Shown here: one piece after another, positions 1 to 64,000 of the stretch
Layout of the letters: every line of letters begins with the position of its first letter
How positions within the stretch are numbered: the first letter of the stretch is position 1
From: Candidatus Latescibacterota bacterium
Lineage (GTDB): Bacteria > Latescibacterota > CBDEFO01
DNA: 64,000 nucleotides
Direction: 5' to 3'
NCBI GenBank assembly: GCA_965248755.1
Contig: OZ252149.1
Span: forward strand, 384,001-448,000
The notes under the pieces: generated by a model
The model's database searches: none
Seen by the model: only the letters and a program-made list of their open reading frames with translations
Told to the model about the DNA's origin: nothing
Position numbers and translations under genes: made by a program

Positions 1-457
1 GCGGTCCGTCTTGACCTCTGGCATTACTTCTTTGAAGTTGTCGAACCGATTGACCTTGACTTTTCTACCAAACTTCTACTAAATTTCTACTGGAACAAGG
101 GGAATACCATAAAATAACACGAAACAAGAAGAAAGTCAATAGCCTTTATCTCCAAACAAGACAAAGAGTTAGGGAATAATACGAAACAGGATAGAAAAGC
201 TTCACTTGACAACTGATCGGCATTATCCTTTATTTGAGCGCAAAATCAATGAAATTCTAATCGAAGTCCCAAAGAATGTTGAAAGCACTCCTTTTGAGAA
301 AAGATCAGGATCTTTTTTGGAGCTCATGCGCCATTATTTTCCGAACAATTCATATTGACTGTAATTTTGCTTTTCTCCTCACGATGAAAGGGGCCTCCAA
401 AAAGTATCGAAAGAACTTTTAGGGGAGGAATCGGCAGGTTGTCTATTGGAGATTTTG

Positions 458-919
458 ATGAAGAAAAAGGAGTTACTATTCTATAAGAAACTACTGCTGG
501 AACGTCAAAAGGAGATCATAAAGGGAATTGACTTCCAGGAGGATAATATAAGACAGCTTCAGCATGAGCGTCCCTCCGATCAGGCCGACACAGCCACCGA
601 TAGTGCGTCAGTATCGTCCTCCCTGGAACTGCTGATGGCGCTTGGAGATAGCGACAGGATAGAACTCAACGACATCGATTTAGCGTTAGAAAAGATAGAG
701 GACAAAACATATGGCACGTGCGAAGTATGCGGCAGCAACATAGGCAAAGACAGATTAGAGGCAATTCCAACTGCAAGCCTGTGCCATCCCTGTAAGGAAA
801 AGGAAGAGAAGGAAAAAGTACTCTATACTCCCCGCAGGGGAACAGCATGGTCCCACCAAACCGTAGAAGGAGAGAAGGAGTCTAATTTGAACGATTCCAA
901 TAAGACCGATGAGGAGTAA
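458..919 (+). CDS. dksA: TraR/DksA family C4-type zinc finger transcription regulator
   Basis: Coiled coil with DQADTA motif, then YGTCEVC...RLEAIPTASLCHPC zinc finger. GGAG RBS favours ATG 458 over TTG 446. Confidence 0.85.
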   Translation: MKKKELLFYKKLLLERQKEIIKGIDFQEDNIRQLQHERPSDQADTATDSASVSSSLELLMALGDSDRIELNDIDLALEKIEDKTYGTCEVCGSNIGKDRLEAIPTASLCHPCKEKEEKEKVLYTPRRGTAWSHQTVEGEKESNLNDSNKTDEE

Positions 920-3293
920 GTTTCCGAGAAACAAGCCTGGACCAACTGAAGTACCCGAAGAACTTCGCAACGAACTTACAAGAGTCCAGATGCTCAAAGG
1001 GATGAGGCTGATCATCTTTCAGAGTATATTCGGAACAAGCTGGTTCAGCCTCACCAACGGAGTATTCTTCACAGGGCTGGCGCTTACTCTTGGGGCCTCT
1101 AACTTCCAGATAGGAATCCTTGCTTCCCTTCCGGCGCTTACCAATCTCTTTCAGCCCGTTGCGTCCATCTTCGTCGAGAAACTCCGCCGCAGAAAAGCCT
1201 ATGTAGTATCTCTTGCCGAAACCTTCAGAACGCTGTGGACGCTGCCCATCTTCATACCATTTTTTGTCCCGCAAGACCTCTGGATTACCACCTTAGTAGC
1301 CCTTATATTCCTCTCCAGTCTCGCCTTTTCAATGGCAGTACCAGCCTGGACGGTATGGGCCTCCGACCTTGTGCCCGAAAATATGAGGGGCAGGTTCTTC
1401 AGCAGGCGAAACACAGTCGGCGGAACAGTGGGCATGCTGGTCGCATTGGCTGCCGGAAAGGTCCTGGACAAATTCAGCGGTCGACCCGAGGGCTTCCCCG
1501 AAGGATACAACGGCTTTCTAATAATCTTTGGAGTCGCCTTTGTCTTCATCGCACTGGATACTATCTTCTTCCTTCAAAGGCCTGAGCCTCCTCCAAAAAG
1601 AGAAGAGAACCTGACCATATCTTATCTTTGGAAACTACCCTTCCAGGATAAGAATTTCCTGAAGTTCTCCCTCTTTATCGCCTTTTGGTCCTTCGCAACT
1701 GGAATCGCAGCTCCTTTTTACGCCGTCTTCATGATAGAAGAGCTTAAGATAAACTACTCCACGATAGCCCTCTTTACCGCTTTGGGAACGCTGAGCACCA
1801 TCCTTTCATACCCTTTTTGGGGATTCCTCTCCGATAAATTCGGCAATAAACCCATACTCAAGATAAGCACGTCAATCGCCATGTTCCTGCCTATCCTGTG
1901 GATGTTCAACACAAAGGATAACTACCAGCTTATCCCCATAGTCCACATTCTTGGCGGCATGTCCACCGCAGCTATCACCTTAACCTCCTTCAACCTGCTT
2001 TTAAGGGTCACTCCTGAAAAGAGAAGATCTATCTACATTGCTATCTACGCCATGTTCTCAGGGATAGCCGCCTTTGTTGCCCCCATAGCAGGAGGATACC
2101 TAGCCGAAACCTTGTCCGAGGTGCAGTTATCCATCGGAAACTTCCCAGTTGGGAGCCTTCAGATTATATTCTTGCTATCTTCTGCCTTGACCCTTATCAG
2201 CGGACACTTCTTTCCCGACGTCAAAGAGTCGAGCCAAGTTGGAGCAGGCGAGGTCATAAGAAACCTTTGGACATCCAACCCCTTCAGCGTATTCTACAAC
2301 CTGTACTTGTTCTCCAGGTCCGATACTGAAAGCGACAGGTTCAGAACCGCAAGAATCCTGGGAGTGCTGAAGAGTCCCCTGGCTGTGGACGACCTGATAA
2401 GAGCACTGAACGACCCCAGCCAGGAAGTCAGACGTCAGGCAGCAAGATCCCTGGGAGAGATAGGACACAAAAAAGCTCTAACAGCCTTGATAGAAAAGCT
2501 GGATGACCCCGAAGCCAACATACAGCCCCAGGCAGCATGGGCAATAGGACAGATAGGCTCTCACGAAGGGACAAAGCCCCTCATAGACCACCTATATGAC
2601 CCGGACCTCCAGGTCCGCATAAACTCTGTTATGTCCCTGCGAAAGATCGGAGATAGAAAAGCAATAGATGCCCTCAAGAAATTAGCGCAGGACGAAAGGA
2701 GAAACCATCAGATACTCCCCGTCGTAGTAGACGCCCTTGCAGAGCTTGGAGAGAGGGACATCGTATGGCTCTGCTTTGACGCCTATCCCCAGTTCAAATC
2801 ACCCATAATCAAAAGACAACTGCTCTCATCAATCGCAGAGATGGCAGGAGACGGCAAGACCTTCTACAGATTGGTAGGATTGGATGCCTACAGACGAGAC
2901 CTATACGTAACAGATCTTCTAAAATCCGCAGGAGCCAGACTTGGCAGCAGATCTTCCTTTCTTGCTCCACGCGAGCGCACAGAGACTAGACAGGTTATCC
3001 AAGCCTCGATAAATGCCTATCAAAGAGAAAGATACCTCGAAGCTATATTAGTCCTAGAGGGACTGATAGACACGTTAGAAGATTGGAAAGAGGGAGTTAA
3101 AACGTCCCTTAAAGAAGACGAGCAAGGGGAATTAGTCTCAATCGCCCTCTCTCTGAGAATCTACAAGTACCTGGTTAAGAAATCCGAAAGTGAGCAATTA
3201 GACACAGATGAAGCTAACCTCGGTTTGGTAGCTTTCCTCTCCGTTGTCGATCGCGCGATTGGACTGAAAGGGAAAATTGGAAGAATGTCATAA
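909..3293 (+). CDS. MFS transporter fused to C-terminal HEAT/PBS-lyase repeat domain
   Basis: About 12 hydrophobic segments with MFS motifs (GFLSDKFGNKP, RGRFFS), then repeats such as LIRALNDPSQEVRRQAARSLG and LIEKLDDPEANIQPQAAWAIG. Confidence 0.85.
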   Translation: MRSKFPRNKPGPTEVPEELRNELTRVQMLKGMRLIIFQSIFGTSWFSLTNGVFFTGLALTLGASNFQIGILASLPALTNLFQPVASIFVEKLRRRKAYVVSLAETFRTLWTLPIFIPFFVPQDLWITTLVALIFLSSLAFSMAVPAWTVWASDLVPENMRGRFFSRRNTVGGTVGMLVALAAGKVLDKFSGRPEGFPEGYNGFLIIFGVAFVFIALDTIFFLQRPEPPPKREENLTISYLWKLPFQDKNFLKFSLFIAFWSFATGIAAPFYAVFMIEELKINYSTIALFTALGTLSTILSYPFWGFLSDKFGNKPILKISTSIAMFLPILWMFNTKDNYQLIPIVHILGGMSTAAITLTSFNLLLRVTPEKRRSIYIAIYAMFSGIAAFVAPIAGGYLAETLSEVQLSIGNFPVGSLQIIFLLSSALTLISGHFFPDVKESSQVGAGEVIRNLWTSNPFSVFYNLYLFSRSDTESDRFRTARILGVLKSPLAVDDLIRALNDPSQEVRRQAARSLGEIGHKKALTALIEKLDDPEANIQPQAAWAIGQIGSHEGTKPLIDHLYDPDLQVRINSVMSLRKIGDRKAIDALKKLAQDERRNHQILPVVVDALAELGERDIVWLCFDAYPQFKSPIIKRQLLSSIAEMAGDGKTFYRLVGLDAYRRDLYVTDLLKSAGARLGSRSSFLAPRERTETRQVIQASINAYQRERYLEAILVLEGLIDTLEDWKEGVKTSLKEDEQGELVSIALSLRIYKYLVKKSESEQLDTDEANLGLVAFLSVVDRAIGLKGKIGRMS

Positions 3294-3499
3294 AAAGAAT
3301 ACTTAAGATCTCATCCAATCTTAATCTATCTGATTCAAAACTCCCGACGGCACATTCACTTTCATCTTGACTTGGACACAGGTTTTCCCTACCTTTATAG
3401 AGTTAAGTTAGTCTCTTCTTTAGTCATAGACACCACATTGTGAAATAGCACCCTTGCCTAGTATACTGTCAGAGTTATCTAGTACTGATTGAACACCGT

Positions 3500-3548
3500 G
3501 TAGGGGCGAGGTCTCCTCGCCCTAGAGGCAGGGGAACACTGCCCCTAC
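3500..3548. repeat. Inverted pair of GTAG-type REP-like hairpins
   Basis: GTAGGGGCGAGG-TCT-CCTCGCCC followed by an inverted copy ending GCCCCTAC. Confidence 0.7.
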
Positions 3549-3618
3549 ATTATTCATTGCTGGATTTTAGTGCTATTTCTTGATGCGGCACCTATATTTA
3601 TAACGAAAGGGGTCACAG

Positions 3619-4749
3619 ATGATCAAATCTAATATCCTTGGCACAGCTGTCTGTGTGCCAACACGCACAGACAGCGCTGTTTCCAAGATAGGGATGGGCT
3701 GGGTTGCCCTGTCCACTGCCTACTGCCTACTGTTTACTTCCTTGGGGTGTTCTAATGTCCCTCAAAAGGAGATAGGCGAAGCTGAAGGGGCTATCCAAGC
3801 TGCACAGGCCGCAGGTGCCGAGAAGTACGCCCGGGCTGACCTGGCGGAATCACAAAATGCGCTTGCTGAAGCCGAGGCGAAGATCCAGCAAAAGGACTAC
3901 GAGGCCGCCAAAAAGTCAGCTCTCTTGGCCAAGCATAAAGCCGATCTGGCTAAGAGCAACGCCGACAGGCAGGCCAAATCTGTTGCAAGTGACGCCATCA
4001 GAAAGGCCCAAAAAGCTATAAAGTCCGGGTGGCAAAGTGTTTCAGACGCTGCGGTCCTCGGGATCGCAACTTCCGAATCTGAAAAGAGGCTTGACGACCT
4101 CGACATAACTTTATCTGATCTTGAGAAAAGATACCAGGAGGGCGATGTGGTAGAAAAAGCGAACCAGATTGGTAAGGAAGCTTCAAATATCAATAATCAA
4201 CTGAACAACAGCGTGCAAAAGCATAGAGAAGACGCCTTAAAGAAAGATCCCGATGATCCTAACGAAGTTGCTGTCATCGAGACCAAGTTCGGAAAGATAG
4301 TGCTTGAGTTCTTCCTCAAAGATGCCCCAAACCACGTGGCTAACTTCAAAAAACTCGCCAAAACGGGATTCTATGACGGGACGATCTTCCACCGCGTGAT
4401 CCCTGGATTTATGATTCAGGGAGGCGATATGAATAGCAAGAACAAAGATCGAGGCGATGATGGAACAGGCAGCCCCGGATATACCATTGACGCTGAGTTC
4501 AACTCCCGAAAGCACCTACCAGGGATATTATCGATGGCGAGATCCTCCGATCCCAACAGCGCCGGAAGTCAGTTCTTTATATGTGTAGCCCCTGTGACTC
4601 ACTTGGATGGGAAATACACCGTTTTCGGTCAGGCGATAGAGGGCATTGACGTGGCAGAGAAGATAGTACAGGTTCCAAAAGATAGAAGGGATAATCCCTT
4701 GGAGAGGGTAGAGATGAAGGTGTCCATTGTGGATCGAGGCTCTCTATGA
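3619..4749 (+). CDS. Lipoprotein with DUF4398-like helical domain fused to cyclophilin-type peptidyl-prolyl isomerase
   Basis: Lipobox SLGC; Ala-rich AQAAGAEKYA segment; cyclophilin motifs FHRVIPGFMIQGGD, SMAR, SAGSQFFI, HLDGKYTVFG. Confidence 0.85.
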   Translation: MIKSNILGTAVCVPTRTDSAVSKIGMGWVALSTAYCLLFTSLGCSNVPQKEIGEAEGAIQAAQAAGAEKYARADLAESQNALAEAEAKIQQKDYEAAKKSALLAKHKADLAKSNADRQAKSVASDAIRKAQKAIKSGWQSVSDAAVLGIATSESEKRLDDLDITLSDLEKRYQEGDVVEKANQIGKEASNINNQLNNSVQKHREDALKKDPDDPNEVAVIETKFGKIVLEFFLKDAPNHVANFKKLAKTGFYDGTIFHRVIPGFMIQGGDMNSKNKDRGDDGTGSPGYTIDAEFNSRKHLPGILSMARSSDPNSAGSQFFICVAPVTHLDGKYTVFGQAIEGIDVAEKIVQVPKDRRDNPLERVEMKVSIVDRGSL

Positions 4750-4753
4750 CAAT

Positions 4754-4781
4754 GTAAGGGCGGAGTAAACCCGCGCCCTAC
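4754..4781 (-). repeat. GTAG-type REP-like hairpin
   Basis: Reverse strand reads GTAGGGCGCGGGTTTACTCCGCCCTTAC. Confidence 0.55.
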
Positions 4782-4808
4782 GAAATTAAGACAGGAACGG
4801 AACAGACC

Positions 4809-5774
4809 ATGAAAAAGGTGGTAATTGTTGGACCTGGCGGACTGGGCGGCACTATTGCAGCGCTTGTAGCCAAAAGTGGAGAATGTGAGATAGCTATAAT
4901 AGGTCGCCCGGGAGCTCATATTGAGTCCATTCGAAAGGACGGACTCCGTCTCACCGGGCTTCAGGAATTCACAGTTCAGATCGATGCCATAGATGATCCT
5001 CAAAGCCTCCGGGAATGCGATTTCCTGATCTTCGCAATGAAAGCCCAGGACACACAGGCAGCGCTAATGAATACAGAGCATATACGCGTTCGCGATTCGG
5101 TGTCCTCTGTTCAGAACGGAGTGATAAAAGACCAACTTTTGGCTGACACGTTCGGGAAAGAAAAGGTGATCGGGGCTGTGGCCGTCGTCGCAGGAGAACG
5201 TCCGGAGCCAGGTGTGGTGAAATGGACGTACGATGGACTTACACAATTTGGCGAACTGGACGGCGGGACGTCGGAGCGGGTTGCATATAGTGTAGATATA
5301 TTCCAAAAGGCAGGTCTCACCACACAAGCCTCCGATTCTGTGCTGTCCTCCACGTGGTCAAAGATGGTAGGCTGGATACCGATTGGACTTATTGCTACCC
5401 TCTCAAGACAGAATAATGCTGGCCTTTTATCAAACCGGCTACTCGCCAGGGAGTACGTCGGCATGGTTCGCGAACTCAGCGCTTTAGCTGAAGCAAAAGG
5501 GATCCCCTTGATTGATCTTGGTCCCTATCACGTCAAAACGTGGTGTCAGGGTACAGTAGAGGATGCAGTTGAGCGGGTGATGACATCACCCTTAGCCAGC
5601 AGTAAAGCTACTCACTCCGCTCTCCAGGATATACAGAAAGGGTATCCTACTGAGTTTAGCATCTGTGTAGGTCCCATGTTCGAGGATGCCCGAAAAAATT
5701 CTATTCCCATTACGGCACTACAGGCGATGTATTCCACGCTTATGGGATTGGAGGAGACGCTGAAGATACGATAG
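4809..5774 (+). CDS. panE: Ketopantoate reductase (ApbA/PanE) family protein
   Basis: GPGGLGG Rossmann motif, AMKAQD, QNG, WSK, SALQD..G..TE. Confidence 0.8.
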   Translation: MKKVVIVGPGGLGGTIAALVAKSGECEIAIIGRPGAHIESIRKDGLRLTGLQEFTVQIDAIDDPQSLRECDFLIFAMKAQDTQAALMNTEHIRVRDSVSSVQNGVIKDQLLADTFGKEKVIGAVAVVAGERPEPGVVKWTYDGLTQFGELDGGTSERVAYSVDIFQKAGLTTQASDSVLSSTWSKMVGWIPIGLIATLSRQNNAGLLSNRLLAREYVGMVRELSALAEAKGIPLIDLGPYHVKTWCQGTVEDAVERVMTSPLASSKATHSALQDIQKGYPTEFSICVGPMFEDARKNSIPITALQAMYSTLMGLEETLKIR

Positions 5775-5804
5775 AGAGCATATAGGGTAAGACGGTCCAA
5801 CGGC

Positions 5805-5900
5805 GATTGCTTCGGGATAAACCTCCGCGCAATGATACCTCTTCCCATCAGTCATTGCGAGCCGAAGCCCAGAGCGAAGTCAAGGGGCAGCGAAGAAATC
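5805..5900. repeat. GATTGCTTCG/GTCATTGCGAG palindromic intergenic repeat
   Basis: GATTGCTTCG...CGCAATGA then GTCATTGCGAG...CGAAGAAATC, between convergent genes. Confidence 0.6.
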
Positions 5901-5931
5901 TTAAGGGATAGGCGGCGGTACCCTGCATACT

Positions 5932-6684
5932 CTACTGTCTACTTCCTCTGTAGAGTCCCATCCCGTGAATAAAGGACTCGATCTGGGGAGGCACAAGGTC
6001 GCTAATGCGCTTCCCTTCTTTTGTGCAATCTCTAACCTTGGTAGATGAGATAAAAGCTGTAAGTTCCGATATCTTAAGAACATCCACCCTGTCACAAAAT
6101 CTCCTGTTTTCCTCCATCTCAACTAGATTATGTACTTCATCTATTCCCTTATCCCCCCTGTTTGCCACCAGAAACTTGCTCTTTGCAAAGAGGCTATCAA
6201 GCGAAGAATCCCTGTCTTCGTAATACTTCCTGTCCAGCACTCTTGCGATAGTGTCATAGCCCACGATGAAGAAAATCTCCGTATCCGGAGGATATAGCTT
6301 CTCCAACGGTGGGAGCTTGTCCAAGAAACGGCCTTTATTGGATAACCCCACAGAGATACTCGGGCTGTCTTGGGAGAACAGAATAAGCATAAAAAGCCTA
6401 TCCTCCAAGGAGGCTCCGAAGATCTCTTTATCCATTGCCTTTTTGTCCAACACCAGGAGTATCTCATCTAATCTGGCAGACTCTGCCGCCTCGAAGATGA
6501 GTTCGGCGTGAGATACAGTAATGGGGTTAAACGACGCCGGAAAGACCCCCAGTCTTTGACCCATTCGCCTCACGCCCCTCTGTGCTCTTGCCACCAGATC
6601 AATAGTCGGAGGACCTGCCAAGTCGCTCTTCTCCACAACCTCACGCAAGCTTGATATTTTCAGATCGTAGGTGCTATCAGCCAT
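5932..6684 (-). CDS. Nicotinate/nicotinamide-nucleotide adenylyltransferase-like (cytidylyltransferase family)
   Basis: ASFNPITVSH (HxGH-like), FIVGYDT, ISSTKVR, LVPPQI motifs. Confidence 0.75.
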   Translation of the reverse strand: MADSTYDLKISSLREVVEKSDLAGPPTIDLVARAQRGVRRMGQRLGVFPASFNPITVSHAELIFEAAESARLDEILLVLDKKAMDKEIFGASLEDRLFMLILFSQDSPSISVGLSNKGRFLDKLPPLEKLYPPDTEIFFIVGYDTIARVLDRKYYEDRDSSLDSLFAKSKFLVANRGDKGIDEVHNLVEMEENRRFCDRVDVLKISELTAFISSTKVRDCTKEGKRISDLVPPQIESFIHGMGLYRGSRQ

Positions 6685-6801
6685 CTTCAGATTATTCCTT
6701 ATAAGTGCTCGCTCCGAATCAACAATTTAGGGAATATCGGGAAATTCGTCAAGGCAAAACTATGCTCCGAGATGAGGTTATTGAAAAAACAAAAAAAGTA
6801 C

Positions 6802-6830
6802 TTGACCATTAATTTTTTAACTTGTAATAT
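6802..6830 (+). promoter_or_regulatory. Putative sigma70 promoter of the AT-rich islet
   Basis: TTGACC-17 bp-TAATAT in an AT-rich tract upstream of 6933. Confidence 0.45.
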
Positions 6831-6932
6831 TAAGAAGTTTATTGAGTTATCAATGCTTTATACTGAATAATAATTGTTTGATTAGAACGTTATTATGTGT
6901 CATGATGAATCCGTTCCAAGAGGTAATAAACT

Positions 6933-7556
6933 ATGAATACGGATGATCTGGTGAACCAAGCTAAAAGAATTATTGAAAGCGGGCGGAGAAGCTCGGGTCC
7001 TGGGTTACTTGCAGAAGCGATGGAATTCCATAGAGTTTATTCAGGTGAAAGAAGCTCTTTCTTTAAGAATCTCAGCAAAGTTGATCAAAAACAGCATGAT
7101 GTATACCTTTCACAAATAGTCGTCAGCAATTTAGAAGCATTTATTAGATATGTTGAAAATGGCCTTCTTGAGGGTATTTCAATTGAACGAAAAGCTCAAA
7201 TCGATGTTGTTTCTGACTTCCTCGATCAAGCGAACACTCTCCTAAATTCAAGAGGCGTCCATCCTGCTGCACCAGCCGTAATCAGTGGGGCTGCATTAGA
7301 GGAATTTCTGAGAAATTGGATCGAAGAATCTGATTTGAACCTGGGAGGTAAGAAGCCATGCTTGGATACTTATGCAAAAGTTCTAAGAGAAGAAGGTGTA
7401 ATAACAAAACAAGATGTTAAGGATATTACTTCATGGGGTGGGCTTAGAAATCATGCTGCTCATGGTGAATGGGATGAAGTGAACGATAAAAATCGGATTT
7501 CCATAATGTTAGAAGCTGTAAATCTTTTCATGAGAAAATATGGTGAACCTGCCTAG
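6933..7556 (+). CDS. HEPN-like (DUF4145-like) protein, possible RNase toxin or defence effector
   Basis: C-terminal GAALEEFLR...LRNHAAHG with R-X4-H HEPN signature; AT-rich coding. Confidence 0.6.
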   Translation: MNTDDLVNQAKRIIESGRRSSGPGLLAEAMEFHRVYSGERSSFFKNLSKVDQKQHDVYLSQIVVSNLEAFIRYVENGLLEGISIERKAQIDVVSDFLDQANTLLNSRGVHPAAPAVISGAALEEFLRNWIEESDLNLGGKKPCLDTYAKVLREEGVITKQDVKDITSWGGLRNHAAHGEWDEVNDKNRISIMLEAVNLFMRKYGEPA

Positions 7557-7576
7557 CGCCCCCTTGACAATCTGGA

Positions 7577-7900
7577 ATGAGTAAAACATTTCAACTTATC
7601 CTCGATTTGATCGAAAGTCGAGAGGTGAAGATATCAGCTCATGGTTATGATGAATTATCCGAAGACGGCATTCTTGTTATGGACATTGTGACAGGAGTTA
7701 AAGAGGCCATAGTTCTGGAAGATTATCCTCATTATCAAAAAGGACCTTGTGTTCTTGTATTACAAAAAGACCTTCAAGGCGAAGCAATGCATGTGGTATG
7801 GGGTATTCCAAAGAATGCTACTGCTCCGGCTGTTTTGATCACAGCCTACAGACCTGATCCAGAATATTGGTCAAAGAATTTCACAAGGAGGAGATCGTGA
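7577..7900 (+). CDS. DUF4258 domain protein (putative toxin)
   Basis: [34 protein letters not shown] pattern. Confidence 0.8.
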
Positions 7901-8112
7901 CAAAAAGACGTCATACAAAGTTAGTCCATGAGGGACAATATGTGGCTGAAGTTGATATCGAATTAGTGGATACAGAAGAAGGTTGGTCACCGTACTTGTC
8001 TCTTGAGGATGCGCAAAAGTTGGATGATGTGAGACAGGCACTCCGTCAGGAAGATGTAAAGACAGCAACAAAACTTGCCCGAGTTTTTACTTTGACTCCC
8101 GTTGCAACTTAA
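7897..8112 (+). CDS. Putative antitoxin partner of the DUF4258 protein
   Basis: GTGA start/stop overlap with [23 protein letters not shown]...[14 protein letters not shown] small protein typical of DUF4258 partners. Confidence 0.65.
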
Positions 8113-8194
8113 TGGCAACGGATTTATACTCAATACTAATGCTTTGATTAGGAGACGTTAGGTAGGCAACACAAATAATGACAGTTGCTTCATA

Positions 8195-8429
8195 ATGCCT
8201 ACTGTCCTGAGAATAGGACCTTATCGCTTTTCCTTGTATCACTTGCTCGTGGTGAGCCACCGCACATTCATGTGAGACGCGAGAACATGGTGGCAAAATT
8301 CTGGCTGGTCCGGTAGCCCTCCAACAGACGGGCGGATACAGCCGGATGGAACTCAACACCATCGCGAGCTTGGTACACGAGTATCGCGACACGTTGCTGG
8401 AGAGCTGGTATGACTTCTTTGGTCGGTGA
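8195..8429 (+). pseudogene. DUF4160 toxin gene remnant (frameshifted)
   Basis: MPTVLRIGPYRF / GEPPHIHVRRENMVAKFWL / PVAL...LLESWYDFFG, split over different frames. Confidence 0.75.
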
Positions 8430-8723
8430 TATGCAGGATGCCCGTGCACAACAGGTCAACGTGAGTGATGATGCACTGACGGTGGACCTGGTGGATGGCC
8501 CTAGTATTCTTGTGCCCTTGGTCTGATACCCTCGTTTATGGCATGGGACACTACAGGAACACAACCATTTCGAAATCTTCGCGGATGGGGCATTCATCCA
8601 CTGGCCAGACTTAGATGAGGATTTGCGTGTAGTGGGCTTTTAGCAGGTCGCCCCTCCGGCGAGAGTCCCCAATCCTTGAAAACATTTCTCGATGCCCGGA
8701 ATCCACAGGACAAGCAGGCCTAA
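8410..8723 (+). pseudogene. DUF2442 antitoxin gene remnant
   Basis: LTVDLVDG..VPLV*YPRL...IHWPDLDEDL / GLLAGRPSGES. In-frame TGA at 8524 replaces the usual Trp, and there is a later frameshift. Confidence 0.75.
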
Positions 8724-8769
8724 GTGATGATTCGTTGTCTGGTAAGAGATTTCTCACAGGGTAGTTAAT

Positions 8770-9516
8770 ATGAACAAGGATATAACACCCATACTTGAAG
8801 GATGGGACTACAAATCCGATCAAATATCCGTCAGAAAGATAAAGGGGAGCGACGGCAAAGAGAAGATACAGTTGCGCATCAGTATGGGACTCAGGCAGAT
8901 GGAGGTGTCGGGAAGACCTGACGGACGGAGGCCATACGGCAAGGAGTCCCTCTTGGAATATTATCTTTCCTCCATCGAACAGTATAGAGCCAAATATGGA
9001 ACAGAAGAGGGATTCGGACTGGATAGCAACGATTGCGCCAAACTCCAGTGTGAAGCCATACAATACTACTACAGATACCTGAGCTTACTCGGTCTTGAGG
9101 AATACGAAGGCGTAGAAAGAGACACACAAAGAAACTTGAAGGTCTTCGACTTTGTAAAAAAATACGCCGTTAATAAGGACGACAAATGGGAGTTTCAACA
9201 ATACAGGCCCTACGTAATAATGATGAACACCAAAGCTAAGGGCTCCATCCGCCTTCAGAAAAAGGATTACAAGCAAGCAATGCAAACCATAGAAAACGGA
9301 ATACTAGAGATTGAATGCTTCTTCAGAGAATACAAGAAAGAGGATGAAATTGAAACAAGCTGGGAGATAGCCTTTCTGAAAAACTGGGCAGAAGACGTGC
9401 AATGCACGAGGCCGCAGAGTCCAAAAGCAGATCTTGAAGAACAGCTCAAACACGCCGTGGCCAATCAAGAATTTGAAAGAGCCGCCCAAATAAGAGATAA
9501 AATAAGAAAGATGTGA
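8770..9516 (+). CDS. UvrB/UvrC motif-containing protein
   Basis: C-terminal LEEQLKHAVANQEFERAAQIRDKI UVR motif; N-terminal IQLRI.MGL.QME..GRPDG.RP. Confidence 0.8.
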   Translation: MNKDITPILEGWDYKSDQISVRKIKGSDGKEKIQLRISMGLRQMEVSGRPDGRRPYGKESLLEYYLSSIEQYRAKYGTEEGFGLDSNDCAKLQCEAIQYYYRYLSLLGLEEYEGVERDTQRNLKVFDFVKKYAVNKDDKWEFQQYRPYVIMMNTKAKGSIRLQKKDYKQAMQTIENGILEIECFFREYKKEDEIETSWEIAFLKNWAEDVQCTRPQSPKADLEEQLKHAVANQEFERAAQIRDKIRKM

Positions 9517-9589
9517 TAAGCACAAATTCAACTTTGCTTTAGTGCGAAGTTTTGCTATTTTGCACGGAGAAATACGATCTATCGATATT

Positions 9590-9963
9590 ATGGACATCAC
9601 GGTCGATATGGGCGTTGTAAGACTCGCCGAGAAAGAAAGAATATTCCCCCAGTTGTTCGAGATCCTCGACGAAATAGATATTCCCTCCTTTCACGAATAT
9701 GTGCTTCCAGCCAACACTACTGTAGAGATCCACTACCACGACTTCGACCAATACTGGCTCTTTAGAGAGGGGACTCCCGAGGTCACACTCAGACACCCCG
9801 ATGGGACAAAGAAGGTCTATCAATTAGAGCCCGGAGAGCTCGTAGTCGCCGCCTATAGGGGATAGAGCACACGCTTCATGCCGATCATACGCTCAAATAC
9901 TGCCAGTTTTCGGGAATCAAACGCCCCGGAATCAGACCCGGTCATCTGGTCAGAGAAATGTGA
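9590..9963 (+). pseudogene. Cupin domain protein with 1-nt frameshift
   Basis: Motif 1 HYHDFDQYW is present. Motif 2 (RG-IEH) continues in another frame after GGGG at 9858-9861. Confidence 0.7.
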
Positions 9964-10216
9964 ACTGCCCATACGGATAGAGCCTTGAGATAAGAGACTG
10001 TCAGAATTCCTTTGATAGCGGTATCCTCACCAATTATCCACACATAAAGTGAAGGCACGGCGAGCCTGCCGCCTTCGGCGCGTCTCGACATCAGCGCTCC
10101 GGTGTGGGACTTCAAACCCCACCCCTGGGAGCTATCCGCCGCAAGCCCCAGATGACAGAATACCGTTATTTGTGAGTGGAGGCATTCCCCCAAACATTCT
10201 ACAACAGGAGATCCAA

Positions 10217-11263
10217 TTGCCTGTATTCAAGGTCGAAGAGTTAACCCAAATCACGGAACAGATAATCAGGGCGACAGGAGCGTCAAAGGAGACAGCCCGA
10301 GTAGTATCACGAGTCCTGGTAAACTCCAACCTTACAGGACACGATTCCCACGGAGTCATAAGGATCCCCCGGTACATCAAGTTCATAAAAGAGGGTGGCA
10401 TAATCCCACAGGCAGAGACACAGATAGACACAGAGACTCCGAGTACAGCCCTCTTAGACGGAAACTGGGGGTTTGGACATCCCACAGGTATTAAGGCGAT
10501 GGAGATCGCCGTCCAGAAAGCAAAAGAATGCTCAATCAGCGCAGTCGGAAGCTTCAACTCCAACCATGTTGGAAGGCTCGGCGAGTACACCCCTATCGCA
10601 TCAAAAGAAGGGATGATCGGGGTTATGATGGTCAACAACCACGGCGCCGGGCAATTTATGTCTCCCTGGGGCGGAAAAGAAAGGAGGCTTTCTCCGAATC
10701 CTATCAGCATATCCGTTCCCACAGTGGACAAGGGGCACATAACGCTGGACATAAGCTGCAGCGTCGTGGCTGAGGGCAAGATCATAGTTCAGAGGAACAG
10801 AAACGAACGCACTCCAAAGGGATGGATCATCGACTCAGAGGGCAATCCCACAACAGACCCAGAGGACTTCTACGGTCCTCCCCAGGGATCCGTTCTGCCC
10901 TTGGGGGACATAGCTGGACATAAGGGCTTCGGACTTGCCTTTATGATCGACATCCTGTCGGGAGCCCTCACGGGAGCCGGATGCAGTCAGGCTAATTCTC
11001 CCCTGAAAGGAGCAAACGGGATCTTTGCGATGGCCATAGATATATCCAGCTTCAAGCCCCTCGACTACTTCACAGAGCAGGTCCAGAGCCTAAAAGACTA
11101 CGTTAAGAGCTCCCGGCTTGCGCCCGGATTCGACGAAATACTCATCCCCGGAGAAAAAGGAGAGAGAGAACGCCAGAAGAGACAAGAAAAAGGCATTTTT
11201 GTGGAAGCTGATACCTGGAAGCAGATAAGAGAGGCAGCGGCATCGCTAGGTCTTGAAGTGTAA
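10217..11263 (+). CDS. Ldh_2 family (type 2 malate/L-lactate/sulfolactate) oxidoreductase
   Basis: GHDSHGV.RI, NHVGRLG, NPIS, GHKGFGL, ILIPGE motifs; AGGAG RBS before TTG 10217. Confidence 0.88.
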   Translation: MPVFKVEELTQITEQIIRATGASKETARVVSRVLVNSNLTGHDSHGVIRIPRYIKFIKEGGIIPQAETQIDTETPSTALLDGNWGFGHPTGIKAMEIAVQKAKECSISAVGSFNSNHVGRLGEYTPIASKEGMIGVMMVNNHGAGQFMSPWGGKERRLSPNPISISVPTVDKGHITLDISCSVVAEGKIIVQRNRNERTPKGWIIDSEGNPTTDPEDFYGPPQGSVLPLGDIAGHKGFGLAFMIDILSGALTGAGCSQANSPLKGANGIFAMAIDISSFKPLDYFTEQVQSLKDYVKSSRLAPGFDEILIPGEKGERERQKRQEKGIFVEADTWKQIREAAASLGLEV

Positions 11264-11685
11264 TAAAGAGCCCATAAAATAGCAGCAAAATGCTAATTCA
11301 CTGAAAGCTGAGATTTGGCACGTTCGATTTTGGAGCTTTTCGTTTCGACAATTGACCGTTGAACGGTGTTGGCACTCTTTTCACCACTTAAGGCGTGATA
11401 CGACCGAAAATAGGCCGAAAACAGCTCTTAAGCTCAAATACCTTTATTTGTATAGGATAAATGAATTAGAGTACGTGAGTCTGTACTGCATCTGGAAAGA
11501 GTATGATTGCTTGTTAGCAAAAACCGGCAGCTTCAAAAGCGGTATTCCGGTAGCGAACGCCATAGGTGGCTCAAAGCTCCCATGGCCCTTCACTACGATA
11601 AAATTGCCTCTACACCAAGCATGCAAATCCCCAGAAATTCAGTCTATTTCCCTATTTAATTAAATATGATTGTACGGAGAGTTAG

Positions 11686-13114
11686 ATGCTGAAAATATTG
11701 TTGATTACGCCCCCTATGCATTCGCTCTATCACGCCACCCGTGTCATCCTCCCACCCTTGGGATTACTCTACATTGCGAGCAAACTTGATGCAGATGGTC
11801 ACGAGGTCGAAGTGAGGGATATGACCTTCTTATGAGGGAACTGAATCGTACGACGGGTTCGACCTGGTGGGCATTACGTGCACCACGGCGCAGTATCCTT
11901 CGGTGCTTGAGTATGCCCGTAAAGCTCACGATGCTGGCTGCCGTGTATTGCTGGGTGGAACGCATGTGACCTTTACAACTCAGACGACCCTCAAGCTCGA
12001 CTTTGTCGATTTTGTTATCCGCGGCGAGGGAGAGCTTGCTGCTTCTGCTCTGGCGCGGGAACTTGCCAAAAAGGGCACGCGCTTCGATCCCGCAAAAGTA
12101 CCGAGCCTGTCGTGGTACGATAAAGAAGATGGCGTCGTGGTGGACAATCCGCAGCGTCCCGATATAGAGGCAGTCGATAATCTGCCGGGTCCGGCGCGTC
12201 ACCTTTTGAACATGGAACCTTATAAAGCCACGCGGCTGAGGGGGGTGCCGGTGACCAGTGTGATCACCAGCCGCGGTTGTCCGTACGCCTGCACGTTCTG
12301 TTCTGTGCCGACTTTGTATCAAAAGAGGAAATGGCGCTCGCGCGAGGCACAACTTTCAGTCGACGAGATGGAGCGATTGGTGGAAGAATTTGGATTTAAG
12401 GGCGTATTACTGGTCGACGACCTTTTAACAACGAATGTCAAGCGCATTCATGATCTCTGCGCAGAGATCATCGAACGCAAATTGCAGGTTTACTGGTGGT
12501 GCCAATCTCGAGCTGATATTCTGGTCAAACATCCTGACCTTGTGGAACACATGGCCAAGGCTGGCTGCTCCAATGTCTTTCTTGGAGTTGAATCGGGAAA
12601 TGAGCACGTTCTCAAGTACTGCAACAAAGCGATGAAACTCGATACAGGAATACTAGCGGTTGAGCTTTTGCGCCATCACGGCATCCGAGCGCTCACCTCG
12701 TTTATTATCGGTTTTATGTACGAGACCGAAGCGGACATCGATCGCACCATCGCGTACGCCAGGCAACTGGACGCCCATCAAGCTCAATTTTCTATTTTGA
12801 CGCCTTACCCCGGGACGGTGGACTGGGACAGAACTAAAGATCGTATCTTCGACGACAACTGGGCGAATGTTTCCGGAACCAACACAGTCTTTCATCGAGA
12901 TAGTGTACCGGCAGAACTCATCGAGGAGAAGATAAAGAAAGCGTACCTTTCGTTCTATAACCCCCTGAGACGTTTGGATCGGGTCGTAAAAGGCATCTCT
13001 GGCTTGAGCCTGAAAGGACTGTGGAACGTCTGGCAGACACTTGGGGTCGAAGATCAGGTACAAAACCTCGATCCCTGTCTCCAACTTGACCGCACTTGCC
13101 ACGCCGAATCGTGA
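11686..13114 (+). CDS. Cobalamin-dependent radical SAM enzyme; 1-nt frameshift near 11825-11833 (pseudogene or sequence error)
   Basis: MLKILLITPP...PPLGLLYIA from ATG 11686 stops at 11833. The body (GGTH, RGEGE, SRGCPYACTFC, GVESG, TPYPGT) continues in the +1 frame. Confidence 0.8.
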
Positions 13115-13185
13115 AGAATTCTTCAGCACACTGCAAGAAAGAGTGGAAAGAGACGACCCGGAATTAGATCCAGTCATCTGATCAG

Positions 13186-13242
13186 AGAGCCGAAGCCGTA
13201 ACTTAGAGCTGAAGCCGTAACTTAGAGCCGAAGCCGTAACTT
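13186..13242. repeat. 3 x 19-bp tandem repeat
   Basis: AGAGC(C/T)GAAGCCGTAACTT three times, between convergent radical SAM genes. Confidence 0.9.
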
Positions 13243-13254
13243 GTCAAGGCAAAG

Positions 13255-15036
13255 CTATAAAGTGGATCTCTTGGACTTACACGAAGCTATAACCTTCTGC
13301 GCCTCTTCTATAAAGCTATTGTAAACATCCTCCACCTGCCCCTGATAGTCGCCTTTGATCTTTCGGTATCGTTTCTTTGCCCCTTTAATTAGTTCCCTCC
13401 CGAATTCCCACATGTCAGCTGAAGACGTTTCGTATCCCTTTATCAACTGATCGTAACTCTTACTCAACTGTTTTAACGACTTATCCAGGTAGGAATTCAA
13501 CTCGTGCACGTCAGACGCCTGCTGAGTAATTGTAATCAAATGATGGCCGAAGATAGCGCTCCTGATAGCTGAAGGAAAATCCTTCAGATTGTATATACAG
13601 ACCTTAGCTAGAAACGACCAATATTGCCACTTGTAGTTCCCCCTAAGGCCCTGTCTATAGATAGAATTGAACAATCCTCTAATTTCAGTTTTCCCGACCG
13701 GAGGAATAACAATCGGTGCTCTTTCCTTAATCTTCAAATACTGCAGAGCGCGCTTGAAGTAAACTTTGGGGCTGTTTAGGGTCTCTACAATCTTCTTGTG
13801 ACGCCCCATTATCACGCTGGGATCTATCTGGTTGCCATCTCTGTCGTGAGGTATGTAGCTCAACTGGTCTGTAAAGATTCCCGAATTCCCCGTGTACAGC
13901 TTGTCGGTCAATCTACCTGCTCTATCATACCTTATATAGTCAGGTGTGCCCCTCATAACCCCTAAAGGCCCGACCATAGCTACTTCGATATTGACGCTGT
14001 TGATAAAATCGATCATTATTTCGGATATATCATCCGGATCGGTGTCGAAGCCGACTATAAAACCCGCCCAGACTTTAAAGTACCTCTTTTCGATCTCGAG
14101 GACCTTTTCAAGCATTGATTTCCCCTTGACCAGGTTCTTTTGAGCGCCCATAAATTTGAGACTTTCCGCCGACGGAGATTCCAATCCGATAAAGACGGAA
14201 TCGAATCCCGCCTGATACATGGCCTCCATCAAATCGGGATTATCGTACATTTTCAGGCTGGCTTGAGTATAAAAATGAAAGGGATAGCAGCGCTCTTTTT
14301 GCCAGGGGATGATTTTTTCTAACTTCATCAAAACTTCCTCCTGATTACCCACGAAATTATCGTCGGCGAACATAACAGATCCACGCCATCCCAACTCATA
14401 AAGATAGTCCATTTCTCGGATAACCAACTCCTCTGTCTTCAGCCGGGTCGTCCTTCCATAGAGTCCCGGGATGTCGCAAAAAGTACATTTTTCAGGACAG
14501 CCGCGGGTAAGCTGAATAATCATGCCAACATAATCGGATAAATCAAGTAGATCGTACCTCGGGAGTGGAACCTCCTCTAAACTTCGGAACTGGCCTTTCG
14601 TATCTATTACGCTCCTTTTGATCTCCCCAGGTGAGTACAACATCTCCTCCAGGGCATCGGCAAACCCATTTTCCGCCTCGCCTAAGAAAAAAGTAGCGTT
14701 GCCCTCTATCAAATCGTGGTACTGGGTCGGATAGGGTCCACCCAGCATGATCGGAGTTTCCAGACGATTACACCTCTGAATTATTCCCCTTACAGACTCT
14801 TTATGAATTATCATCGAAGAACATAAAACCGCGTCCGCTCCTTCAATCGCTTCGTCCGTGAGCGGTTCAACATTCATATCGATCAGTCTTGGATTATACC
14901 CTTCGGGCAGCAGCGCGGCCACCCCCAATAATCCTAACGGGGGCTGAGCCGCTTTTTTTCCCAGCAGCTTCAAAGATTCAGTAAAGCTCCAAAAGGTAAT
15001 AGGGTTTTCTGGATAGACCAACAGTATATTGGGCAT
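13255..15036 (-). CDS. Cobalamin-dependent radical SAM enzyme with DUF4070-like C-terminus (HpnP-like family)
   Basis: LLVYP...TFWSF...PPLGLL.VAALLP, GGPY, GEAE, RGCPEKCTFC, DDNF, GFIVGFDTD. Confidence 0.85.
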   Translation of the reverse strand: MPNILLVYPENPITFWSFTESLKLLGKKAAQPPLGLLGVAALLPEGYNPRLIDMNVEPLTDEAIEGADAVLCSSMIIHKESVRGIIQRCNRLETPIMLGGPYPTQYHDLIEGNATFFLGEAENGFADALEEMLYSPGEIKRSVIDTKGQFRSLEEVPLPRYDLLDLSDYVGMIIQLTRGCPEKCTFCDIPGLYGRTTRLKTEELVIREMDYLYELGWRGSVMFADDNFVGNQEEVLMKLEKIIPWQKERCYPFHFYTQASLKMYDNPDLMEAMYQAGFDSVFIGLESPSAESLKFMGAQKNLVKGKSMLEKVLEIEKRYFKVWAGFIVGFDTDPDDISEIMIDFINSVNIEVAMVGPLGVMRGTPDYIRYDRAGRLTDKLYTGNSGIFTDQLSYIPHDRDGNQIDPSVIMGRHKKIVETLNSPKVYFKRALQYLKIKERAPIVIPPVGKTEIRGLFNSIYRQGLRGNYKWQYWSFLAKVCIYNLKDFPSAIRSAIFGHHLITITQQASDVHELNSYLDKSLKQLSKSYDQLIKGYETSSADMWEFGRELIKGAKKRYRKIKGDYQGQVEDVYNSFIEEAQKVIASCKSKRSTL

Positions 15037-15225
15037 TTTTCTGCAATCCTTTATCTAAAATCCTTTAAAATACCTAAAAAAACCAAAGCATCTTGTTACT
15101 TGAAGGACAAAAGTATCGATACGCTGATTCTAAAGTTCGTAATATAACACTATGGCGATGCAAAGTCAAGCAAAAGTTTAAGAGCATAAGACACTAAATA
15201 TCAATCACTTTACTGTGCCACACCA

Positions 15226-15498
15226 TTCAACCCACATTCTGACCGAAAAGACGTGTAAAACGCCTGTTAAGTGAAAATGCTTTTGTTCTGTCTCTACAAA
15301 ATAATATAATTTGTATAATGTTAAGCTGCGCACAACAACTATCGATAGAGATAGAAAATGCCAATTTAACATTTATCAGAACCATTAGCAATTACCTCAA
15401 TTGTTCCAAACCGTTCAACCCACAATCTGACCGAAAAGACGTGTAAAACGCCTGTTAAGTGGAAATACTTTTGTTCTGTCTCTGTAAACAGATATAAT
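15226..15498 (+). promoter_or_regulatory. Duplicated ~85-bp promoter module (two copies, 188-bp period)
   Basis: TTCAACCCACA.TCTGACCGAAAAGACGTGTAAAACGCCTGTTAAGTG...TTTTGTTCTGTCTCT...TATAAT at 15226-15310 and 15414-15498. Confidence 0.75.
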
Positions 15499-15713
15499 TA
15501 CCACAAGTACACGCACCGATGGAAATAGCAACTATTAGCAGTGAAAGCTAACGAAGTTGAGCCTGATCAGTTTCATAAAAGTAGGGAAACCTTAAAAAGT
15601 AGGTAAAGAGACGTATTATTTTGACATATTAGCAGAAAAAGAGCAAGAAACGACAGTAGACAACCAACAGTAGACAACCAGTAGACAACCTTAATAGAGA
15701 AGAGAGGTGCAAT

Positions 15714-17489
15714 ATGGCGACCCAGCCAATCGTAAAGGGCGGACTTCTGGAGATCTCCTCAATCGAGGATGATATACGGCAGAAGCTCGAAGAGGAAAGA
15801 AAGCGGTTGATGGTGGAGGAAGGGATCGAAGAGAAGCATACACACCACTTCGAAAAGCCCATAGAAAACGCCTTCACCGCCGATCAAAGAGATCACACGA
15901 CTATCCTCTTCGGCGGGCTCACCTGGAAGCACGAACACCTGATTCACGGAGCATTAGAATCCCTTGGCTACAAGTGCAAAAGCGTTCCCACCCCCGATGT
16001 TGCGGCATTCCAACTCGGCAAGGAATACGGCAACAACGGACAGTGCAATCCCACATACTTCACAGTAGGCAACCTCGTCCAGTACCTCCAGAAGCTGGAG
16101 GAAGGGGGGATGGACAGGAAAGACATAATTGATAACCACGTCTTCTTCACCGCAGGGGCGTGCGGTCCATGCAGGTTCGGAATGTACGAAGCTGAATATA
16201 GACTCGCCCTTAGAAATTCAGGCTTCGACGGCTTCAGAGTCCTCCTCTTCTCGCAGTCCGGCGGACTCGACCAGGCGGAGGTCGAAGCCGGACTTGAGAT
16301 GAACCTCGACTTTTTCCTCGGAATACTCAACGCCCTTAACATGGGCGATCTAATAAATGAAGTGTGCTATGAGATTAGGCCCTACGAGGTGAACGAAGGG
16401 GAAACTGAAAGGGTCATGAAGGAGTGCATGGACGATATGCATGACGTAATAAAGAACAAAAAACCCTTACAGTTAGATGGCAAAATTGGGAGTTTTCTGA
16501 AAAAGTTCCCCAGCGTCTTCGACAAATCTCTATATCTAGGTAAATTTCTAGAGCAGCTATTCGGCGACAAATACACCAATGCCCTTGAAGAGGTCAGAGA
16601 TCGCCTCAATGAGATAGAAGTGGACCGCACCAGAGTCAAGCCTCTAGTCAAGATTACGGGCGAGTTTTGGGCGCAGACCACAGAGGGCGACGGCAACTTC
16701 AACATGTTCCACTTCCTGGAAAGAGAAAACGCTCAGGTGTTAGTAGAGCCCATCGGGACGTGGATTACATACATGATTCACCAGGCAAAGCAGGAGACAA
16801 CAGACAGAAGTGGCATAAAGGAAGGCGAAGAGCCTCCCGCTTGGTGGCAACTTGATAAGCGCTTCTCCAACGCTTTTGCCTACAGGAAAAAAATGGGAAG
16901 CCTCTCAATTGCAGAGAAGATTTTTAAGAGAGAATACGACAAGATTCGCGAAGCCTTGGGAGGTACAGCTCACGGGCTCACCGACCAGTACGAGCTCCAG
17001 AGGCTCGGGCACACCTTCTACAACTCCAGAGCAGGAGGCGGTGAAGGACACCTCGAGGTCGCCAAGAACATCTACTACAGCAACAAAGACCTCTGTCACA
17101 TGGTGCTCTCCATGAAGCCGTTCGGCTGCATGCCCAGCACTCAGAGCGATGGCGCGCAAGCCGCAGTTGTCTCCCAGTACAAGGACATGATCTACCTCCC
17201 TGTTGAGACGTCCGGTGAAGGCGAGATTAACGCCCACTCCAGAGTACAGATGGCACTCGGCGAGGCAAAAATCAAGGCCAAGAACGAGTTCAAAGAAGTC
17301 CTTGAAAAGACCGGGCTCACAGTAGCGGAGGTCAAAGACTACGTTGAAAGACACCCCGAACTCAAGCGGCCTATGTACCAGGTTCCTCATCAGAAAGGAT
17401 TCGTAAGCGTTGCATCTAACTTCGTGCTGCACATAAAAGAACGCATGGATGCAGAAGAAGGCAAAAAGGACGCAAAAAAAGCCGCATAG
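15714..17489 (+). CDS. 2-hydroxyacyl-CoA dehydratase/reductase-like Fe-S protein (PlsR-like)
   Basis: GQCNP, GACGPCRFG, ITGEF, GGEG, PFGCMP motifs. Confidence 0.8.
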   Translation: MATQPIVKGGLLEISSIEDDIRQKLEEERKRLMVEEGIEEKHTHHFEKPIENAFTADQRDHTTILFGGLTWKHEHLIHGALESLGYKCKSVPTPDVAAFQLGKEYGNNGQCNPTYFTVGNLVQYLQKLEEGGMDRKDIIDNHVFFTAGACGPCRFGMYEAEYRLALRNSGFDGFRVLLFSQSGGLDQAEVEAGLEMNLDFFLGILNALNMGDLINEVCYEIRPYEVNEGETERVMKECMDDMHDVIKNKKPLQLDGKIGSFLKKFPSVFDKSLYLGKFLEQLFGDKYTNALEEVRDRLNEIEVDRTRVKPLVKITGEFWAQTTEGDGNFNMFHFLERENAQVLVEPIGTWITYMIHQAKQETTDRSGIKEGEEPPAWWQLDKRFSNAFAYRKKMGSLSIAEKIFKREYDKIREALGGTAHGLTDQYELQRLGHTFYNSRAGGGEGHLEVAKNIYYSNKDLCHMVLSMKPFGCMPSTQSDGAQAAVVSQYKDMIYLPVETSGEGEINAHSRVQMALGEAKIKAKNEFKEVLEKTGLTVAEVKDYVERHPELKRPMYQVPHQKGFVSVASNFVLHIKERMDAEEGKKDAKKAA

Positions 17490-17502
17490 GGAGAACTTAC
17501 AG

Positions 17503-17537
17503 GAGGAGCCAGGGCGAAAACCCCGGTTCCTCCTCCT
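17503..17537 (+). terminator. Intergenic stem-loop
   Basis: GGAGGAGCCAGGG-CGAAAA-CCCCGGTTCCTCC with a weak U tail; attenuator or stabiliser. Confidence 0.45.
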
Positions 17538-17588
17538 TGAAACGAATGGCTATATTTAGCTATAAATGCCCACTAGGAGCGGATTTAT

Positions 17589-20500
17589 ATGAGCACGGAA
17601 AATAATATAGATAGCTTGTTGGTCGGACTGGACGTTGGCTCCACCACCGTAAAATTCATCGTAGTCCACCCGGACACAGACGAAATCCTCTTGAAGGACT
17701 ACCAGCGGCACGATACCAGACAGCCGGAAAAGGTGATGGAGTTCTTAACTCAAATAGAGGACGAGTTTGGACTCCCTACGGAGAAATACCGCATCTTTAT
17801 AACAGGGAGCGGCGGTAACGCGGTTGCGGACTACTTAGGTGCAAAGTTTGTCCAGGAAGTCAACGCTGTATCCCTGGCCGTCGAAAAGCTCCATCCTGAG
17901 GTAGGATCGGTCATAGAGCTTGGAGGTCAGGATGCCAAGATCATCATCTTCGTGGAGGACCCCGAGACCGGCAGAAAGAGGAAGATCCCCAGCATGAACG
18001 ACAAATGCGCAGGGGGAACAGGAGCAGTTATAGACAAGATCAACGCGAAACTGCGCATCCCCCCGGATGAGCTCTGCGACCAGGGATACTTCGGCATCAA
18101 GCTCCACCCTGTCGCAGGAAAGTGCGGCGTCTTTGCCGAGACAGACGTCAACAGCCATCAAAAATCGGGCGTTCCAAGAGATGAAATTATGGCGTCCCTC
18201 TTTGAAGCCATCATAGGACAAAACTTAAGCGTCTTAACAAGAGGAAACACACTAAGGCCAGAAGTTCTGCTCCTTGGTGGACCCAACACCTTCATAAGAG
18301 GTATGACCGAAGCATGGAAGTACAACATCCCCAAAGTCTGGGAGGAAAGAAACTATCCCCTGCCTGAAGGCGTAGACCCTCAAGACCTCATCAAAGTCCC
18401 CGAAAACGCCCAGTACTTCGCCGCCATAGGCGCAGTCGAATTCGGAAAAGGGGAGGAAGAAGAAATAGGTGTCTATAAAGGCACAGCTGACTTAGAGCAC
18501 TACATGAACGTCGGTCGGCTTGAGGAGAAGCAGAAGGCGGGAGGAAAGGGACTCGCCGAAACTCCCGATGAACTTGCGGCTTTCATGGAAAAATATAAGA
18601 CGAAAAAGTTCATCCCCGCCACCTTCTCCCCCGGACAGGTCGTCGAAGGCTGCATTGGAATCGACGGCGGATCTACCTCCACAAAGGCTGTCCTTTTGGA
18701 CAAGGACAGAAACGTCCTTGTCAAATCCTACCAGCTTTCAAAGGGAAATCCCATCGAGGACACCATAGAGGTCGTAGGAAAGGTACGAGAGCAGGTTGAG
18801 GAGCAGGGAGCGACGCTAAAGATCGTGGGAGTCGGCACAACAGGTTACGCAAAAGACGTCCTGAAAGATGCGGTCGCCGCAGACGTAGCGTTAGTCGAAA
18901 CAGTCGCACACACGGAAGCCGCCCTCAAGTTCTACGATAAAGTTGACGTCATCTGTGATGTAGGCGGACAGGACATCAAGATCATGATCCTCAAGAACCG
19001 CCAGGTCAAAGACTTCAAGCTCAACACACAATGCTCTGCAGGAAACGGATATTTTCTACAAGGTACTGCGGAAGGCTTCGGCTTTACCGTCGAGGAATTT
19101 GCCGATATAGCCTTCGGCGCGGAGTCCATGCCCATGTTCGGCTACGGTTGCGCAGTCTTCATGCAGTCCGACATAGTTGACTTCCAGAGACAGGGCTGGA
19201 AGCCCGAGGAGATAATGGCAGGGCTTGCCAACGTCCTCCCCAAAAACATCTGGCTCTACGTCTCACAGATACCCAATATAGCAAAGCTCGGAACCAACTT
19301 CGTCCTCCAGGGCGGCACACAGTACAACCTGGCTGCCGTAAAGGCACAGGTGGACTTCATAGAGGCCAGGTTCAAAGACCAGGAGGAAAAAGCCAGGATT
19401 ATCGTCCACGAGCACTGCGGAGAGAGCGGAGCAATAGGCTCGGCCATTGAAGCTGTAAGGCTGTGGGAGAACGGAAAAGAGACTTCATTTATCGGTCTGG
19501 ATGCTGTCGAAGCTATCACTTACCAGACCCACAGAGACGAGAACACCCGCTGTTTCTTCTGTAAGAACAAGTGCCTCAGGACATTCATAGACGTAAAGGT
19601 CAGCGACGAAGAGGTCTCAGACGCAGGATCCAAAAAGTCCAAGATACCCATAGAGACCGGCTTTAAGAGACTCATCGTCGGAAATAGCTGTGAAAAGGGA
19701 CTCGTCGAAGATATAGAGGACATGCGGGGCATCAAGGAGGGACTCGATGAAGCCAAAGCCCAAAACCCCAACCTCGTCGAGTTAGCCGCAAAAGAGGTCT
19801 GGAAAAGCTACAAACCCGAAATAGTGGCAGAGCCGATCCCAAAATACGCCTTCACAAAAAAGGCCAAAGAGAGCGTACAAAAGATAAAAAGCCGACAGGA
19901 GATCAGAATCGGCATACCCCGCCTTTTGAATATGTACTCCATGAATCCTCTCTTTAGCGCATACTTTGAGGCGATAGGAATCCCTCCAAGGAACCTCGTC
20001 TATTCGGATTTCACCACACAGGAACTATACAAAGAGGGAGCAAAGCGTGGCTCGATAGACCCCTGCTTCCCCAGTAAGGTAGCTATACCGCACGTCCATA
20101 ACCTCCTCTACGTCCATCACAAGAAGAAGCCGCTGGAATACATCTTCTTCCCCATGATAGACTCCATCCCGACCGATCTGGTCAACGTACAGAGCAGCAG
20201 AGCCTGTCCCACAATTACAGCCACACCCGAGGCGGTCAAAGCCGCATTCACCAAGGAGGGCGACCTCTTCAAAGAGATGGGAATCGAATACCTGGATACG
20301 TTTGTCACTATAGACGAACCTGAGCTCTTCCAGAAGCAAATGTTCGAGGAGTTCGGACCCAGGTTTGGACTCTCCAAAGAGGAGAACAGAAGAGCTGTCG
20401 AGGAGGGCTACAAGGCTTTAGACCACTTCAACAATGTAGTCCAGAGAGGCAAAGGAAGGGAAGTCCTCGATATGCTAAAAGCCGAAGACAAGCTCGGTAT

Positions 20501-21098
20501 AGTCCTTCTGGGACGTCCATACCACAACGATCCCGGAATAAATCACGAAATAATGGAGGAGTTCACAAAGCTCGGCTATCCTGTCTTCGCCGAGGACACA
20601 CTTCCCATAGACGACGATATCCTTTGGGAACTCTTCGGAGAAGAGGTTGAAAAGGGTATAATATCCCATCCCTTGGACATCGCCGACGCCTGGAAGAACT
20701 CCTACAGCGAGAACACGAGCCGCAAGGTCTGGGCGGCAAAATTTACAGCCAGACATCCCAACCTGGTCGCTTTAGAACTCTCCAGCTTCAAATGTGGACA
20801 CGACGCTCCTATCTACACAGTAGTAGAAGAGATCGTCGAAGACTCCGGAACGCCCTCTTTTTCGTTTAAGGACATCGATGAAAATAAACCCGCAGGATCT
20901 ATCAAGATCAGGGTTGAGACAATCGATTACTTCCTCAAGAGATACATGGAGGACATGGTCCGTGAAAACAAGAAGACGGCAAAGGTCGAGAATAGGCTGA
21001 AAGAGTTCGAAGACCGACTCAGACGGGAATTGACAGAAAAGGGAACCCTCGATGGAGTCGAGGTAACCCAAAAAGAGGAAGAACTCGTAACCGCATAG
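17589..21098 (+). CDS. CoA-substrate activase with two BadF/BadG/BcrA/BcrD ATPase domains plus DUF2229-like reductase domain (PlsA/Ger-like)
   Basis: DVGSTT..ELGGQD..NDKCAGGTG..CGVF; DGGSTS..DVGGQD..NTQCSAGNG..CAVF; CFFCKNKC; CFPSK, SFKCGHD. Confidence 0.88.
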   Translation: MSTENNIDSLLVGLDVGSTTVKFIVVHPDTDEILLKDYQRHDTRQPEKVMEFLTQIEDEFGLPTEKYRIFITGSGGNAVADYLGAKFVQEVNAVSLAVEKLHPEVGSVIELGGQDAKIIIFVEDPETGRKRKIPSMNDKCAGGTGAVIDKINAKLRIPPDELCDQGYFGIKLHPVAGKCGVFAETDVNSHQKSGVPRDEIMASLFEAIIGQNLSVLTRGNTLRPEVLLLGGPNTFIRGMTEAWKYNIPKVWEERNYPLPEGVDPQDLIKVPENAQYFAAIGAVEFGKGEEEEIGVYKGTADLEHYMNVGRLEEKQKAGGKGLAETPDELAAFMEKYKTKKFIPATFSPGQVVEGCIGIDGGSTSTKAVLLDKDRNVLVKSYQLSKGNPIEDTIEVVGKVREQVEEQGATLKIVGVGTTGYAKDVLKDAVAADVALVETVAHTEAALKFYDKVDVICDVGGQDIKIMILKNRQVKDFKLNTQCSAGNGYFLQGTAEGFGFTVEEFADIAFGAESMPMFGYGCAVFMQSDIVDFQRQGWKPEEIMAGLANVLPKNIWLYVSQIPNIAKLGTNFVLQGGTQYNLAAVKAQVDFIEARFKDQEEKARIIVHEHCGESGAIGSAIEAVRLWENGKETSFIGLDAVEAITYQTHRDENTRCFFCKNKCLRTFIDVKVSDEEVSDAGSKKSKIPIETGFKRLIVGNSCEKGLVEDIEDMRGIKEGLDEAKAQNPNLVELAAKEVWKSYKPEIVAEPIPKYAFTKKAKESVQKIKSRQEIRIGIPRLLNMYSMNPLFSAYFEAIGIPPRNLVYSDFTTQELYKEGAKRGSIDPCFPSKVAIPHVHNLLYVHHKKKPLEYIFFPMIDSIPTDLVNVQSSRACPTITATPEAVKAAFTKEGDLFKEMGIEYLDTFVTIDEPELFQKQMFEEFGPRFGLSKEENRRAVEEGYKALDHFNNVVQRGKGREVLDMLKAEDKLGIVLLGRPYHNDPGINHEIMEEFTKLGYPVFAEDTLPIDDDILWELFGEEVEKGIISHPLDIADAWKNSYSENTSRKVWAAKFTARHPNLVALELSSFKCGHDAPIYTVVEEIVEDSGTPSFSFKDIDENKPAGSIKIRVETIDYFLKRYMEDMVRENKKTAKVENRLKEFEDRLRRELTEKGTLDGVEVTQKEEELVTA

Positions 21099-21110
21099 TA
21101 TCTGTAGAAA

Positions 21111-21145
21111 AGATGCCGCTCAGGCTTTCAACTTGAGCGGCATCT
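21111..21145 (+). terminator. Stem-loop after the activase gene
   Basis: AGATGCCGCTCAGG-CTTTCAA-CTTGAGCGGCATCT; no U tract. Confidence 0.55.
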
Positions 21146-21161
21146 GATAAGGAGTAGAAGT

Positions 21162-21440
21162 ATGCTAGAATCTGAGAGGATCATGTTCGAAATCTACAAA
21201 GAGGGAGGGTATCACGAAAGAGGATACGACGTCGTCTATTACACGGAGTTAGACGATCACGATAAAGAAACAGAGATAAACAGAGCCATGGCCGGGGAAC
21301 ACTTCTACAACGGTTTTATCAAAGAGTTTAAAAAGGAAGAAGCCAAAAGGATAATAGAACGCATAATTGAAAGACTCAACAACGGTGAGGAAGTAGACCC
21401 TAAGGATGTTGATAGCGAATTAGCAGAATATATACCTTAG
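21162..21440 (+). CDS. Small acidic hypothetical protein
   Basis: AAGGAG RBS; 92 aa with VVYYTELDDH...EINRAMAGEHF. Confidence 0.8.
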   Translation: MLESERIMFEIYKEGGYHERGYDVVYYTELDDHDKETEINRAMAGEHFYNGFIKEFKKEEAKRIIERIIERLNNGEEVDPKDVDSELAEYIP

Positions 21441-21495
21441 ACCAAGTAGACAGGCGCCTTCCCCCTGTCTAGCAGACTAAAAAGGTGGTGCAACT

Positions 21496-21975
21496 ATGGA
21501 AAGCGTGGTCCTTTACGGAGGCTTAACAGTCCTTCTTACACTTTACGTGATCAATCTGAGAAGCGCCTCTAAGCTGAAAGAAGAGCTTGAATTTATAAAA
21601 GATTCTATAGATGGTGTTCGAAGGCACGTAAATGTCTCCAGCGAAGATATGAAGCAACAGATGGGCAGTATGATAAAAAAGGAGTTAAGAAAGCTCAACG
21701 GAGATGCCATATTTCACAAAGACATGACCGTCGCTGAAGCCTTACGGCTCCATACCAACGCAGAAGTAGTTATGTCCAACTTTCATCTGGGAGGATGCTC
21801 AAGCTGCAGCATTACTGAACAGCATGTTCTGGGCCCCGCGGCTGAAGGCTACGGAGTCGATATAGATGCCCTTTTGGAGGCACTGAACGGTCTTTTGGAC
21901 GGAAGCGAGACCCCGGAAGCTCAGAATCACCCGCAAAAGGATAGCGAACTGCTTGATATATCCTTAAAACAATAG
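21496..21975 (+). CDS. Membrane-anchored DUF1858-like (hybrid-cluster-associated redox) protein
   Basis: N-terminal TM helix; FHKDMTVAEAL...HLGGCSSC...YGVDIDALLEALN. Confidence 0.65.
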   Translation: MESVVLYGGLTVLLTLYVINLRSASKLKEELEFIKDSIDGVRRHVNVSSEDMKQQMGSMIKKELRKLNGDAIFHKDMTVAEALRLHTNAEVVMSNFHLGGCSSCSITEQHVLGPAAEGYGVDIDALLEALNGLLDGSETPEAQNHPQKDSELLDISLKQ

Positions 21976-21985
21976 GCAGTAAATA

Positions 21986-22048
21986 GTAGGCGCGAATACA
22001 TGTGTTCGCGCAACTCGAGGCAGACAGACGGCTCAGCCAGCCTCCTAC
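21986..22048. repeat. GTAGG...CCTAC REP-like element
   Basis: GTAGGCGCGAAT-ACAT-GTGTTCGCGC ... CCTCCTAC. Confidence 0.45.
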
Positions 22049-22056
22049 AAATTCCG

Positions 22057-22089
22057 TGCCGGAAGAAAGCTTGTTCTTTCGGCATTTTT
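22057..22089 (+). terminator. Rho-independent terminator
   Basis: TGCCGGAAGAA-AGCTTG-TTCTTTCGGCA-TTTTT. Confidence 0.65.
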
Positions 22090-22137
22090 CATTGTAACAT
22101 CTGACAAATAGAAGATCTCTTCTTTGGTACTCAGTTT

Positions 22138-22794
22138 ATGAATACAAAAGAAGTATTTGAAAAATATAGATTCATCGTAGGTCTTGTAGAACAGGAGTTT
22201 GACCGCAATCTTCGCATCTATCAGGACCAGATACTGTGTGGCAAAGGATGCTCATCCTGCTGCAGTCAGATGTTCAGGATCACGCTCATCGACGCAGCCC
22301 TGGTTTCGCGCTCTGTCAAAAGATTAGATACTTCTGCCCGCAACAAGATGCAAGAAAGAGCAACTATCTATCTGCGTGAAAAAAAAGACCTAATCCGTCA
22401 AAGAGCCGAAGAATCCGGCGCGCTTCTTGTAGACAACGGTGAAGAGATCTCATCGCTCGGACTCAGACTCCCCTGCCCAGCCCTTGTGAACGACGCCTGC
22501 TCCATCTACGAATCACGACCGCTAATATGCCGCAAGTACGGTATCCCCTTGTACGATCCGACTACCCCAGAACGACTCTACGCCTGCGAACTCAACTTTG
22601 AACCAGGACGGGAGATCCAAGACGACGAACTAATAGAAAGACAGACCGAAATATGGGAACACTGGATGGAGCTCAAGACAAGCGTCAACGAGGCTTTAAA
22701 TCCCGGGAACAAAGTGACGACCATCGCTGAGGCTATCCTATTCGACTACGATGAGATGCTAAAATTGAGTCTTTCCAAACCCAAGGAACTCTAA
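22138..22794 (+). CDS. YkgJ family cysteine cluster (CxxxCxxCC) Zn/Fe-S protein
   Basis: CGKGCSSCC...CPAL...CSIYESRPLICRKYG...C. Confidence 0.85.
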   Translation: MNTKEVFEKYRFIVGLVEQEFDRNLRIYQDQILCGKGCSSCCSQMFRITLIDAALVSRSVKRLDTSARNKMQERATIYLREKKDLIRQRAEESGALLVDNGEEISSLGLRLPCPALVNDACSIYESRPLICRKYGIPLYDPTTPERLYACELNFEPGREIQDDELIERQTEIWEHWMELKTSVNEALNPGNKVTTIAEAILFDYDEMLKLSLSKPKEL

Positions 22795-22807
22795 ACGGAG
22801 GAATGCT

Positions 22808-23455
22808 TTGGACATAGGGCAAGAGGATAAAATATCCCTTACAGAATATTTAGGCTGTATGCATGCCTTCGTAAATGTATTTATTATGGAACTCTACACG
22901 GTAAGAGACTTCGCCAAGCGACTTGAAAAGGTGGACAGAGCGAGCTCCTTCGGGTGGGAATCTACTCTTGACAGAGCGCGAAACAGAGCCCCCATAGTCC
23001 TCGACCGCTGGAAGCACTTCAACGACAGATTCCGGGACAAAATAACAGTAGACCAATATGAAGAAAAGCACTTCGGAGCCTACGTGCCGCTTTTCGAAGA
23101 ATACAAGCACACCTGCGACCGACTATACGCGATTTTGGAAAAGTTAAACAGATACGCTGACGAAATTGTAGAATTCAAGGCTGAAGAAGTTATCAGACTC
23201 GAAGGTTATATAGAGGAAATGATGGCTGCAATCAACCGAGAACAGAGAGCCTCTTCCTCTGTCGCCTCCACCTTAGAGAGGGGAACGCCGGACGATCTAA
23301 AACTTCAGGATCCATTTCAGGCTGAATTGATTCAGATCAATTCAGATCCAATTCAGAAAGAGACTGCAAAATACTTCAGGTTCTTTGTTGAATCCCGTGA
23401 TATCTTTCACAGAGACCTGAACCTTGGAGTAAGAGGCCAGCAATATAGTGGATAG
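22808..23455 (+). CDS. Hypothetical helical protein
   Basis: GGAGG RBS, 215-aa ORF in operon context; no family recognised. Confidence 0.7.
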   Translation: MDIGQEDKISLTEYLGCMHAFVNVFIMELYTVRDFAKRLEKVDRASSFGWESTLDRARNRAPIVLDRWKHFNDRFRDKITVDQYEEKHFGAYVPLFEEYKHTCDRLYAILEKLNRYADEIVEFKAEEVIRLEGYIEEMMAAINREQRASSSVASTLERGTPDDLKLQDPFQAELIQINSDPIQKETAKYFRFFVESRDIFHRDLNLGVRGQQYSG

Positions 23456-23807
23456 ATCACATAGAAAAAAGGGTGTCTTCCGGTGGCTTTCTGAGTTCGC
23501 GCTTGACAAAGATGTAAGTGACGCTGTAAAAGCGCAGAAAAAAGTGGGCGAATCCTACCCAGAATTTTCCGAGGGACACTACAACCTGGGTATTCTCCAC
23601 TACAGCCAGGGCAAAGTTCAGGAGGCCATAGAGTCCTACAAGAAAGCTATTCAAATTGATCCCAAAAATGCCAAAGCTCACAAGAACCTCGGTGAAATCT
23701 ACGCCATCCAGGAACAATACAACCTGGCCTGGAAGCACGCCGAGATAGCCGAAAGTCTTGGAAATTCAAAACTGATGGATATGCTAAGAAGATACTTAAG
23801 GCAGTAG
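23448..23807 (+). CDS. Tetratricopeptide repeat protein
   Basis: HYNLGILHYSQGKVQEAIESYKKAIQIDP; AHKNLGEIY. Confidence 0.85.
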   Translation: MDRSHRKKGVFRWLSEFALDKDVSDAVKAQKKVGESYPEFSEGHYNLGILHYSQGKVQEAIESYKKAIQIDPKNAKAHKNLGEIYAIQEQYNLAWKHAEIAESLGNSKLMDMLRRYLRQ

Positions 23808-23889
23808 ACAGGCCTCATCTTGATCTATCGGGAAAGCGTAGAGCCTTTAGCCCACAGCAAAGCAAAGGGTCTGCGAAGCAATCTATTCC

Positions 23890-23927
23890 CGTAACCTGTC
23901 TACTTATTCGTAACCTGTCTACTTATT
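23890..23927. repeat. 2 x 19-bp tandem duplication
   Basis: CGTAACCTGTCTACTTATT twice. Confidence 0.85.
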
Positions 23928-23949
23928 CGGAGATAGATTTGCTCAGATT

Positions 23950-24260
23950 CGGGATGTTCAAACTTTCGGACATCTCTTATCCGTCCTCTTCTGGTAAGGA
24001 CGAACCATCTTCCTCTTTGCCGGATCACACCGACCTCAAAGAACATCACATCCAATCCTCAGAATGACCGCGCACTTCATGACATTACACAACGCTTCAT
24101 AAGATTCGGATGGATAGCCATATAGATACTCATATGTACAGGACCATTCAGCGCCTCAATTCGAGGAATAGTAGCTACCTGTCACTACAACCCGACATGT
24201 CTGTATCTTTTGGCCCTCAAAACCAATATCGTAGTCATGCTTATAATCGGCCATACCCTT
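23950..24260 (-). pseudogene. Possible highly degenerate IS200/IS605 TnpA remnant
   Basis: Minus-strand fragments MADYKHDYDIGF, IEALNGPVHMSIYMAIHP and GKEE/MVRPYQKRTDKR weakly resemble TnpA segments in the right order. Confidence 0.3.
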
Positions 24261-24363
24261 CATTCGTCCTACCTTGGAAGATCGTTTTAAATTCTTTATG
24301 AGCAAGATCTGGAACGTCCACTATCCTGCTTCTGGCTCTTATGCTCGGATCGTCCTGAAATTA

Positions 24364-24389
24364 GCAGGGGCAGACCCACGGGTCTGCCC
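24364..24389 (+). repeat. REP-like hairpin (second copy at 28194-28219)
   Basis: GCAGGGGCAGACCC-AC-GGGTCTGCCC; near-identical GCAGGGGCAGACCCGCGTGTCTGCCC at 28194. Confidence 0.7.
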
Positions 24390-24498
24390 TGAAGATAGGG
24401 ATAATCGGGCGAACCACTTCCCCGATTGAATCTAGCAGGGATGGCATGTCCCCCCATCTCCTCGCTACTACAACACCAGTTCACGCCCACAAATGTCT

Positions 24499-25890
24499 TT
24501 AAAATAAGCTCCACTGAGCTTGGAAGTTTAGCACTTCCTCAGTTTCGATCTCTCCCATTTCATTTAGGGAATGCAAGAACCTCGCATCCACCAAAACGCC
24601 CAGCCCGTCAACAATGTCGAAGCCTATCAGGTACCCGAAGAGCGTATCGGGAGTCCTGTCGAAGAACCTGGCCTCATTCGTATCTATATTATACTTCTCG
24701 TAATAGACCTCCGCTCTATTGAGCCTCGGAACCTGCACTAACATCTCAGGCAGGACATATGCCCTTGCCAAAAGCCTCTGATCGGAGGCGTCTCCTTTTC
24801 CCATCAAGTTCTGATAAGTTATAGACACGCTAAAAATATCAAAAAAGTCCGATCTTACCTTTCCAAACACACCGTCCAGATCCGCATTTCGGAGTGAATC
24901 CTCCTTCGTAAACACACTATCCGATCCTGCAATTATCCTTGCCCTTTCGACCTCATAGAGACTGTTAAAATACTCAGGTTCAAATCTGTTCTCAATGTGC
25001 CGGTATTCCACCTTTGCAAGCAGGGGACCGGCCTTCAACCTGATCCCCGGTGCCCCCCAACCCCATCCTATAGTATCTATAGTATCTATTTTAGTATCTA
25101 TAGTATCTCGATTTTCATCCACATCGTCCACGTTTCGCGCATACTGACCGTAGACTGACAAATTCAGATTTTTGCGCTGAACTAAAGGATAACCTAAGTC
25201 TATCCCCCACATCCCGAAAGCATCTGCAGAGAGAGTATCCGCTGGGAAAGATCCGTCTGAGAGACCCAATCCACCGTATTGATTTATGTCCATAACAAAC
25301 GTAAAGCCCACCTCTAAATCCCCAATTGACGGCTTGGCCGCCACACGACCTCCCAGGAGACTCCCCTTTCTGTCGAAATCCTGAAAATCGTTCAACACAA
25401 ACTGGAATCCGAACCCGGAACTTGAGATTTCTCTCAACTCCAATTGGATTCCCGTCTTCTTCACGCCTGGATACCTCAAGGTGTTCCTGTAACCCTCCAT
25501 TATGAACCCATATCCTAAAGACACGTCTTCCAGTGCGCCCAGTCTTATGTGAACCCTCTCGCCCGGATCGCCGTATCTGATGTAATATATCTTTCTCAGA
25601 ACGCTGTTGATCGATTTCGACCCTGATTCAAAGTCCCACGACTTATCTGAAAAATCCCCGTCGCTATCCATAAAGAGTTCCACATCGAGTCCTATCCCAA
25701 ACTTCTTGTAAGAAAACTCCGGTCTTAGGTTAAACCTGAACCACTGCTCGTCGTCCACTGCCACACTCCCAAGCGATATACCCGCCTCCGTTTTCCCTCT
25801 ATCCAGAGGCTGACACATACCCTTTAAGCTCCAAAGGAAGACGCTCATTATCACTAATATGCTCTTGAAGATGAACCCTGTTTTAGTCAA
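24499..25890 (-). CDS. Hypothetical exported, probable outer-membrane beta-barrel protein (start approximate)
   Basis: Signal-like N-terminus, alternating beta-strand pattern, C-terminal Phe; internal DTIDTKIDTIDTI microrepeat. Confidence 0.65.
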   Translation of the reverse strand: MTKTGFIFKSILVIMSVFLWSLKGMCQPLDRGKTEAGISLGSVAVDDEQWFRFNLRPEFSYKKFGIGLDVELFMDSDGDFSDKSWDFESGSKSINSVLRKIYYIRYGDPGERVHIRLGALEDVSLGYGFIMEGYRNTLRYPGVKKTGIQLELREISSSGFGFQFVLNDFQDFDRKGSLLGGRVAAKPSIGDLEVGFTFVMDINQYGGLGLSDGSFPADTLSADAFGMWGIDLGYPLVQRKNLNLSVYGQYARNVDDVDENRDTIDTKIDTIDTIGWGWGAPGIRLKAGPLLAKVEYRHIENRFEPEYFNSLYEVERARIIAGSDSVFTKEDSLRNADLDGVFGKVRSDFFDIFSVSITYQNLMGKGDASDQRLLARAYVLPEMLVQVPRLNRAEVYYEKYNIDTNEARFFDRTPDTLFGYLIGFDIVDGLGVLVDARFLHSLNEMGEIETEEVLNFQAQWSLF

Positions 25891-27283
25891 CACTTTCAAC
25901 CTCCCAGTCGGGCATATCAGTCTCCTGCCTGTGAGTTTCCAATTCCCGGAACGCCGCATATTTATCCACCCATGAGAGCATCACTGTCCCTGTGGGACCG
26001 TTCCTCTGCTTGCGGATAATAATCTCCGCCACGCCTTCTTCTATCGGATTCCCCTCTTCATCCTTCTCGTCATACATCGACGGGTGATAGACGAACATCA
26101 CCACATCTGCGTCCTGCTCGATAGCGCCGCTTTCTCTTAAATCCGACAGCTGCGGTCTCCTGTCCCCCCCCCTCAGCTCCACCGCCCGTGAAAGCTGTGA
26201 TATAGCTATTACAGGAATGCGCAGCTCTTTTGCCATAGACTTTAAAGACCTGGATATATAAGAAATCTCCTGCTGCCTGTTCTCGGATCTCATGTGAAAT
26301 GACATTAACTGGAGATAATCCACTATGACTAAACCGACACTGTGCTCAGATAGTAACCTCCGTGTCTTTGCCTTCATCTCTAAGACATTGATCGAAGGAG
26401 TATCATCTATATAAAGAGGAGCCTCGGCAAGCTTACCCACATTTCTAGCCAAGCGATTCCATTCATCATCCCTCAATCCCCCCATCCTCAGCTTTTGTGA
26501 ATCTACACTCGCCTCGGCACACATAAGCCTTTGAGCCAACTGGCTCCCGGACATCTCAAGGCTGAATATCCCGACACCTACTTGCCTGTCCACAGCTACA
26601 TTTCGAGCCACACAGAGCCCGAGGGCGGTCTTACCCATAGAGGGGCGGCCCGCTACAATAATAAGATCTCCCCTTTGAAACCCAGCCGTCATATCGTCAA
26701 GCTCACGGTAGCCTGACCGCAATCCCGGCAGATAATCTGTCCTTTTATGCGCCTTCTCAAGCTCATCGAACTCCTCGTGGAGAATTTTTTCTATTACTGT
26801 GAATCCTGTACGCAGATTCATCAGTTGCTCCGATAGACTGAATATCCTCTCCTCAGCCGTGTCGATCAATTCGCGCACATCCCCCACATCCTCATAAGAC
26901 TCACTGGTTATCTGAGTCGAAAAGGTTATAAGCTTTCTTAATAAAGCTTTGTTTAAAACGATCTTAGCGTGATATTCAACGTTGGCTGAAGTCGCCACAT
27001 CTCCCGCCAGTGTCGCGAGATAATACGCTCCTCCTACCTCCTCAAGCTGACCCCTTCTTCTCAACTCCTCGGAGACCGTGATCTGATCTGCCTCTTCATC
27101 CCTTTCAAAGAGAGATACCAGCGTAGAATATATCTTCCTGTGAGCGTCCCTGTAGAAGGAGTCTTCATGCAGAATCTCAATAACCTTCGCAATCGCCCCT
27201 TTATCGATCAGCATCGCCCCCAACACCGCCGTCTCTACATCCACAGCCTGAGGCATTACCCTTTCATATGAAACTTCAGCCAT
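25883..27283 (-). CDS. dnaB: Replicative DNA helicase
   Basis: AGRPSMGKT, FSLEM, VDYLQL, SQLSR, SDLRESGAIEQDAD, KQRNGPTG. Confidence 0.97.
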   Translation of the reverse strand: MAEVSYERVMPQAVDVETAVLGAMLIDKGAIAKVIEILHEDSFYRDAHRKIYSTLVSLFERDEEADQITVSEELRRRGQLEEVGGAYYLATLAGDVATSANVEYHAKIVLNKALLRKLITFSTQITSESYEDVGDVRELIDTAEERIFSLSEQLMNLRTGFTVIEKILHEEFDELEKAHKRTDYLPGLRSGYRELDDMTAGFQRGDLIIVAGRPSMGKTALGLCVARNVAVDRQVGVGIFSLEMSGSQLAQRLMCAEASVDSQKLRMGGLRDDEWNRLARNVGKLAEAPLYIDDTPSINVLEMKAKTRRLLSEHSVGLVIVDYLQLMSFHMRSENRQQEISYISRSLKSMAKELRIPVIAISQLSRAVELRGGDRRPQLSDLRESGAIEQDADVVMFVYHPSMYDEKDEEGNPIEEGVAEIIIRKQRNGPTGTVMLSWVDKYAAFRELETHRQETDMPDWEVESVD

Positions 27284-27415
27284 ACTGTCCTTCCTGATCT
27301 TTGCAAGGCTTGGTTTAACATTATATAGGTTTTATGTACATCTGCAGAACTAAGGCTTCTCGAAACCGAGACGATAATTTCTCTCTCGCTTGGAGAACAT
27401 ATGCTCAATCCTGAT

Positions 27416-27490
27416 CCCCGATAGATTCAATCGGGGACTCAAGGGAGGAGGCAGTGCCCCTGTCTACTGTCTACTGTTTTCTGTCTACTT
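27416..27490. repeat. Dispersed palindrome + heptamer repeat element
   Basis: CCCCGATAGATTCAATCGGGG followed by CTGTCTA CTGTCTA CTG... Related copies near 24420, 28306, 33806, 35101, 51718 and 60563. Confidence 0.75.
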
Positions 27491-27492
27491 TC

Positions 27493-28176
27493 TTATAGCT
27501 CCACTCCGTCGTATTCCCTCCTTAACATCTTCATATCCTCCCACGTGGGTTTTTTCCACTGAGGGTTCCTCAGAAGCGCAGCAGGATGATAGGTCACAAT
27601 CACCTTCGCTCCTTTGTAATGGTGCATTTTACCCCTTAAAGCCGTAAGACTCGTAGAAGTGCTCAAAAGGGCCTGAGCAGCTATCCTCCCCAAAGCACAG
27701 ATTACGTTAGGCTGGATGATCTCTATCTGTCTGTCCAAGTAGGACCTGCACATCTCTATCTCGCCCGTCTGGGGATCTCTATTGTTCGGAGGTCGGCACT
27801 TCAACATATTAGCTATATATACATCTTCCCTTTTCAACTTAAGCGATTCGATTATCTTCGTTAAAAGCTGTCCTGCCCTCCCCACGAACGGCTCGCCCTG
27901 CAAATCCTCATTCCTCCCCGGTGCTTCCCCGATAAACAGAATATCCGCCTCTGGATTCCCGACACCGAAGACAAAATTAGTCCTTGTCGCCCCCAACCTG
28001 CACTCTTGGCAGTCCTTGATCTCTAAGTAAAAATCGTGCAACAGCTTCTTTCTGGACACCGGGTCGCTCCAAATCTTTTCTTTGAAGACAAACTCGTCCT
28101 CGCCCATTTCGATCTTCTGACCTATGAATCTCTTGGCCAAGTTCAAAACACCGTAAGTTTCTTTCCTTGCATCCAT
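27493..28176 (-). CDS. udg: Uracil-DNA glycosylase family 4
   Basis: [35 protein letters not shown]. The ORF extension to 28323 is repeat DNA. Confidence 0.93.
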
Positions 28177-28342
28177 ACAGTTCACTCTATACAGCAGGGG
28201 CAGACCCGCGTGTCTGCCCTCAAAATTTGAGCGAACCCCCTCATGGCTTATTGCAACTTCTCCCCCTCCGCTGCCGTGTGGGTTCGCCGCGACATGCCTT
28301 TCCCTGCCCCCGATTGAATCCATCAGGGGCCTGCCTTTCTGT

Positions 28343-29563
28343 CTATTTGTTTAGGAGCTTTACAACCCTGTCTAAAACCACTTCTGCCACATTCAGTTTG
28401 CTCATCTTGGGAAGCGATTCTACGCTACCATCTGTGGAGATTATAGTTACCACATTAGTATCAGTCCCGAAACCTGCGCCCTCTACCAATACGTTGTTAG
28501 CCACTGCTATATCCCAATTCTTGTCCTCGAGCTTCCTTTTTGTCCTCTCAACCTCGTCTTCGGTCTCCATAGAAAAACCCACCAGAATCCTTTTCCCTTT
28601 ATTCTTTCCCAGGCTTTTGGCGATGTCCTCAGTCTGTTCCAATTCAAGTGTCATATTCCCTTTGTCTTTTTTCAACTTTCCCTTTGATCTCACCTTAGCG
28701 CGAAAATCGGACACAGCAGAAGCCATAAGCACCACATCTGAGGACTCAAACTCCGTCTCCATCTTATCCTTCATCTGTCTTACAGATCTGATACTTTCGA
28801 CTCTTGCGCCCAAAGGCGGGGTCAAATTCGATGGCCCGCTTATCAAACAGACATCAGCTCCCCTTTCTAACGCCCTTTTGGCTAAAGCGTAGCCCATCTT
28901 TCCCGTAGACTTGTTCGTTATGAACCTTACAGGATCTATGTCCTCCTCGGTTCTCCCCGCAGTCACCAAAACCTTTTTCCCCACTAGTTCCTCAGATTTT
29001 TGCAAGGCCTGTGCTACAGTATCCACTATAATATCTACCTCTGCCAGTCTCCCTTCGCCCATCTTTCCGGAGGCTAGAAAGCCCTCGCCTGTCTGTATGA
29101 ACCTGTAGCCTAAATCCTCCAATTTCTGTACATTTGCCTGTACGATAGGATTTATCAGCATGTTCGTCTCCATAGCTGGGGCAAACACAACCGGGGCCGC
29201 TGTAGCCATAACTACACAGGAAAGAAGATCGTCAGCTATCCCGCCTGCCACCTTTCCTATGATATTCGCAGTGGCAGGAGCTATCAGCAGCAGATCAGCC
29301 CAATCTGCCAAAGATATGTGCACCGTATCCATTATCCTGCCTTCCCTTGGGAAAAGATCAGACTCCACCTTGTTTTCCGAAAGGGTCTCAAACGTGGCGC
29401 CCCCCACAAACTCCTGGGCCGTTCGGGTCATAATCACTGTCACACTTGTGCCAGATTCTTTCAGGACTCTTAATACCTCCACAGCCTTATATGCGGCGAT
29501 TCCACCCGTCACGCCTAAGATTATGCGTCTTCCCTTTAGACTTTCCCTGTTCATGCTGCTCAT
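28343..29563 (-). CDS. coaBC: Phosphopantothenoylcysteine decarboxylase/synthase
   Basis: GVTGGIAAYK, APATAN, PAM, TAGRTEEDIDPVRFITNKSTGKMG. Confidence 0.96.
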   Translation of the reverse strand: MSSMNRESLKGRRIILGVTGGIAAYKAVEVLRVLKESGTSVTVIMTRTAQEFVGGATFETLSENKVESDLFPREGRIMDTVHISLADWADLLLIAPATANIIGKVAGGIADDLLSCVVMATAAPVVFAPAMETNMLINPIVQANVQKLEDLGYRFIQTGEGFLASGKMGEGRLAEVDIIVDTVAQALQKSEELVGKKVLVTAGRTEEDIDPVRFITNKSTGKMGYALAKRALERGADVCLISGPSNLTPPLGARVESIRSVRQMKDKMETEFESSDVVLMASAVSDFRAKVRSKGKLKKDKGNMTLELEQTEDIAKSLGKNKGKRILVGFSMETEDEVERTKRKLEDKNWDIAVANNVLVEGAGFGTDTNVVTIISTDGSVESLPKMSKLNVAEVVLDRVVKLLNK

Positions 29564-29575
29564 CCTAAGAACAAT

Positions 29576-29779
29576 CTATTCTTTGCGGTCTTTGTGCACA
29601 ATTTCGCCTTTTCCTTCAAGAACCCTTTTTATAGCTAAAGTAGTAGGATTCGTGCCGTCTACCACTCCTTCAATCCTTCTTTTTTGATTTATTCTTCTCA
29701 CCTCTTTAGATACCGCAACTATGAACTCATACCTACTAATTCCCTTTTCATGCAGATCCCCTAAAGAGACCTCAGCCAT
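29576..29779 (-). CDS. rpoZ: RNA polymerase omega subunit
   Basis: SRYEFIVAVSKEVRRI...NPTTLAI; lies between gmk and coaBC. Confidence 0.75.
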   Translation of the reverse strand: MAEVSLGDLHEKGISRYEFIVAVSKEVRRINQKRRIEGVVDGTNPTTLAIKRVLEGKGEIVHKDRKE

Positions 29780-29813
29780 ATAACTACCCCCTTAAAGCAT
29801 CTTCAGTTGTTAA

Positions 29814-30407
29814 TCAAAAAATCGTTATTATCCTTTTGGTGCGATGCCGTTCCGCCTCTATGATCGCCTCAATCCGAAGGATAGAATCGTCCAGATTCTC
29901 ATTAACTATAACATAATCATATTCAGCTATATTCTCCATCTCCTTGCGACCGGCGTTCAACCTCCTTTCTATGACTTCCCTTGAATCTGTCCGCCTTGCC
30001 TTCAACCTCTTTTCTAACACCTCTATCGACGGCGGAGCGATGAACACCGTCGCACAGTCCTTAGAAAAAATCTTCTTGAGATTCCTCGCCCCACCAACCT
30101 CCACAACTGAAATTATCACTTTCTCCTTGCTTAAAGCGTCCACAAGCGTTTTTCTTAGAGTCCCGTACAAGAATCCCTGATACTGTGTCCACTCTGCAAA
30201 ATCTCCTTGATCCAATCTATGCTTAAATTCATCCTCCGACAGAAAGACGTAATCTACACCGTCCTCCTCACCTTCCCTTTTTGGCCGCGTCGTCACCGAT
30301 ACGGAGTAAACCACATCTTGGCTCTTTTCTACCACCCTTTTCCTTATAGTAGTCTTTCCCGTACCCGAAGGAGCTGACAGCACCAGTATGAATCCCTTCC
30401 ATTTCAC
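29814..30407 (-). CDS. gmk: Guanylate kinase
   Basis: SAPSGTGKTT, SVSVTTRPKREGEEDGVDY, YDYVIVN. Confidence 0.96.
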   Translation of the reverse strand: MKWKGFILVLSAPSGTGKTTIRKRVVEKSQDVVYSVSVTTRPKREGEEDGVDYVFLSEDEFKHRLDQGDFAEWTQYQGFLYGTLRKTLVDALSKEKVIISVVEVGGARNLKKIFSKDCATVFIAPPSIEVLEKRLKARRTDSREVIERRLNAGRKEMENIAEYDYVIVNENLDDSILRIEAIIEAERHRTKRIITIF

Positions 30408-30509
30408 CTTGCTCTTTCCCCCTGTACGCTCCGCTTATTAAGCTACTGCGTAATTATCCTGCCCACTGATCGTCCCACCCGCTGTGGTCGCACCACCTTC
30501 AATTCCATA

Positions 30510-31382
30510 TCACTCCACATTTTGAACCTGCTCGCGCAGTCTTTCTACTTCCTCTTTGATATCCACTACAAGGTGAGATATGTCAGCATCGTTAGCCTTG
30601 GCGCCTATTGTATTTACCTCTCGACCTATCTCCTGGAGCAGGAAATTTAGCCTCCTTCCCACCGGCCCGCCATTGTCCAAGGCGGCTATAAATTGACTAT
30701 TGTGACTTTGGAATCTCACACACTCTTCAGTCACGTCGCTCTTTTCAGCCAGCACTGCTACTTCCATATAGAGCCTCATCTCATCTATTTGGGTATCTTC
30801 CAAGAGCCTCTGGATCTTCTCCTTTAATCTTTCCCTTGTTACCTCCACTTTCAAAGAAGCAAGCTCCTCAATCCTTTCTATCAGATTCTCCATGATGTCT
30901 ATTCTCTTTCTGAAATCCACGCTCAGTTCCTCTCCCTCCCTTTTTCTCATCTGGCTGTGCTCTGACAGCGCCATATCGCACGCCTTCTCCATCAAACTCC
31001 ATGCAGACTCCCTGTCCAGTTTCTCTTCCTCATGCTTAAATACATCGGGCATACCTAGAAGCACAGAAAGGTCTACCCTGCCTTCCACCCCTAACTCATC
31101 CTTTACCTTTGACAAAACCTCTCGATAAGCTCTGAGAACATGCACATTTAAGCGGACAGGGCTTTCCTTTTTGCTCTCCCAGGATACTGACACACTTATT
31201 TTTCCCCTTGAGATAGATTTGCCAACACGCTCCTTAATCTTCTGCTCCAGATCCACCAACTGTCTCGGAAGGCGCACAGAGATTTCAGAGAAACGTCCGT
31301 TTACAGACCTTATCTCAACCGTCGTCCGGCTCTCACCACCCTCAGCCTCTCCCCTGCCGAACCCTGTCATACTTGCAATCAT
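30510..31382 (-). CDS. yicC: YicC/YloC family endoribonuclease
   Basis: SMTGFGR, EIRSVNGRF, GRRLNFLLQE..RE.NTIGAK, REQVQNVE. Confidence 0.93.
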   Translation of the reverse strand: MIASMTGFGRGEAEGGESRTTVEIRSVNGRFSEISVRLPRQLVDLEQKIKERVGKSISRGKISVSVSWESKKESPVRLNVHVLRAYREVLSKVKDELGVEGRVDLSVLLGMPDVFKHEEEKLDRESAWSLMEKACDMALSEHSQMRKREGEELSVDFRKRIDIMENLIERIEELASLKVEVTRERLKEKIQRLLEDTQIDEMRLYMEVAVLAEKSDVTEECVRFQSHNSQFIAALDNGGPVGRRLNFLLQEIGREVNTIGAKANDADISHLVVDIKEEVERLREQVQNVE

Positions 31383-31506
31383 GGAAATATCTCTCTACGT
31401 TTATGACCTGAAAACATTGAAAAGTGCTTCTCTCTTGACTCCTGCATTAGGACATCCACGCCGGATATGGATGAAACATAAAGCATCAGCACCGCGGAGT
31501 GATGAT

Positions 31507-32097
31507 CTACCTTTCCTGGACCTCAAAGGCAGAGATTGAACCTTTCTGTGACCATGTCGCCCTCACTCGACGCGGATGGATCGCTCCGACAAGATCTTTG
31601 GAGACCTCCAAAACCGGGCGCGTAATGAGCCAAGCATCCGGGAGTAGAACGACCCCGCAGACGAATCGCACGATGCACAGGCAGGCCAAAGGCAGTGTAT
31701 TGGAGACAGCTACTTGGCCCGAAATGTCCCCTATTAGTAGTTTTCCCGAATCGATAGCCAAATACGACAGGAAAGCACAGTCCTTGTCGCCTTGAAAACG
31801 CCAGATAATGTTGAGAGCTGTGTGAACCGCCTGTCGTGGGTGATTATCCAGGGAGATGGGCGCTCCGAAGAGTGCCAGAATCTCATATCCCTTGGCGGCA
31901 CATACGTTGGCAGTCAAGATGGTACCACCACCCTCAGATACTGCGTTTGCAATGACATCCAGATAGACCTCTATCTGACTGCTGACCTCTTGGAGATTAC
32001 GGCTGTCTGCGAAAGAGACGTCCGGCGCGATAGCCACAGATAACACCGAAACGTTACACACCTTCTGTCCCAAGATTGTCTGCTCCATCATTGTCAT
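31507..32097 (-). CDS. Degenerate class III adenylate/guanylate cyclase-like domain protein
   Basis: VSVLSVAI, GGTI..., ALFGAP...HPRQAV, LAIDSG...IG follow the cyclase pattern, but catalytic residues are missing. Confidence 0.55.
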   Translation of the reverse strand: MTMMEQTILGQKVCNVSVLSVAIAPDVSFADSRNLQEVSSQIEVYLDVIANAVSEGGGTILTANVCAAKGYEILALFGAPISLDNHPRQAVHTALNIIWRFQGDKDCAFLSYLAIDSGKLLIGDISGQVAVSNTLPLACLCIVRFVCGVVLLPDAWLITRPVLEVSKDLVGAIHPRRVRATWSQKGSISAFEVQER

Positions 32098-32127
32098 CTT
32101 CCTTCATGTCTCTTTTGACCTATGCCA

Positions 32128-33930
32128 TCAATTAGAATCGAACTTTATATCGACGCCGCTCGTCTCCCATCTGGATCTTATCGCCACAGTATCAGGATAG
32201 GAGGCAACAGGTTCAGATGGGATGAAAGGGAACGCCTGTCCGTAGTCCTGCTTCCCGTCCCCGTCCCTATCCATAAAGGCGGATACAACGTATCTCCCCG
32301 AAGGCAAGCCTTCCCAGAGATAATCCCCTTCCACTGCAACTCTGAGACTGTATGCTTCTTTGCCCTTCTCAACAGATGTTGCCCTTAAATAAAACTTTGC
32401 CTTCAAGCTATCGCCCAAGATCACTTGTCCCGACATCGAACCCAGATCCCTTTCCTCAAGCACAGCAAAAGAAAAGCTCAAGAGACTATCGGCAAGAGCG
32501 TTACCTGCTCTATCTGAAAGACGTCCTGCATCCCCATGTAAGGTGTACGACTTTCCCTCCACCCATCCTTCCAATGGCGAAAATTTCAATGTCAAATTGC
32601 CCTCCCAGTTGAAAGTCCCGTCCAAGGGGATATCCGGCTGAGATCCGAGCCAGAATCGGCTGTCCAACTCCACCTCCTGCATCGCTTCGCTGAAGATGAC
32701 CTCAAGGGCGCTTTCCGGGAACACAATAGAAGCTTCACTATCTGGATGGATCGAAATAACCTCGGGATTCTTCCTATCATCCTTTCGGCTCCCTACGAAT
32801 AGAAGTGTATCTTCTACAGCCTGATTCCCGTTAGAATCCTTTATACCTTGCACACTAACCCGATATTCTACAGCCTCCTTCTGTACTCCCGTCAGTATGT
32901 ACACAGACGAGCTATCCTTGGGATCTACATAACTTTCAAAAACATCCAGATTCCCCAGGTTTTCGAACTCGGCTCCTGAAATATCCACCTTCTCATTAAA
33001 TCTGATGAGGACTCGTCCGGCATCCACAGCCCTAAGGGACAAGATTAGTGGGCCCGTGCTATCTCTCAAAGAAAGGTAAAATTCCCCAACATTCACAACT
33101 TCATCTTCTTCTCCCAGAGCAACATCTCCGGGAGGTACACCCAATTTCTCACTACCCGGGTCGTACCTCTTATCCTTGTCCCTATCCTCGAAAGCGAAGC
33201 TCCGGTAATTACCGGTTCCTATACGCTCAAAACTATATTCCCCATTCCTTCCCGCCTCTGTCACGTAATTGGGCTGATCCCTTGAGGGATCTGGATCTCT
33301 GGTCCTCACGGAGTCAACGCTTGACCTCAGATCGTAAGCCAACACTAAAACAGGAAAACGGCTATATATTCTCTTGATTCTTCCCTTCATTTTCCCTTGG
33401 GCAAGCCGACTCCCCGTTGAAAACGCAAATACGTAGGGCTCCTCCATACGGTTCCTGCGCTCATCCCGTGCCCCTGTGCCTACAGTCACTAAGTAAGTCC
33501 TGTCATCATAGAGCCCTTCCAAAACCGAGACTTTCAGTGTATTCCGGTGCCAATCAAATATTAGATCCCCAGGGTCCGGGGATACGATAATGGAAGCTTC
33601 TACAGAGCGCCTATACATCCCCTCACTGAATCCGATCTTTATATCCGAATTAACTTCCACGTTCACTGAGTCCGACCTTGGAGTCGTCCATAGAGCCTTC
33701 GGAGGACTCTTGTCCGGCGGTCCCCCAGGAGGGAATCCCTCTTTTGCACAATTGACTGCCAAAAGCAGCAGTAGACAGTAGACAGTGGACAGTGGACAGG
33801 CCCCTGCCCCCAATAGATTCAGTTGGGGGTTCAATCGGAGGCATGGGACCACCTCCCCACCCTGGATGCTGTCTACTGGCGGTCTGCAAAGGCGTTGCTG
33901 TCTATTTACCGTTGACGAGATATTAGTCAA
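32128..33930 (-). CDS. Ig-like (Big_5) domain lipoprotein
   Basis: LAVNC lipobox then AKEGFPPGGPPDKSPP; FSE.M and D..GN Big_5 motifs twice. N-terminus expanded by repeat DNA. Confidence 0.8.
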   Translation of the reverse strand: MTNISSTVNRQQRLCRPPVDSIQGGEVVPCLRLNPQLNLLGAGACPLSTVYCLLLLLAVNCAKEGFPPGGPPDKSPPKALWTTPRSDSVNVEVNSDIKIGFSEGMYRRSVEASIIVSPDPGDLIFDWHRNTLKVSVLEGLYDDRTYLVTVGTGARDERRNRMEEPYVFAFSTGSRLAQGKMKGRIKRIYSRFPVLVLAYDLRSSVDSVRTRDPDPSRDQPNYVTEAGRNGEYSFERIGTGNYRSFAFEDRDKDKRYDPGSEKLGVPPGDVALGEEDEVVNVGEFYLSLRDSTGPLILSLRAVDAGRVLIRFNEKVDISGAEFENLGNLDVFESYVDPKDSSSVYILTGVQKEAVEYRVSVQGIKDSNGNQAVEDTLLFVGSRKDDRKNPEVISIHPDSEASIVFPESALEVIFSEAMQEVELDSRFWLGSQPDIPLDGTFNWEGNLTLKFSPLEGWVEGKSYTLHGDAGRLSDRAGNALADSLLSFSFAVLEERDLGSMSGQVILGDSLKAKFYLRATSVEKGKEAYSLRVAVEGDYLWEGLPSGRYVVSAFMDRDGDGKQDYGQAFPFIPSEPVASYPDTVAIRSRWETSGVDIKFDSN

Positions 33931-33960
33931 GTTTACAACGCAAATCTCTTCGGACTGCGA

Positions 33961-34908
33961 TCACTTCAAAAGTCTCAGCAACACAGCCTTTTGAACGTAC
34001 AGCTTGTTCTCCGCCTCATCGAACGCTATAGAACGCGGGCTGTCCAAAACCTCATCTGTGATCTCCTTCCCCCTGTAAGCCGGAAGACAGTGACTCACCA
34101 GACAACCGTTCTTAGCCTTATCTAGAAGTTCCATATTCACCTGATAACCACAAAACGCTTTAGACCGTTCCTCAGCTTCATCCTCCTGTCCCATACTCGT
34201 CCATGTGTCCGTGTAGATCACATCCGCATTCCTGACAGCATCATCCTTGTTCTCCACAATCTCCATCCGCGTGCCCGCATCACTTGCCAAACCTAAAGCT
34301 TTGCTCATTATCTCCTCGTCCGGCCCGTAGCCCTCTGGACAGGAGATCACAAAATTCATCCCCACTACGGGACAGAGCAACATCATAGAATGAGCCACAT
34401 TATTCCCGTCCCCAACAAACGCCATGTTCAGTCCCTTCAGATTTCCCACCTTTGCCACACGGAGTCGACGTTCTACCATAGTCATCGCGAAAGCCAGAGC
34501 CTGACACGGATGTTCCTTATCGCTTAAGGCGTTCACCACCGGGATCTTTGAAGAATCTGCAAGCTCAACTATGGTCTTGTGATCGAACGTACGTGCCACG
34601 ATGCAGTCCACCCATCTTTCCAGACTCCGGGCTATATCCGCCGGACTCTCTCTCTTACCAAGCTCTATATCCGCCTGCTGGAGATGAATGGCATAACCTC
34701 CCAGGTGAGCTATAGCTGCTTCAAATGTCACCCTTGTCCTCAACGAGGGCTTCTCAAATATCAAAGCTATCGTCTTACCCTCAAACGGCCTCTTGTTGTT
34801 CTTCCGCAAGGAGTCAACGCTCGACTTTTTTATATCCAACGAAATTTCAATAAGCTTAAGAATCTCATCTCCAGAAAGATCAGATACAGATATGAGATGT
34901 TGGTTCAA
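33961..34908 (-). CDS. argF: Ornithine carbamoyltransferase
   Basis: FEKPSLRTR, HPCQAL, GDGNNV, TDTWTSMG, HCLP. Confidence 0.95.
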   Translation of the reverse strand: MNQHLISVSDLSGDEILKLIEISLDIKKSSVDSLRKNNKRPFEGKTIALIFEKPSLRTRVTFEAAIAHLGGYAIHLQQADIELGKRESPADIARSLERWVDCIVARTFDHKTIVELADSSKIPVVNALSDKEHPCQALAFAMTMVERRLRVAKVGNLKGLNMAFVGDGNNVAHSMMLLCPVVGMNFVISCPEGYGPDEEIMSKALGLASDAGTRMEIVENKDDAVRNADVIYTDTWTSMGQEDEAEERSKAFCGYQVNMELLDKAKNGCLVSHCLPAYRGKEITDEVLDSPRSIAFDEAENKLYVQKAVLLRLLK

Positions 34909-35136
34909 TTTGGAGCTCCCTTAATTTCAGTAGATAGCACACAGGCTAGCCCTCCCCTCTCTACAGTCCACGAAATTGCTTCGCCCACCCACTTGGTGGC
35001 ACCCACTTCGTGGCTCGTTGTCTCCCCAGCAAAGCTGCCACTCCACCGGGCATCAGACGAAGCCAACTCAAGGCAGAGGAGGAGGTGCCCCTTCTAGCCC
35101 TGACTTGAATCTATCGGGGGCTCCTGTCTACTGTTT

Positions 35137-36498
35137 TTACAGTATATACCTGCTCAGATCTTCGTCTTCCACGATCTCTTGGAGCTTTTCTTTTACTACC
35201 TTTGGAGTTATCCTTATTGTTTTTTGGCACGAATCGGGCAAGGAAAATAGAATATCTTCCAATAATGTAGTCATCACCGTGTGCAGCCTTCGTGCTCCGA
35301 TGTTCTCCATCCTCTGATTTACCGTATCGGCCACCTTGGCTATCTCCATGATAGCCTCTTTTCCAAATGAGATCTTTACACCCTCAGTCTCCAATAAGGC
35401 CGTGTACTGCTTCAAAAGAGCGTTCTTGGGTTCAGTCAATATTCTTACGAAATCCTCAGCTTTTAGACTATCCAACTCCACTCTGATCGGGAAGCGCCCT
35501 TGGAGCTCGGGGATCAGATCAGAGGGCTTCGACGCATGAAAGGCCCCCGCAGAGATAAACAGGATGTGATCTGTTCGTACCATCCCGTACTTCGTCGTCA
35601 CACTCGATCCCTCAACAATCGGCAGAATATCTCTCTGGACGCCCTCTCTGGATACGTCCGCTGAGCCCTTTACGTCGCCCCCTGTGATCTTGTCTATCTC
35701 ATCTACGAACACTATCCCGGAATTCTCCACCCGCTTTACCGCCTCACCTACCACCTCATCCATATCTATCAACTTCTGTGCCTCCTCTTGGGCCAGAATC
35801 TTTTTTCCTTCAGGCACAGGTACTAGTCTTTTTTTTGTCCTTTGTGGTATTATTCCCCCCAACATCTCCTGGACGTTGATCCCCATCTCCTCTACCCCTC
35901 CCCAAGGCGAGAATATCTCCACCATCGGGAGCTTATCCTTTGGCAGATCAAGCTCCACCATCCTTTTATCTAACTTTCCCTCGTAAAGTTGTCTCCTTAG
36001 CTTTTCCCTTGTCCTTTCCCAGCTTGCCTGAGACTCATTGTCCTCCTGCAGGTCATTGTCGAGTTTCTTGTCGGCTGTAGTAGGTTGCGGCAGAAGGATA
36101 TCTAAAAGTCTTTCCTCCGCTAATTGTTCTGCTTCCTCGGCAACTTCAAAACTTTTCTGCCCCTTTACCATATTTACCGCAATATCCATCAGATCCCTTA
36201 TCATTGACTCCACGTCCCGCCCTACATATCCGACCTCAGTAAACTTTGACGCCTCAATCTTTACGAACGGCGCATTCGCTAAATTTGCAAGCCTTCTTGC
36301 TATCTCCGTCTTTCCCACGCCTGTCGGCCCGATCATAATGATATTATTGGGCATTATCTCTTCTCTAAGTTCATCAGGAACCTGCTGTCTGCGCCATCTG
36401 TTCCTTAAGGCTATCGCCACTGCTCTTTTTGCCTTTTCCTGACCTATGATGTACTTATCCAATTCTCTCACGATCTGCTTCGGCGTCAGTTCCTCCAC
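35137..36498 (-). CDS. hslU: ATP-dependent protease ATPase subunit HslU
   Basis: [36 protein letters not shown] start with GGAGG RBS. Confidence 0.97.
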
Positions 36499-36588
36499 AA
36501 TCCCCTCCAAGATAGTAAACAGCAAACAGTAAACAAGGAGAAAGGGGAGACGGCGTGCCTACTGTCTGCTCACTACTGTCTACTGGGT

Positions 36589-37134
36589 TTATAGTTTTTC
36601 TATTATAATATTATCGTTTGTATAGATACAGATAGAAGCTGCCACCTTCAAAGACCGTTCTACTATAGAGCTGGCACTCAGATCCGACACATCCAAGTAA
36701 GCCCTTGAAGCCGCTAAGGCGTACGCACCTCCCGAACCTATCGCCACCACTCCATCGTCCGGCTCTATCAGATCTCCATCTCCAGACACGATGTAAGAAT
36801 GATCTGGATCCATCACTACCAAAAGCGCGTCTAAACGCCTCAGCGTCCTGTCAGACCTCCAATCCCTGGAAAGCTCAACAACGGCTCTCTGGATATTTCC
36901 GCTGAATTCTTCTAATTTCGACTCGAACCTCTCCAAAAGCGTTGATCCGTCAGCCGCTCCTCCTGCAAATCCGGCAAGAACACTGTTATTGTAGATCCTC
37001 CTCACCTTCCGAGCCCTATGCTTCATAACAGTATCTCCCATACCCACCTGACCATCAGCCCCCATTGCACACTTGCCCTTGTGCCTTACGCCCAGAACTG
37101 TAGTAGCCCTCAACTTCAGCGCTTCCAAGTACAA
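36589..37134 (-). CDS. hslV: ATP-dependent protease subunit HslV
   Basis: ATTVL, DGQV, GFAG, IGSGG.YA, ICIYTN. Confidence 0.96.
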   Translation of the reverse strand: MYLEALKLRATTVLGVRHKGKCAMGADGQVGMGDTVMKHRARKVRRIYNNSVLAGFAGGAADGSTLLERFESKLEEFSGNIQRAVVELSRDWRSDRTLRRLDALLVVMDPDHSYIVSGDGDLIEPDDGVVAIGSGGAYALAASRAYLDVSDLSASSIVERSLKVAASICIYTNDNIIIEKL

Positions 37135-37244
37135 TTACCTCCTAAAGAAGTAGACAGGGCGCCTTCTCCCTTCCCTGGATGCTGCTACTTTTCTTCGAAG
37201 AAGCAGGCCTTCCCTGTATCCTGTGTACTGACTTCTGTTACTTG

Positions 37245-38225
37245 TTAAGCTCTCGGATGAGCCTTTTCGTATGCCTTCTTCAGACGATCCAGGGTCACAT
37301 GCGTGTACATCTGAGTCGTCGAAAGGTTCGAATGTCCCAAGAGCTCCTGCACTGCCCTCAGGTCTGCCCCTCTGTCTAATAGATGAGTCGCGAAACTATG
37401 CCTCAACACGTGGGGACTTGCCTGTTTTCCCTTTGTCACTTTCGAAATATAGCCCACAACTATCTTCCGAACTCCCCTGTCCGTCAACCTTCTCCCTCTA
37501 CTGTTCAAAAAGAGCGCATCTTTGTCACCGAGTCGTGCCCTTGCAGACCTGCCCCCGGACTTATCATCTTTTGCCTTCTCAGCCAAGAGTCCCCTTGCGT
37601 CCAGATAACTCCAAAGAGCCTGGGACGCCATGCTCCCTATCGGGACAATCCTCTCCTTTCCCCCTTTTCCCATTACTTTCACAGTTTTCTTTACAGCGTC
37701 CATGTCCGACACATCCAATCCTACAAGCTCACCTAACCTCAGCCCCCCTCCGTACAGCACTTCCAGAATAGCCCTGTCCCTTGATCCTAAAAGATCGTCC
37801 TCCGGCATTTCCACGGTCTGCCTTGTCTGCTTCACGCTCAAGAAAGCTGGAAGCCTTTCATCTAACTTCACAGAGGCCATCCCGGCGCTAGGATCGGATT
37901 CTAAAATCCCCCTTCTGCACAGATACCTGCAAAAAGATCTGATCGCCGAAAGCTTCCGAACTATTGATTTCTTCTTCATTCCAGAATCCGTCAAAAAGCT
38001 CAAGAAACACCGGATCGCTTCCTTATCGATCTCTGTCACACTCACATCCTCTACCCCCCGGTTATCTCTCATGGAAGAAGAAAACTGCTCAAGATCGCAT
38101 CTGTAAGACTCGACAGTATACACAGACAGATGACGTTCCTTTTCTAAATAAGATAGGAACTCTTCAATCCATGTTTTGAACGATAGGTAAGAGAACACCA
38201 CTAAGTTACTCCAGTTAGAATACAA
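37245..38225 (-). CDS. xerC: Tyrosine recombinase XerC
   Basis: GLR..E, GKGGKERIVP, HVLRHSFATHLL, LLGH...TTQMY; topA-xerC-hslVU context. Confidence 0.9.
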   Translation of the reverse strand: MYSNWSNLVVFSYLSFKTWIEEFLSYLEKERHLSVYTVESYRCDLEQFSSSMRDNRGVEDVSVTEIDKEAIRCFLSFLTDSGMKKKSIVRKLSAIRSFCRYLCRRGILESDPSAGMASVKLDERLPAFLSVKQTRQTVEMPEDDLLGSRDRAILEVLYGGGLRLGELVGLDVSDMDAVKKTVKVMGKGGKERIVPIGSMASQALWSYLDARGLLAEKAKDDKSGGRSARARLGDKDALFLNSRGRRLTDRGVRKIVVGYISKVTKGKQASPHVLRHSFATHLLDRGADLRAVQELLGHSNLSTTQMYTHVTLDRLKKAYEKAHPRA

Positions 38226-38308
38226 AAGGTCCTTTCTTTATATAACTGCTATAACTAATTGTCGCACAAGACTAACTTCAACTTTTTAAGTATTCAGCAT
38301 TATCTATA

Positions 38309-40555
38309 CTATACCATAGGAAACTCCCCTTTGCAGTTAAGACACTTGAGGAAATCCCCTTTCTTTTGAGAGATCTTCTCCACCATAAAATCAGCTCCGC
38401 ATTCGGGACACCTTTGACTTACAGGACGATCCCAGGAGGCGAATTTACACTCAGGATAATTAATGCATCCATAGAAGATTCTCCCCTTGCCCGTCTTCCT
38501 TTCTACTAACTCTCCGCCGCAGCTATCTTGTGGACAAGCTATTCCCAGGGTAAAAGGCTTGGTATTTTTGCACTCAGGGTAATTGGAGCAAGCTAAGAAC
38601 TTCCCGTAGCGCCCGGTCCTCAGCACCATATTGCCTCCGCATTCTTCGCACTTGCGCCCTGCCGTCTCAGTCTCTTCAACTTTCTCTTCCAAAGGCTTGG
38701 TATTCTTACACTCAGGATACCCTGGACACGCTATAAACTTCCCGTTTCTCCCCCACTTTATTACCATCTCCCTGCCGCAAAGCTCACACTTTACCCCCGA
38801 TTTTTCTTGAAGGGATTCCTTAAGATCCTTTCCGCGCTCCTTCACATCGGAAAGAGTTTCTTCAAACGAAGTGTAGAACTTATCCACCACTTCCACCCAG
38901 TCGTCCTTGCCCTCCTCTATCCTGTCCAGTTCATCTTCCATCATCGCCGTGAACTTCACGTTGAAAATGTGGGGGAAAGCCCCCACAAGCAGAGTGTTTA
39001 CATCCATCCCCAGATCTGTGGCAACGAATCTTCTCTTATCCTCTTTTACATAATCTCTGCTCTTGATCTTACTCATTATATCAGCATAGGTGCTCGGACG
39101 ACCTATTCCCTTGGCCTCCAGGTCTTTAACCAAAGTCGCCTCAGTGTATCTAGGGGGAGGTTTAGTAAAATGCTGTTGGGGGGACAGACCCAGCAAAATC
39201 AACTCTTCTCCAACTTTAAGGTTTCCAGGCACCCGCTCATCCTCCCTCTCCTCCCCATCTTCGTCCTTACCCTCAGTATAGATCACAGTGAAGCCACTGT
39301 ATTTAACCGAGGACCCCGAGGCCCTGAATATGTAATCCACTGCCCCTATATCTACAGATATAACATCCAAAATAGCAGATTTCATCTGAGAGGCGACGAA
39401 CCGCTTCCATATCAACTCGTACAACTTCACCTGATCGGGAGTCAGGAACCTCCTCACCGACTTAATATCCGTTTTTACAGAAGTCGGTCTTATCGCCTCG
39501 TGAGCGTCCTGTGCCCCCTTCTTAACTTTGTAGCTCCTGGCCTTCATCGGCACGTAATCCGCACCCCAGGCCGATGCTATGTACTCCCTCACCTCGCTAA
39601 TTGCTTCAGGCGCCACCCTCACAGAATCGGTCCTCATATACGTGATCAATCCTACGGACTCGCCCTCAAGCTCAATTCCCTCATAGAGCTCCTGAGCCAC
39701 TCTCATCGTTTTATAGCTCGAAAATCTTAACGCCCTTGCAGCATCCTGCTGAAGAGTACTCGTAATAAAGGGCGGAGGGGGATTTCTTTTCTGCTCCCCC
39801 TTTCTCAAGTCCAACACCTTGAATACGCTATCCTTAAACTCCGCTACAATCCCCTTGGCCTCTCCCTCATTCGGAATATTAACATTGCTCCCGCCCTCCC
39901 GAATCAACTTTGCGTTAAAAGGTAATGTATCTTCCCCCTTTAGGTTTGCCGTTATGGACCAGTACTCCTCGATCACGAAGCAGCTTATTTCTTCCTCTCT
40001 TTCGCACACCATTCTCAGAGCCACAGACTGAACCCTCCCCGCGCTCAGCCCCCTATAGATAGCCTTCCACAAGACAGGGCTGACCTTATAACCCACGAGC
40101 CTATCCATCACCCTGCGGGCCTGCTGAGCGTTAACCTTCCTCAAATCCAACCCTAAAGGGCTCTCCAGCGCCTTCGACACTGCACTTTGAGTAATCTGAT
40201 TAAACGTAATCCTGTAGACACCATCCCCATTTTTAGATATAACCTGAGCCACGTGCCAGGCTATCGCCTCCCCTTCCCTGTCAGGGTCAGTCGCCAAAAG
40301 CACCCTATCGGATACCTTTGCCTCCTTCTTCAACTCAGCTAAAACCTTCTCCCTGCCCTTTATGATCTGATACTTGGGCTTAAAGCCGTCAGCTATATCT
40401 ATGCCCAATTCTCTTTGAGGAAGATCCCGCACGTGACCCATACACGCCCTTACAGCAAAATCCTTCCCCAAGAATTTATTTATAGTCTTGGCCTTAGCAG
40501 GAGATTCCACAACCACTAGCGATCTCCTACCATCTACTTTTTTTCTACTTGCCAT
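38309..40555 (-). CDS. topA: DNA topoisomerase I
   Basis: VESPAKAKTI, ATDPDREGE, SAGRVQS, ITYMRTDS, C-terminal zinc ribbons. Confidence 0.98.
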   Translation of the reverse strand: MASRKKVDGRRSLVVVESPAKAKTINKFLGKDFAVRACMGHVRDLPQRELGIDIADGFKPKYQIIKGREKVLAELKKEAKVSDRVLLATDPDREGEAIAWHVAQVISKNGDGVYRITFNQITQSAVSKALESPLGLDLRKVNAQQARRVMDRLVGYKVSPVLWKAIYRGLSAGRVQSVALRMVCEREEEISCFVIEEYWSITANLKGEDTLPFNAKLIREGGSNVNIPNEGEAKGIVAEFKDSVFKVLDLRKGEQKRNPPPPFITSTLQQDAARALRFSSYKTMRVAQELYEGIELEGESVGLITYMRTDSVRVAPEAISEVREYIASAWGADYVPMKARSYKVKKGAQDAHEAIRPTSVKTDIKSVRRFLTPDQVKLYELIWKRFVASQMKSAILDVISVDIGAVDYIFRASGSSVKYSGFTVIYTEGKDEDGEEREDERVPGNLKVGEELILLGLSPQQHFTKPPPRYTEATLVKDLEAKGIGRPSTYADIMSKIKSRDYVKEDKRRFVATDLGMDVNTLLVGAFPHIFNVKFTAMMEDELDRIEEGKDDWVEVVDKFYTSFEETLSDVKERGKDLKESLQEKSGVKCELCGREMVIKWGRNGKFIACPGYPECKNTKPLEEKVEETETAGRKCEECGGNMVLRTGRYGKFLACSNYPECKNTKPFTLGIACPQDSCGGELVERKTGKGRIFYGCINYPECKFASWDRPVSQRCPECGADFMVEKISQKKGDFLKCLNCKGEFPMV

Positions 40556-40886
40556 ATCTATTTCACCAACTGATAAGTTCTACTAAGAACTCATAAGAAA
40601 TACCTGATGCCATCGCAACGGCAAATTTGACTATCTCTGTGTGAGATTAAATCTAATCGATTGTGTATATACTGTCAACAGGAAATCTGAGGGTGAAACT
40701 TCATATTAACAGAATTACCTCCCAAACGTAAGAAAAAGATTTACTCATACTACCAGAAAGACTCCCAAACTCCTTCAGAGTTCCCGACAGATCCAACTGA
40801 CTGCACTGCTCAACAAAAATAGACAAGACAGCAGTGCCTCGTCTATATATAATGTTTTTGCGCAACGTCATACTATTTACAAATCC

Positions 40887-41384
40887 TCAATTCATCCATA
40901 TATCATTGACTATCTTCTCAAACTTATCAGTTATCAAAGCCTTTTGCTTTTCGATCCATTCTAATGCCCTGTCGTCTATCAAACCTCTCCTTTTGCAGTC
41001 ATCCACTTCATCCTCATCTAGGATCAAATAACTGCCGTCGGGGTAAAACCATACATCCAAGAGTAGATCCAGATAACTTACGTAATCCTCATTTATCTTT
41101 ACATCCCCGCATATGTGGAAGCTGTGCCCCTTCAAATCTCCGGAAGACTCGTACATCCTCCACAATACATACCCCCTATCCACCCAATAGTGTGCTACAG
41201 TCCTTGATCCCGCATCGAAGAACACATCGCCTATATTCCCTGCTGTGTCGTTTACAAAGAGCAGAACTAGATATCCCTCATCTCTGTGTAGAAGCTGACA
41301 TTCATAGACTTCATCGTCCTTATTTATATGCCTTTTGACCTCTCTTATTATCTTCAAAACGTCCTGTCCAATCTCAACTGCCAT
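40887..41384 (-). CDS. DUF402 domain protein
   Basis: YLDLLLDVW...DGSYLILDEDE acidic motif. Confidence 0.7.
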   Translation of the reverse strand: MAVEIGQDVLKIIREVKRHINKDDEVYECQLLHRDEGYLVLLFVNDTAGNIGDVFFDAGSRTVAHYWVDRGYVLWRMYESSGDLKGHSFHICGDVKINEDYVSYLDLLLDVWFYPDGSYLILDEDEVDDCKRRGLIDDRALEWIEKQKALITDKFEKIVNDIWMN

Positions 41385-42472
41385 CTTCCCTCACCTTTGT
41401 CCCTACCCACAGGATGAGCCCAATTTACCCTCATTAAACCACCATCAAAAGTGCCTATCTCTGCTCCCAGGCCCAAATCGCATCTTACATCTGTCAGATC
41501 TATATCCTCAGACTTATCCCACACATAGCCTGCATCCCCAAACGGAGCTACTCTCAACAGCTTATTCCCGGCTCGATATTCCACGTTTAGAAGGAGGATT
41601 TTATCCCCTTCAAACTCCTTGTACCCATATCCAGCCATAGTCCCTATTCCACCTAACTGAAAGCTCTCAAAAAGTGGAAGCTCTGAGTCTGCACTTCCTA
41701 CAACAAATCTGAAGTCGAGCCACTGACTATCCCTCAAACGACTGTATCTTCTCATTTCCAAAACGTACTTGTTAAAATCGAAATCACCGCCCAGGCCATG
41801 TCCAGATGCCTTAAAAGAAGCCTTAAAGCTCCAATCCACGCTGATATTCAAATTGTACGAAAAAGATATACTCCTCATATCCCCACCCACAAACTCCCTG
41901 ATCCCTTCCGCGCCGTCAGACTCCCAATTTTCCTTTTTAGTCCTCCCCTTCCTGTACACGCTGAAATCCGTCTCTTTAGCTATGCCCCTGTACTCATCAT
42001 CACTGTATCCTACGTGGAATACATTCCTTTTACCTACCTTGAGAGTTGCACCTGTGCTGTAGCCCTTGCGAACGTAGTAATCCCTCGAGGCCACTCCGAA
42101 GAAAAAAGCCAACGAAGTAGACTCCTGATCCCCGACTATGTCCCTGTCCGCCGTATCCACAACATTGTAGACATTCCCTTCCAGACAGAAGCTGCTGCCT
42201 TCAAAAAATGATTTCTTGCCGCCCGCATCATAAGTCCACTTTTGAAGAGATAAGGCACGGCCCCAGGTTATGGAAAACATAGTTTTTTCCGGATCACCTA
42301 TTAAGAGAGTAGTACCTGCAAATGGTCCCTCCACTCTGTTAAAACGGGATATCCTGTAGACCGATACCTGTCCTTTAGTATTCAGCCCTCTTGCGTGTGA
42401 TAGATCAAATAGCCCCAAAAATATCCAACTGCACACCACAAATGAAACGATCTTCTGTCTTCGTGATAGCAT
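41354..42472 (-). CDS. BamA/TamA-like outer membrane protein
   Basis: Signal peptide; RFNRVEG, FQLGGIGTMAGYGYKEF, LNVEYR, FGDAG; C-terminal Phe. Confidence 0.75.
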   Translation of the reverse strand: MLSRRQKIVSFVVCSWIFLGLFDLSHARGLNTKGQVSVYRISRFNRVEGPFAGTTLLIGDPEKTMFSITWGRALSLQKWTYDAGGKKSFFEGSSFCLEGNVYNVVDTADRDIVGDQESTSLAFFFGVASRDYYVRKGYSTGATLKVGKRNVFHVGYSDDEYRGIAKETDFSVYRKGRTKKENWESDGAEGIREFVGGDMRSISFSYNLNISVDWSFKASFKASGHGLGGDFDFNKYVLEMRRYSRLRDSQWLDFRFVVGSADSELPLFESFQLGGIGTMAGYGYKEFEGDKILLLNVEYRAGNKLLRVAPFGDAGYVWDKSEDIDLTDVRCDLGLGAEIGTFDGGLMRVNWAHPVGRDKGEGRWQLRLDRTF

Positions 42473-42480
42473 TAGTACCG

Positions 42481-43686
42481 TTATAAATGATAAGTTATGG
42501 TAGCGTTACTGAAGAACCCGCCACCATTTCGACTTCCCCCTATGAAATCTGGTCCATCTCGGAACAGATCCTTTTCAACGATCCCGTCCAGATCGATTCT
42601 CCCGAACTTGAAACCGAAACCGAACTGAAGATCAAAATCTGTGTCGAACGTCGTAGTCTCAATCACCTTACCGTCCACTACCTTCTCAGTCTTTCCGAAA
42701 GTAGCTTCTCTCTCTATACCCACTCTCATAGCGAAAGAGTCCGAGAGCATAGTCTCCCCTGCGGCCACCAACTTAGGTAGCAGCACAGTCGTGCTCCTTA
42801 CCTTCGGCTGTCCTGGAACATCCCTCTCCTCAGACTTGAAGCCCAAAATAACTCCGAATATCGCGTTTGTCCCTTCGGCCACTTCCGACCTTACTCCTAG
42901 CCCCGCTTCCACATCTACAAAATCCGTCTTGTTAGGAGCCACATCTATCCCCCCAAAAGATGTGCTCAAAAGGGGGACTAATTGGGCACTCTCCCCTACG
43001 GGAAAAAAGAGCCTTACCTCCAAAACCGCTCCTGTCCCACCTTCGCTTTCGGCTATGACATTGTCCGCCTCATCATCCTCGAAACTTTGACGATTAAACT
43101 CCACAGCCACATCCAAAGATGAATTCTCCCCGATGTCTGCCGACAGACCTAAGGTCACCTCAAAAGCAGAAGCTGTCGTCTCCGTCCCATTCCCTTCAGC
43201 ATCGTACGACAGACTCACCTGTCCCCCTATATCCAGGCCTTCTGAGAGACTTGTGCCGTACATAAAATCGAACCATGAACTTAGATCCATCCTCGAAAGA
43301 CGCACCCTGGTGTCAGATGAAACGTCAGAGAAAATCTCAGAAGTCCCGGAAGTATCAGCGTTCGCCAGAAAAGTGCTCAGTTCGTCTGCAGTTCGAAGTG
43401 GACGCCTGAACATTATCCCCACTGTGCTCGTCTTACCAATCTTATATGTCGCCCCTGCCCAGCTGGGCGAATCGTCCAGATCGAACGGCTCAGCGATCAC
43501 CTGCGGATATTCCATAACTAAGGATGGATATACGAAGATATTCGTATCGTCCTTTAATATTCTCGTCTCACCTCCTAAAGACCTCAGACGTGATGTTGAG
43601 CCGTAGATCACATTTGCAAATACCAATATAAAAGATACAGAAACCCATACCGACCAATGACCTAAACCACATCTTCTGTTAATCAT
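42481..43686 (-). CDS. Hypothetical outer-membrane beta-barrel protein (start approximate)
   Basis: Signal peptide, RLRSLGG...D..NIF..P, amphipathic strands ending ATITYHL. Confidence 0.65.
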   Translation of the reverse strand: MINRRCGLGHWSVWVSVSFILVFANVIYGSTSRLRSLGGETRILKDDTNIFVYPSLVMEYPQVIAEPFDLDDSPSWAGATYKIGKTSTVGIMFRRPLRTADELSTFLANADTSGTSEIFSDVSSDTRVRLSRMDLSSWFDFMYGTSLSEGLDIGGQVSLSYDAEGNGTETTASAFEVTLGLSADIGENSSLDVAVEFNRQSFEDDEADNVIAESEGGTGAVLEVRLFFPVGESAQLVPLLSTSFGGIDVAPNKTDFVDVEAGLGVRSEVAEGTNAIFGVILGFKSEERDVPGQPKVRSTTVLLPKLVAAGETMLSDSFAMRVGIEREATFGKTEKVVDGKVIETTTFDTDFDLQFGFGFKFGRIDLDGIVEKDLFRDGPDFIGGSRNGGGFFSNATITYHL

Positions 43687-43767
43687 TCTCCCTCTCCTCT
43701 TAAGTTTTGTCTGCCTGTGGGTTGAGCGCATACAGGGCAGCTGATGAACGATAACTCACAGTCATAT

Positions 43768-44712
43768 TTACAACCTGTAGAATTCCTTCACTGACGGAAT
43801 AGACAATATCGCTCCCCCTTTGAAGTCCACTTTCGGTACAAACCCAAGCATCCTTCTGGCCTTGCTGATGTCCGCAAGAGTGTGCCTCGCCTCACCCCTT
43901 TGGCTCTCCTCATATTCCACGTCTGTCCTCTTTCCTATTACCTCCATCAAGACCTCTATCATCTTCTTTAAAGTGATGCTATCACCACCCCCAATATTGA
44001 AGACCTCCCCTGTACAATCAGCCTCGGAGGCGCGTATATTGGCGTCCACGACATCTGACACATATGTAAACCCTCTCGACTGCTCCCCATCTCCGTTTAC
44101 CCTCAAAGTCTTTCCCTCTAAAATCGCTCTTATAAAGATGCAGAAAGCCATATCAGGACGCGGCTTTGGCCCAAACACTGTGAAATACCTCAAAATCACC
44201 ACAGGTACGCCGAAATTCTTCCAGTAAAGATTACACAATTTTTCGCCTGCTACCTTGGTCACACCGTAAGGAGAAAGGGGCATCAAAGGAGCCTCCTCGC
44301 TCGTCGGAAGTTGAAGAGCATCGCCATAGACAGAGGAGGAAGAAGCGTACACAACCCTCTTTACATCGCATTCCTTCAACGCGTCTAACAACCTCTGCGT
44401 GGCATTTATGTTATTATCCACATAGAGGTTAAAGTCCTTGCCCCATCCAGACCTCACTCCCGGCTGTGCAGCTTCGTGAAACACGACATCCACACCGTCC
44501 AGTAAAGGCCTCAAATCCAACTCCAATATATCTCCCCTCACAAACTCCATCCTATCATAATCCATGAGTGGCTTGACCCTGTCCTCCTTGACCTCCTTTG
44601 CGTAATAATCCGTAAAGCAATCTATCCCAATCACTTCGTGCCCTTCCTCTAACAACTTTTGAGTTATATGCGACCCTATAAATCCCGCAGCGCCAGTAAC
44701 CATATATCTCAT
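43768..44712 (-). CDS. NAD-dependent epimerase/dehydratase (UDP-glucose/glucuronate 4-epimerase-like)
   Basis: TGAAGFIGS, AQPGVR, ASSSSVYG, YGVTK, RYFTVFGP..RPDMA. Confidence 0.92.
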   Translation of the reverse strand: MRYMVTGAAGFIGSHITQKLLEEGHEVIGIDCFTDYYAKEVKEDRVKPLMDYDRMEFVRGDILELDLRPLLDGVDVVFHEAAQPGVRSGWGKDFNLYVDNNINATQRLLDALKECDVKRVVYASSSSVYGDALQLPTSEEAPLMPLSPYGVTKVAGEKLCNLYWKNFGVPVVILRYFTVFGPKPRPDMAFCIFIRAILEGKTLRVNGDGEQSRGFTYVSDVVDANIRASEADCTGEVFNIGGGDSITLKKMIEVLMEVIGKRTDVEYEESQRGEARHTLADISKARRMLGFVPKVDFKGGAILSIPSVKEFYRL

Positions 44713-44787
44713 TTAGCTATCTCTGTCCATATAAGTATCTGGCTGAAAACCTCATATCCGCGGCAACCAATATCGAGAAGATTACAA

Positions 44788-45477
44788 TTATTCTAACAGT
44801 GTCATGACATCTTTCAACGCCGAGACCGTCGGCCCCTGCCATTCCTCCGCATCCGGACGGTGAACATCATAGGTGTCTTCATACGGAACACGAATAAGTG
44901 CCGAGTGCATGCCGAATTGAGAAGCTCGGGTTAGCTCACGGCTGCTCCCATCGCCTATGTAGAGACAGTTCTGCGACATAACTGCCAGCCGCTCACACGC
45001 GAGTTGATAGATGCAAGGATCAGGCTTTCTGAGGCCCACCGCACACGAGAAGACGGGAGCATCCACCAGCCGAGAAAAGAGTGTGTCTTTCCAGAGGAGC
45101 GGAACTTCTGCCGAACAGTCGCTGATGAGCCCTATTTTGTAGCCTGATACTCTCAGTTGAGACAGCGTCTCCACAGCGTCAGGACGCGGTGTGAGGATGC
45201 GCCGTGTAAAATCCGCCCGTATACGGGCGGCCCCTGTGACCCGAGCAGATTCCGAAGGCAGAGCCAGAACCCGACAGATACGCTCAATAATGGCCTCCAG
45301 GGTCGGAAAAGACCCTGTCCCCCGCTCGTTGAACGTTTCGACCCACAAGCGGGCAAAATCGTGGGGAGACGCCAAAAGGGCAGCAGCCATTTCAGACATC
45401 ATGCGCTCATGTTCCCGAAAGGGAAAGGTGTCAACCAATGTCCCGAAGAGATCGAAAATGACAGCGTCGTATTTCAT
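44788..45477 (-). CDS. HAD family hydrolase
   Basis: FDLFGTL, ISD, KPDP, IGD motifs. Confidence 0.9.
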   Translation of the reverse strand: MKYDAVIFDLFGTLVDTFPFREHERMMSEMAAALLASPHDFARLWVETFNERGTGSFPTLEAIIERICRVLALPSESARVTGAARIRADFTRRILTPRPDAVETLSQLRVSGYKIGLISDCSAEVPLLWKDTLFSRLVDAPVFSCAVGLRKPDPCIYQLACERLAVMSQNCLYIGDGSSRELTRASQFGMHSALIRVPYEDTYDVHRPDAEEWQGPTVSALKDVMTLLE

Positions 45478-45571
45478 GGAACCAGAGCTTCCTTCTGCTG
45501 GCACGGCACTTGGTAGACTCTGGGCAGGAGCGCAGAGCCCGGGACTTCGACCTCTTAAGATATCTAGCTAG

Positions 45572-46255
45572 CTAAGGCCTGTTCTCCTTAACCCAGACGC
45601 AGTCATCGTAGAGCGGGCATCCCTCACATTCGGGATTCCGGGCGTGGCATACCTTTCGCCCGAAACGTATCATATTTATGTGCAACAAATACGACCTCCC
45701 ATCGGGAACAAGCTCCGACATAAGATCATACGCCCTTTCTGCTGTACAGTTTTGAGGCACAAGCCCCAATCTCCTTGTGATCCTGTGAATATGTGTATCT
45801 ACAGGGAAAATATCCGTGCCGCACGCAGACATTAGCATTACACCTACAGTCTTGGGGCCTATCCCTTTCCGCGAGCAGAAGAGATCAATAGCCTTGTCTG
45901 TCTCCATACCACATACGAAATCTATGTTCAGCTTTCCGTAAGTCTCCTTGATCCAGGTCAGTATCTCCACTATCCTGACGCTCTTCTGATTCGCCAAGCC
46001 TCCCACTTTGATAACATCAGCTATCTCTTGGGCATCGGCCTCCAGTACATCCTCCCACGTCGGAAACCTGTCCCTCAAGGCACAATATGCTCTATCTCTA
46101 TTTGTGTCGTTGGTGTTCTGAGAAAGAACAGTCCTTATCAAGCTCTCCAGCGCATTGCCTTCGCCCTTCCATTGGGGTCGGCCGAACATCCTTTCCAAAG
46201 CATCAGCTATCCTCTTCGTCTTAAGGGAAAGATCGCACATCGCAACCTCCAGCAA
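45572..46255 (-). CDS. nth: Endonuclease III (HhH-GPD, 4Fe-4S)
   Basis: LSQNT.D, GIGPKT, PVDTHI.R, CHARNPECEGCPLYDDC. Confidence 0.9.
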   Translation of the reverse strand: MLEVAMCDLSLKTKRIADALERMFGRPQWKGEGNALESLIRTVLSQNTNDTNRDRAYCALRDRFPTWEDVLEADAQEIADVIKVGGLANQKSVRIVEILTWIKETYGKLNIDFVCGMETDKAIDLFCSRKGIGPKTVGVMLMSACGTDIFPVDTHIHRITRRLGLVPQNCTAERAYDLMSELVPDGRSYLLHINMIRFGRKVCHARNPECEGCPLYDDCVWVKENRP

Positions 46256-47284
46256 CTATCCGAAGTACCCATCTGGATATGGATCTGGATTCAAAAGAGG
46301 AGCCTGCCAATCCCCTATCTCCGACAGAGCAACAGGCACACCACCACACTCTACATGAGACTTGAAGCCCGCAAGAAAGAGCTGCGTCTTTTCGTAGATC
46401 GTTTCATAAGATTCGGGCATCTCTCTCGTCTCAAACATCTTCTGAATCTCCAAAAGCTGGGGGACCCAGTAGTATAGATCGTTCCCTATAAACTGTTCAA
46501 ATGTCCTCTCTCCAAAGACCCGGATCCATCCCCATGTTCCCGTTATCTCCTGAACACATGCGTAGAACGGCTTGCCTCCGTCTCTACCCTCATACTCGAT
46601 AATAGCTATCCCGTTGGGAGCCCTCCAATCAGGAGTCTGATAGGACACACTCTTAATACCACTACCAAGACAAGAGTACATAAAAAAAAGACCGTGAATA
46701 CCATGAGTGGGATAATCGGACATAGAATTTGCTGCTACACAGCCGGAAATAGGCTTAATGTCTTCCACTTCTCTTTTGATATTGTGCACCTCAGGGGCGT
46801 ACTGATATGACGAACCCGACATAAGCGGAGTGTTGTTCTGCTTGGCAAGATCGATCATGTACTGAGCGTCATCGAGGTTCAAGGCAAAAGGACGATTGAT
46901 GAAAATGGGAATACCAGCTTCAAGGTAGGGCTTTGCCAACTCCTTAAAGTGGAGGCAAGAGTCGAAATCAGAAAGGATGATACCGTCTACCTTCCCCACC
47001 ATATCGTAGTAATTTTCGACCACTTCTATACCTTTGTACATTCTGGCAAACTCCTGTGCACCTGGTACCTTCCGCCTTATTCCTGAAAATACTCTCTTAG
47101 TTCTGGATCCAATTCCGGTCTTGTCTATGTCCCATACATGAGTCATTACCATCCCCGTCATTCGAGTTTTGGCCAACTTGAATTCCGGCTCACAATAGGG
47201 CTGGATGATAGGCCCCCATACTCCCATGTGGACATACCTTTCACTGGTAAGCACACCCACCCTGACAAGGGACATATCAGACAT
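46256..47284 (-). CDS. Atypical Gfo/Idh/MocA-like oxidoreductase, divergent copy D
   Basis: DMVGKVDG, PYLEAG.PIFINRPFA, SGSS, HGIH; carries an insertion relative to the other copies. Confidence 0.7.
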   Translation of the reverse strand: MSDMSLVRVGVLTSERYVHMGVWGPIIQPYCEPEFKLAKTRMTGMVMTHVWDIDKTGIGSRTKRVFSGIRRKVPGAQEFARMYKGIEVVENYYDMVGKVDGIILSDFDSCLHFKELAKPYLEAGIPIFINRPFALNLDDAQYMIDLAKQNNTPLMSGSSYQYAPEVHNIKREVEDIKPISGCVAANSMSDYPTHGIHGLFFMYSCLGSGIKSVSYQTPDWRAPNGIAIIEYEGRDGGKPFYACVQEITGTWGWIRVFGERTFEQFIGNDLYYWVPQLLEIQKMFETREMPESYETIYEKTQLFLAGFKSHVECGGVPVALSEIGDWQAPLLNPDPYPDGYFG

Positions 47285-47489
47285 AATTACCTTTCCATTT
47301 ATATTACGAATGGGATGACACCCACTATTTCCTGTGCGTAAAAGAATCTGTACAAGCGCGCTTAGGCCGTTTCGGACTCGGTGGCTTTTCCGTTATCCAT
47401 ACCCCAAGAAATCAGCAGTTCCGCCCACTTCCGAGCTTGTTCTAGAACTTTGGCGGAGTACCGTCCAGGTCAATCCCTCCTGCGGCCAC

Positions 47490-48467
47490 CTATGCAAAGT
47501 ATCCATTCGGATACGGATCTGGATGCAATAGAGGAGCCGTCCAATCCCCTATCTCTGACAGAGCAACAGGCGCACCACCACACTCAACATGAGACTTGAA
47601 GCCCGCAAGAAAGAGCTGCGTCTTCTCATAGATAGCGTCATAAGATTCGGGCATCTCTCTCGTCTCAAACATGCTCTGCATCTCCAGAACTATGGGCACC
47701 CAGAAGGGTAGATCGTTCCCTAAAAACTGTTCGAATGTCCTCTCTCCAAAGACTCTTATCCATCCCCACGTGCCAGATATCTCCTGTATACATCCGTAGA
47801 ACGGCTTGCCTCCATCTCTACCCTCATACTCGATAACGATTATCCCGTTGGGAGTCCGCCAATCGGGAGTCTGATAGGACACGCTCTTTATACCACCTCC
47901 AATACAGGAGTAGACAAAGAGCGGGCCGTGACTCCCGTGGGATGGATAATCCGACATAGAGTTGGCGGCTGTATACCCCCTGATCGGCTCTATCTCCTTC
48001 ACTGTTCTTCTGATATACTCGACCTCAGGGGCGTACTCAAACGACGATCCGGTCATAATCGGAGTGTTGTGCTTCTTGGCAAGATCTATCATATACCGAG
48101 CATCTTCCAGGTTCATGGCAAAAGGCCGATTGATGAAAATGGGAACACCAGCCTCAAGATAAGGCTTCGTCAACTCCTTGAAGCGGATGCACGAATCGAA
48201 ATCGGAAAGGATGACGCCATCTACCTTCCCCACCATATCGTAGTAATTATCTACTACCTCTATACCTCCGTAGATTCTGGCAAACTCCTGTGCACCTTCT
48301 CTGTCCATATCCCACACATGAGTCATTACCATCCCCGTCATTCGAGTCTTGGCCCCCTCACCCTCCAGCTCGCAATACGGCTGAATAATAGGTCCCCATA
48401 TCCCACTGATGTGGACAAACCTTTGACTGGTAAGTACACCTACCCTCACAAGAGGCGTATCAGACAT
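47490..48467 (-). CDS. Atypical Gfo/Idh/MocA-like oxidoreductase, copy C
   Basis: 325-aa paralogue with the same motifs. Confidence 0.7.
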   Translation of the reverse strand: MSDTPLVRVGVLTSQRFVHISGIWGPIIQPYCELEGEGAKTRMTGMVMTHVWDMDREGAQEFARIYGGIEVVDNYYDMVGKVDGVILSDFDSCIRFKELTKPYLEAGVPIFINRPFAMNLEDARYMIDLAKKHNTPIMTGSSFEYAPEVEYIRRTVKEIEPIRGYTAANSMSDYPSHGSHGPLFVYSCIGGGIKSVSYQTPDWRTPNGIIVIEYEGRDGGKPFYGCIQEISGTWGWIRVFGERTFEQFLGNDLPFWVPIVLEMQSMFETREMPESYDAIYEKTQLFLAGFKSHVECGGAPVALSEIGDWTAPLLHPDPYPNGYFA

Positions 48468-48638
48468 AATTCCCTCTCCTTTTGATTATAAACCGGGTGG
48501 CTTTGCGGAAACCTCTACGCGTAATATCTTCTACCAGATCCCCAATTTCCCCTCCCCCCCAAACTTCTTCGATCCACTTCGGAGCTTGTTCTAAAACTTT
48601 GCGGAAGTCCCGTCCAGGTCAATTCCTCCTGCGGCCAC

Positions 48639-49616
48639 CTATGCGAAGTATCCATCCGGATACGGATCTGGATTCACAAGAGGAGCCGTCCAATCCCCTA
48701 TCTCTGACAGAGCAACAGGCGCACCACCACACTCAACATGAGACTTGAAGGCCGCCAGAAAGAGCTGCGTCTTCTCATAGATAGCGTCATAAGACTGGGG
48801 CATTTCTCTGGTCTCAAACATGCTCTGCATCTCCAAAACCATTGGCACCCAGAAGGGTAGATCGCTCCCTAAAAACTGTTCAAATGTCCTCTCTCCAAAA
48901 ACTCTTATCCATCCCCACGTGCCAGATATCTCCTGTATACATCCGTAGAACGGCTTGCCTCCATCTCTACCCTCGTACTCGATAACGATTATCCCGTTGT
49001 AAGTCCTCCAATCGGGAGTCTGATAGGATACACTCTTGATACCTCCTCCAATACAGGAGTAGACAAAGAGCGGGCCGTGACTCCCGTGAGATGGATAATC
49101 CGACATAGAGTTGGCGGCTGTATACCCCCTGATCGGCTCTATCTCCTTAACTGTTCTTCTGATATACTCAACTTCAGGGGCATACTCAAATGACGATCCG
49201 GTCATAATCGGAGTGTTGTGCTTCTTGGCAAGATCAATCATATACCGAGCATCTTCCAGGTTCATGGCAAAAGGCCGATTGATGAAAATGGGAACACCAG
49301 CCTCAAGATAAGGCTTCGTCAACTCCTTGAAGTGGATGCACGATTCAAAATCAGAAAGGATGACGCCATCTACCTTCCCCACCATATCGTAGTAATTATC
49401 TACTACCTCCATACCTCCGTAGATTTTGGCAAACTCCTGTGCACCTTCTCTGTCCATATCCCACACATGAGTCATTACCATCCCCGTCATTCGAGTCTTG
49501 GCCCCCTTAAATTCTTCCTCGCCGTAGGGATTAATGATAGGTCCCCATATTCCACTGATGTGGACCAACCTTTGGCTGGTAAGTACACCTACCCTCACAA
49601 GAGGCGTATCAGACAT
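48639..49616 (-). CDS. Atypical Gfo/Idh/MocA-like oxidoreductase, copy B
   Basis: 325 aa; I count 3 residue differences from copy A. Confidence 0.7.
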   Translation of the reverse strand: MSDTPLVRVGVLTSQRLVHISGIWGPIINPYGEEEFKGAKTRMTGMVMTHVWDMDREGAQEFAKIYGGMEVVDNYYDMVGKVDGVILSDFESCIHFKELTKPYLEAGVPIFINRPFAMNLEDARYMIDLAKKHNTPIMTGSSFEYAPEVEYIRRTVKEIEPIRGYTAANSMSDYPSHGSHGPLFVYSCIGGGIKSVSYQTPDWRTYNGIIVIEYEGRDGGKPFYGCIQEISGTWGWIRVFGERTFEQFLGSDLPFWVPMVLEMQSMFETREMPQSYDAIYEKTQLFLAAFKSHVECGGAPVALSEIGDWTAPLVNPDPYPDGYFA

Positions 49617-49787
49617 AATTCCCTCTCCTTTTGATTATAAACCGGGTGGCTTTGAGGAAACCTCTACGCGTAATTTCTTCTACCAGATCCCCAATTTCCC
49701 CTCCCCCCCAAACTTCTTCGATCCACTTCGGAGCTTGTTCTAAAACTTTGCGGAAGTCCCGTCCAGGTCAATTCCTCCTGCGGCCAC

Positions 49788-50765
49788 CTATGCGAAGTAT
49801 CCATCCGGATACGGATCTGGATTCAAAAGAGGAGCTGTCCAATCCCCTATCTCTGACAGAGCAACAGGCGCACCACCACACTCAACATGAGACTTGAAGG
49901 CCGCCAGAAAGAGCTGCGTCTTCTCATAGATAGCGTCATAAGACTGGGGCATTTCTCTGGTCTCAAACATGCTCTGCATCTCCAAAACCATTGGCACCCA
50001 GAAGGGTAGATCGCTCCCTAAAAACTGTTCAAATGTCCTCTCTCCAAAAACTCTTATCCATCCCCACGTGCCAGATATCTCCTGTATACATCCGTAGAAC
50101 GGCTTGCCTCCATCTCTACCCTCGTACTCGATAACGATTATCCCGTTGTAAGTCCTCCAATCGGGAGTCTGATAGGATACACTCTTGATACCTCCTCCAA
50201 TACAGGAGTAGACAAAGAGCGGGCCGTGACTCCCGTGAGATGGATAATCCGACATAGAGTTGGCGGCCGTATACCCCCTGATCGGCTCTATCTCCTTAAC
50301 TGTTCTTCTGATATACTCAACTTCAGGGGCATACTCAAATGACGATCCGGTCATAATCGGAGTGTTGTGCTTCTTGGCAAGATCAATCATATACCGAGCA
50401 TCTTCCAGGTTCATGGCAAAAGGCCGATTGATGAAAATGGGAACACCAGCCTCAAGATAAGGCTTCGTCAACTCCTTGAAGTGGATGCACGAATCGAAAT
50501 CAGAAAGGATGACGCCATCTACCTTCCCCACCATATCGTAGTAATTATCTACTACCTCCATACCTCCGTAGATTTTGGCAAACTCCTGTGCACCTTCTCT
50601 GTCCATATCCCACACATGAGTCATTACCATCCCCGTCATTCGAGTCTTGGCCCCCTTAAATTCTTCCTCGCCGTAGGGATTAATGATAGGTCCCCATATT
50701 CCACTGATGTGGACAAACCTTTGGCTGGTAAGTACACCTACCCTCACAAGAGGCGTATCAGACAT
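49788..50765 (-). CDS. Atypical Gfo/Idh/MocA-like oxidoreductase, copy A
   Basis: 325 aa; first gene of the array, GGAGG RBS. Confidence 0.7.
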   Translation of the reverse strand: MSDTPLVRVGVLTSQRFVHISGIWGPIINPYGEEEFKGAKTRMTGMVMTHVWDMDREGAQEFAKIYGGMEVVDNYYDMVGKVDGVILSDFDSCIHFKELTKPYLEAGVPIFINRPFAMNLEDARYMIDLAKKHNTPIMTGSSFEYAPEVEYIRRTVKEIEPIRGYTAANSMSDYPSHGSHGPLFVYSCIGGGIKSVSYQTPDWRTYNGIIVIEYEGRDGGKPFYGCIQEISGTWGWIRVFGERTFEQFLGSDLPFWVPMVLEMQSMFETREMPQSYDAIYEKTQLFLAAFKSHVECGGAPVALSEIGDWTAPLLNPDPYPDGYFA

Positions 50766-50832
50766 AATTCCCTCCCTTTTATAGAGTCATAGTACAGTTA
50801 AAAAGCTCTGACGATTCCGCCGTAGTGCCGCT

Positions 50833-51636
50833 TTACTTTGCTTTTCTTAACACAAGGAACATCCCGCAAGCGGTGAAGAACAAAACCGCGCTTAAGCCCT
50901 GATTCGCATTCATGGGAACATTGCCGATATTAAATAAGATCATACTATCGTAGTAGCGCAGGAAATCCACTGAGAACCGGGCTATCGAATAGAGCCCCAC
51001 GAAAGACCAAAACGTAAAGCCATCGAAACTTTTGAACCTCTCTATGAATGTCAAGATACCGAATATCCCCAGACCGTATAAAGAGGAATATATCTGAGTC
51101 GGGTGTATCTTGGCATCAGGGAAAATATAACCCGCAAGACTCTCATCGGGGAATACTACGCCCCATGCAAGATCGCACTCCCTTCCGAAGCAACACCCGT
51201 TCAGAAAACAACCGATTCTAGTAAAGAATATGCCCAGAGCAATCGAAGGGGCCATCACATCGGCCATTTTCCAAAAGGATATATTTCTTTTTCGCGTATA
51301 GACCACGCTCGCAAAGATAGACAGTATTAATCCCCCGTAGAAGACCAATCCCGATATTCCTATGCTATCACCCCCAAAAGGATTTACAATATCCAAAGGA
51401 CTCTCTGAAAACTCGTTCCAGTGAAAGAGGACATAGGCAAATCTTGCGCCTATTACGGCCGCTATTATAATATACAGCGACAGATCCACAATATCCGCCC
51501 TTTTGATCCCAACCTGCTTCCCTCTTCTGACCGCCAGATAGATTCCACACAGAAAAGCAAAAGCCAGCATCAACCCGTATCCTCTTATCTGAAGATGCCC
51601 CAAAGGCGTAGAAATCTCGAATAAAATGGAACGCAT
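50833..51636 (-). CDS. lgt: Prolipoprotein diacylglyceryl transferase
   Basis: YGLM, GAR, GLVFYGG, RIGCFLNGCCFG, HPTQIY, RF..DFLR. Confidence 0.95.
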   Translation of the reverse strand: MRSILFEISTPLGHLQIRGYGLMLAFAFLCGIYLAVRRGKQVGIKRADIVDLSLYIIIAAVIGARFAYVLFHWNEFSESPLDIVNPFGGDSIGISGLVFYGGLILSIFASVVYTRKRNISFWKMADVMAPSIALGIFFTRIGCFLNGCCFGRECDLAWGVVFPDESLAGYIFPDAKIHPTQIYSSLYGLGIFGILTFIERFKSFDGFTFWSFVGLYSIARFSVDFLRYYDSMILFNIGNVPMNANQGLSAVLFFTACGMFLVLRKAK

Positions 51637-51772
51637 CTGTTTCTTGCTCCTTCCCCCGATTTTGAGTGTCCGGTAACAATAGTGCTTGAGTAATTAGGGG
51701 GTGAAATACCCTGTCCTCCCCGAACCCCGATTGAATCTATAGGGGGACAATCGGGGGCTACGGTCTATTTGC

Positions 51773-53044
51773 TTAATATTCGTGCCTTCGCACGCTTACG
51801 TTAAGCAATAATCCCACTAAAATCATGTTTGTTAAGAGCGAAGATCCCCCATAACTCAAAAAGGGCAATGGAAGACCCGTCACAGGCATTAAATCCAAAG
51901 TCATCCCCACGTTCACAAACACGTGAAAGACCAATATCGAGGCCAGCCCTATTGCCAGAAGACCGGAGAACTTGTTCTTGACAGAAGAAGCGATCTTTAT
52001 CGCCCGCCATGCAATAAGATAGAGCAGAGTAAGCAGGACAATAGAGCCTAAGAATCCGTGCTCTTCCCCTATGACAGAGAAGATAGAGTCCGTGTGACCG
52101 AGCGGTAAAAAGCCAAAGTTTGTCTGAGTCCCATTCAAAAAGCCTTTCCCCCACATTCCTCCAGAACCTATCGCCACTTTTGACTGAGACACCTGATAGC
52201 GCGCGCCCAGAGGATCCATCGCAGGGTTTATAAACGCCAGTATCCTTTGACGCTGATAATCGTGCAGGCGCTCCCATATATAAGGAGTCGCTGCCCCTAC
52301 ACCCACATTCAGCATAAGCAGTAACGCTGTGATCCACGGTCGCGGCCTCCAAAACCATATAGCCCCTATCAAGACAACGAAGAAAAGCCCCCACCACAGC
52401 GCCGATCCGATCTCTTCACCGTATAGTGCAAACGTACAGCTCAAAAGAGGAGAAAGTATCGCAAAGAGATAGATGAACCTTGCACCCGCCCAGTAGAGCA
52501 TAGAAAAGAAAATCGCGCCAAAGACCAAAGCCGTTCCTAAATCAGGCTGCTTAGCTATCAAGGCCATGGGAATCAAAGTCATAACGAGCGGAACTATAAG
52601 ACGACTCGGTTTTTCCAGACTCCAATCCTTCAAAGACAAATATCTGGCCAGCGCTATAACCAAGCCTATCTTGGCAAGCTCCGAAGGCTGGAACTTCAGA
52701 GGTCCAAGGCTGAACCATCTGGTGGCATTTGCCACACTTGCCCCCCAAAGAAATAAAAGGATGAGCAAGATCACCGATATTCCGAATATCACATAGGCAA
52801 AAGCGTAGAAAAATTTGTTCGGAATGGCTACAGAGAAAGCCATCGCTCCCAATCCCAGAACCGCCCATAGAATCTGCTTTTTATATATGCCCTTAAGATC
52901 ATTATCTTCATTATGCGTGGCGCTGTAGATAGCCACTATCCCTACTACAACTATAAGCAGAGCTGCTCCCAAAAGGACAAAATCAATATTCTTTTTGAAG
53001 ACTTCACCATTTAACATCTTAATCTCCACCAAACAAGTAGACAT
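51773..53044 (-). CDS. rodA: Rod shape-determining SEDS glycosyltransferase RodA
   Basis: FQPSELAK, QPDLGT, AIGSGG, GEE.G, PVTGLPLPFLSYGGSS. Confidence 0.95.
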   Translation of the reverse strand: MSTCLVEIKMLNGEVFKKNIDFVLLGAALLIVVVGIVAIYSATHNEDNDLKGIYKKQILWAVLGLGAMAFSVAIPNKFFYAFAYVIFGISVILLILLFLWGASVANATRWFSLGPLKFQPSELAKIGLVIALARYLSLKDWSLEKPSRLIVPLVMTLIPMALIAKQPDLGTALVFGAIFFSMLYWAGARFIYLFAILSPLLSCTFALYGEEIGSALWWGLFFVVLIGAIWFWRPRPWITALLLMLNVGVGAATPYIWERLHDYQRQRILAFINPAMDPLGARYQVSQSKVAIGSGGMWGKGFLNGTQTNFGFLPLGHTDSIFSVIGEEHGFLGSIVLLTLLYLIAWRAIKIASSVKNKFSGLLAIGLASILVFHVFVNVGMTLDLMPVTGLPLPFLSYGGSSLLTNMILVGLLLNVSVRRHEY

Positions 53045-53047
53045 CAG

Positions 53048-54898
53048 TCAGTGGACAGTAGACAGCGCATGCTCTCCTCCTGCCTGCATGCTGTCTACTG
53101 TTTGCCGTCCACTTATTTGCTTCAGATAGGTCTCTATGATCTGGCCCACTAAAGGAGCCGCCACACTTCCCCCATGACCTGAATTTTCAACTATAGCGGC
53201 CACAGCGATGATCGGATCCTCAAACGGAGCGAACCCTATAAACCACGCGTGATCTTCTCCGTGAGGGTTTTGGGATGTCCCGGTCTTTCCCGCAACCTTG
53301 TATCCCTTCACCCTTGCGAGCCGACCCGTGCCTCTCTTTTCCTCAACAACTCCCAAAAGCGCCCTTCCCATTACTTCAAACGTCTCTTGCGAGACACCAC
53401 TGATCTTTCTAAATTCATTTTGCGGCTCCGGAGACCACGAACCGTCCGGCGCAGCAGATCCCTTATAAAGATGAGGACGTGCCACCTTCCCCTTGGTAGC
53501 TATACCTCCGATAAAACACGCCATCTGAATCGGACTTACCAGAGTCTCTCCCTGACCGATAGCTAGATTCAACAGAGCCCCACCAGACCATCCCCTCTTT
53601 CCATAAGCCGCGTCAAAATATTCCCTTGTGGGGATAAGCCCTTTCTCCTCTCCATCTAAGTCTATCCCGGTCTCCTTTTCGAATCCGAACTTCTTAGCAT
53701 AATTGACCCAGCTTTCCAGCCCTACCTGCACGCCCAATTGGTAAAAATAGACATCGCACGACTGCTTTATCGCCTCATGGAGGTCTAAACTTCCGTGTCC
53801 CTTCTGGCTCCAACACTTAAAGCCTCTATCTCCGAAAGTCATCACGCCCCTACACGGAATCGGCATCCTCTTTCCTTCATCTACGATCTCCATTTCGAGC
53901 GCGGCTGCTGCCATTATCAATTTGAACGTCGAACCTGGAGGATAGAGCCCTTGAATTGTCCTGTTTAAAAGAGGGCGACCAGGATCGTTTCGGAGAAGGT
54001 CCCACTCCTTCTTGCTCATCCCTGACGCAAACTCGTTCGGATCAAAGTTCGGCCTGCTGACCATCGCCAATACCTCCCCGGTGCGCGGGTCAATAGCTAC
54101 TAAACTCCCTTGTGCGCTGTCCGGAAACGCCCTTTCAGCCGCCTCCTGAAGGTTCTTATCTATGGTCATCCACACATCGTTCCCTGGCTTAGGCTCCTTC
54201 CCCCTGCCTGGAATCACCCTTATAACCCTCTCCACAGCGTTCACCTCTCTCCACTGGACGCCGTTTTGCCCCTTTAAGACATTCTCATAAACCAATTCAA
54301 CCCCCTTTTTGCCCAACCACTGATCCCTGAGATATCCCTCCGACTTGAGTTTCTCCAGTTCCCTCTGGCTTATTACCCCCACGTACCCCAACACGTGGGA
54401 CACAAACTTCTCCATCAGATATCTTCTTTTCGCATCCAACTGTATCTCTACACCCGGCAGATCATCCCTGTTTTCCTGTACAACAGAAGCCACCTCAAAT
54501 CCCACATCTCTCCTCAGCTTAACGGGTTGAAAGATCATAAGCGGCCCTATCTTCCTATCCTCTATAGCACCATCCAGACCTGTAAGGTTCCTTATGCTCT
54601 CTATGGCCCTCTGCATATTCCCCCCAACGTACGGCACATACGAGATAGTGTAAGAGGGTTGATTATCCACCAATATCTCTCCATTTCTGTCCTTGATCAG
54701 CCCTCGTGCCGCCTCTATCGGGACTGAACGTTCTATATTCCCCTGAGATGCATCTCCGTAGCGCTTTGAAGCCATCACCTGAAGATAAAAGAGCTTCCCC
54801 ACCAACAGAAGAAATAAAGACAGCATGAACCATATACTTAATTTTGCTCGCCTTTCTATAAACGAAGCGTCCCTAAATCTGTATCCAGGAACCGTCAT
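53048..54898 (-). CDS. mrdA: Penicillin-binding protein 2
   Basis: RG.I.DRNG, PGSTFK, SCDVYFY, KTGT. Confidence 0.95.
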   Translation of the reverse strand: MTVPGYRFRDASFIERRAKLSIWFMLSLFLLLVGKLFYLQVMASKRYGDASQGNIERSVPIEAARGLIKDRNGEILVDNQPSYTISYVPYVGGNMQRAIESIRNLTGLDGAIEDRKIGPLMIFQPVKLRRDVGFEVASVVQENRDDLPGVEIQLDAKRRYLMEKFVSHVLGYVGVISQRELEKLKSEGYLRDQWLGKKGVELVYENVLKGQNGVQWREVNAVERVIRVIPGRGKEPKPGNDVWMTIDKNLQEAAERAFPDSAQGSLVAIDPRTGEVLAMVSRPNFDPNEFASGMSKKEWDLLRNDPGRPLLNRTIQGLYPPGSTFKLIMAAAALEMEIVDEGKRMPIPCRGVMTFGDRGFKCWSQKGHGSLDLHEAIKQSCDVYFYQLGVQVGLESWVNYAKKFGFEKETGIDLDGEEKGLIPTREYFDAAYGKRGWSGGALLNLAIGQGETLVSPIQMACFIGGIATKGKVARPHLYKGSAAPDGSWSPEPQNEFRKISGVSQETFEVMGRALLGVVEEKRGTGRLARVKGYKVAGKTGTSQNPHGEDHAWFIGFAPFEDPIIAVAAIVENSGHGGSVAAPLVGQIIETYLKQISGRQTVDSMQAGGEHALSTVH

Positions 54899-55389
54899 AA
54901 ATCATCCCGTTTCAATCCTAAAGCGGCGAAAGACCAGATCGCTATCCCCAAAACTGTGCTGTAAAGAGCAGTTCCCAAGCCCTGCTGAAAGAACGCAAAA
55001 AATGTCCTAACTACATCTCGGCTCAAACAACATACCGAGTAACATAGCAAATAGATAATATCGTGCAGGACAACCGTGCCAAATATTATAAAGGCCCGCA
55101 CCAGGGAACTTTCTATTACCACATTACCTCGCCCGTATCCCACGGCAAATCCCACAAGAGATTTAGATAGAGCGTTAATCCCCAAAGGCTCAGCAGAGTA
55201 CACGTCCTGAATAAACCCAGCAAAAAACCCAAAGAGCACCGCCTCCATCTGCCCTCTCGATAGCCCTATATAGACCAAAACAAGGAGTATAAGATCAGGA
55301 CTGAAGCCAAACACTGAGACATTTGAAGCGTACGACAGTTGAACTACTAAAACCAGCGTCATCAAAAGGATGTCTCTTATTGTCCTCAC
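54895..55389 (-). CDS. mreD: Rod shape-determining protein MreD
   Basis: PDLILL, GF..GFIQD, LG.NAL; directly upstream of mrdA. Confidence 0.88.
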   Translation of the reverse strand: MRTIRDILLMTLVLVVQLSYASNVSVFGFSPDLILLVLVYIGLSRGQMEAVLFGFFAGFIQDVYSAEPLGINALSKSLVGFAVGYGRGNVVIESSLVRAFIIFGTVVLHDIIYLLCYSVCCLSRDVVRTFFAFFQQGLGTALYSTVLGIAIWSFAALGLKRDDL

Positions 55390-55578
55390 TAAAGCGACCT
55401 TTTTCTAAGTAAACAGTAGAGGGCGTGCAGGAAGAGGGAACGATGCCCTGTCTACTGACTACGAGATCAGCCTGGCCCACTCCGTGGCTTGCTGCCACCC
55501 CAGCACAGCGGGCACGCCGCCTCGCAATGACAGTTGAGGGGAAAGGAGGCGTCCTGCCTACTTTCTACTGATTCAATT

Positions 55579-57606
55579 TTACCTCCATATCTTAAGCTTA
55601 TCGCCCGGATATATCCTTTCCAATTTGTGGATTCCATTCCACGTTGCAATATCCTTGACGCCTATGCCCAATCTCAAAGATATCTCCCCGAGCGTGTCCC
55701 CCTTTTCCACTGTATATATCACAAGCGTTTTAGACGCCTTTCCATCCTTGTCACCATCTGTTTGCTCGCGAAGGATAATCCTATCCCCAGGATGGATATA
55801 CTCTTTGGCCGATATACCGTTCAACTTCAAAAGCTTGTTCGTACTGGTGCCGTACATAAGGGCGATCTTATTCAGATTGTCCCCCTTTACCACCGTATAT
55901 ATCACAAGCGTTTTAGACGCCTTTCCATCCTTGTCATCATCTGTTTGCTCGCGAAGGATGATCCTATCCCCAGGATGGATATACTGTTTGGCCGACATAC
56001 CGTTCAACTTCAAAAGCTTGTTCGTACTGGTGCCGTACATAAGGGCGATCTTAGTCAGATTGTCCCCCTTTACTACCAAATGAACATCTTTATCATACCC
56101 ACCATACTGTGCAGGCTCTAAGTTCGAGAGCCTTGCTAAATCTATCTTACCGTCAGGCACAGGTATCATAAGATACTTTCCATGTCTGATCCTGTTCGGG
56201 TTTTTCAATGAATTAGCATAGACGATAGCCTTCTGGGATGTTTTGAACTTTCTTGCTATGCGCCAGATGCTGTCTCCCCTTTTGATCCTGTACCTTTGCC
56301 AGATGACCTTTTTGCTACTAGGGAGCTCATCATAATTGAGCACAAATTTTTCCATCGCACCCTTGGGTATCATAAGCCTGTAACTCTCTACGTTCATAGG
56401 CACATAATTACGCCTCAGCTCAGGATTTAATGACTTTATCTCCTGGTATGATGTCCCGGCACACTCGGCTGCAACTAAAAGACTCATCCCCCAGGGAACC
56501 TCTACTTCGTCGTACTCTATCGGAGGATCATATACTAAATCGTCGAATCCGAATGCTTCAGGATTTTTTGACATAACCACCGCGGCCATAAAAGCCGGTA
56601 CGAAGTTTTTTGTCTCCCTTGGGAGATCCAGATCCCAAAAGTTTCTGGATTTAGCCTTACTTACCGCTCTATTCAACCTCCCTCGGCCGCAGTTGTACGC
56701 AGCTAATGCCAGTCGCCAATCCTCCAGATGAGTGTAAAGATCCTTCAGATGCCTGGCAGCTGCTACTGTGGACTTTATAGGATCTCTCCTTTCATCTATT
56801 CCCCAGTCTCTCCTGAGCCCGTAGAGGAGCCCCGTAGAAGGTATAAACTGCCACAATCCCGCGGCTCCTGCTTTCGAGTAAGCCTGAGGCTTAAAACCGC
56901 TTTCAATCATAGAAAGATAGATCAGATCTAAGGGCAAACCCTCTTCTTCAAATATTCCCCGCATCATGCCCAAATATCTTCCAGATCGCCTCAGTCTCTG
57001 GCGGAAAATCTCTTTGGCCTTGGTCTGAAAATATTCGATAGTTCTTTTGACCTTCATATTATAATCTATCTGGATGTCGCACGCCTTGGCTATTTGGCTC
57101 ACCAAAATAAATTGATGTAAATCTCCGTCTCCCTTAACTTCCTCGTCCATCCCCTCCAAAAACACGGACAATGGACTCTCTGCAGACAGGGCTGACACGT
57201 CCGGAATCAGTCTCTTATACTCTTCCTCCAAAGATTTTATGGCTTCCACGAAACTCTTAAAAAGCTCAGGCTCTGATTCCATTCCGACTTCACAACCAGA
57301 AAGCAATAAAGAAGCTGCATCCAACTCGTTCTGCGCCCCATCTGCGTCTCCCGCCTTATGCACTTTTACCGCCCTTCCGATCATATCTTGCGCCATCCTA
57401 ATTCTCTCTTCATCTGAAATCTCAACCACAGGTGCATATACTGAGTCTGGCTCTGATATAACTAGTTCCTTTTCATCAACAGGTATCGAAGAACTTCTCG
57501 GGGCCTCCGATTGATTATTGCGTTGAATCCCAACTAACCCCGATAACCCACATCCTCCTGTTAGAACAACCAACAGTGATAACACCTGCAGTTTAGCTTT
57601 CAACAT
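55579..57606 (-). CDS. mltD: Lytic murein transglycosylase (SLT domain) lipoprotein with LysM repeats, MltD-like
   Basis: Lipobox TGGC; IESGF, AGLWQFIP, ALAAYN, LPRET; four KGD/RGD-type LysM domains. Confidence 0.88.
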   Translation of the reverse strand: MLKAKLQVLSLLVVLTGGCGLSGLVGIQRNNQSEAPRSSSIPVDEKELVISEPDSVYAPVVEISDEERIRMAQDMIGRAVKVHKAGDADGAQNELDAASLLLSGCEVGMESEPELFKSFVEAIKSLEEEYKRLIPDVSALSAESPLSVFLEGMDEEVKGDGDLHQFILVSQIAKACDIQIDYNMKVKRTIEYFQTKAKEIFRQRLRRSGRYLGMMRGIFEEEGLPLDLIYLSMIESGFKPQAYSKAGAAGLWQFIPSTGLLYGLRRDWGIDERRDPIKSTVAAARHLKDLYTHLEDWRLALAAYNCGRGRLNRAVSKAKSRNFWDLDLPRETKNFVPAFMAAVVMSKNPEAFGFDDLVYDPPIEYDEVEVPWGMSLLVAAECAGTSYQEIKSLNPELRRNYVPMNVESYRLMIPKGAMEKFVLNYDELPSSKKVIWQRYRIKRGDSIWRIARKFKTSQKAIVYANSLKNPNRIRHGKYLMIPVPDGKIDLARLSNLEPAQYGGYDKDVHLVVKGDNLTKIALMYGTSTNKLLKLNGMSAKQYIHPGDRIILREQTDDDKDGKASKTLVIYTVVKGDNLNKIALMYGTSTNKLLKLNGISAKEYIHPGDRIILREQTDGDKDGKASKTLVIYTVEKGDTLGEISLRLGIGVKDIATWNGIHKLERIYPGDKLKIWR
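55695..56075. repeat. 183-bp intragenic tandem duplication (LysM + linker)
   Basis: TGTCCCCCTTT recurs at 55695, 55878 and 56061; the 61-aa units are near-identical. Confidence 0.9.
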
Positions 57607-57701
57607 CGCCTCCCTTTGGCAGTTAAGAACTCAGAAAACGAGTAGACAGGGGAATGTCCTCTCATCTCTGTTTGCTGTCTACTCTTTTGGCATTTCCTTA
57701 T

Positions 57702-58520
57702 CTATTCCCCCTCCACTCTCCTTTCCACCCAGACCTTAGATGTAACAACAAAAGCATCTCTATATCCCTTTGACCTGACAATCTCCAGTGTTACCTCAGC
57801 CTGAAACCTGTCAGTGAAATCACCGATCCTGACCTTATAAAACGCAGGCTCAAAGTCCACGTAGACGCCTATATTGAACAGTTCTTCCGCCTCCTGCCTT
57901 ACCTTCTGCGCAGTATCTGCATTTTCAAGCATCATTATCTGGATCCGAAAGCCCTCTGCCTCCTCCTTAATTGTCTTCATCTCTTTCGTGACATTTATCT
58001 GTGTAGGAGCCCAGAAGGCGTCGCTGTAGCCCTTCAGCTTAGCCTCAGCTGTCAAGCTCTGCACCTCCTCCACTGTCCTGCAATCTCCTATTCTCACCCG
58101 GTAAAGGGGCGGATCATACTCAACATATATTCCTACGTTAAGTTTTTCCAACGCCTCCCCCTTTACCCTTTCTGCCATACCCCGATCGATGCCAGCAAAA
58201 ATCTGGACCCTGTAGCCGTCAACTATCTCATAGCTAAGCGTATCACCTGAAGGCACGGGCTCATACTGCAAGATCTCCTTCTCAACTCCAGGAGCAAAAG
58301 AGGCTGTATCCTCCGTGGTGTTCTCCTCAGGGCCCACATCAGGTCTTATCACTATATCGTTATCGTCTAAAGATCCCGGATCAAAATCCTCCCATGCAGG
58401 AGGCATCTTTACTACATCTTTCCTGGTACCCGAACAACCGACCGCAAGGATCAAAGACGCTATTACGATCCCCACAAATCTCAACCGAACAATCACCTTT
58501 GTTCCTCCTCCCAGAGGCAC
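57702..58520 (-). CDS. SPOR domain lipoprotein (two SPOR domains)
   Basis: LAVGC lipobox; GYRVQI...YRVRIGD...GYSDAF twice. Confidence 0.85.
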   Translation of the reverse strand: MPLGGGTKVIVRLRFVGIVIASLILAVGCSGTRKDVVKMPPAWEDFDPGSLDDNDIVIRPDVGPEENTTEDTASFAPGVEKEILQYEPVPSGDTLSYEIVDGYRVQIFAGIDRGMAERVKGEALEKLNVGIYVEYDPPLYRVRIGDCRTVEEVQSLTAEAKLKGYSDAFWAPTQINVTKEMKTIKEEAEGFRIQIMMLENADTAQKVRQEAEELFNIGVYVDFEPAFYKVRIGDFTDRFQAEVTLEIVRSKGYRDAFVVTSKVWVERRVEGE

Positions 58521-59440
58521 TTTACGGCCGCCGCCAAGAGCGGGATCATTATCTCGTGATGCCCTATGATAGAAAAACCCCTTGCCGTCGGCCTATCAAC
58601 CACATTTACCTTCGTACGATAGTGATCTATCATATCAAAATTGACAGTCATAAAGTCTTGCGCCTTATGACCCAAATTCCTTACCACACATAAAGCCTTC
58701 AGGAATACCTCAGGCATGATTACGGCCGAACCCACATTCAACACAGCTCCTCCCTCTATATTCTCAAGGGAAGCAGTAAATATCTTAAAATCCCTGTAGC
58801 TGGAGTCCCCGAACGCCGCGCCCTCAGCCGTAGGCTGCTGATGCACAATATCGGTTCCCAAAGCCACGTGAACTGTCACCGGAATTGACAGCCTATATCC
58901 TACGGCAAGAAGGCTTAGGTTCAGATTTTCCGCCTTAATTTGGTGAAGTTCCCTCCCAAGCGATTCGCCGTATCCCAATTTCTCGGCCATAGCCTTGGAT
59001 GCTGCTCCATTTACAAATCTGCCCGTATCTTCGGACATTCCGAACGACCCATTCTCCAGGTTCTCCAGCACGTCCTCAGACGTCTTTCCCCAGAGCGCAA
59101 CCTCGGAGTCGTGAATCGCCCCTGCCCCGTTCATCGCCAAGTGGCTTATGAAATCTCTTTCCATCAGGTCTATTAAAATAGGATTCAACCCGCACTTAAT
59201 AACGTGCGCCCCGATCATCCATATTACGGGCTTTTTTCCTCTCCTTGAGGAGACGATCTCCTCTACCACATCCCGCAGATCTTTCCCCTTCAAGATGTTC
59301 GGCAGAGAATCTATAAATTCTTTGAAACCTCCTCCCGCTGCAAAAACAGATGCAAAATCTTCTACCAAGACCTTGCTCTTCCTATTCTCGAACGGGTGCA
59401 TCCTCACTTTCCCAAGATCTGTCTGCCTGTATTTCGACAT
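58493..59440 (-). CDS. Conserved hypothetical protein, deoxyhypusine-synthase-like fold
   Basis: GAHVIK.G, AMNGAGAIHD.E, PVTVHVALGTDI.H, GSAVIMPEVFLKA, GHHE. Confidence 0.65.
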   Translation of the reverse strand: MSKYRQTDLGKVRMHPFENRKSKVLVEDFASVFAAGGGFKEFIDSLPNILKGKDLRDVVEEIVSSRRGKKPVIWMIGAHVIKCGLNPILIDLMERDFISHLAMNGAGAIHDSEVALWGKTSEDVLENLENGSFGMSEDTGRFVNGAASKAMAEKLGYGESLGRELHQIKAENLNLSLLAVGYRLSIPVTVHVALGTDIVHQQPTAEGAAFGDSSYRDFKIFTASLENIEGGAVLNVGSAVIMPEVFLKALCVVRNLGHKAQDFMTVNFDMIDHYRTKVNVVDRPTARGFSIIGHHEIMIPLLAAAVKCLWEEEQR

Positions 59441-60311
59441 TCTCTCCGTTTTCCCCATTGATGCTATATTCCACAAGTCTAACGTCAATGTGTCCTATCA
59501 CTATCTTGCTCTTCATACGGACCGGAATCTTTCTGTCATCGTCCGTCAGCCACACAGTCAGTCTTCCCTGGTGCTTAAAGAGCGCCCCCGACTTTAGCAT
59601 AGGTTCTATCACCAGACAAGCCAACTTTCCTAACTTAGTCTTTATCACATCTCTCCTCAGCACCTTTACCTTTAGAGGATAGACCTTCGCATTATCATGA
59701 TTGTCCACCAACAGTGTCTGTCCTACTTCAAGCTCTTGGGTCCTTATATAATAGAACGCTGAAAGTCCGTCCTGAACGTACGGAGGCACCGGGATCGTAT
59801 CTCCATTTGTGATTGCCAGGTGATTTATCTGGTCGTAGATAACCGACCTGTCAGCCCTATATGTTCCCTCCCGCAAATGCTTCTCAAACTTCCAGGGATA
59901 TATCCCCTCCACGTCTATAAACGACTCAACCCTATCTCTGACTCTGTAGAACACAGAAAAAGCCTTGTTAGACTCTGTAGTAGAGACCGCACGATAACAC
60001 TTTCTCCCGTTCACCACTTCTAACCCTGTGATCTCCACCACCGATTTTCCGGCCTTAATAGGCCCGAACTGTATCGAATAGACCAGCTTCTCTCCCACTT
60101 CGAACGCGCCGTTTTTTATCCTTCTTGCTCCATCCCCGATAGGTTCAATCGGGGACGCGGCGGTCGTAAGACCTGTATCCATATCAGGGAGACTATCCGT
60201 CACCACACTGTCCTGACCGTACGCCGACCCTAAAGACAGCGCGAAAGAGGAGAGGATCCATAGCAAAATGCGAAATTTAGAATACGATCTCATAACCTGT
60301 ATAAAGCTCAT
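59382..60311 (-). CDS. DUF3108 domain exported protein
   Basis: Signal peptide; GEKLVY...G.IKAG, FYRVRD, D.LSAFYYIR, W.TDD.RKIPV. Confidence 0.8.
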   Translation of the reverse strand: MSFIQVMRSYSKFRILLWILSSFALSLGSAYGQDSVVTDSLPDMDTGLTTAASPIEPIGDGARRIKNGAFEVGEKLVYSIQFGPIKAGKSVVEITGLEVVNGRKCYRAVSTTESNKAFSVFYRVRDRVESFIDVEGIYPWKFEKHLREGTYRADRSVIYDQINHLAITNGDTIPVPPYVQDGLSAFYYIRTQELEVGQTLLVDNHDNAKVYPLKVKVLRRDVIKTKLGKLACLVIEPMLKSGALFKHQGRLTVWLTDDDRKIPVRMKSKIVIGHIDVRLVEYSINGENGENVEIQADRSWESEDAPVRE

Positions 60312-60316
60312 GTGTA

Positions 60317-60343
60317 CAATCGGGATAAAGAATCCCGATTGTA
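60317..60343. other. Strong intergenic hairpin
   Basis: ACAATCGGGAT-AAAGA-ATCCCGATTGT; arms resemble the dispersed CCCGATTG palindrome. Confidence 0.6.
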
Positions 60344-60531
60344 AAATTAAGAGGAAGTTACTTTACATTCTTACCAAGTTCACATTAATCCTTTCATTTT
60401 TATTTGCATGAGGTGTCTTCGCATCAAAAACACAAGGAGGTTACCTCCGTGTGGGGAGTCACCAGCATGGCCAAATGGACTATTGGAAAGCACGCGCGCA
60501 GAGCCGTCACAACTGGCGTCGAAGGAGAACA

Positions 60532-61641
60532 TCATACAGTGGGTGAGGCGCCCTGTCTACCACCGATTGAACTCCCAATTGAATCTATTGGGGGTCGAGG
60601 CCTACTGTCTTCTGTTTTTGCCCAGTTCCTTAACACCACATTGTAATTTCCCCTTGCGATTCCCTTCTCAGAGATGATAGCCGACACATAAGAATACGGA
60701 GTCACATCGAAAGCCGGGCTGTAGACCTTGACGTCAAAAGGAGCTGTCCTCTTTCCGAAGCCCTCCGTCACCTCCTGCGGATTTCTCTCTTCGATAGGGA
60801 TCTGATCCCCGCACTCTATATCCACGTCCAGCGTGGAAAGGGGGGCCGCCACGTAAAACGGTATGCCGTGTACTTTGGCCAGCACCGCCACAGAATAAGT
60901 ACCTATTTTGTTTGCCACGTCCCCGTTTGAGGCTATCCTATCTGCCCCCACGACCACACAGTCCACCATTTTGCTCTTCATCACAGATCCTACCATGCTG
61001 TCACATATGAGCGTCACGTCCACGCCACTTTCCATCAATTCCCACGCCGTCAGTCTTGCTCCCTGCAGGAGAGGTCTCGTCTCATCTGCAAAGACCCGGA
61101 TTGTCTTTCCCTGCTCTACGGCCGTGTATATCACAGAAAGAGCAGTCCCAGCACCTGCAGTAGCCAGAGATCCAGCGTTGCAGTGAGTCAAAACTGAATT
61201 ATTATCCTTTAAGAGTCTGGAGCCGTTTTCTCCGATCTTCCTGCAGGTTTCCCTATCCTCGATATAGATAGAATTGGCCTCATTCAGAAGAGCGTCTCTG
61301 ACTGTCCGCACGTCCTCCTGCTCGACCCTTTTCAACACATTTTTCATCCTCTCCAAGGCCCAGAAGAGATTCCGGGCCGTGGGCCTTGTCTTTTCCAGAC
61401 GCTCAATTGCCATCTTTATCCTCTCAACGCCGCCGCTCTCCCTCTGTGCTTCGATCGCCCCTATCACTGTGCCGTAGGCCGCAGCCACGCCTATTGCAGG
61501 CGCACCTCTTACAGAGAGGACCTCAATTGCCCTTGCCACTGTCTCCACATCCCTGCAATCTATATATACCACTTCGTTCGGGAGCCTGGTCTGATCTATC
61601 AGCCTCAAGGCATCGCCGATCCACTCTAAGGTCTTTACCAT
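60532..61641 (-). CDS. mtnA: S-methyl-5-thioribose-1-phosphate isomerase
   Basis: VRGAPAIG, RPTA.NL, THCNAG.LAT, DETRPLLQGARLT, NKIGT, FDVTP. Confidence 0.96.
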   Translation of the reverse strand: MVKTLEWIGDALRLIDQTRLPNEVVYIDCRDVETVARAIEVLSVRGAPAIGVAAAYGTVIGAIEAQRESGGVERIKMAIERLEKTRPTARNLFWALERMKNVLKRVEQEDVRTVRDALLNEANSIYIEDRETCRKIGENGSRLLKDNNSVLTHCNAGSLATAGAGTALSVIYTAVEQGKTIRVFADETRPLLQGARLTAWELMESGVDVTLICDSMVGSVMKSKMVDCVVVGADRIASNGDVANKIGTYSVAVLAKVHGIPFYVAAPLSTLDVDIECGDQIPIEERNPQEVTEGFGKRTAPFDVKVYSPAFDVTPYSYVSAIISEKGIARGNYNVVLRNWAKTEDSRPRPPIDSIGSSIGGRQGASPTV

Positions 61642-61659
61642 AAACCCACGTCCGTGCCT

Positions 61660-62571
61660 CTATGACACTTCTTCAAAATAGGTAATCCGCTTAAATTCCC
61701 TGAATCTCTCTTTTATCTCTTCATCCTTTAAGTCCTTCAGCCTCTCAAAGCTGAACCTCTCCACGTTGAAAGATGCCATCACGCTCCCATAGACCATTGC
61801 CCTCCTTAAATTCATCTCGCTCAAATCTTCAGAACTTGCAAGGTATCCCATTAATCCCCCCGCAAACGAATCCCCCGCTCCTGTCGGATCAAATACCAAC
61901 TCCGTCGGAAACGCGGGAATCGCAAAAAAGGAATCCTTTGAGACCATGATCGCCCCATGCTCCCCCTTCTTTACTATCACTACATCTGGCCCAATATCCA
62001 GAAACCTCCGAGAAGCCTTAAGAAGATCCGGCTCTGCTGCAAGTTCCCTTACCTCCGAGTCGTTCATTATCACAACATCCGCCTTCCCCAGCACCTTCAA
62101 AAGTTGGTCTTTTTTTCCCTCTATCCAGAAGTTCATAGTATCGCACGCCACGAGCTTGGGCCGGCTTACCTGCTTTAGAACGTCCAGTTGAAGCTCAGGG
62201 TCTATATTCGCCAGAAAAACATACTCAGAGTCTCTGTAGCTTTCGAGGATCTTCGGCCGAAAAGATGCAAATACATTAAGATGCGTCTCTATAGTCTCCC
62301 TTTCATTCAGATCATATCCATACCGACCCGACCATCTGAACGTATCCCCATCTGAAACGTGAAGCCCGTCTAAATTCACATTCCTGTTCCTTAGAAAATC
62401 CACGCTCTCCACGGAAAAATCGTTCCCTACGACACCGACCACCTTAACACTGCAAAAATAGCTGGCAGCGGCCGAAAAATAGAGAGCAGATCCCCCAGGA
62501 GCATCTTTCACCCTACCGAACGGTGTTTCCACCGTATCCAAAGCTACCGATCCGACTACTAAAAGACTCAT
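61660..62571 (-). CDS. PfkB family carbohydrate/nucleoside kinase
   Basis: MSLLVVGSVA.D, GGSA, DPTGAGDSFAGG. Confidence 0.92.
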   Translation of the reverse strand: MSLLVVGSVALDTVETPFGRVKDAPGGSALYFSAAASYFCSVKVVGVVGNDFSVESVDFLRNRNVNLDGLHVSDGDTFRWSGRYGYDLNERETIETHLNVFASFRPKILESYRDSEYVFLANIDPELQLDVLKQVSRPKLVACDTMNFWIEGKKDQLLKVLGKADVVIMNDSEVRELAAEPDLLKASRRFLDIGPDVVIVKKGEHGAIMVSKDSFFAIPAFPTELVFDPTGAGDSFAGGLMGYLASSEDLSEMNLRRAMVYGSVMASFNVERFSFERLKDLKDEEIKERFREFKRITYFEEVS

Positions 62572-62617
62572 AAAGAACCCTACTATGGTGCCGAAAAAAG
62601 AAGAGGCCGTTACCGAT

Positions 62618-63007
62618 TCAACAAAATGCCGTCTTTTCACTATCCATCACCTTCTCGCCATCATCTATCCGCTCTATCTGTGCGTCGCCCCACAGCCTTT
62701 CCAAAGCGTAAAACTGTCGCGCTTGTCGACCGAATATGTGAACCACCACGTTCACAAAATCTATCAAAACCCACCTTAGATTGGAGTAGCCCTCGACGTA
62801 CCACGGCCTTTCGCCCGCCTTCTTTATCCCCTCTATAAGGCTGTCCGTCAGTGTCCTTATGTGAACGTCCGAATTCCCAGTACATATCACAAAATAATCT
62901 GTAGTATCTGTCACATCCCTTAGATCCATAATCACTATATCTTCAGCGCCCTTAGACCTTGCTAATTCCACCAGAACGTCCAAAACATCCAGCGTATTGA
63001 GTCCCAA
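62618..63007 (-). CDS. rsfS: Ribosome silencing factor
   Basis: K.AEDI, DYFVICTG.S, WVLIDF..VVVHIF, R.FYALERLW. Confidence 0.95.
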   Translation of the reverse strand: MGLNTLDVLDVLVELARSKGAEDIVIMDLRDVTDTTDYFVICTGNSDVHIRTLTDSLIEGIKKAGERPWYVEGYSNLRWVLIDFVNVVVHIFGRQARQFYALERLWGDAQIERIDDGEKVMDSEKTAFC

Positions 63008-63039
63008 AAAATCACCTCCATAATATAATGGATGTCCCG

Positions 63040-63510
63040 TTAATCAGACAGATCTATCAAAAGTTTTCTGTAATCCTTGCCCACCACAACAGACACCTCC
63101 ACCACTTTGTAGCGATCCGGGTCTATCTGCTGAATCCAATTTTTTGTCCCTAACGCCCTTGCGGCCCTTTCAGCGCTTTTTATCGATCCCGTTCTATCTA
63201 CCACAATAGTCTCGGGGAAATCGAAGCTTCGAGCGTTAGCCACACTTACGACATCGAACCCCTCAAGTCTTAAGAAATCACCAATCTTCCTCCCTATTCC
63301 ATTCGTGCCGCATCCGTTCAGAACCTCCAAGCGGATGACCTGAGAGCCACTATGCTCCCACGCAAGCGTCCCATCTTTTCCCCTTTGCGATATTCCGATA
63401 GATAAGACACATATCACCGCAAGAAGGACTAGAACCGACCGTACAAGGAGTCTTGAGACTTTTTCCCCTTTCCTTTCTATGCCCTTGAGACATACTGAAA
63501 GAACCTTCAT
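63040..63510 (-). CDS. LytR C-terminal domain-containing protein
   Basis: TM anchor; EVLNGCG..G, GF.V, V.VVVGKDY. Confidence 0.85.
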   Translation of the reverse strand: MKVLSVCLKGIERKGEKVSRLLVRSVLVLLAVICVLSIGISQRGKDGTLAWEHSGSQVIRLEVLNGCGTNGIGRKIGDFLRLEGFDVVSVANARSFDFPETIVVDRTGSIKSAERAARALGTKNWIQQIDPDRYKVVEVSVVVGKDYRKLLIDLSD

Positions 63511-63621
63511 CCCACCGACAAGAAAAGGGACAAGCGCAAAAAATGCGTAAGTCCCTTGTAGAAAAACTCCTAACTTACCAAATCCAACTTAAAGTCCCAG
63601 TCAATCTTCGCTCCGCTCCTT

Positions 63622-64000
63622 TCAGCGATCCAAAAGATCGTCCCTGTAATATCTCCCCGGAAGATTGCTGTACTCCATCCTGATACTAAAATAGCTCGTC
63701 GGTCTGTATTCAAACCCCATCCTTGGAATCACTATCTTTCCCTCATTTGATCCCGATAGCCGATTGAAGAGCGATCCTGAACCGTAGAGAAAGCCAACGT
63801 CCATTTTGAATGAAAGAGAATTAGATGCTTTGTACTCCATCTTATTCAGATATATCCCCTCCATCCCGGTGGATCCGCTACCCGAATAAAAACCCATGCT
63901 GTAGCTTTGCGACCTAGACAGCCTCTCCGGGTCCAGCAACCCCTTTAGTCCACCCAGGGTCTTCCCCACCCTGTCAAGATTGATCCCAGGAGTACTTTCC
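63622..64000 (-). CDS. Hypothetical protein (5' end probably outside the window)
   Basis: LLDPERL..SQSYSM...FEYRPT beta-rich ORF near the window edge. Confidence 0.55.
   Translation of the reverse strand, partial: ESTPGINLDRVGKTLGGLKGLLDPERLSRSQSYSMGFYSGSGSTGMEGIYLNKMEYKASNSLSFKMDVGFLYGSGSLFNRLSGSNEGKIVIPRMGFEYRPTSYFSIRMEYSNLPGRYYRDDLLDR

Follow-up and report, generated by a model that had tools for sequence, protein, structure and literature searches.

The window, by which we mean the whole 64,000-nucleotide stretch of Candidatus Latescibacterota DNA analysed here, lies in a genome (G000) assembled as a single contig and 98% complete, and is set below against its sister genome (G001) and more distant relatives. 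The following features were identified:

11686..13114, + strand: rSAM2, radical SAM gene with B12-binding domain, disrupted (two insertions of 1 base each)
13186..13242, no strand: tandem repeat of three 19-bp units, separating the two convergent radical SAM genes
13255..15036, - strand: rSAM1, intact, 593 aa, with B12-binding, radical SAM and DUF4070 domains
15214..15499, + strand: 98-bp direct duplication (copies 15214-15311 and 15402-15499)
15406..15619, + strand: deletion scar, joining the former upstream region of a Tes-like gene to the end of a TetR remnant
15714..17489, + strand: plsR-like subunit, long form, 591 aa, predicted HAD/BCR-type fold
17589..21098, + strand: plsA/Ger-like subunit of 1169 aa with tandem BcrAD/BadFG ATPase activator domains followed by DUF2229
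21162..21440, + strand: s1, 92 aa, no Pfam match
21496..21975, + strand: s2, hydrophobic N-terminus and TIGR03980 domain (CxxC)
22138..22794, + strand: s3, CxxCxxCC (PF03692) zinc- or iron-chelating protein
22808..23455, + strand: s4, 215 aa, no Pfam match
23448..23807, + strand: s5, short TPR protein

An Rfam search of the window gave no match, and a sigma-70 scan of 15037-15720 found three sites against 1.9 expected by chance, a number so near to chance that no promoter is claimed there. A GC-skew shift near 24 kb tracks gene strand.

The product of plsR, which the sequence-only reading had called hydroxyacyl-CoA-dehydratase-like, gave no match in Pfam or NCBIfam and no sequence match in the PDB or to the PlsA C-terminus. 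Foldseek analysis of its structural model (pLDDT 81.5) supported the assignment, as each of the 12 best rows was a chain of the HAD/BCR/DCCP family (lowest E 1.4e-4, with a TM of about 0.3). PF06050 was absent in 41 aligned PlsR-like members, across which Cys111, Cys153 and Cys472 were invariant. The plsA-like gene follows as a separate reading frame 100 bp downstream, and not as part of a single fused polypeptide of the Ger type; as had been read from the sequence, its product carries two PF01869 stretches followed by PF09989. This arrangement (BBD) defines the PlsA/PlsR/Ger ester reductases and is the portion that every alkyl-ether producer shares, two activation domains correlating with alkyl ethers (PMC13159169, PMC13274423). 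BBD-only ger matches in sponge Latescibacterota MAGs have already been reported (bioRxiv 2026.06.23.733905). Contigs of an RNA library (X13) cover parts of plsR and plsA, and are uninformative on level or strand.

Three known systems resemble the pair. The proposed PlsAR homologues of Solibacter usitatus, Acid_0921/Acid_0922 (PMC10087280), share the BBD layout and a long partner without PF06050; the domains of Acid_0922, compared by printed coordinates and not by sequence, lie at 353-621 and 771-1003 against 356-620 and 773-1004 in the PlsA-like protein, and locus-tag order likewise places the plsR-like gene first. The present locus differs from that of Solibacter in its latescibacterotal host, in s1-s5 after the pair and, in G001, in a Tes-like gene before it. 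The plasmalogen synthase PlsA/PlsR of Clostridium perfringens (CPE1195/1194) also consists of two genes, with tandem activators plus DUF2229 and a dehydratase-like partner, but in the reverse order, with a partner of about 411 aa as against the 591 aa, PF06050-free protein found here, whose host is aerobic (COX1). Ger of Thermotoga maritima (Tmari_0479) shares the BBD core with two activation domains, but is one polypeptide. The reductase-first order proposed earlier proved to be the rule across the clade, plsR preceding plsA in 70/70 loci with both genes. The closest homologues of the pair (64-72% identity) are mostly from Acidobacteriota, a group that includes producers of branched tetraethers (brGDGTs). 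By domain architecture, the pair is thus classed with the Fe-S reductases of PlsA/PlsR/Ger type, in their split, reductase-first Solibacter form; its most likely product is an enzyme converting ester lipids of the membrane to ether lipids. The Solibacter-type pair has already been proposed as the ether-forming step for brGDGTs (PMC10087280).

The five small genes had been taken for an Fe-S accessory set. All five reading frames exist, and cysteine motifs were found in s2 and s3, the former scoring above the cut-off for the hybrid-cluster-associated redox disulfide domain TIGR03980; s1, s4 and s5, however, hold at most a few scattered cysteines, and s5 is a TPR protein. The usual place of s1 (44-64% identity across phyla) is directly 3' of plsA, and it is kept downstream of the pair in 26/49 loci, compared with 13/49 for s5; s4 occupies the same position in 2/77 related loci and in L191. 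Searching the PDB with the s1 model (pLDDT 89.9) returned nothing at E 0.001 with Foldseek and a best Z of 3.8 with VIA, which is no proof of a new fold, and protein-atlas searches with s1 and s4 gave hypothetical or weak matches only. In one short metagenome contig (L208), a single case, an rSAM1-like start is divergent from s1. Our literature search found s1-s5 described in no paper. We regard s1 as a candidate accessory factor.

Upstream of the pair and divergent from it, rSAM1 carries the domains that had been noted. Its B12-binding, radical SAM and DUF4070 architecture is that of HpnP, the hopanoid C-2 methylase. The suggestion of HpnP-like hopanoid methylation nevertheless lacks a substrate, since no squalene-hopene cyclase (TIGR01507) was matched in G000, G001 or G007. 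Four families of the phylum have rSAM1 in their core gene set, as one copy. It is a vertically inherited core enzyme that would act on something other than a hopanoid, and its place at the locus may be incidental.

The second B12 radical SAM gene, rSAM2, is present, on the + strand and convergent with rSAM1, but is not intact: the frame from the ATG at 11686 ends after 49 codons, and comparison with G001, whose orthologue is intact (497 aa; L104 10089-11582), revealed 1-base insertions at about 11831 and about 13073. Codon comparison does not set rSAM2 apart (dN/dS against G001 of 0.36, as compared with 0.37 for plsR). The neighbouring genes u2 and u3 also carry indels relative to G001, so that the cause, be it decay or assembly error, extends beyond rSAM2; plsR, plsA, s1, s3-s5, rSAM1 and dnaB are free of them.

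In G001, the gap before plsR is occupied by a gene resembling Tes, the chain-coupling enzyme. The window retains the DNA upstream of this gene, and the 98-bp duplicated segment corresponds to it, but the gene itself is lost: the former upstream region extends to about 15614, the end of the TetR remnant begins at about 15619, and about 4 kb present in G001 (Tes-like gene, IS1182-like copy and TetR remnant) is missing at the junction. No DNA or protein match to tes was found anywhere in the G000 contig. One contig of sequencing run X1, which is probably the source sample, bridges the junction; in run X6 the sequence preceding 15619 is a different one. Comparison of the two genomes thus shows that a Tes-like radical SAM gene immediately preceded tetR-plsR in their common ancestor. 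The best NCBIfam family of the G001 gene is Tes (NF045702), at 326.9 bits and therefore under the cut-off of 450, and its relative L045 matched the Tes/GDGT-MAS structure 7TOL with an E of 2.7e-63. Among known systems it is closest to Tes and to the distant type of Tes found in bacteria, with Solibacter Acid_2410 and an E. aggregans protein (32%); PF04055 lies at 166-328 in the Tes-like protein and at 166-330 in Acid_2410. The Zn-ribbon, radical SAM and C-terminal Cys regions are present in the Tes-like type, whereas the N-terminal cluster motif is missing, as against the four metal sites of 7TOL; L045 has none of the cluster ligands seen at the N-terminus of archaeal Tes. One copy in G001 lies within an IS1182-like composite transposon, the plsR-side copy carries a 2-base insertion, and an intact gene stands at L121 9939-11810.

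Among 168 genomes of the phylum searched, a close rSAM2 orthologue (68-100%) was accompanied by a Tes-like gene in 10 of 11, the exception being G000, although this, like our other co-occurrence counts, takes in related genomes that are not independent and so overstates the association. Since close orthologues within the phylum nearly always occur with a Tes-like gene, rSAM2 is a candidate modifier (methylase or ring-former) of Tes-coupled lipids. It would be an optional one, as 16/26 genomes with a Tes-like gene have no close rSAM2, 15 of these coming from one genus; nor can it be the methylase behind the brGDGT methylation of Solibacter, no close orthologue having been found among 119 Acidobacteriota. 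Across the same 119 genomes (two unpublished ones being left out), a close Tes-like gene occurred in 8/9 with long PlsR compared with 40/110 without it. A tes gene lay within 10 kb of plsR in 4/48 genomes and in G001; rSAM1, rSAM2 or the pair were found in 0/34 other tes neighbourhoods, and five tested genomes with rSAM2 and tes had no DUF2229 gene. In a quick tree, the group of rSAM2 relatives at 40% did not join the close clade. Next to these relatives lie radical SAM/SPASM genes of Mss- or Gms-like appearance, which neither family models nor structures could identify and which are not counted as proof; a link between Mss and DUF512 found no support in print and was dropped. It was gene clustering of this kind that led to Gmm, the B12 radical SAM enzyme that methylates lipids in archaea (PMC11214058). 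By gene context and not by sequence, rSAM2 can be likened to this GMGT methylase and to the GDGT ring synthases GrsA/B, as a B12-binding radical SAM gene with orthologues that lie clustered with a radical SAM gene for lipid coupling; it differs in being bacterial, in having a Tes-like partner and not Gms, and in that the window copy is broken.

From these data we consider that the locus is probably what is left of a cluster particular to this lineage and serving ether and membrane-spanning lipids; its core, plsR-plsA-s1..s5, is intact. The sequence-only reading, which saw here a locus that makes and modifies membrane-spanning lipids, gains from the Tes-like gene in the intergenic gap of G001 and from the co-distribution of rSAM2 with Tes; the linkage of the B12 radical SAM genes to the reductase pair which it envisaged did not hold up, as either gene was found in 0/61 loci from other genera with at least 5 kb of upstream sequence. 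This absence speaks for a rather doubtful alternative, in which the reductase operon is an ether-lipid unit, both radical SAM genes are unrelated neighbours, and rSAM2 tracks tes through shared ancestry and loss. For rSAM1 it accords with the presence of this gene in 57/58 genomes of the four families, including 29/31 in family f7 that lack Tes; in family f12, rSAM2 lies between genes whose translations are trmD-like and rplS-like. For rSAM2, however, it has to contend with physical linkage to tes in three more genomes, which belong to two other families (adjoining in G247 and G248, one gene apart in G238), with a 43% relative in G010 that follows a Tes scoring over the NCBIfam cut-off, with genome-by-genome agreement of both genes within genus g26 and family f7, and with the finding that rSAM1 and rSAM2 are the only B12-binding radical SAM genes found in G000.

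That the pair makes plasmalogens (vinyl ethers), like C. perfringens PlsA/PlsR, and not alkyl ethers, is unlikely. Both systems are split into two genes, and sequence cannot separate Ger from PlsA (PMC13274423), but Solibacter, whose pair is of the same type, produces tetraethers along with saturated iso-C15 mono- and diethers (PMC10087280), and sponge lipids were without detected short-chain plasmalogens (bioRxiv 2026.06.23.733905). We think it quite improbable that the pair works on a CoA ester and not on lipids, as an ATP-driven reductase or dehydratase of the BCR/HAD family, although its nearest solved structures are DCCP, HadBC, BzdNO and MbdON and its clade is distant from canonical pairs (only 18% identity for PlsR and 26% for PlsA with a canonical-order pair of the same phylum). 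The fusion of tandem activators and DUF2229 in one 1169-aa protein is the PlsA/Ger layout, unlike stand-alone activators of about 270 aa; the protein fell far below the cut-offs of the equivalogs TIGR02259, TIGR02261 and TIGR03192, and so does not score as an amino-acid-fermentation HAD or benzoyl-CoA reductase; the neighbours of 82 loci, judged by sequence in clusters of which some were scanned, showed no conserved CoA-transferase or fermentation gene cluster; and a Tes-like gene occurs together with the pair, in some genomes in physical linkage. Very unlikely is an assembly artefact concealing a full cluster, for even though X1 is the only run supporting the window letters (depth 3-5) and the G001 tes copy beside plsR has an insertion of its own, X1 contigs match gap-free across both rSAM2 insertion sites, these are two separate events with no counterpart in the intact genes listed above, and tes is missing from the entire contig.

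Returning to the ether-lipid reading, the two ATPase domains of PlsA would, by analogy with HAD/BCR family chemistry, bind a [4Fe-4S] cluster via Cys140/179 and Cys482/521 and use ATP to drive low-potential electrons into a dehydratase-like pair formed by the PlsA C-terminal domain (Cys826/873/1069) and PlsR (Cys111/153/472). There the ester carbonyl of a phospholipid would be reduced to an ether, alkyl (Ger-like) being more likely than vinyl. The s1-s5 genes are conserved along with the pair, and their products may help to build its oxygen-labile clusters or to shield them, in an organism that has cytochrome oxidase. G001 retains what would be the full set (pair, Tes-like gene and rSAM2), with rSAM2 methylating or perhaps cyclising the Tes-coupled lipid. 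In G000, rSAM2 may have decayed after loss of its substrate; this organism would make mono- or diether lipids, and chain cross-linking, as once suggested for it, is probably impossible by the Tes route because rSAM2 is broken and tes is gone.

We tentatively put forward, as less likely than not, that rSAM2 represents a bacterial family that methylates or cyclises Tes-coupled lipids, a counterpart of Gmm/Grs. G001 would then hold a one-locus full route to modified branched tetraethers, made up of the ether-forming reductase and its dedicated accessory proteins, the chain coupler and the modifier, and G000 would be a naturally occurring mutant that has lost the last two steps. If so, marine Latescibacterota would supply methylated lipids resembling brGDGTs, and coupling would be the role of the distant bacterial Tes type, which could move on a transposon. 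The brGDGTs are widely used as proxies of past temperature and pH, which rest on chain methylation and rings. Our literature search found no paper naming a bacterial methylase, and the ether-forming and coupling steps in bacteria are still hypotheses (PMC10087280, PMC13023045). G000 and G001 offer a natural with/without comparison, G001 as a compact gene set, and the conserved small genes may account for the working of an oxygen-labile reductase in aerobes.

The open reading frames named in the sequence-only reading were all present in the window, which carries the following features.

6933-7556: 207 aa ORF without Pfam match
8770-9865: UVR-motif protein and cupin-like ORF, each with three indel events relative to the sister genome G001 (either genome may be the decayed one)
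11686-13114, plus strand: rSAM2, B12-binding radical SAM gene
13255-15036, minus strand: rSAM1, B12-binding radical SAM gene
15714-17489: plsR-like gene, 591 aa
17589-21098: plsA-like gene, 1169 aa, followed by the small genes s1 to s5
23808-24498: intergenic region with two short dispersed repeat families having many genomic copies
23890-23927: 2 x 19 bp tandem within that intergenic region
24499-25959: 486 aa ORF without Pfam match, overlapping the end of dnaB
47490-50765, minus strand: three tandem 325 aa ORFs, with neighbours of 342, 372 and 416 aa; no Pfam match at E 1e-15

Domain search of the PlsA-like protein recovered the claimed two BcrAD/BadFG stretches and DUF2229 domain, and it matched HAD and BCR activators in PDB. 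The PlsR-like protein gave no match in the family search; the top 12 matches of a structure search with its model were all HAD, BCR or DCCP chains, and Cys111, Cys153 and Cys472 were unchanged in 41 of 41 aligned sequences. Both genes are single copy in the host genome (G000), which also encodes cytochrome oxidase subunit I. The domain limits printed for Solibacter Acid_0922 are almost equal to those of the PlsA-like protein, and the supplement, in a PDF text that does not keep its columns, shows no PF06050 for Acid_0921 (PMC10087280). Because Halamka et al. put forward the Acid_0921/Acid_0922 pair as the ether-forming step (PMC10087280) and BBD-only ger matches from sponge Latescibacterota are in print (bioRxiv 2026.06.23.733905), the putative ether-forming role of the core is a hypothesis already published.

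The scan retained the best 80 of 584 matches; the 79 top loci outside the genus had identities of 64-72%, with a predominance of Acidobacteriota. After exclusion of two loci from unpublished genomes (L031 and L036), 77 loci were surveyed, and plsR preceded plsA in all 70 that contained both genes. Where 3 kb or more of downstream sequence was available (49 loci), plsA was followed by s1 in 26 cases, s5 in 13, s2 and s3 in five each and s4 in two, and by a Tes-like gene, encoding a putative lipid chain-coupling radical SAM enzyme, in three. The reverse test used 23 s1 loci from metagenomes whose upstream sequence reached 3 kb or more: plsA lay upstream of s1 in 16, and the remainder included one weak match and closely related copies of a single rearranged locus. 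These counts define plsR-plsA-s1-(s2-s3-s4)-s5 as the conserved unit. The proposed linkage of the B12 genes to the reductase did not hold in other genera: neither gene was present in any of the 61 loci whose upstream sequence extended 5 kb or more. On some marine contigs (L196, L202, L194 and L206), s1 or s1-s2 adjoins cysteine-desulfurase-like, Rrf2-like or respiratory genes, named by translation only, in line with a role in Fe-S maintenance.

Of 58 genomes from four families, 57 carried a single copy of rSAM1, among them 29 Tes-less genomes out of 31 in family f7; in G007 the gene lies in an unrelated context. Only one of 48 reductase-bearing genomes had an rSAM1 orthologue near 50% identity, on another contig. 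The gene is intact and constrained (dN/dS 0.20). An HpnP-like role in hopanoid methylation found no support, as searches of G000, G001 and G007 gave no squalene-hopene cyclase. As G000 yielded no B12-binding radical SAM genes other than rSAM1 and rSAM2, rSAM1 possibly acts on another lipid.

The second B12 gene was indeed present as claimed, but is broken: relative to the intact 497 aa gene of G001 it carries two 1-base insertions, and its first frame ends after 49 codons. Close orthologues (at least 68%) occurred in 11 of all 168 genomes of the phylum and formed one supported clade following the families in a quick tree. Ten of these 11 genomes carry a Tes-like gene, G000 being the sole exception. 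The Tes-like gene itself was found in 26 genomes of the phylum, 16 of them without rSAM2 (15 of genus g25, and G314); four of these 16, rechecked at a lower threshold, had no rSAM2 orthologue. Across the four families concerned, both genes occurred in 10 genomes, rSAM2 only in one, tes only in 15 and neither in 32. The two genes adjoin in G247 and G248, are separated by one gene in G238 and are unlinked in the other six. Five genomes carrying both rSAM2 and tes were tested for a DUF2229 gene and had none; rSAM2 therefore tracks the coupler rather than the reductase. In family f12 (L277-L279), the rSAM2 orthologue is inserted in a housekeeping position between two genes that, judged by their translations, are trmD-like and rplS-like.

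Six more distant relatives of rSAM2 (40-44%) exceeded the threshold, plus a seventh, partial one; the quick tree does not join them to the close clade. In G010 the relative lies after a Tes that scores above the cut-off. Another five, in other Latescibacterota (L260, L261, L263, L265 and L266), adjoin radical SAM/SPASM genes encoding ∼470 aa, and the last has neither kind of neighbour. The radical SAM/SPASM proteins have N-terminal extensions, are of two types and are possibly Mss- or Gms-like enzymes.

A close Tes-like gene was present in 40 of 48 genomes selected for having the reductase (from 50 of the 79 loci submitted, two unpublished genomes omitted), within 10 kb of it in four. Among 119 evenly sampled Acidobacteriota, likewise omitting two unpublished genomes, it occurred in 8 of 9 genomes with a long PlsR versus 40 of 110 without (p 0.007 without the centre genome, a value overstated by kinship). 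Only three rSAM2 relatives (37-39%) were found in this sample, all in genomes without a close Tes-like gene. The pair, rSAM1 and rSAM2 were found in none of 34 other tes neighbourhoods inspected, which counts against a general cluster.

Gene content, linkage counts, frameshifts and co-distribution were shown, as was a deletion scar. Between rSAM1 and plsR, G001 carries two IS1182-like copies, the Tes-like gene, one further IS and a 3' remnant of a TetR gene. The second IS1182-like copy has a 4 bp target duplication in sequence that runs uninterrupted in the window, and the first likewise sits in DNA common to the window; these insertion sites indicate that the sequence preceding the Tes-like gene is native to this locus. 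The window retains that DNA, part of it duplicated, to a point ∼25 bases short of the start codon, where it is fused to the end of TetR. In the G000 genome no Tes match exceeded the MoaA level (73.5 bits), and there was no match at the DNA level. Because TetR precedes plsR in two other loci, loss from G000 is the simpler reading. Contigs of sequencing run X1 agree with the window across the rSAM2 insertions and the deletion junction, X1 probably being the source sample and so not independent support; run X6 has different DNA upstream of 15619.

In G001, the plsR-adjacent Tes-like copy carries a 2-base insertion, and a second, intact copy lies within IS-tes-IS on another contig. The two copies of this IS1182-like composite transposon (L121 8141-13540 and L024 3068-8470) are 99.8% identical over 5.4 kb, which may point to a means by which tes spreads horizontally, or to a duplicate created in assembly. 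The Tes-like protein scored 327 bits against a cut-off of 450 and misses the N-terminal cluster motif; it is of the distant bacterial type. By the score printed, the brGDGT producer E. aggregans has only a 32% homologue.

We infer every enzyme activity discussed here. rSAM2 may modify coupled lipids, and methylation would be likelier than ring formation because the majority of B12 radical SAM enzymes methylate; the archaeal B12 radical SAM lipid methylase Gmm was discovered via clustering of a like kind (PMC11214058). We regard the system as known in kind, and its state in the window as unusual and informative.
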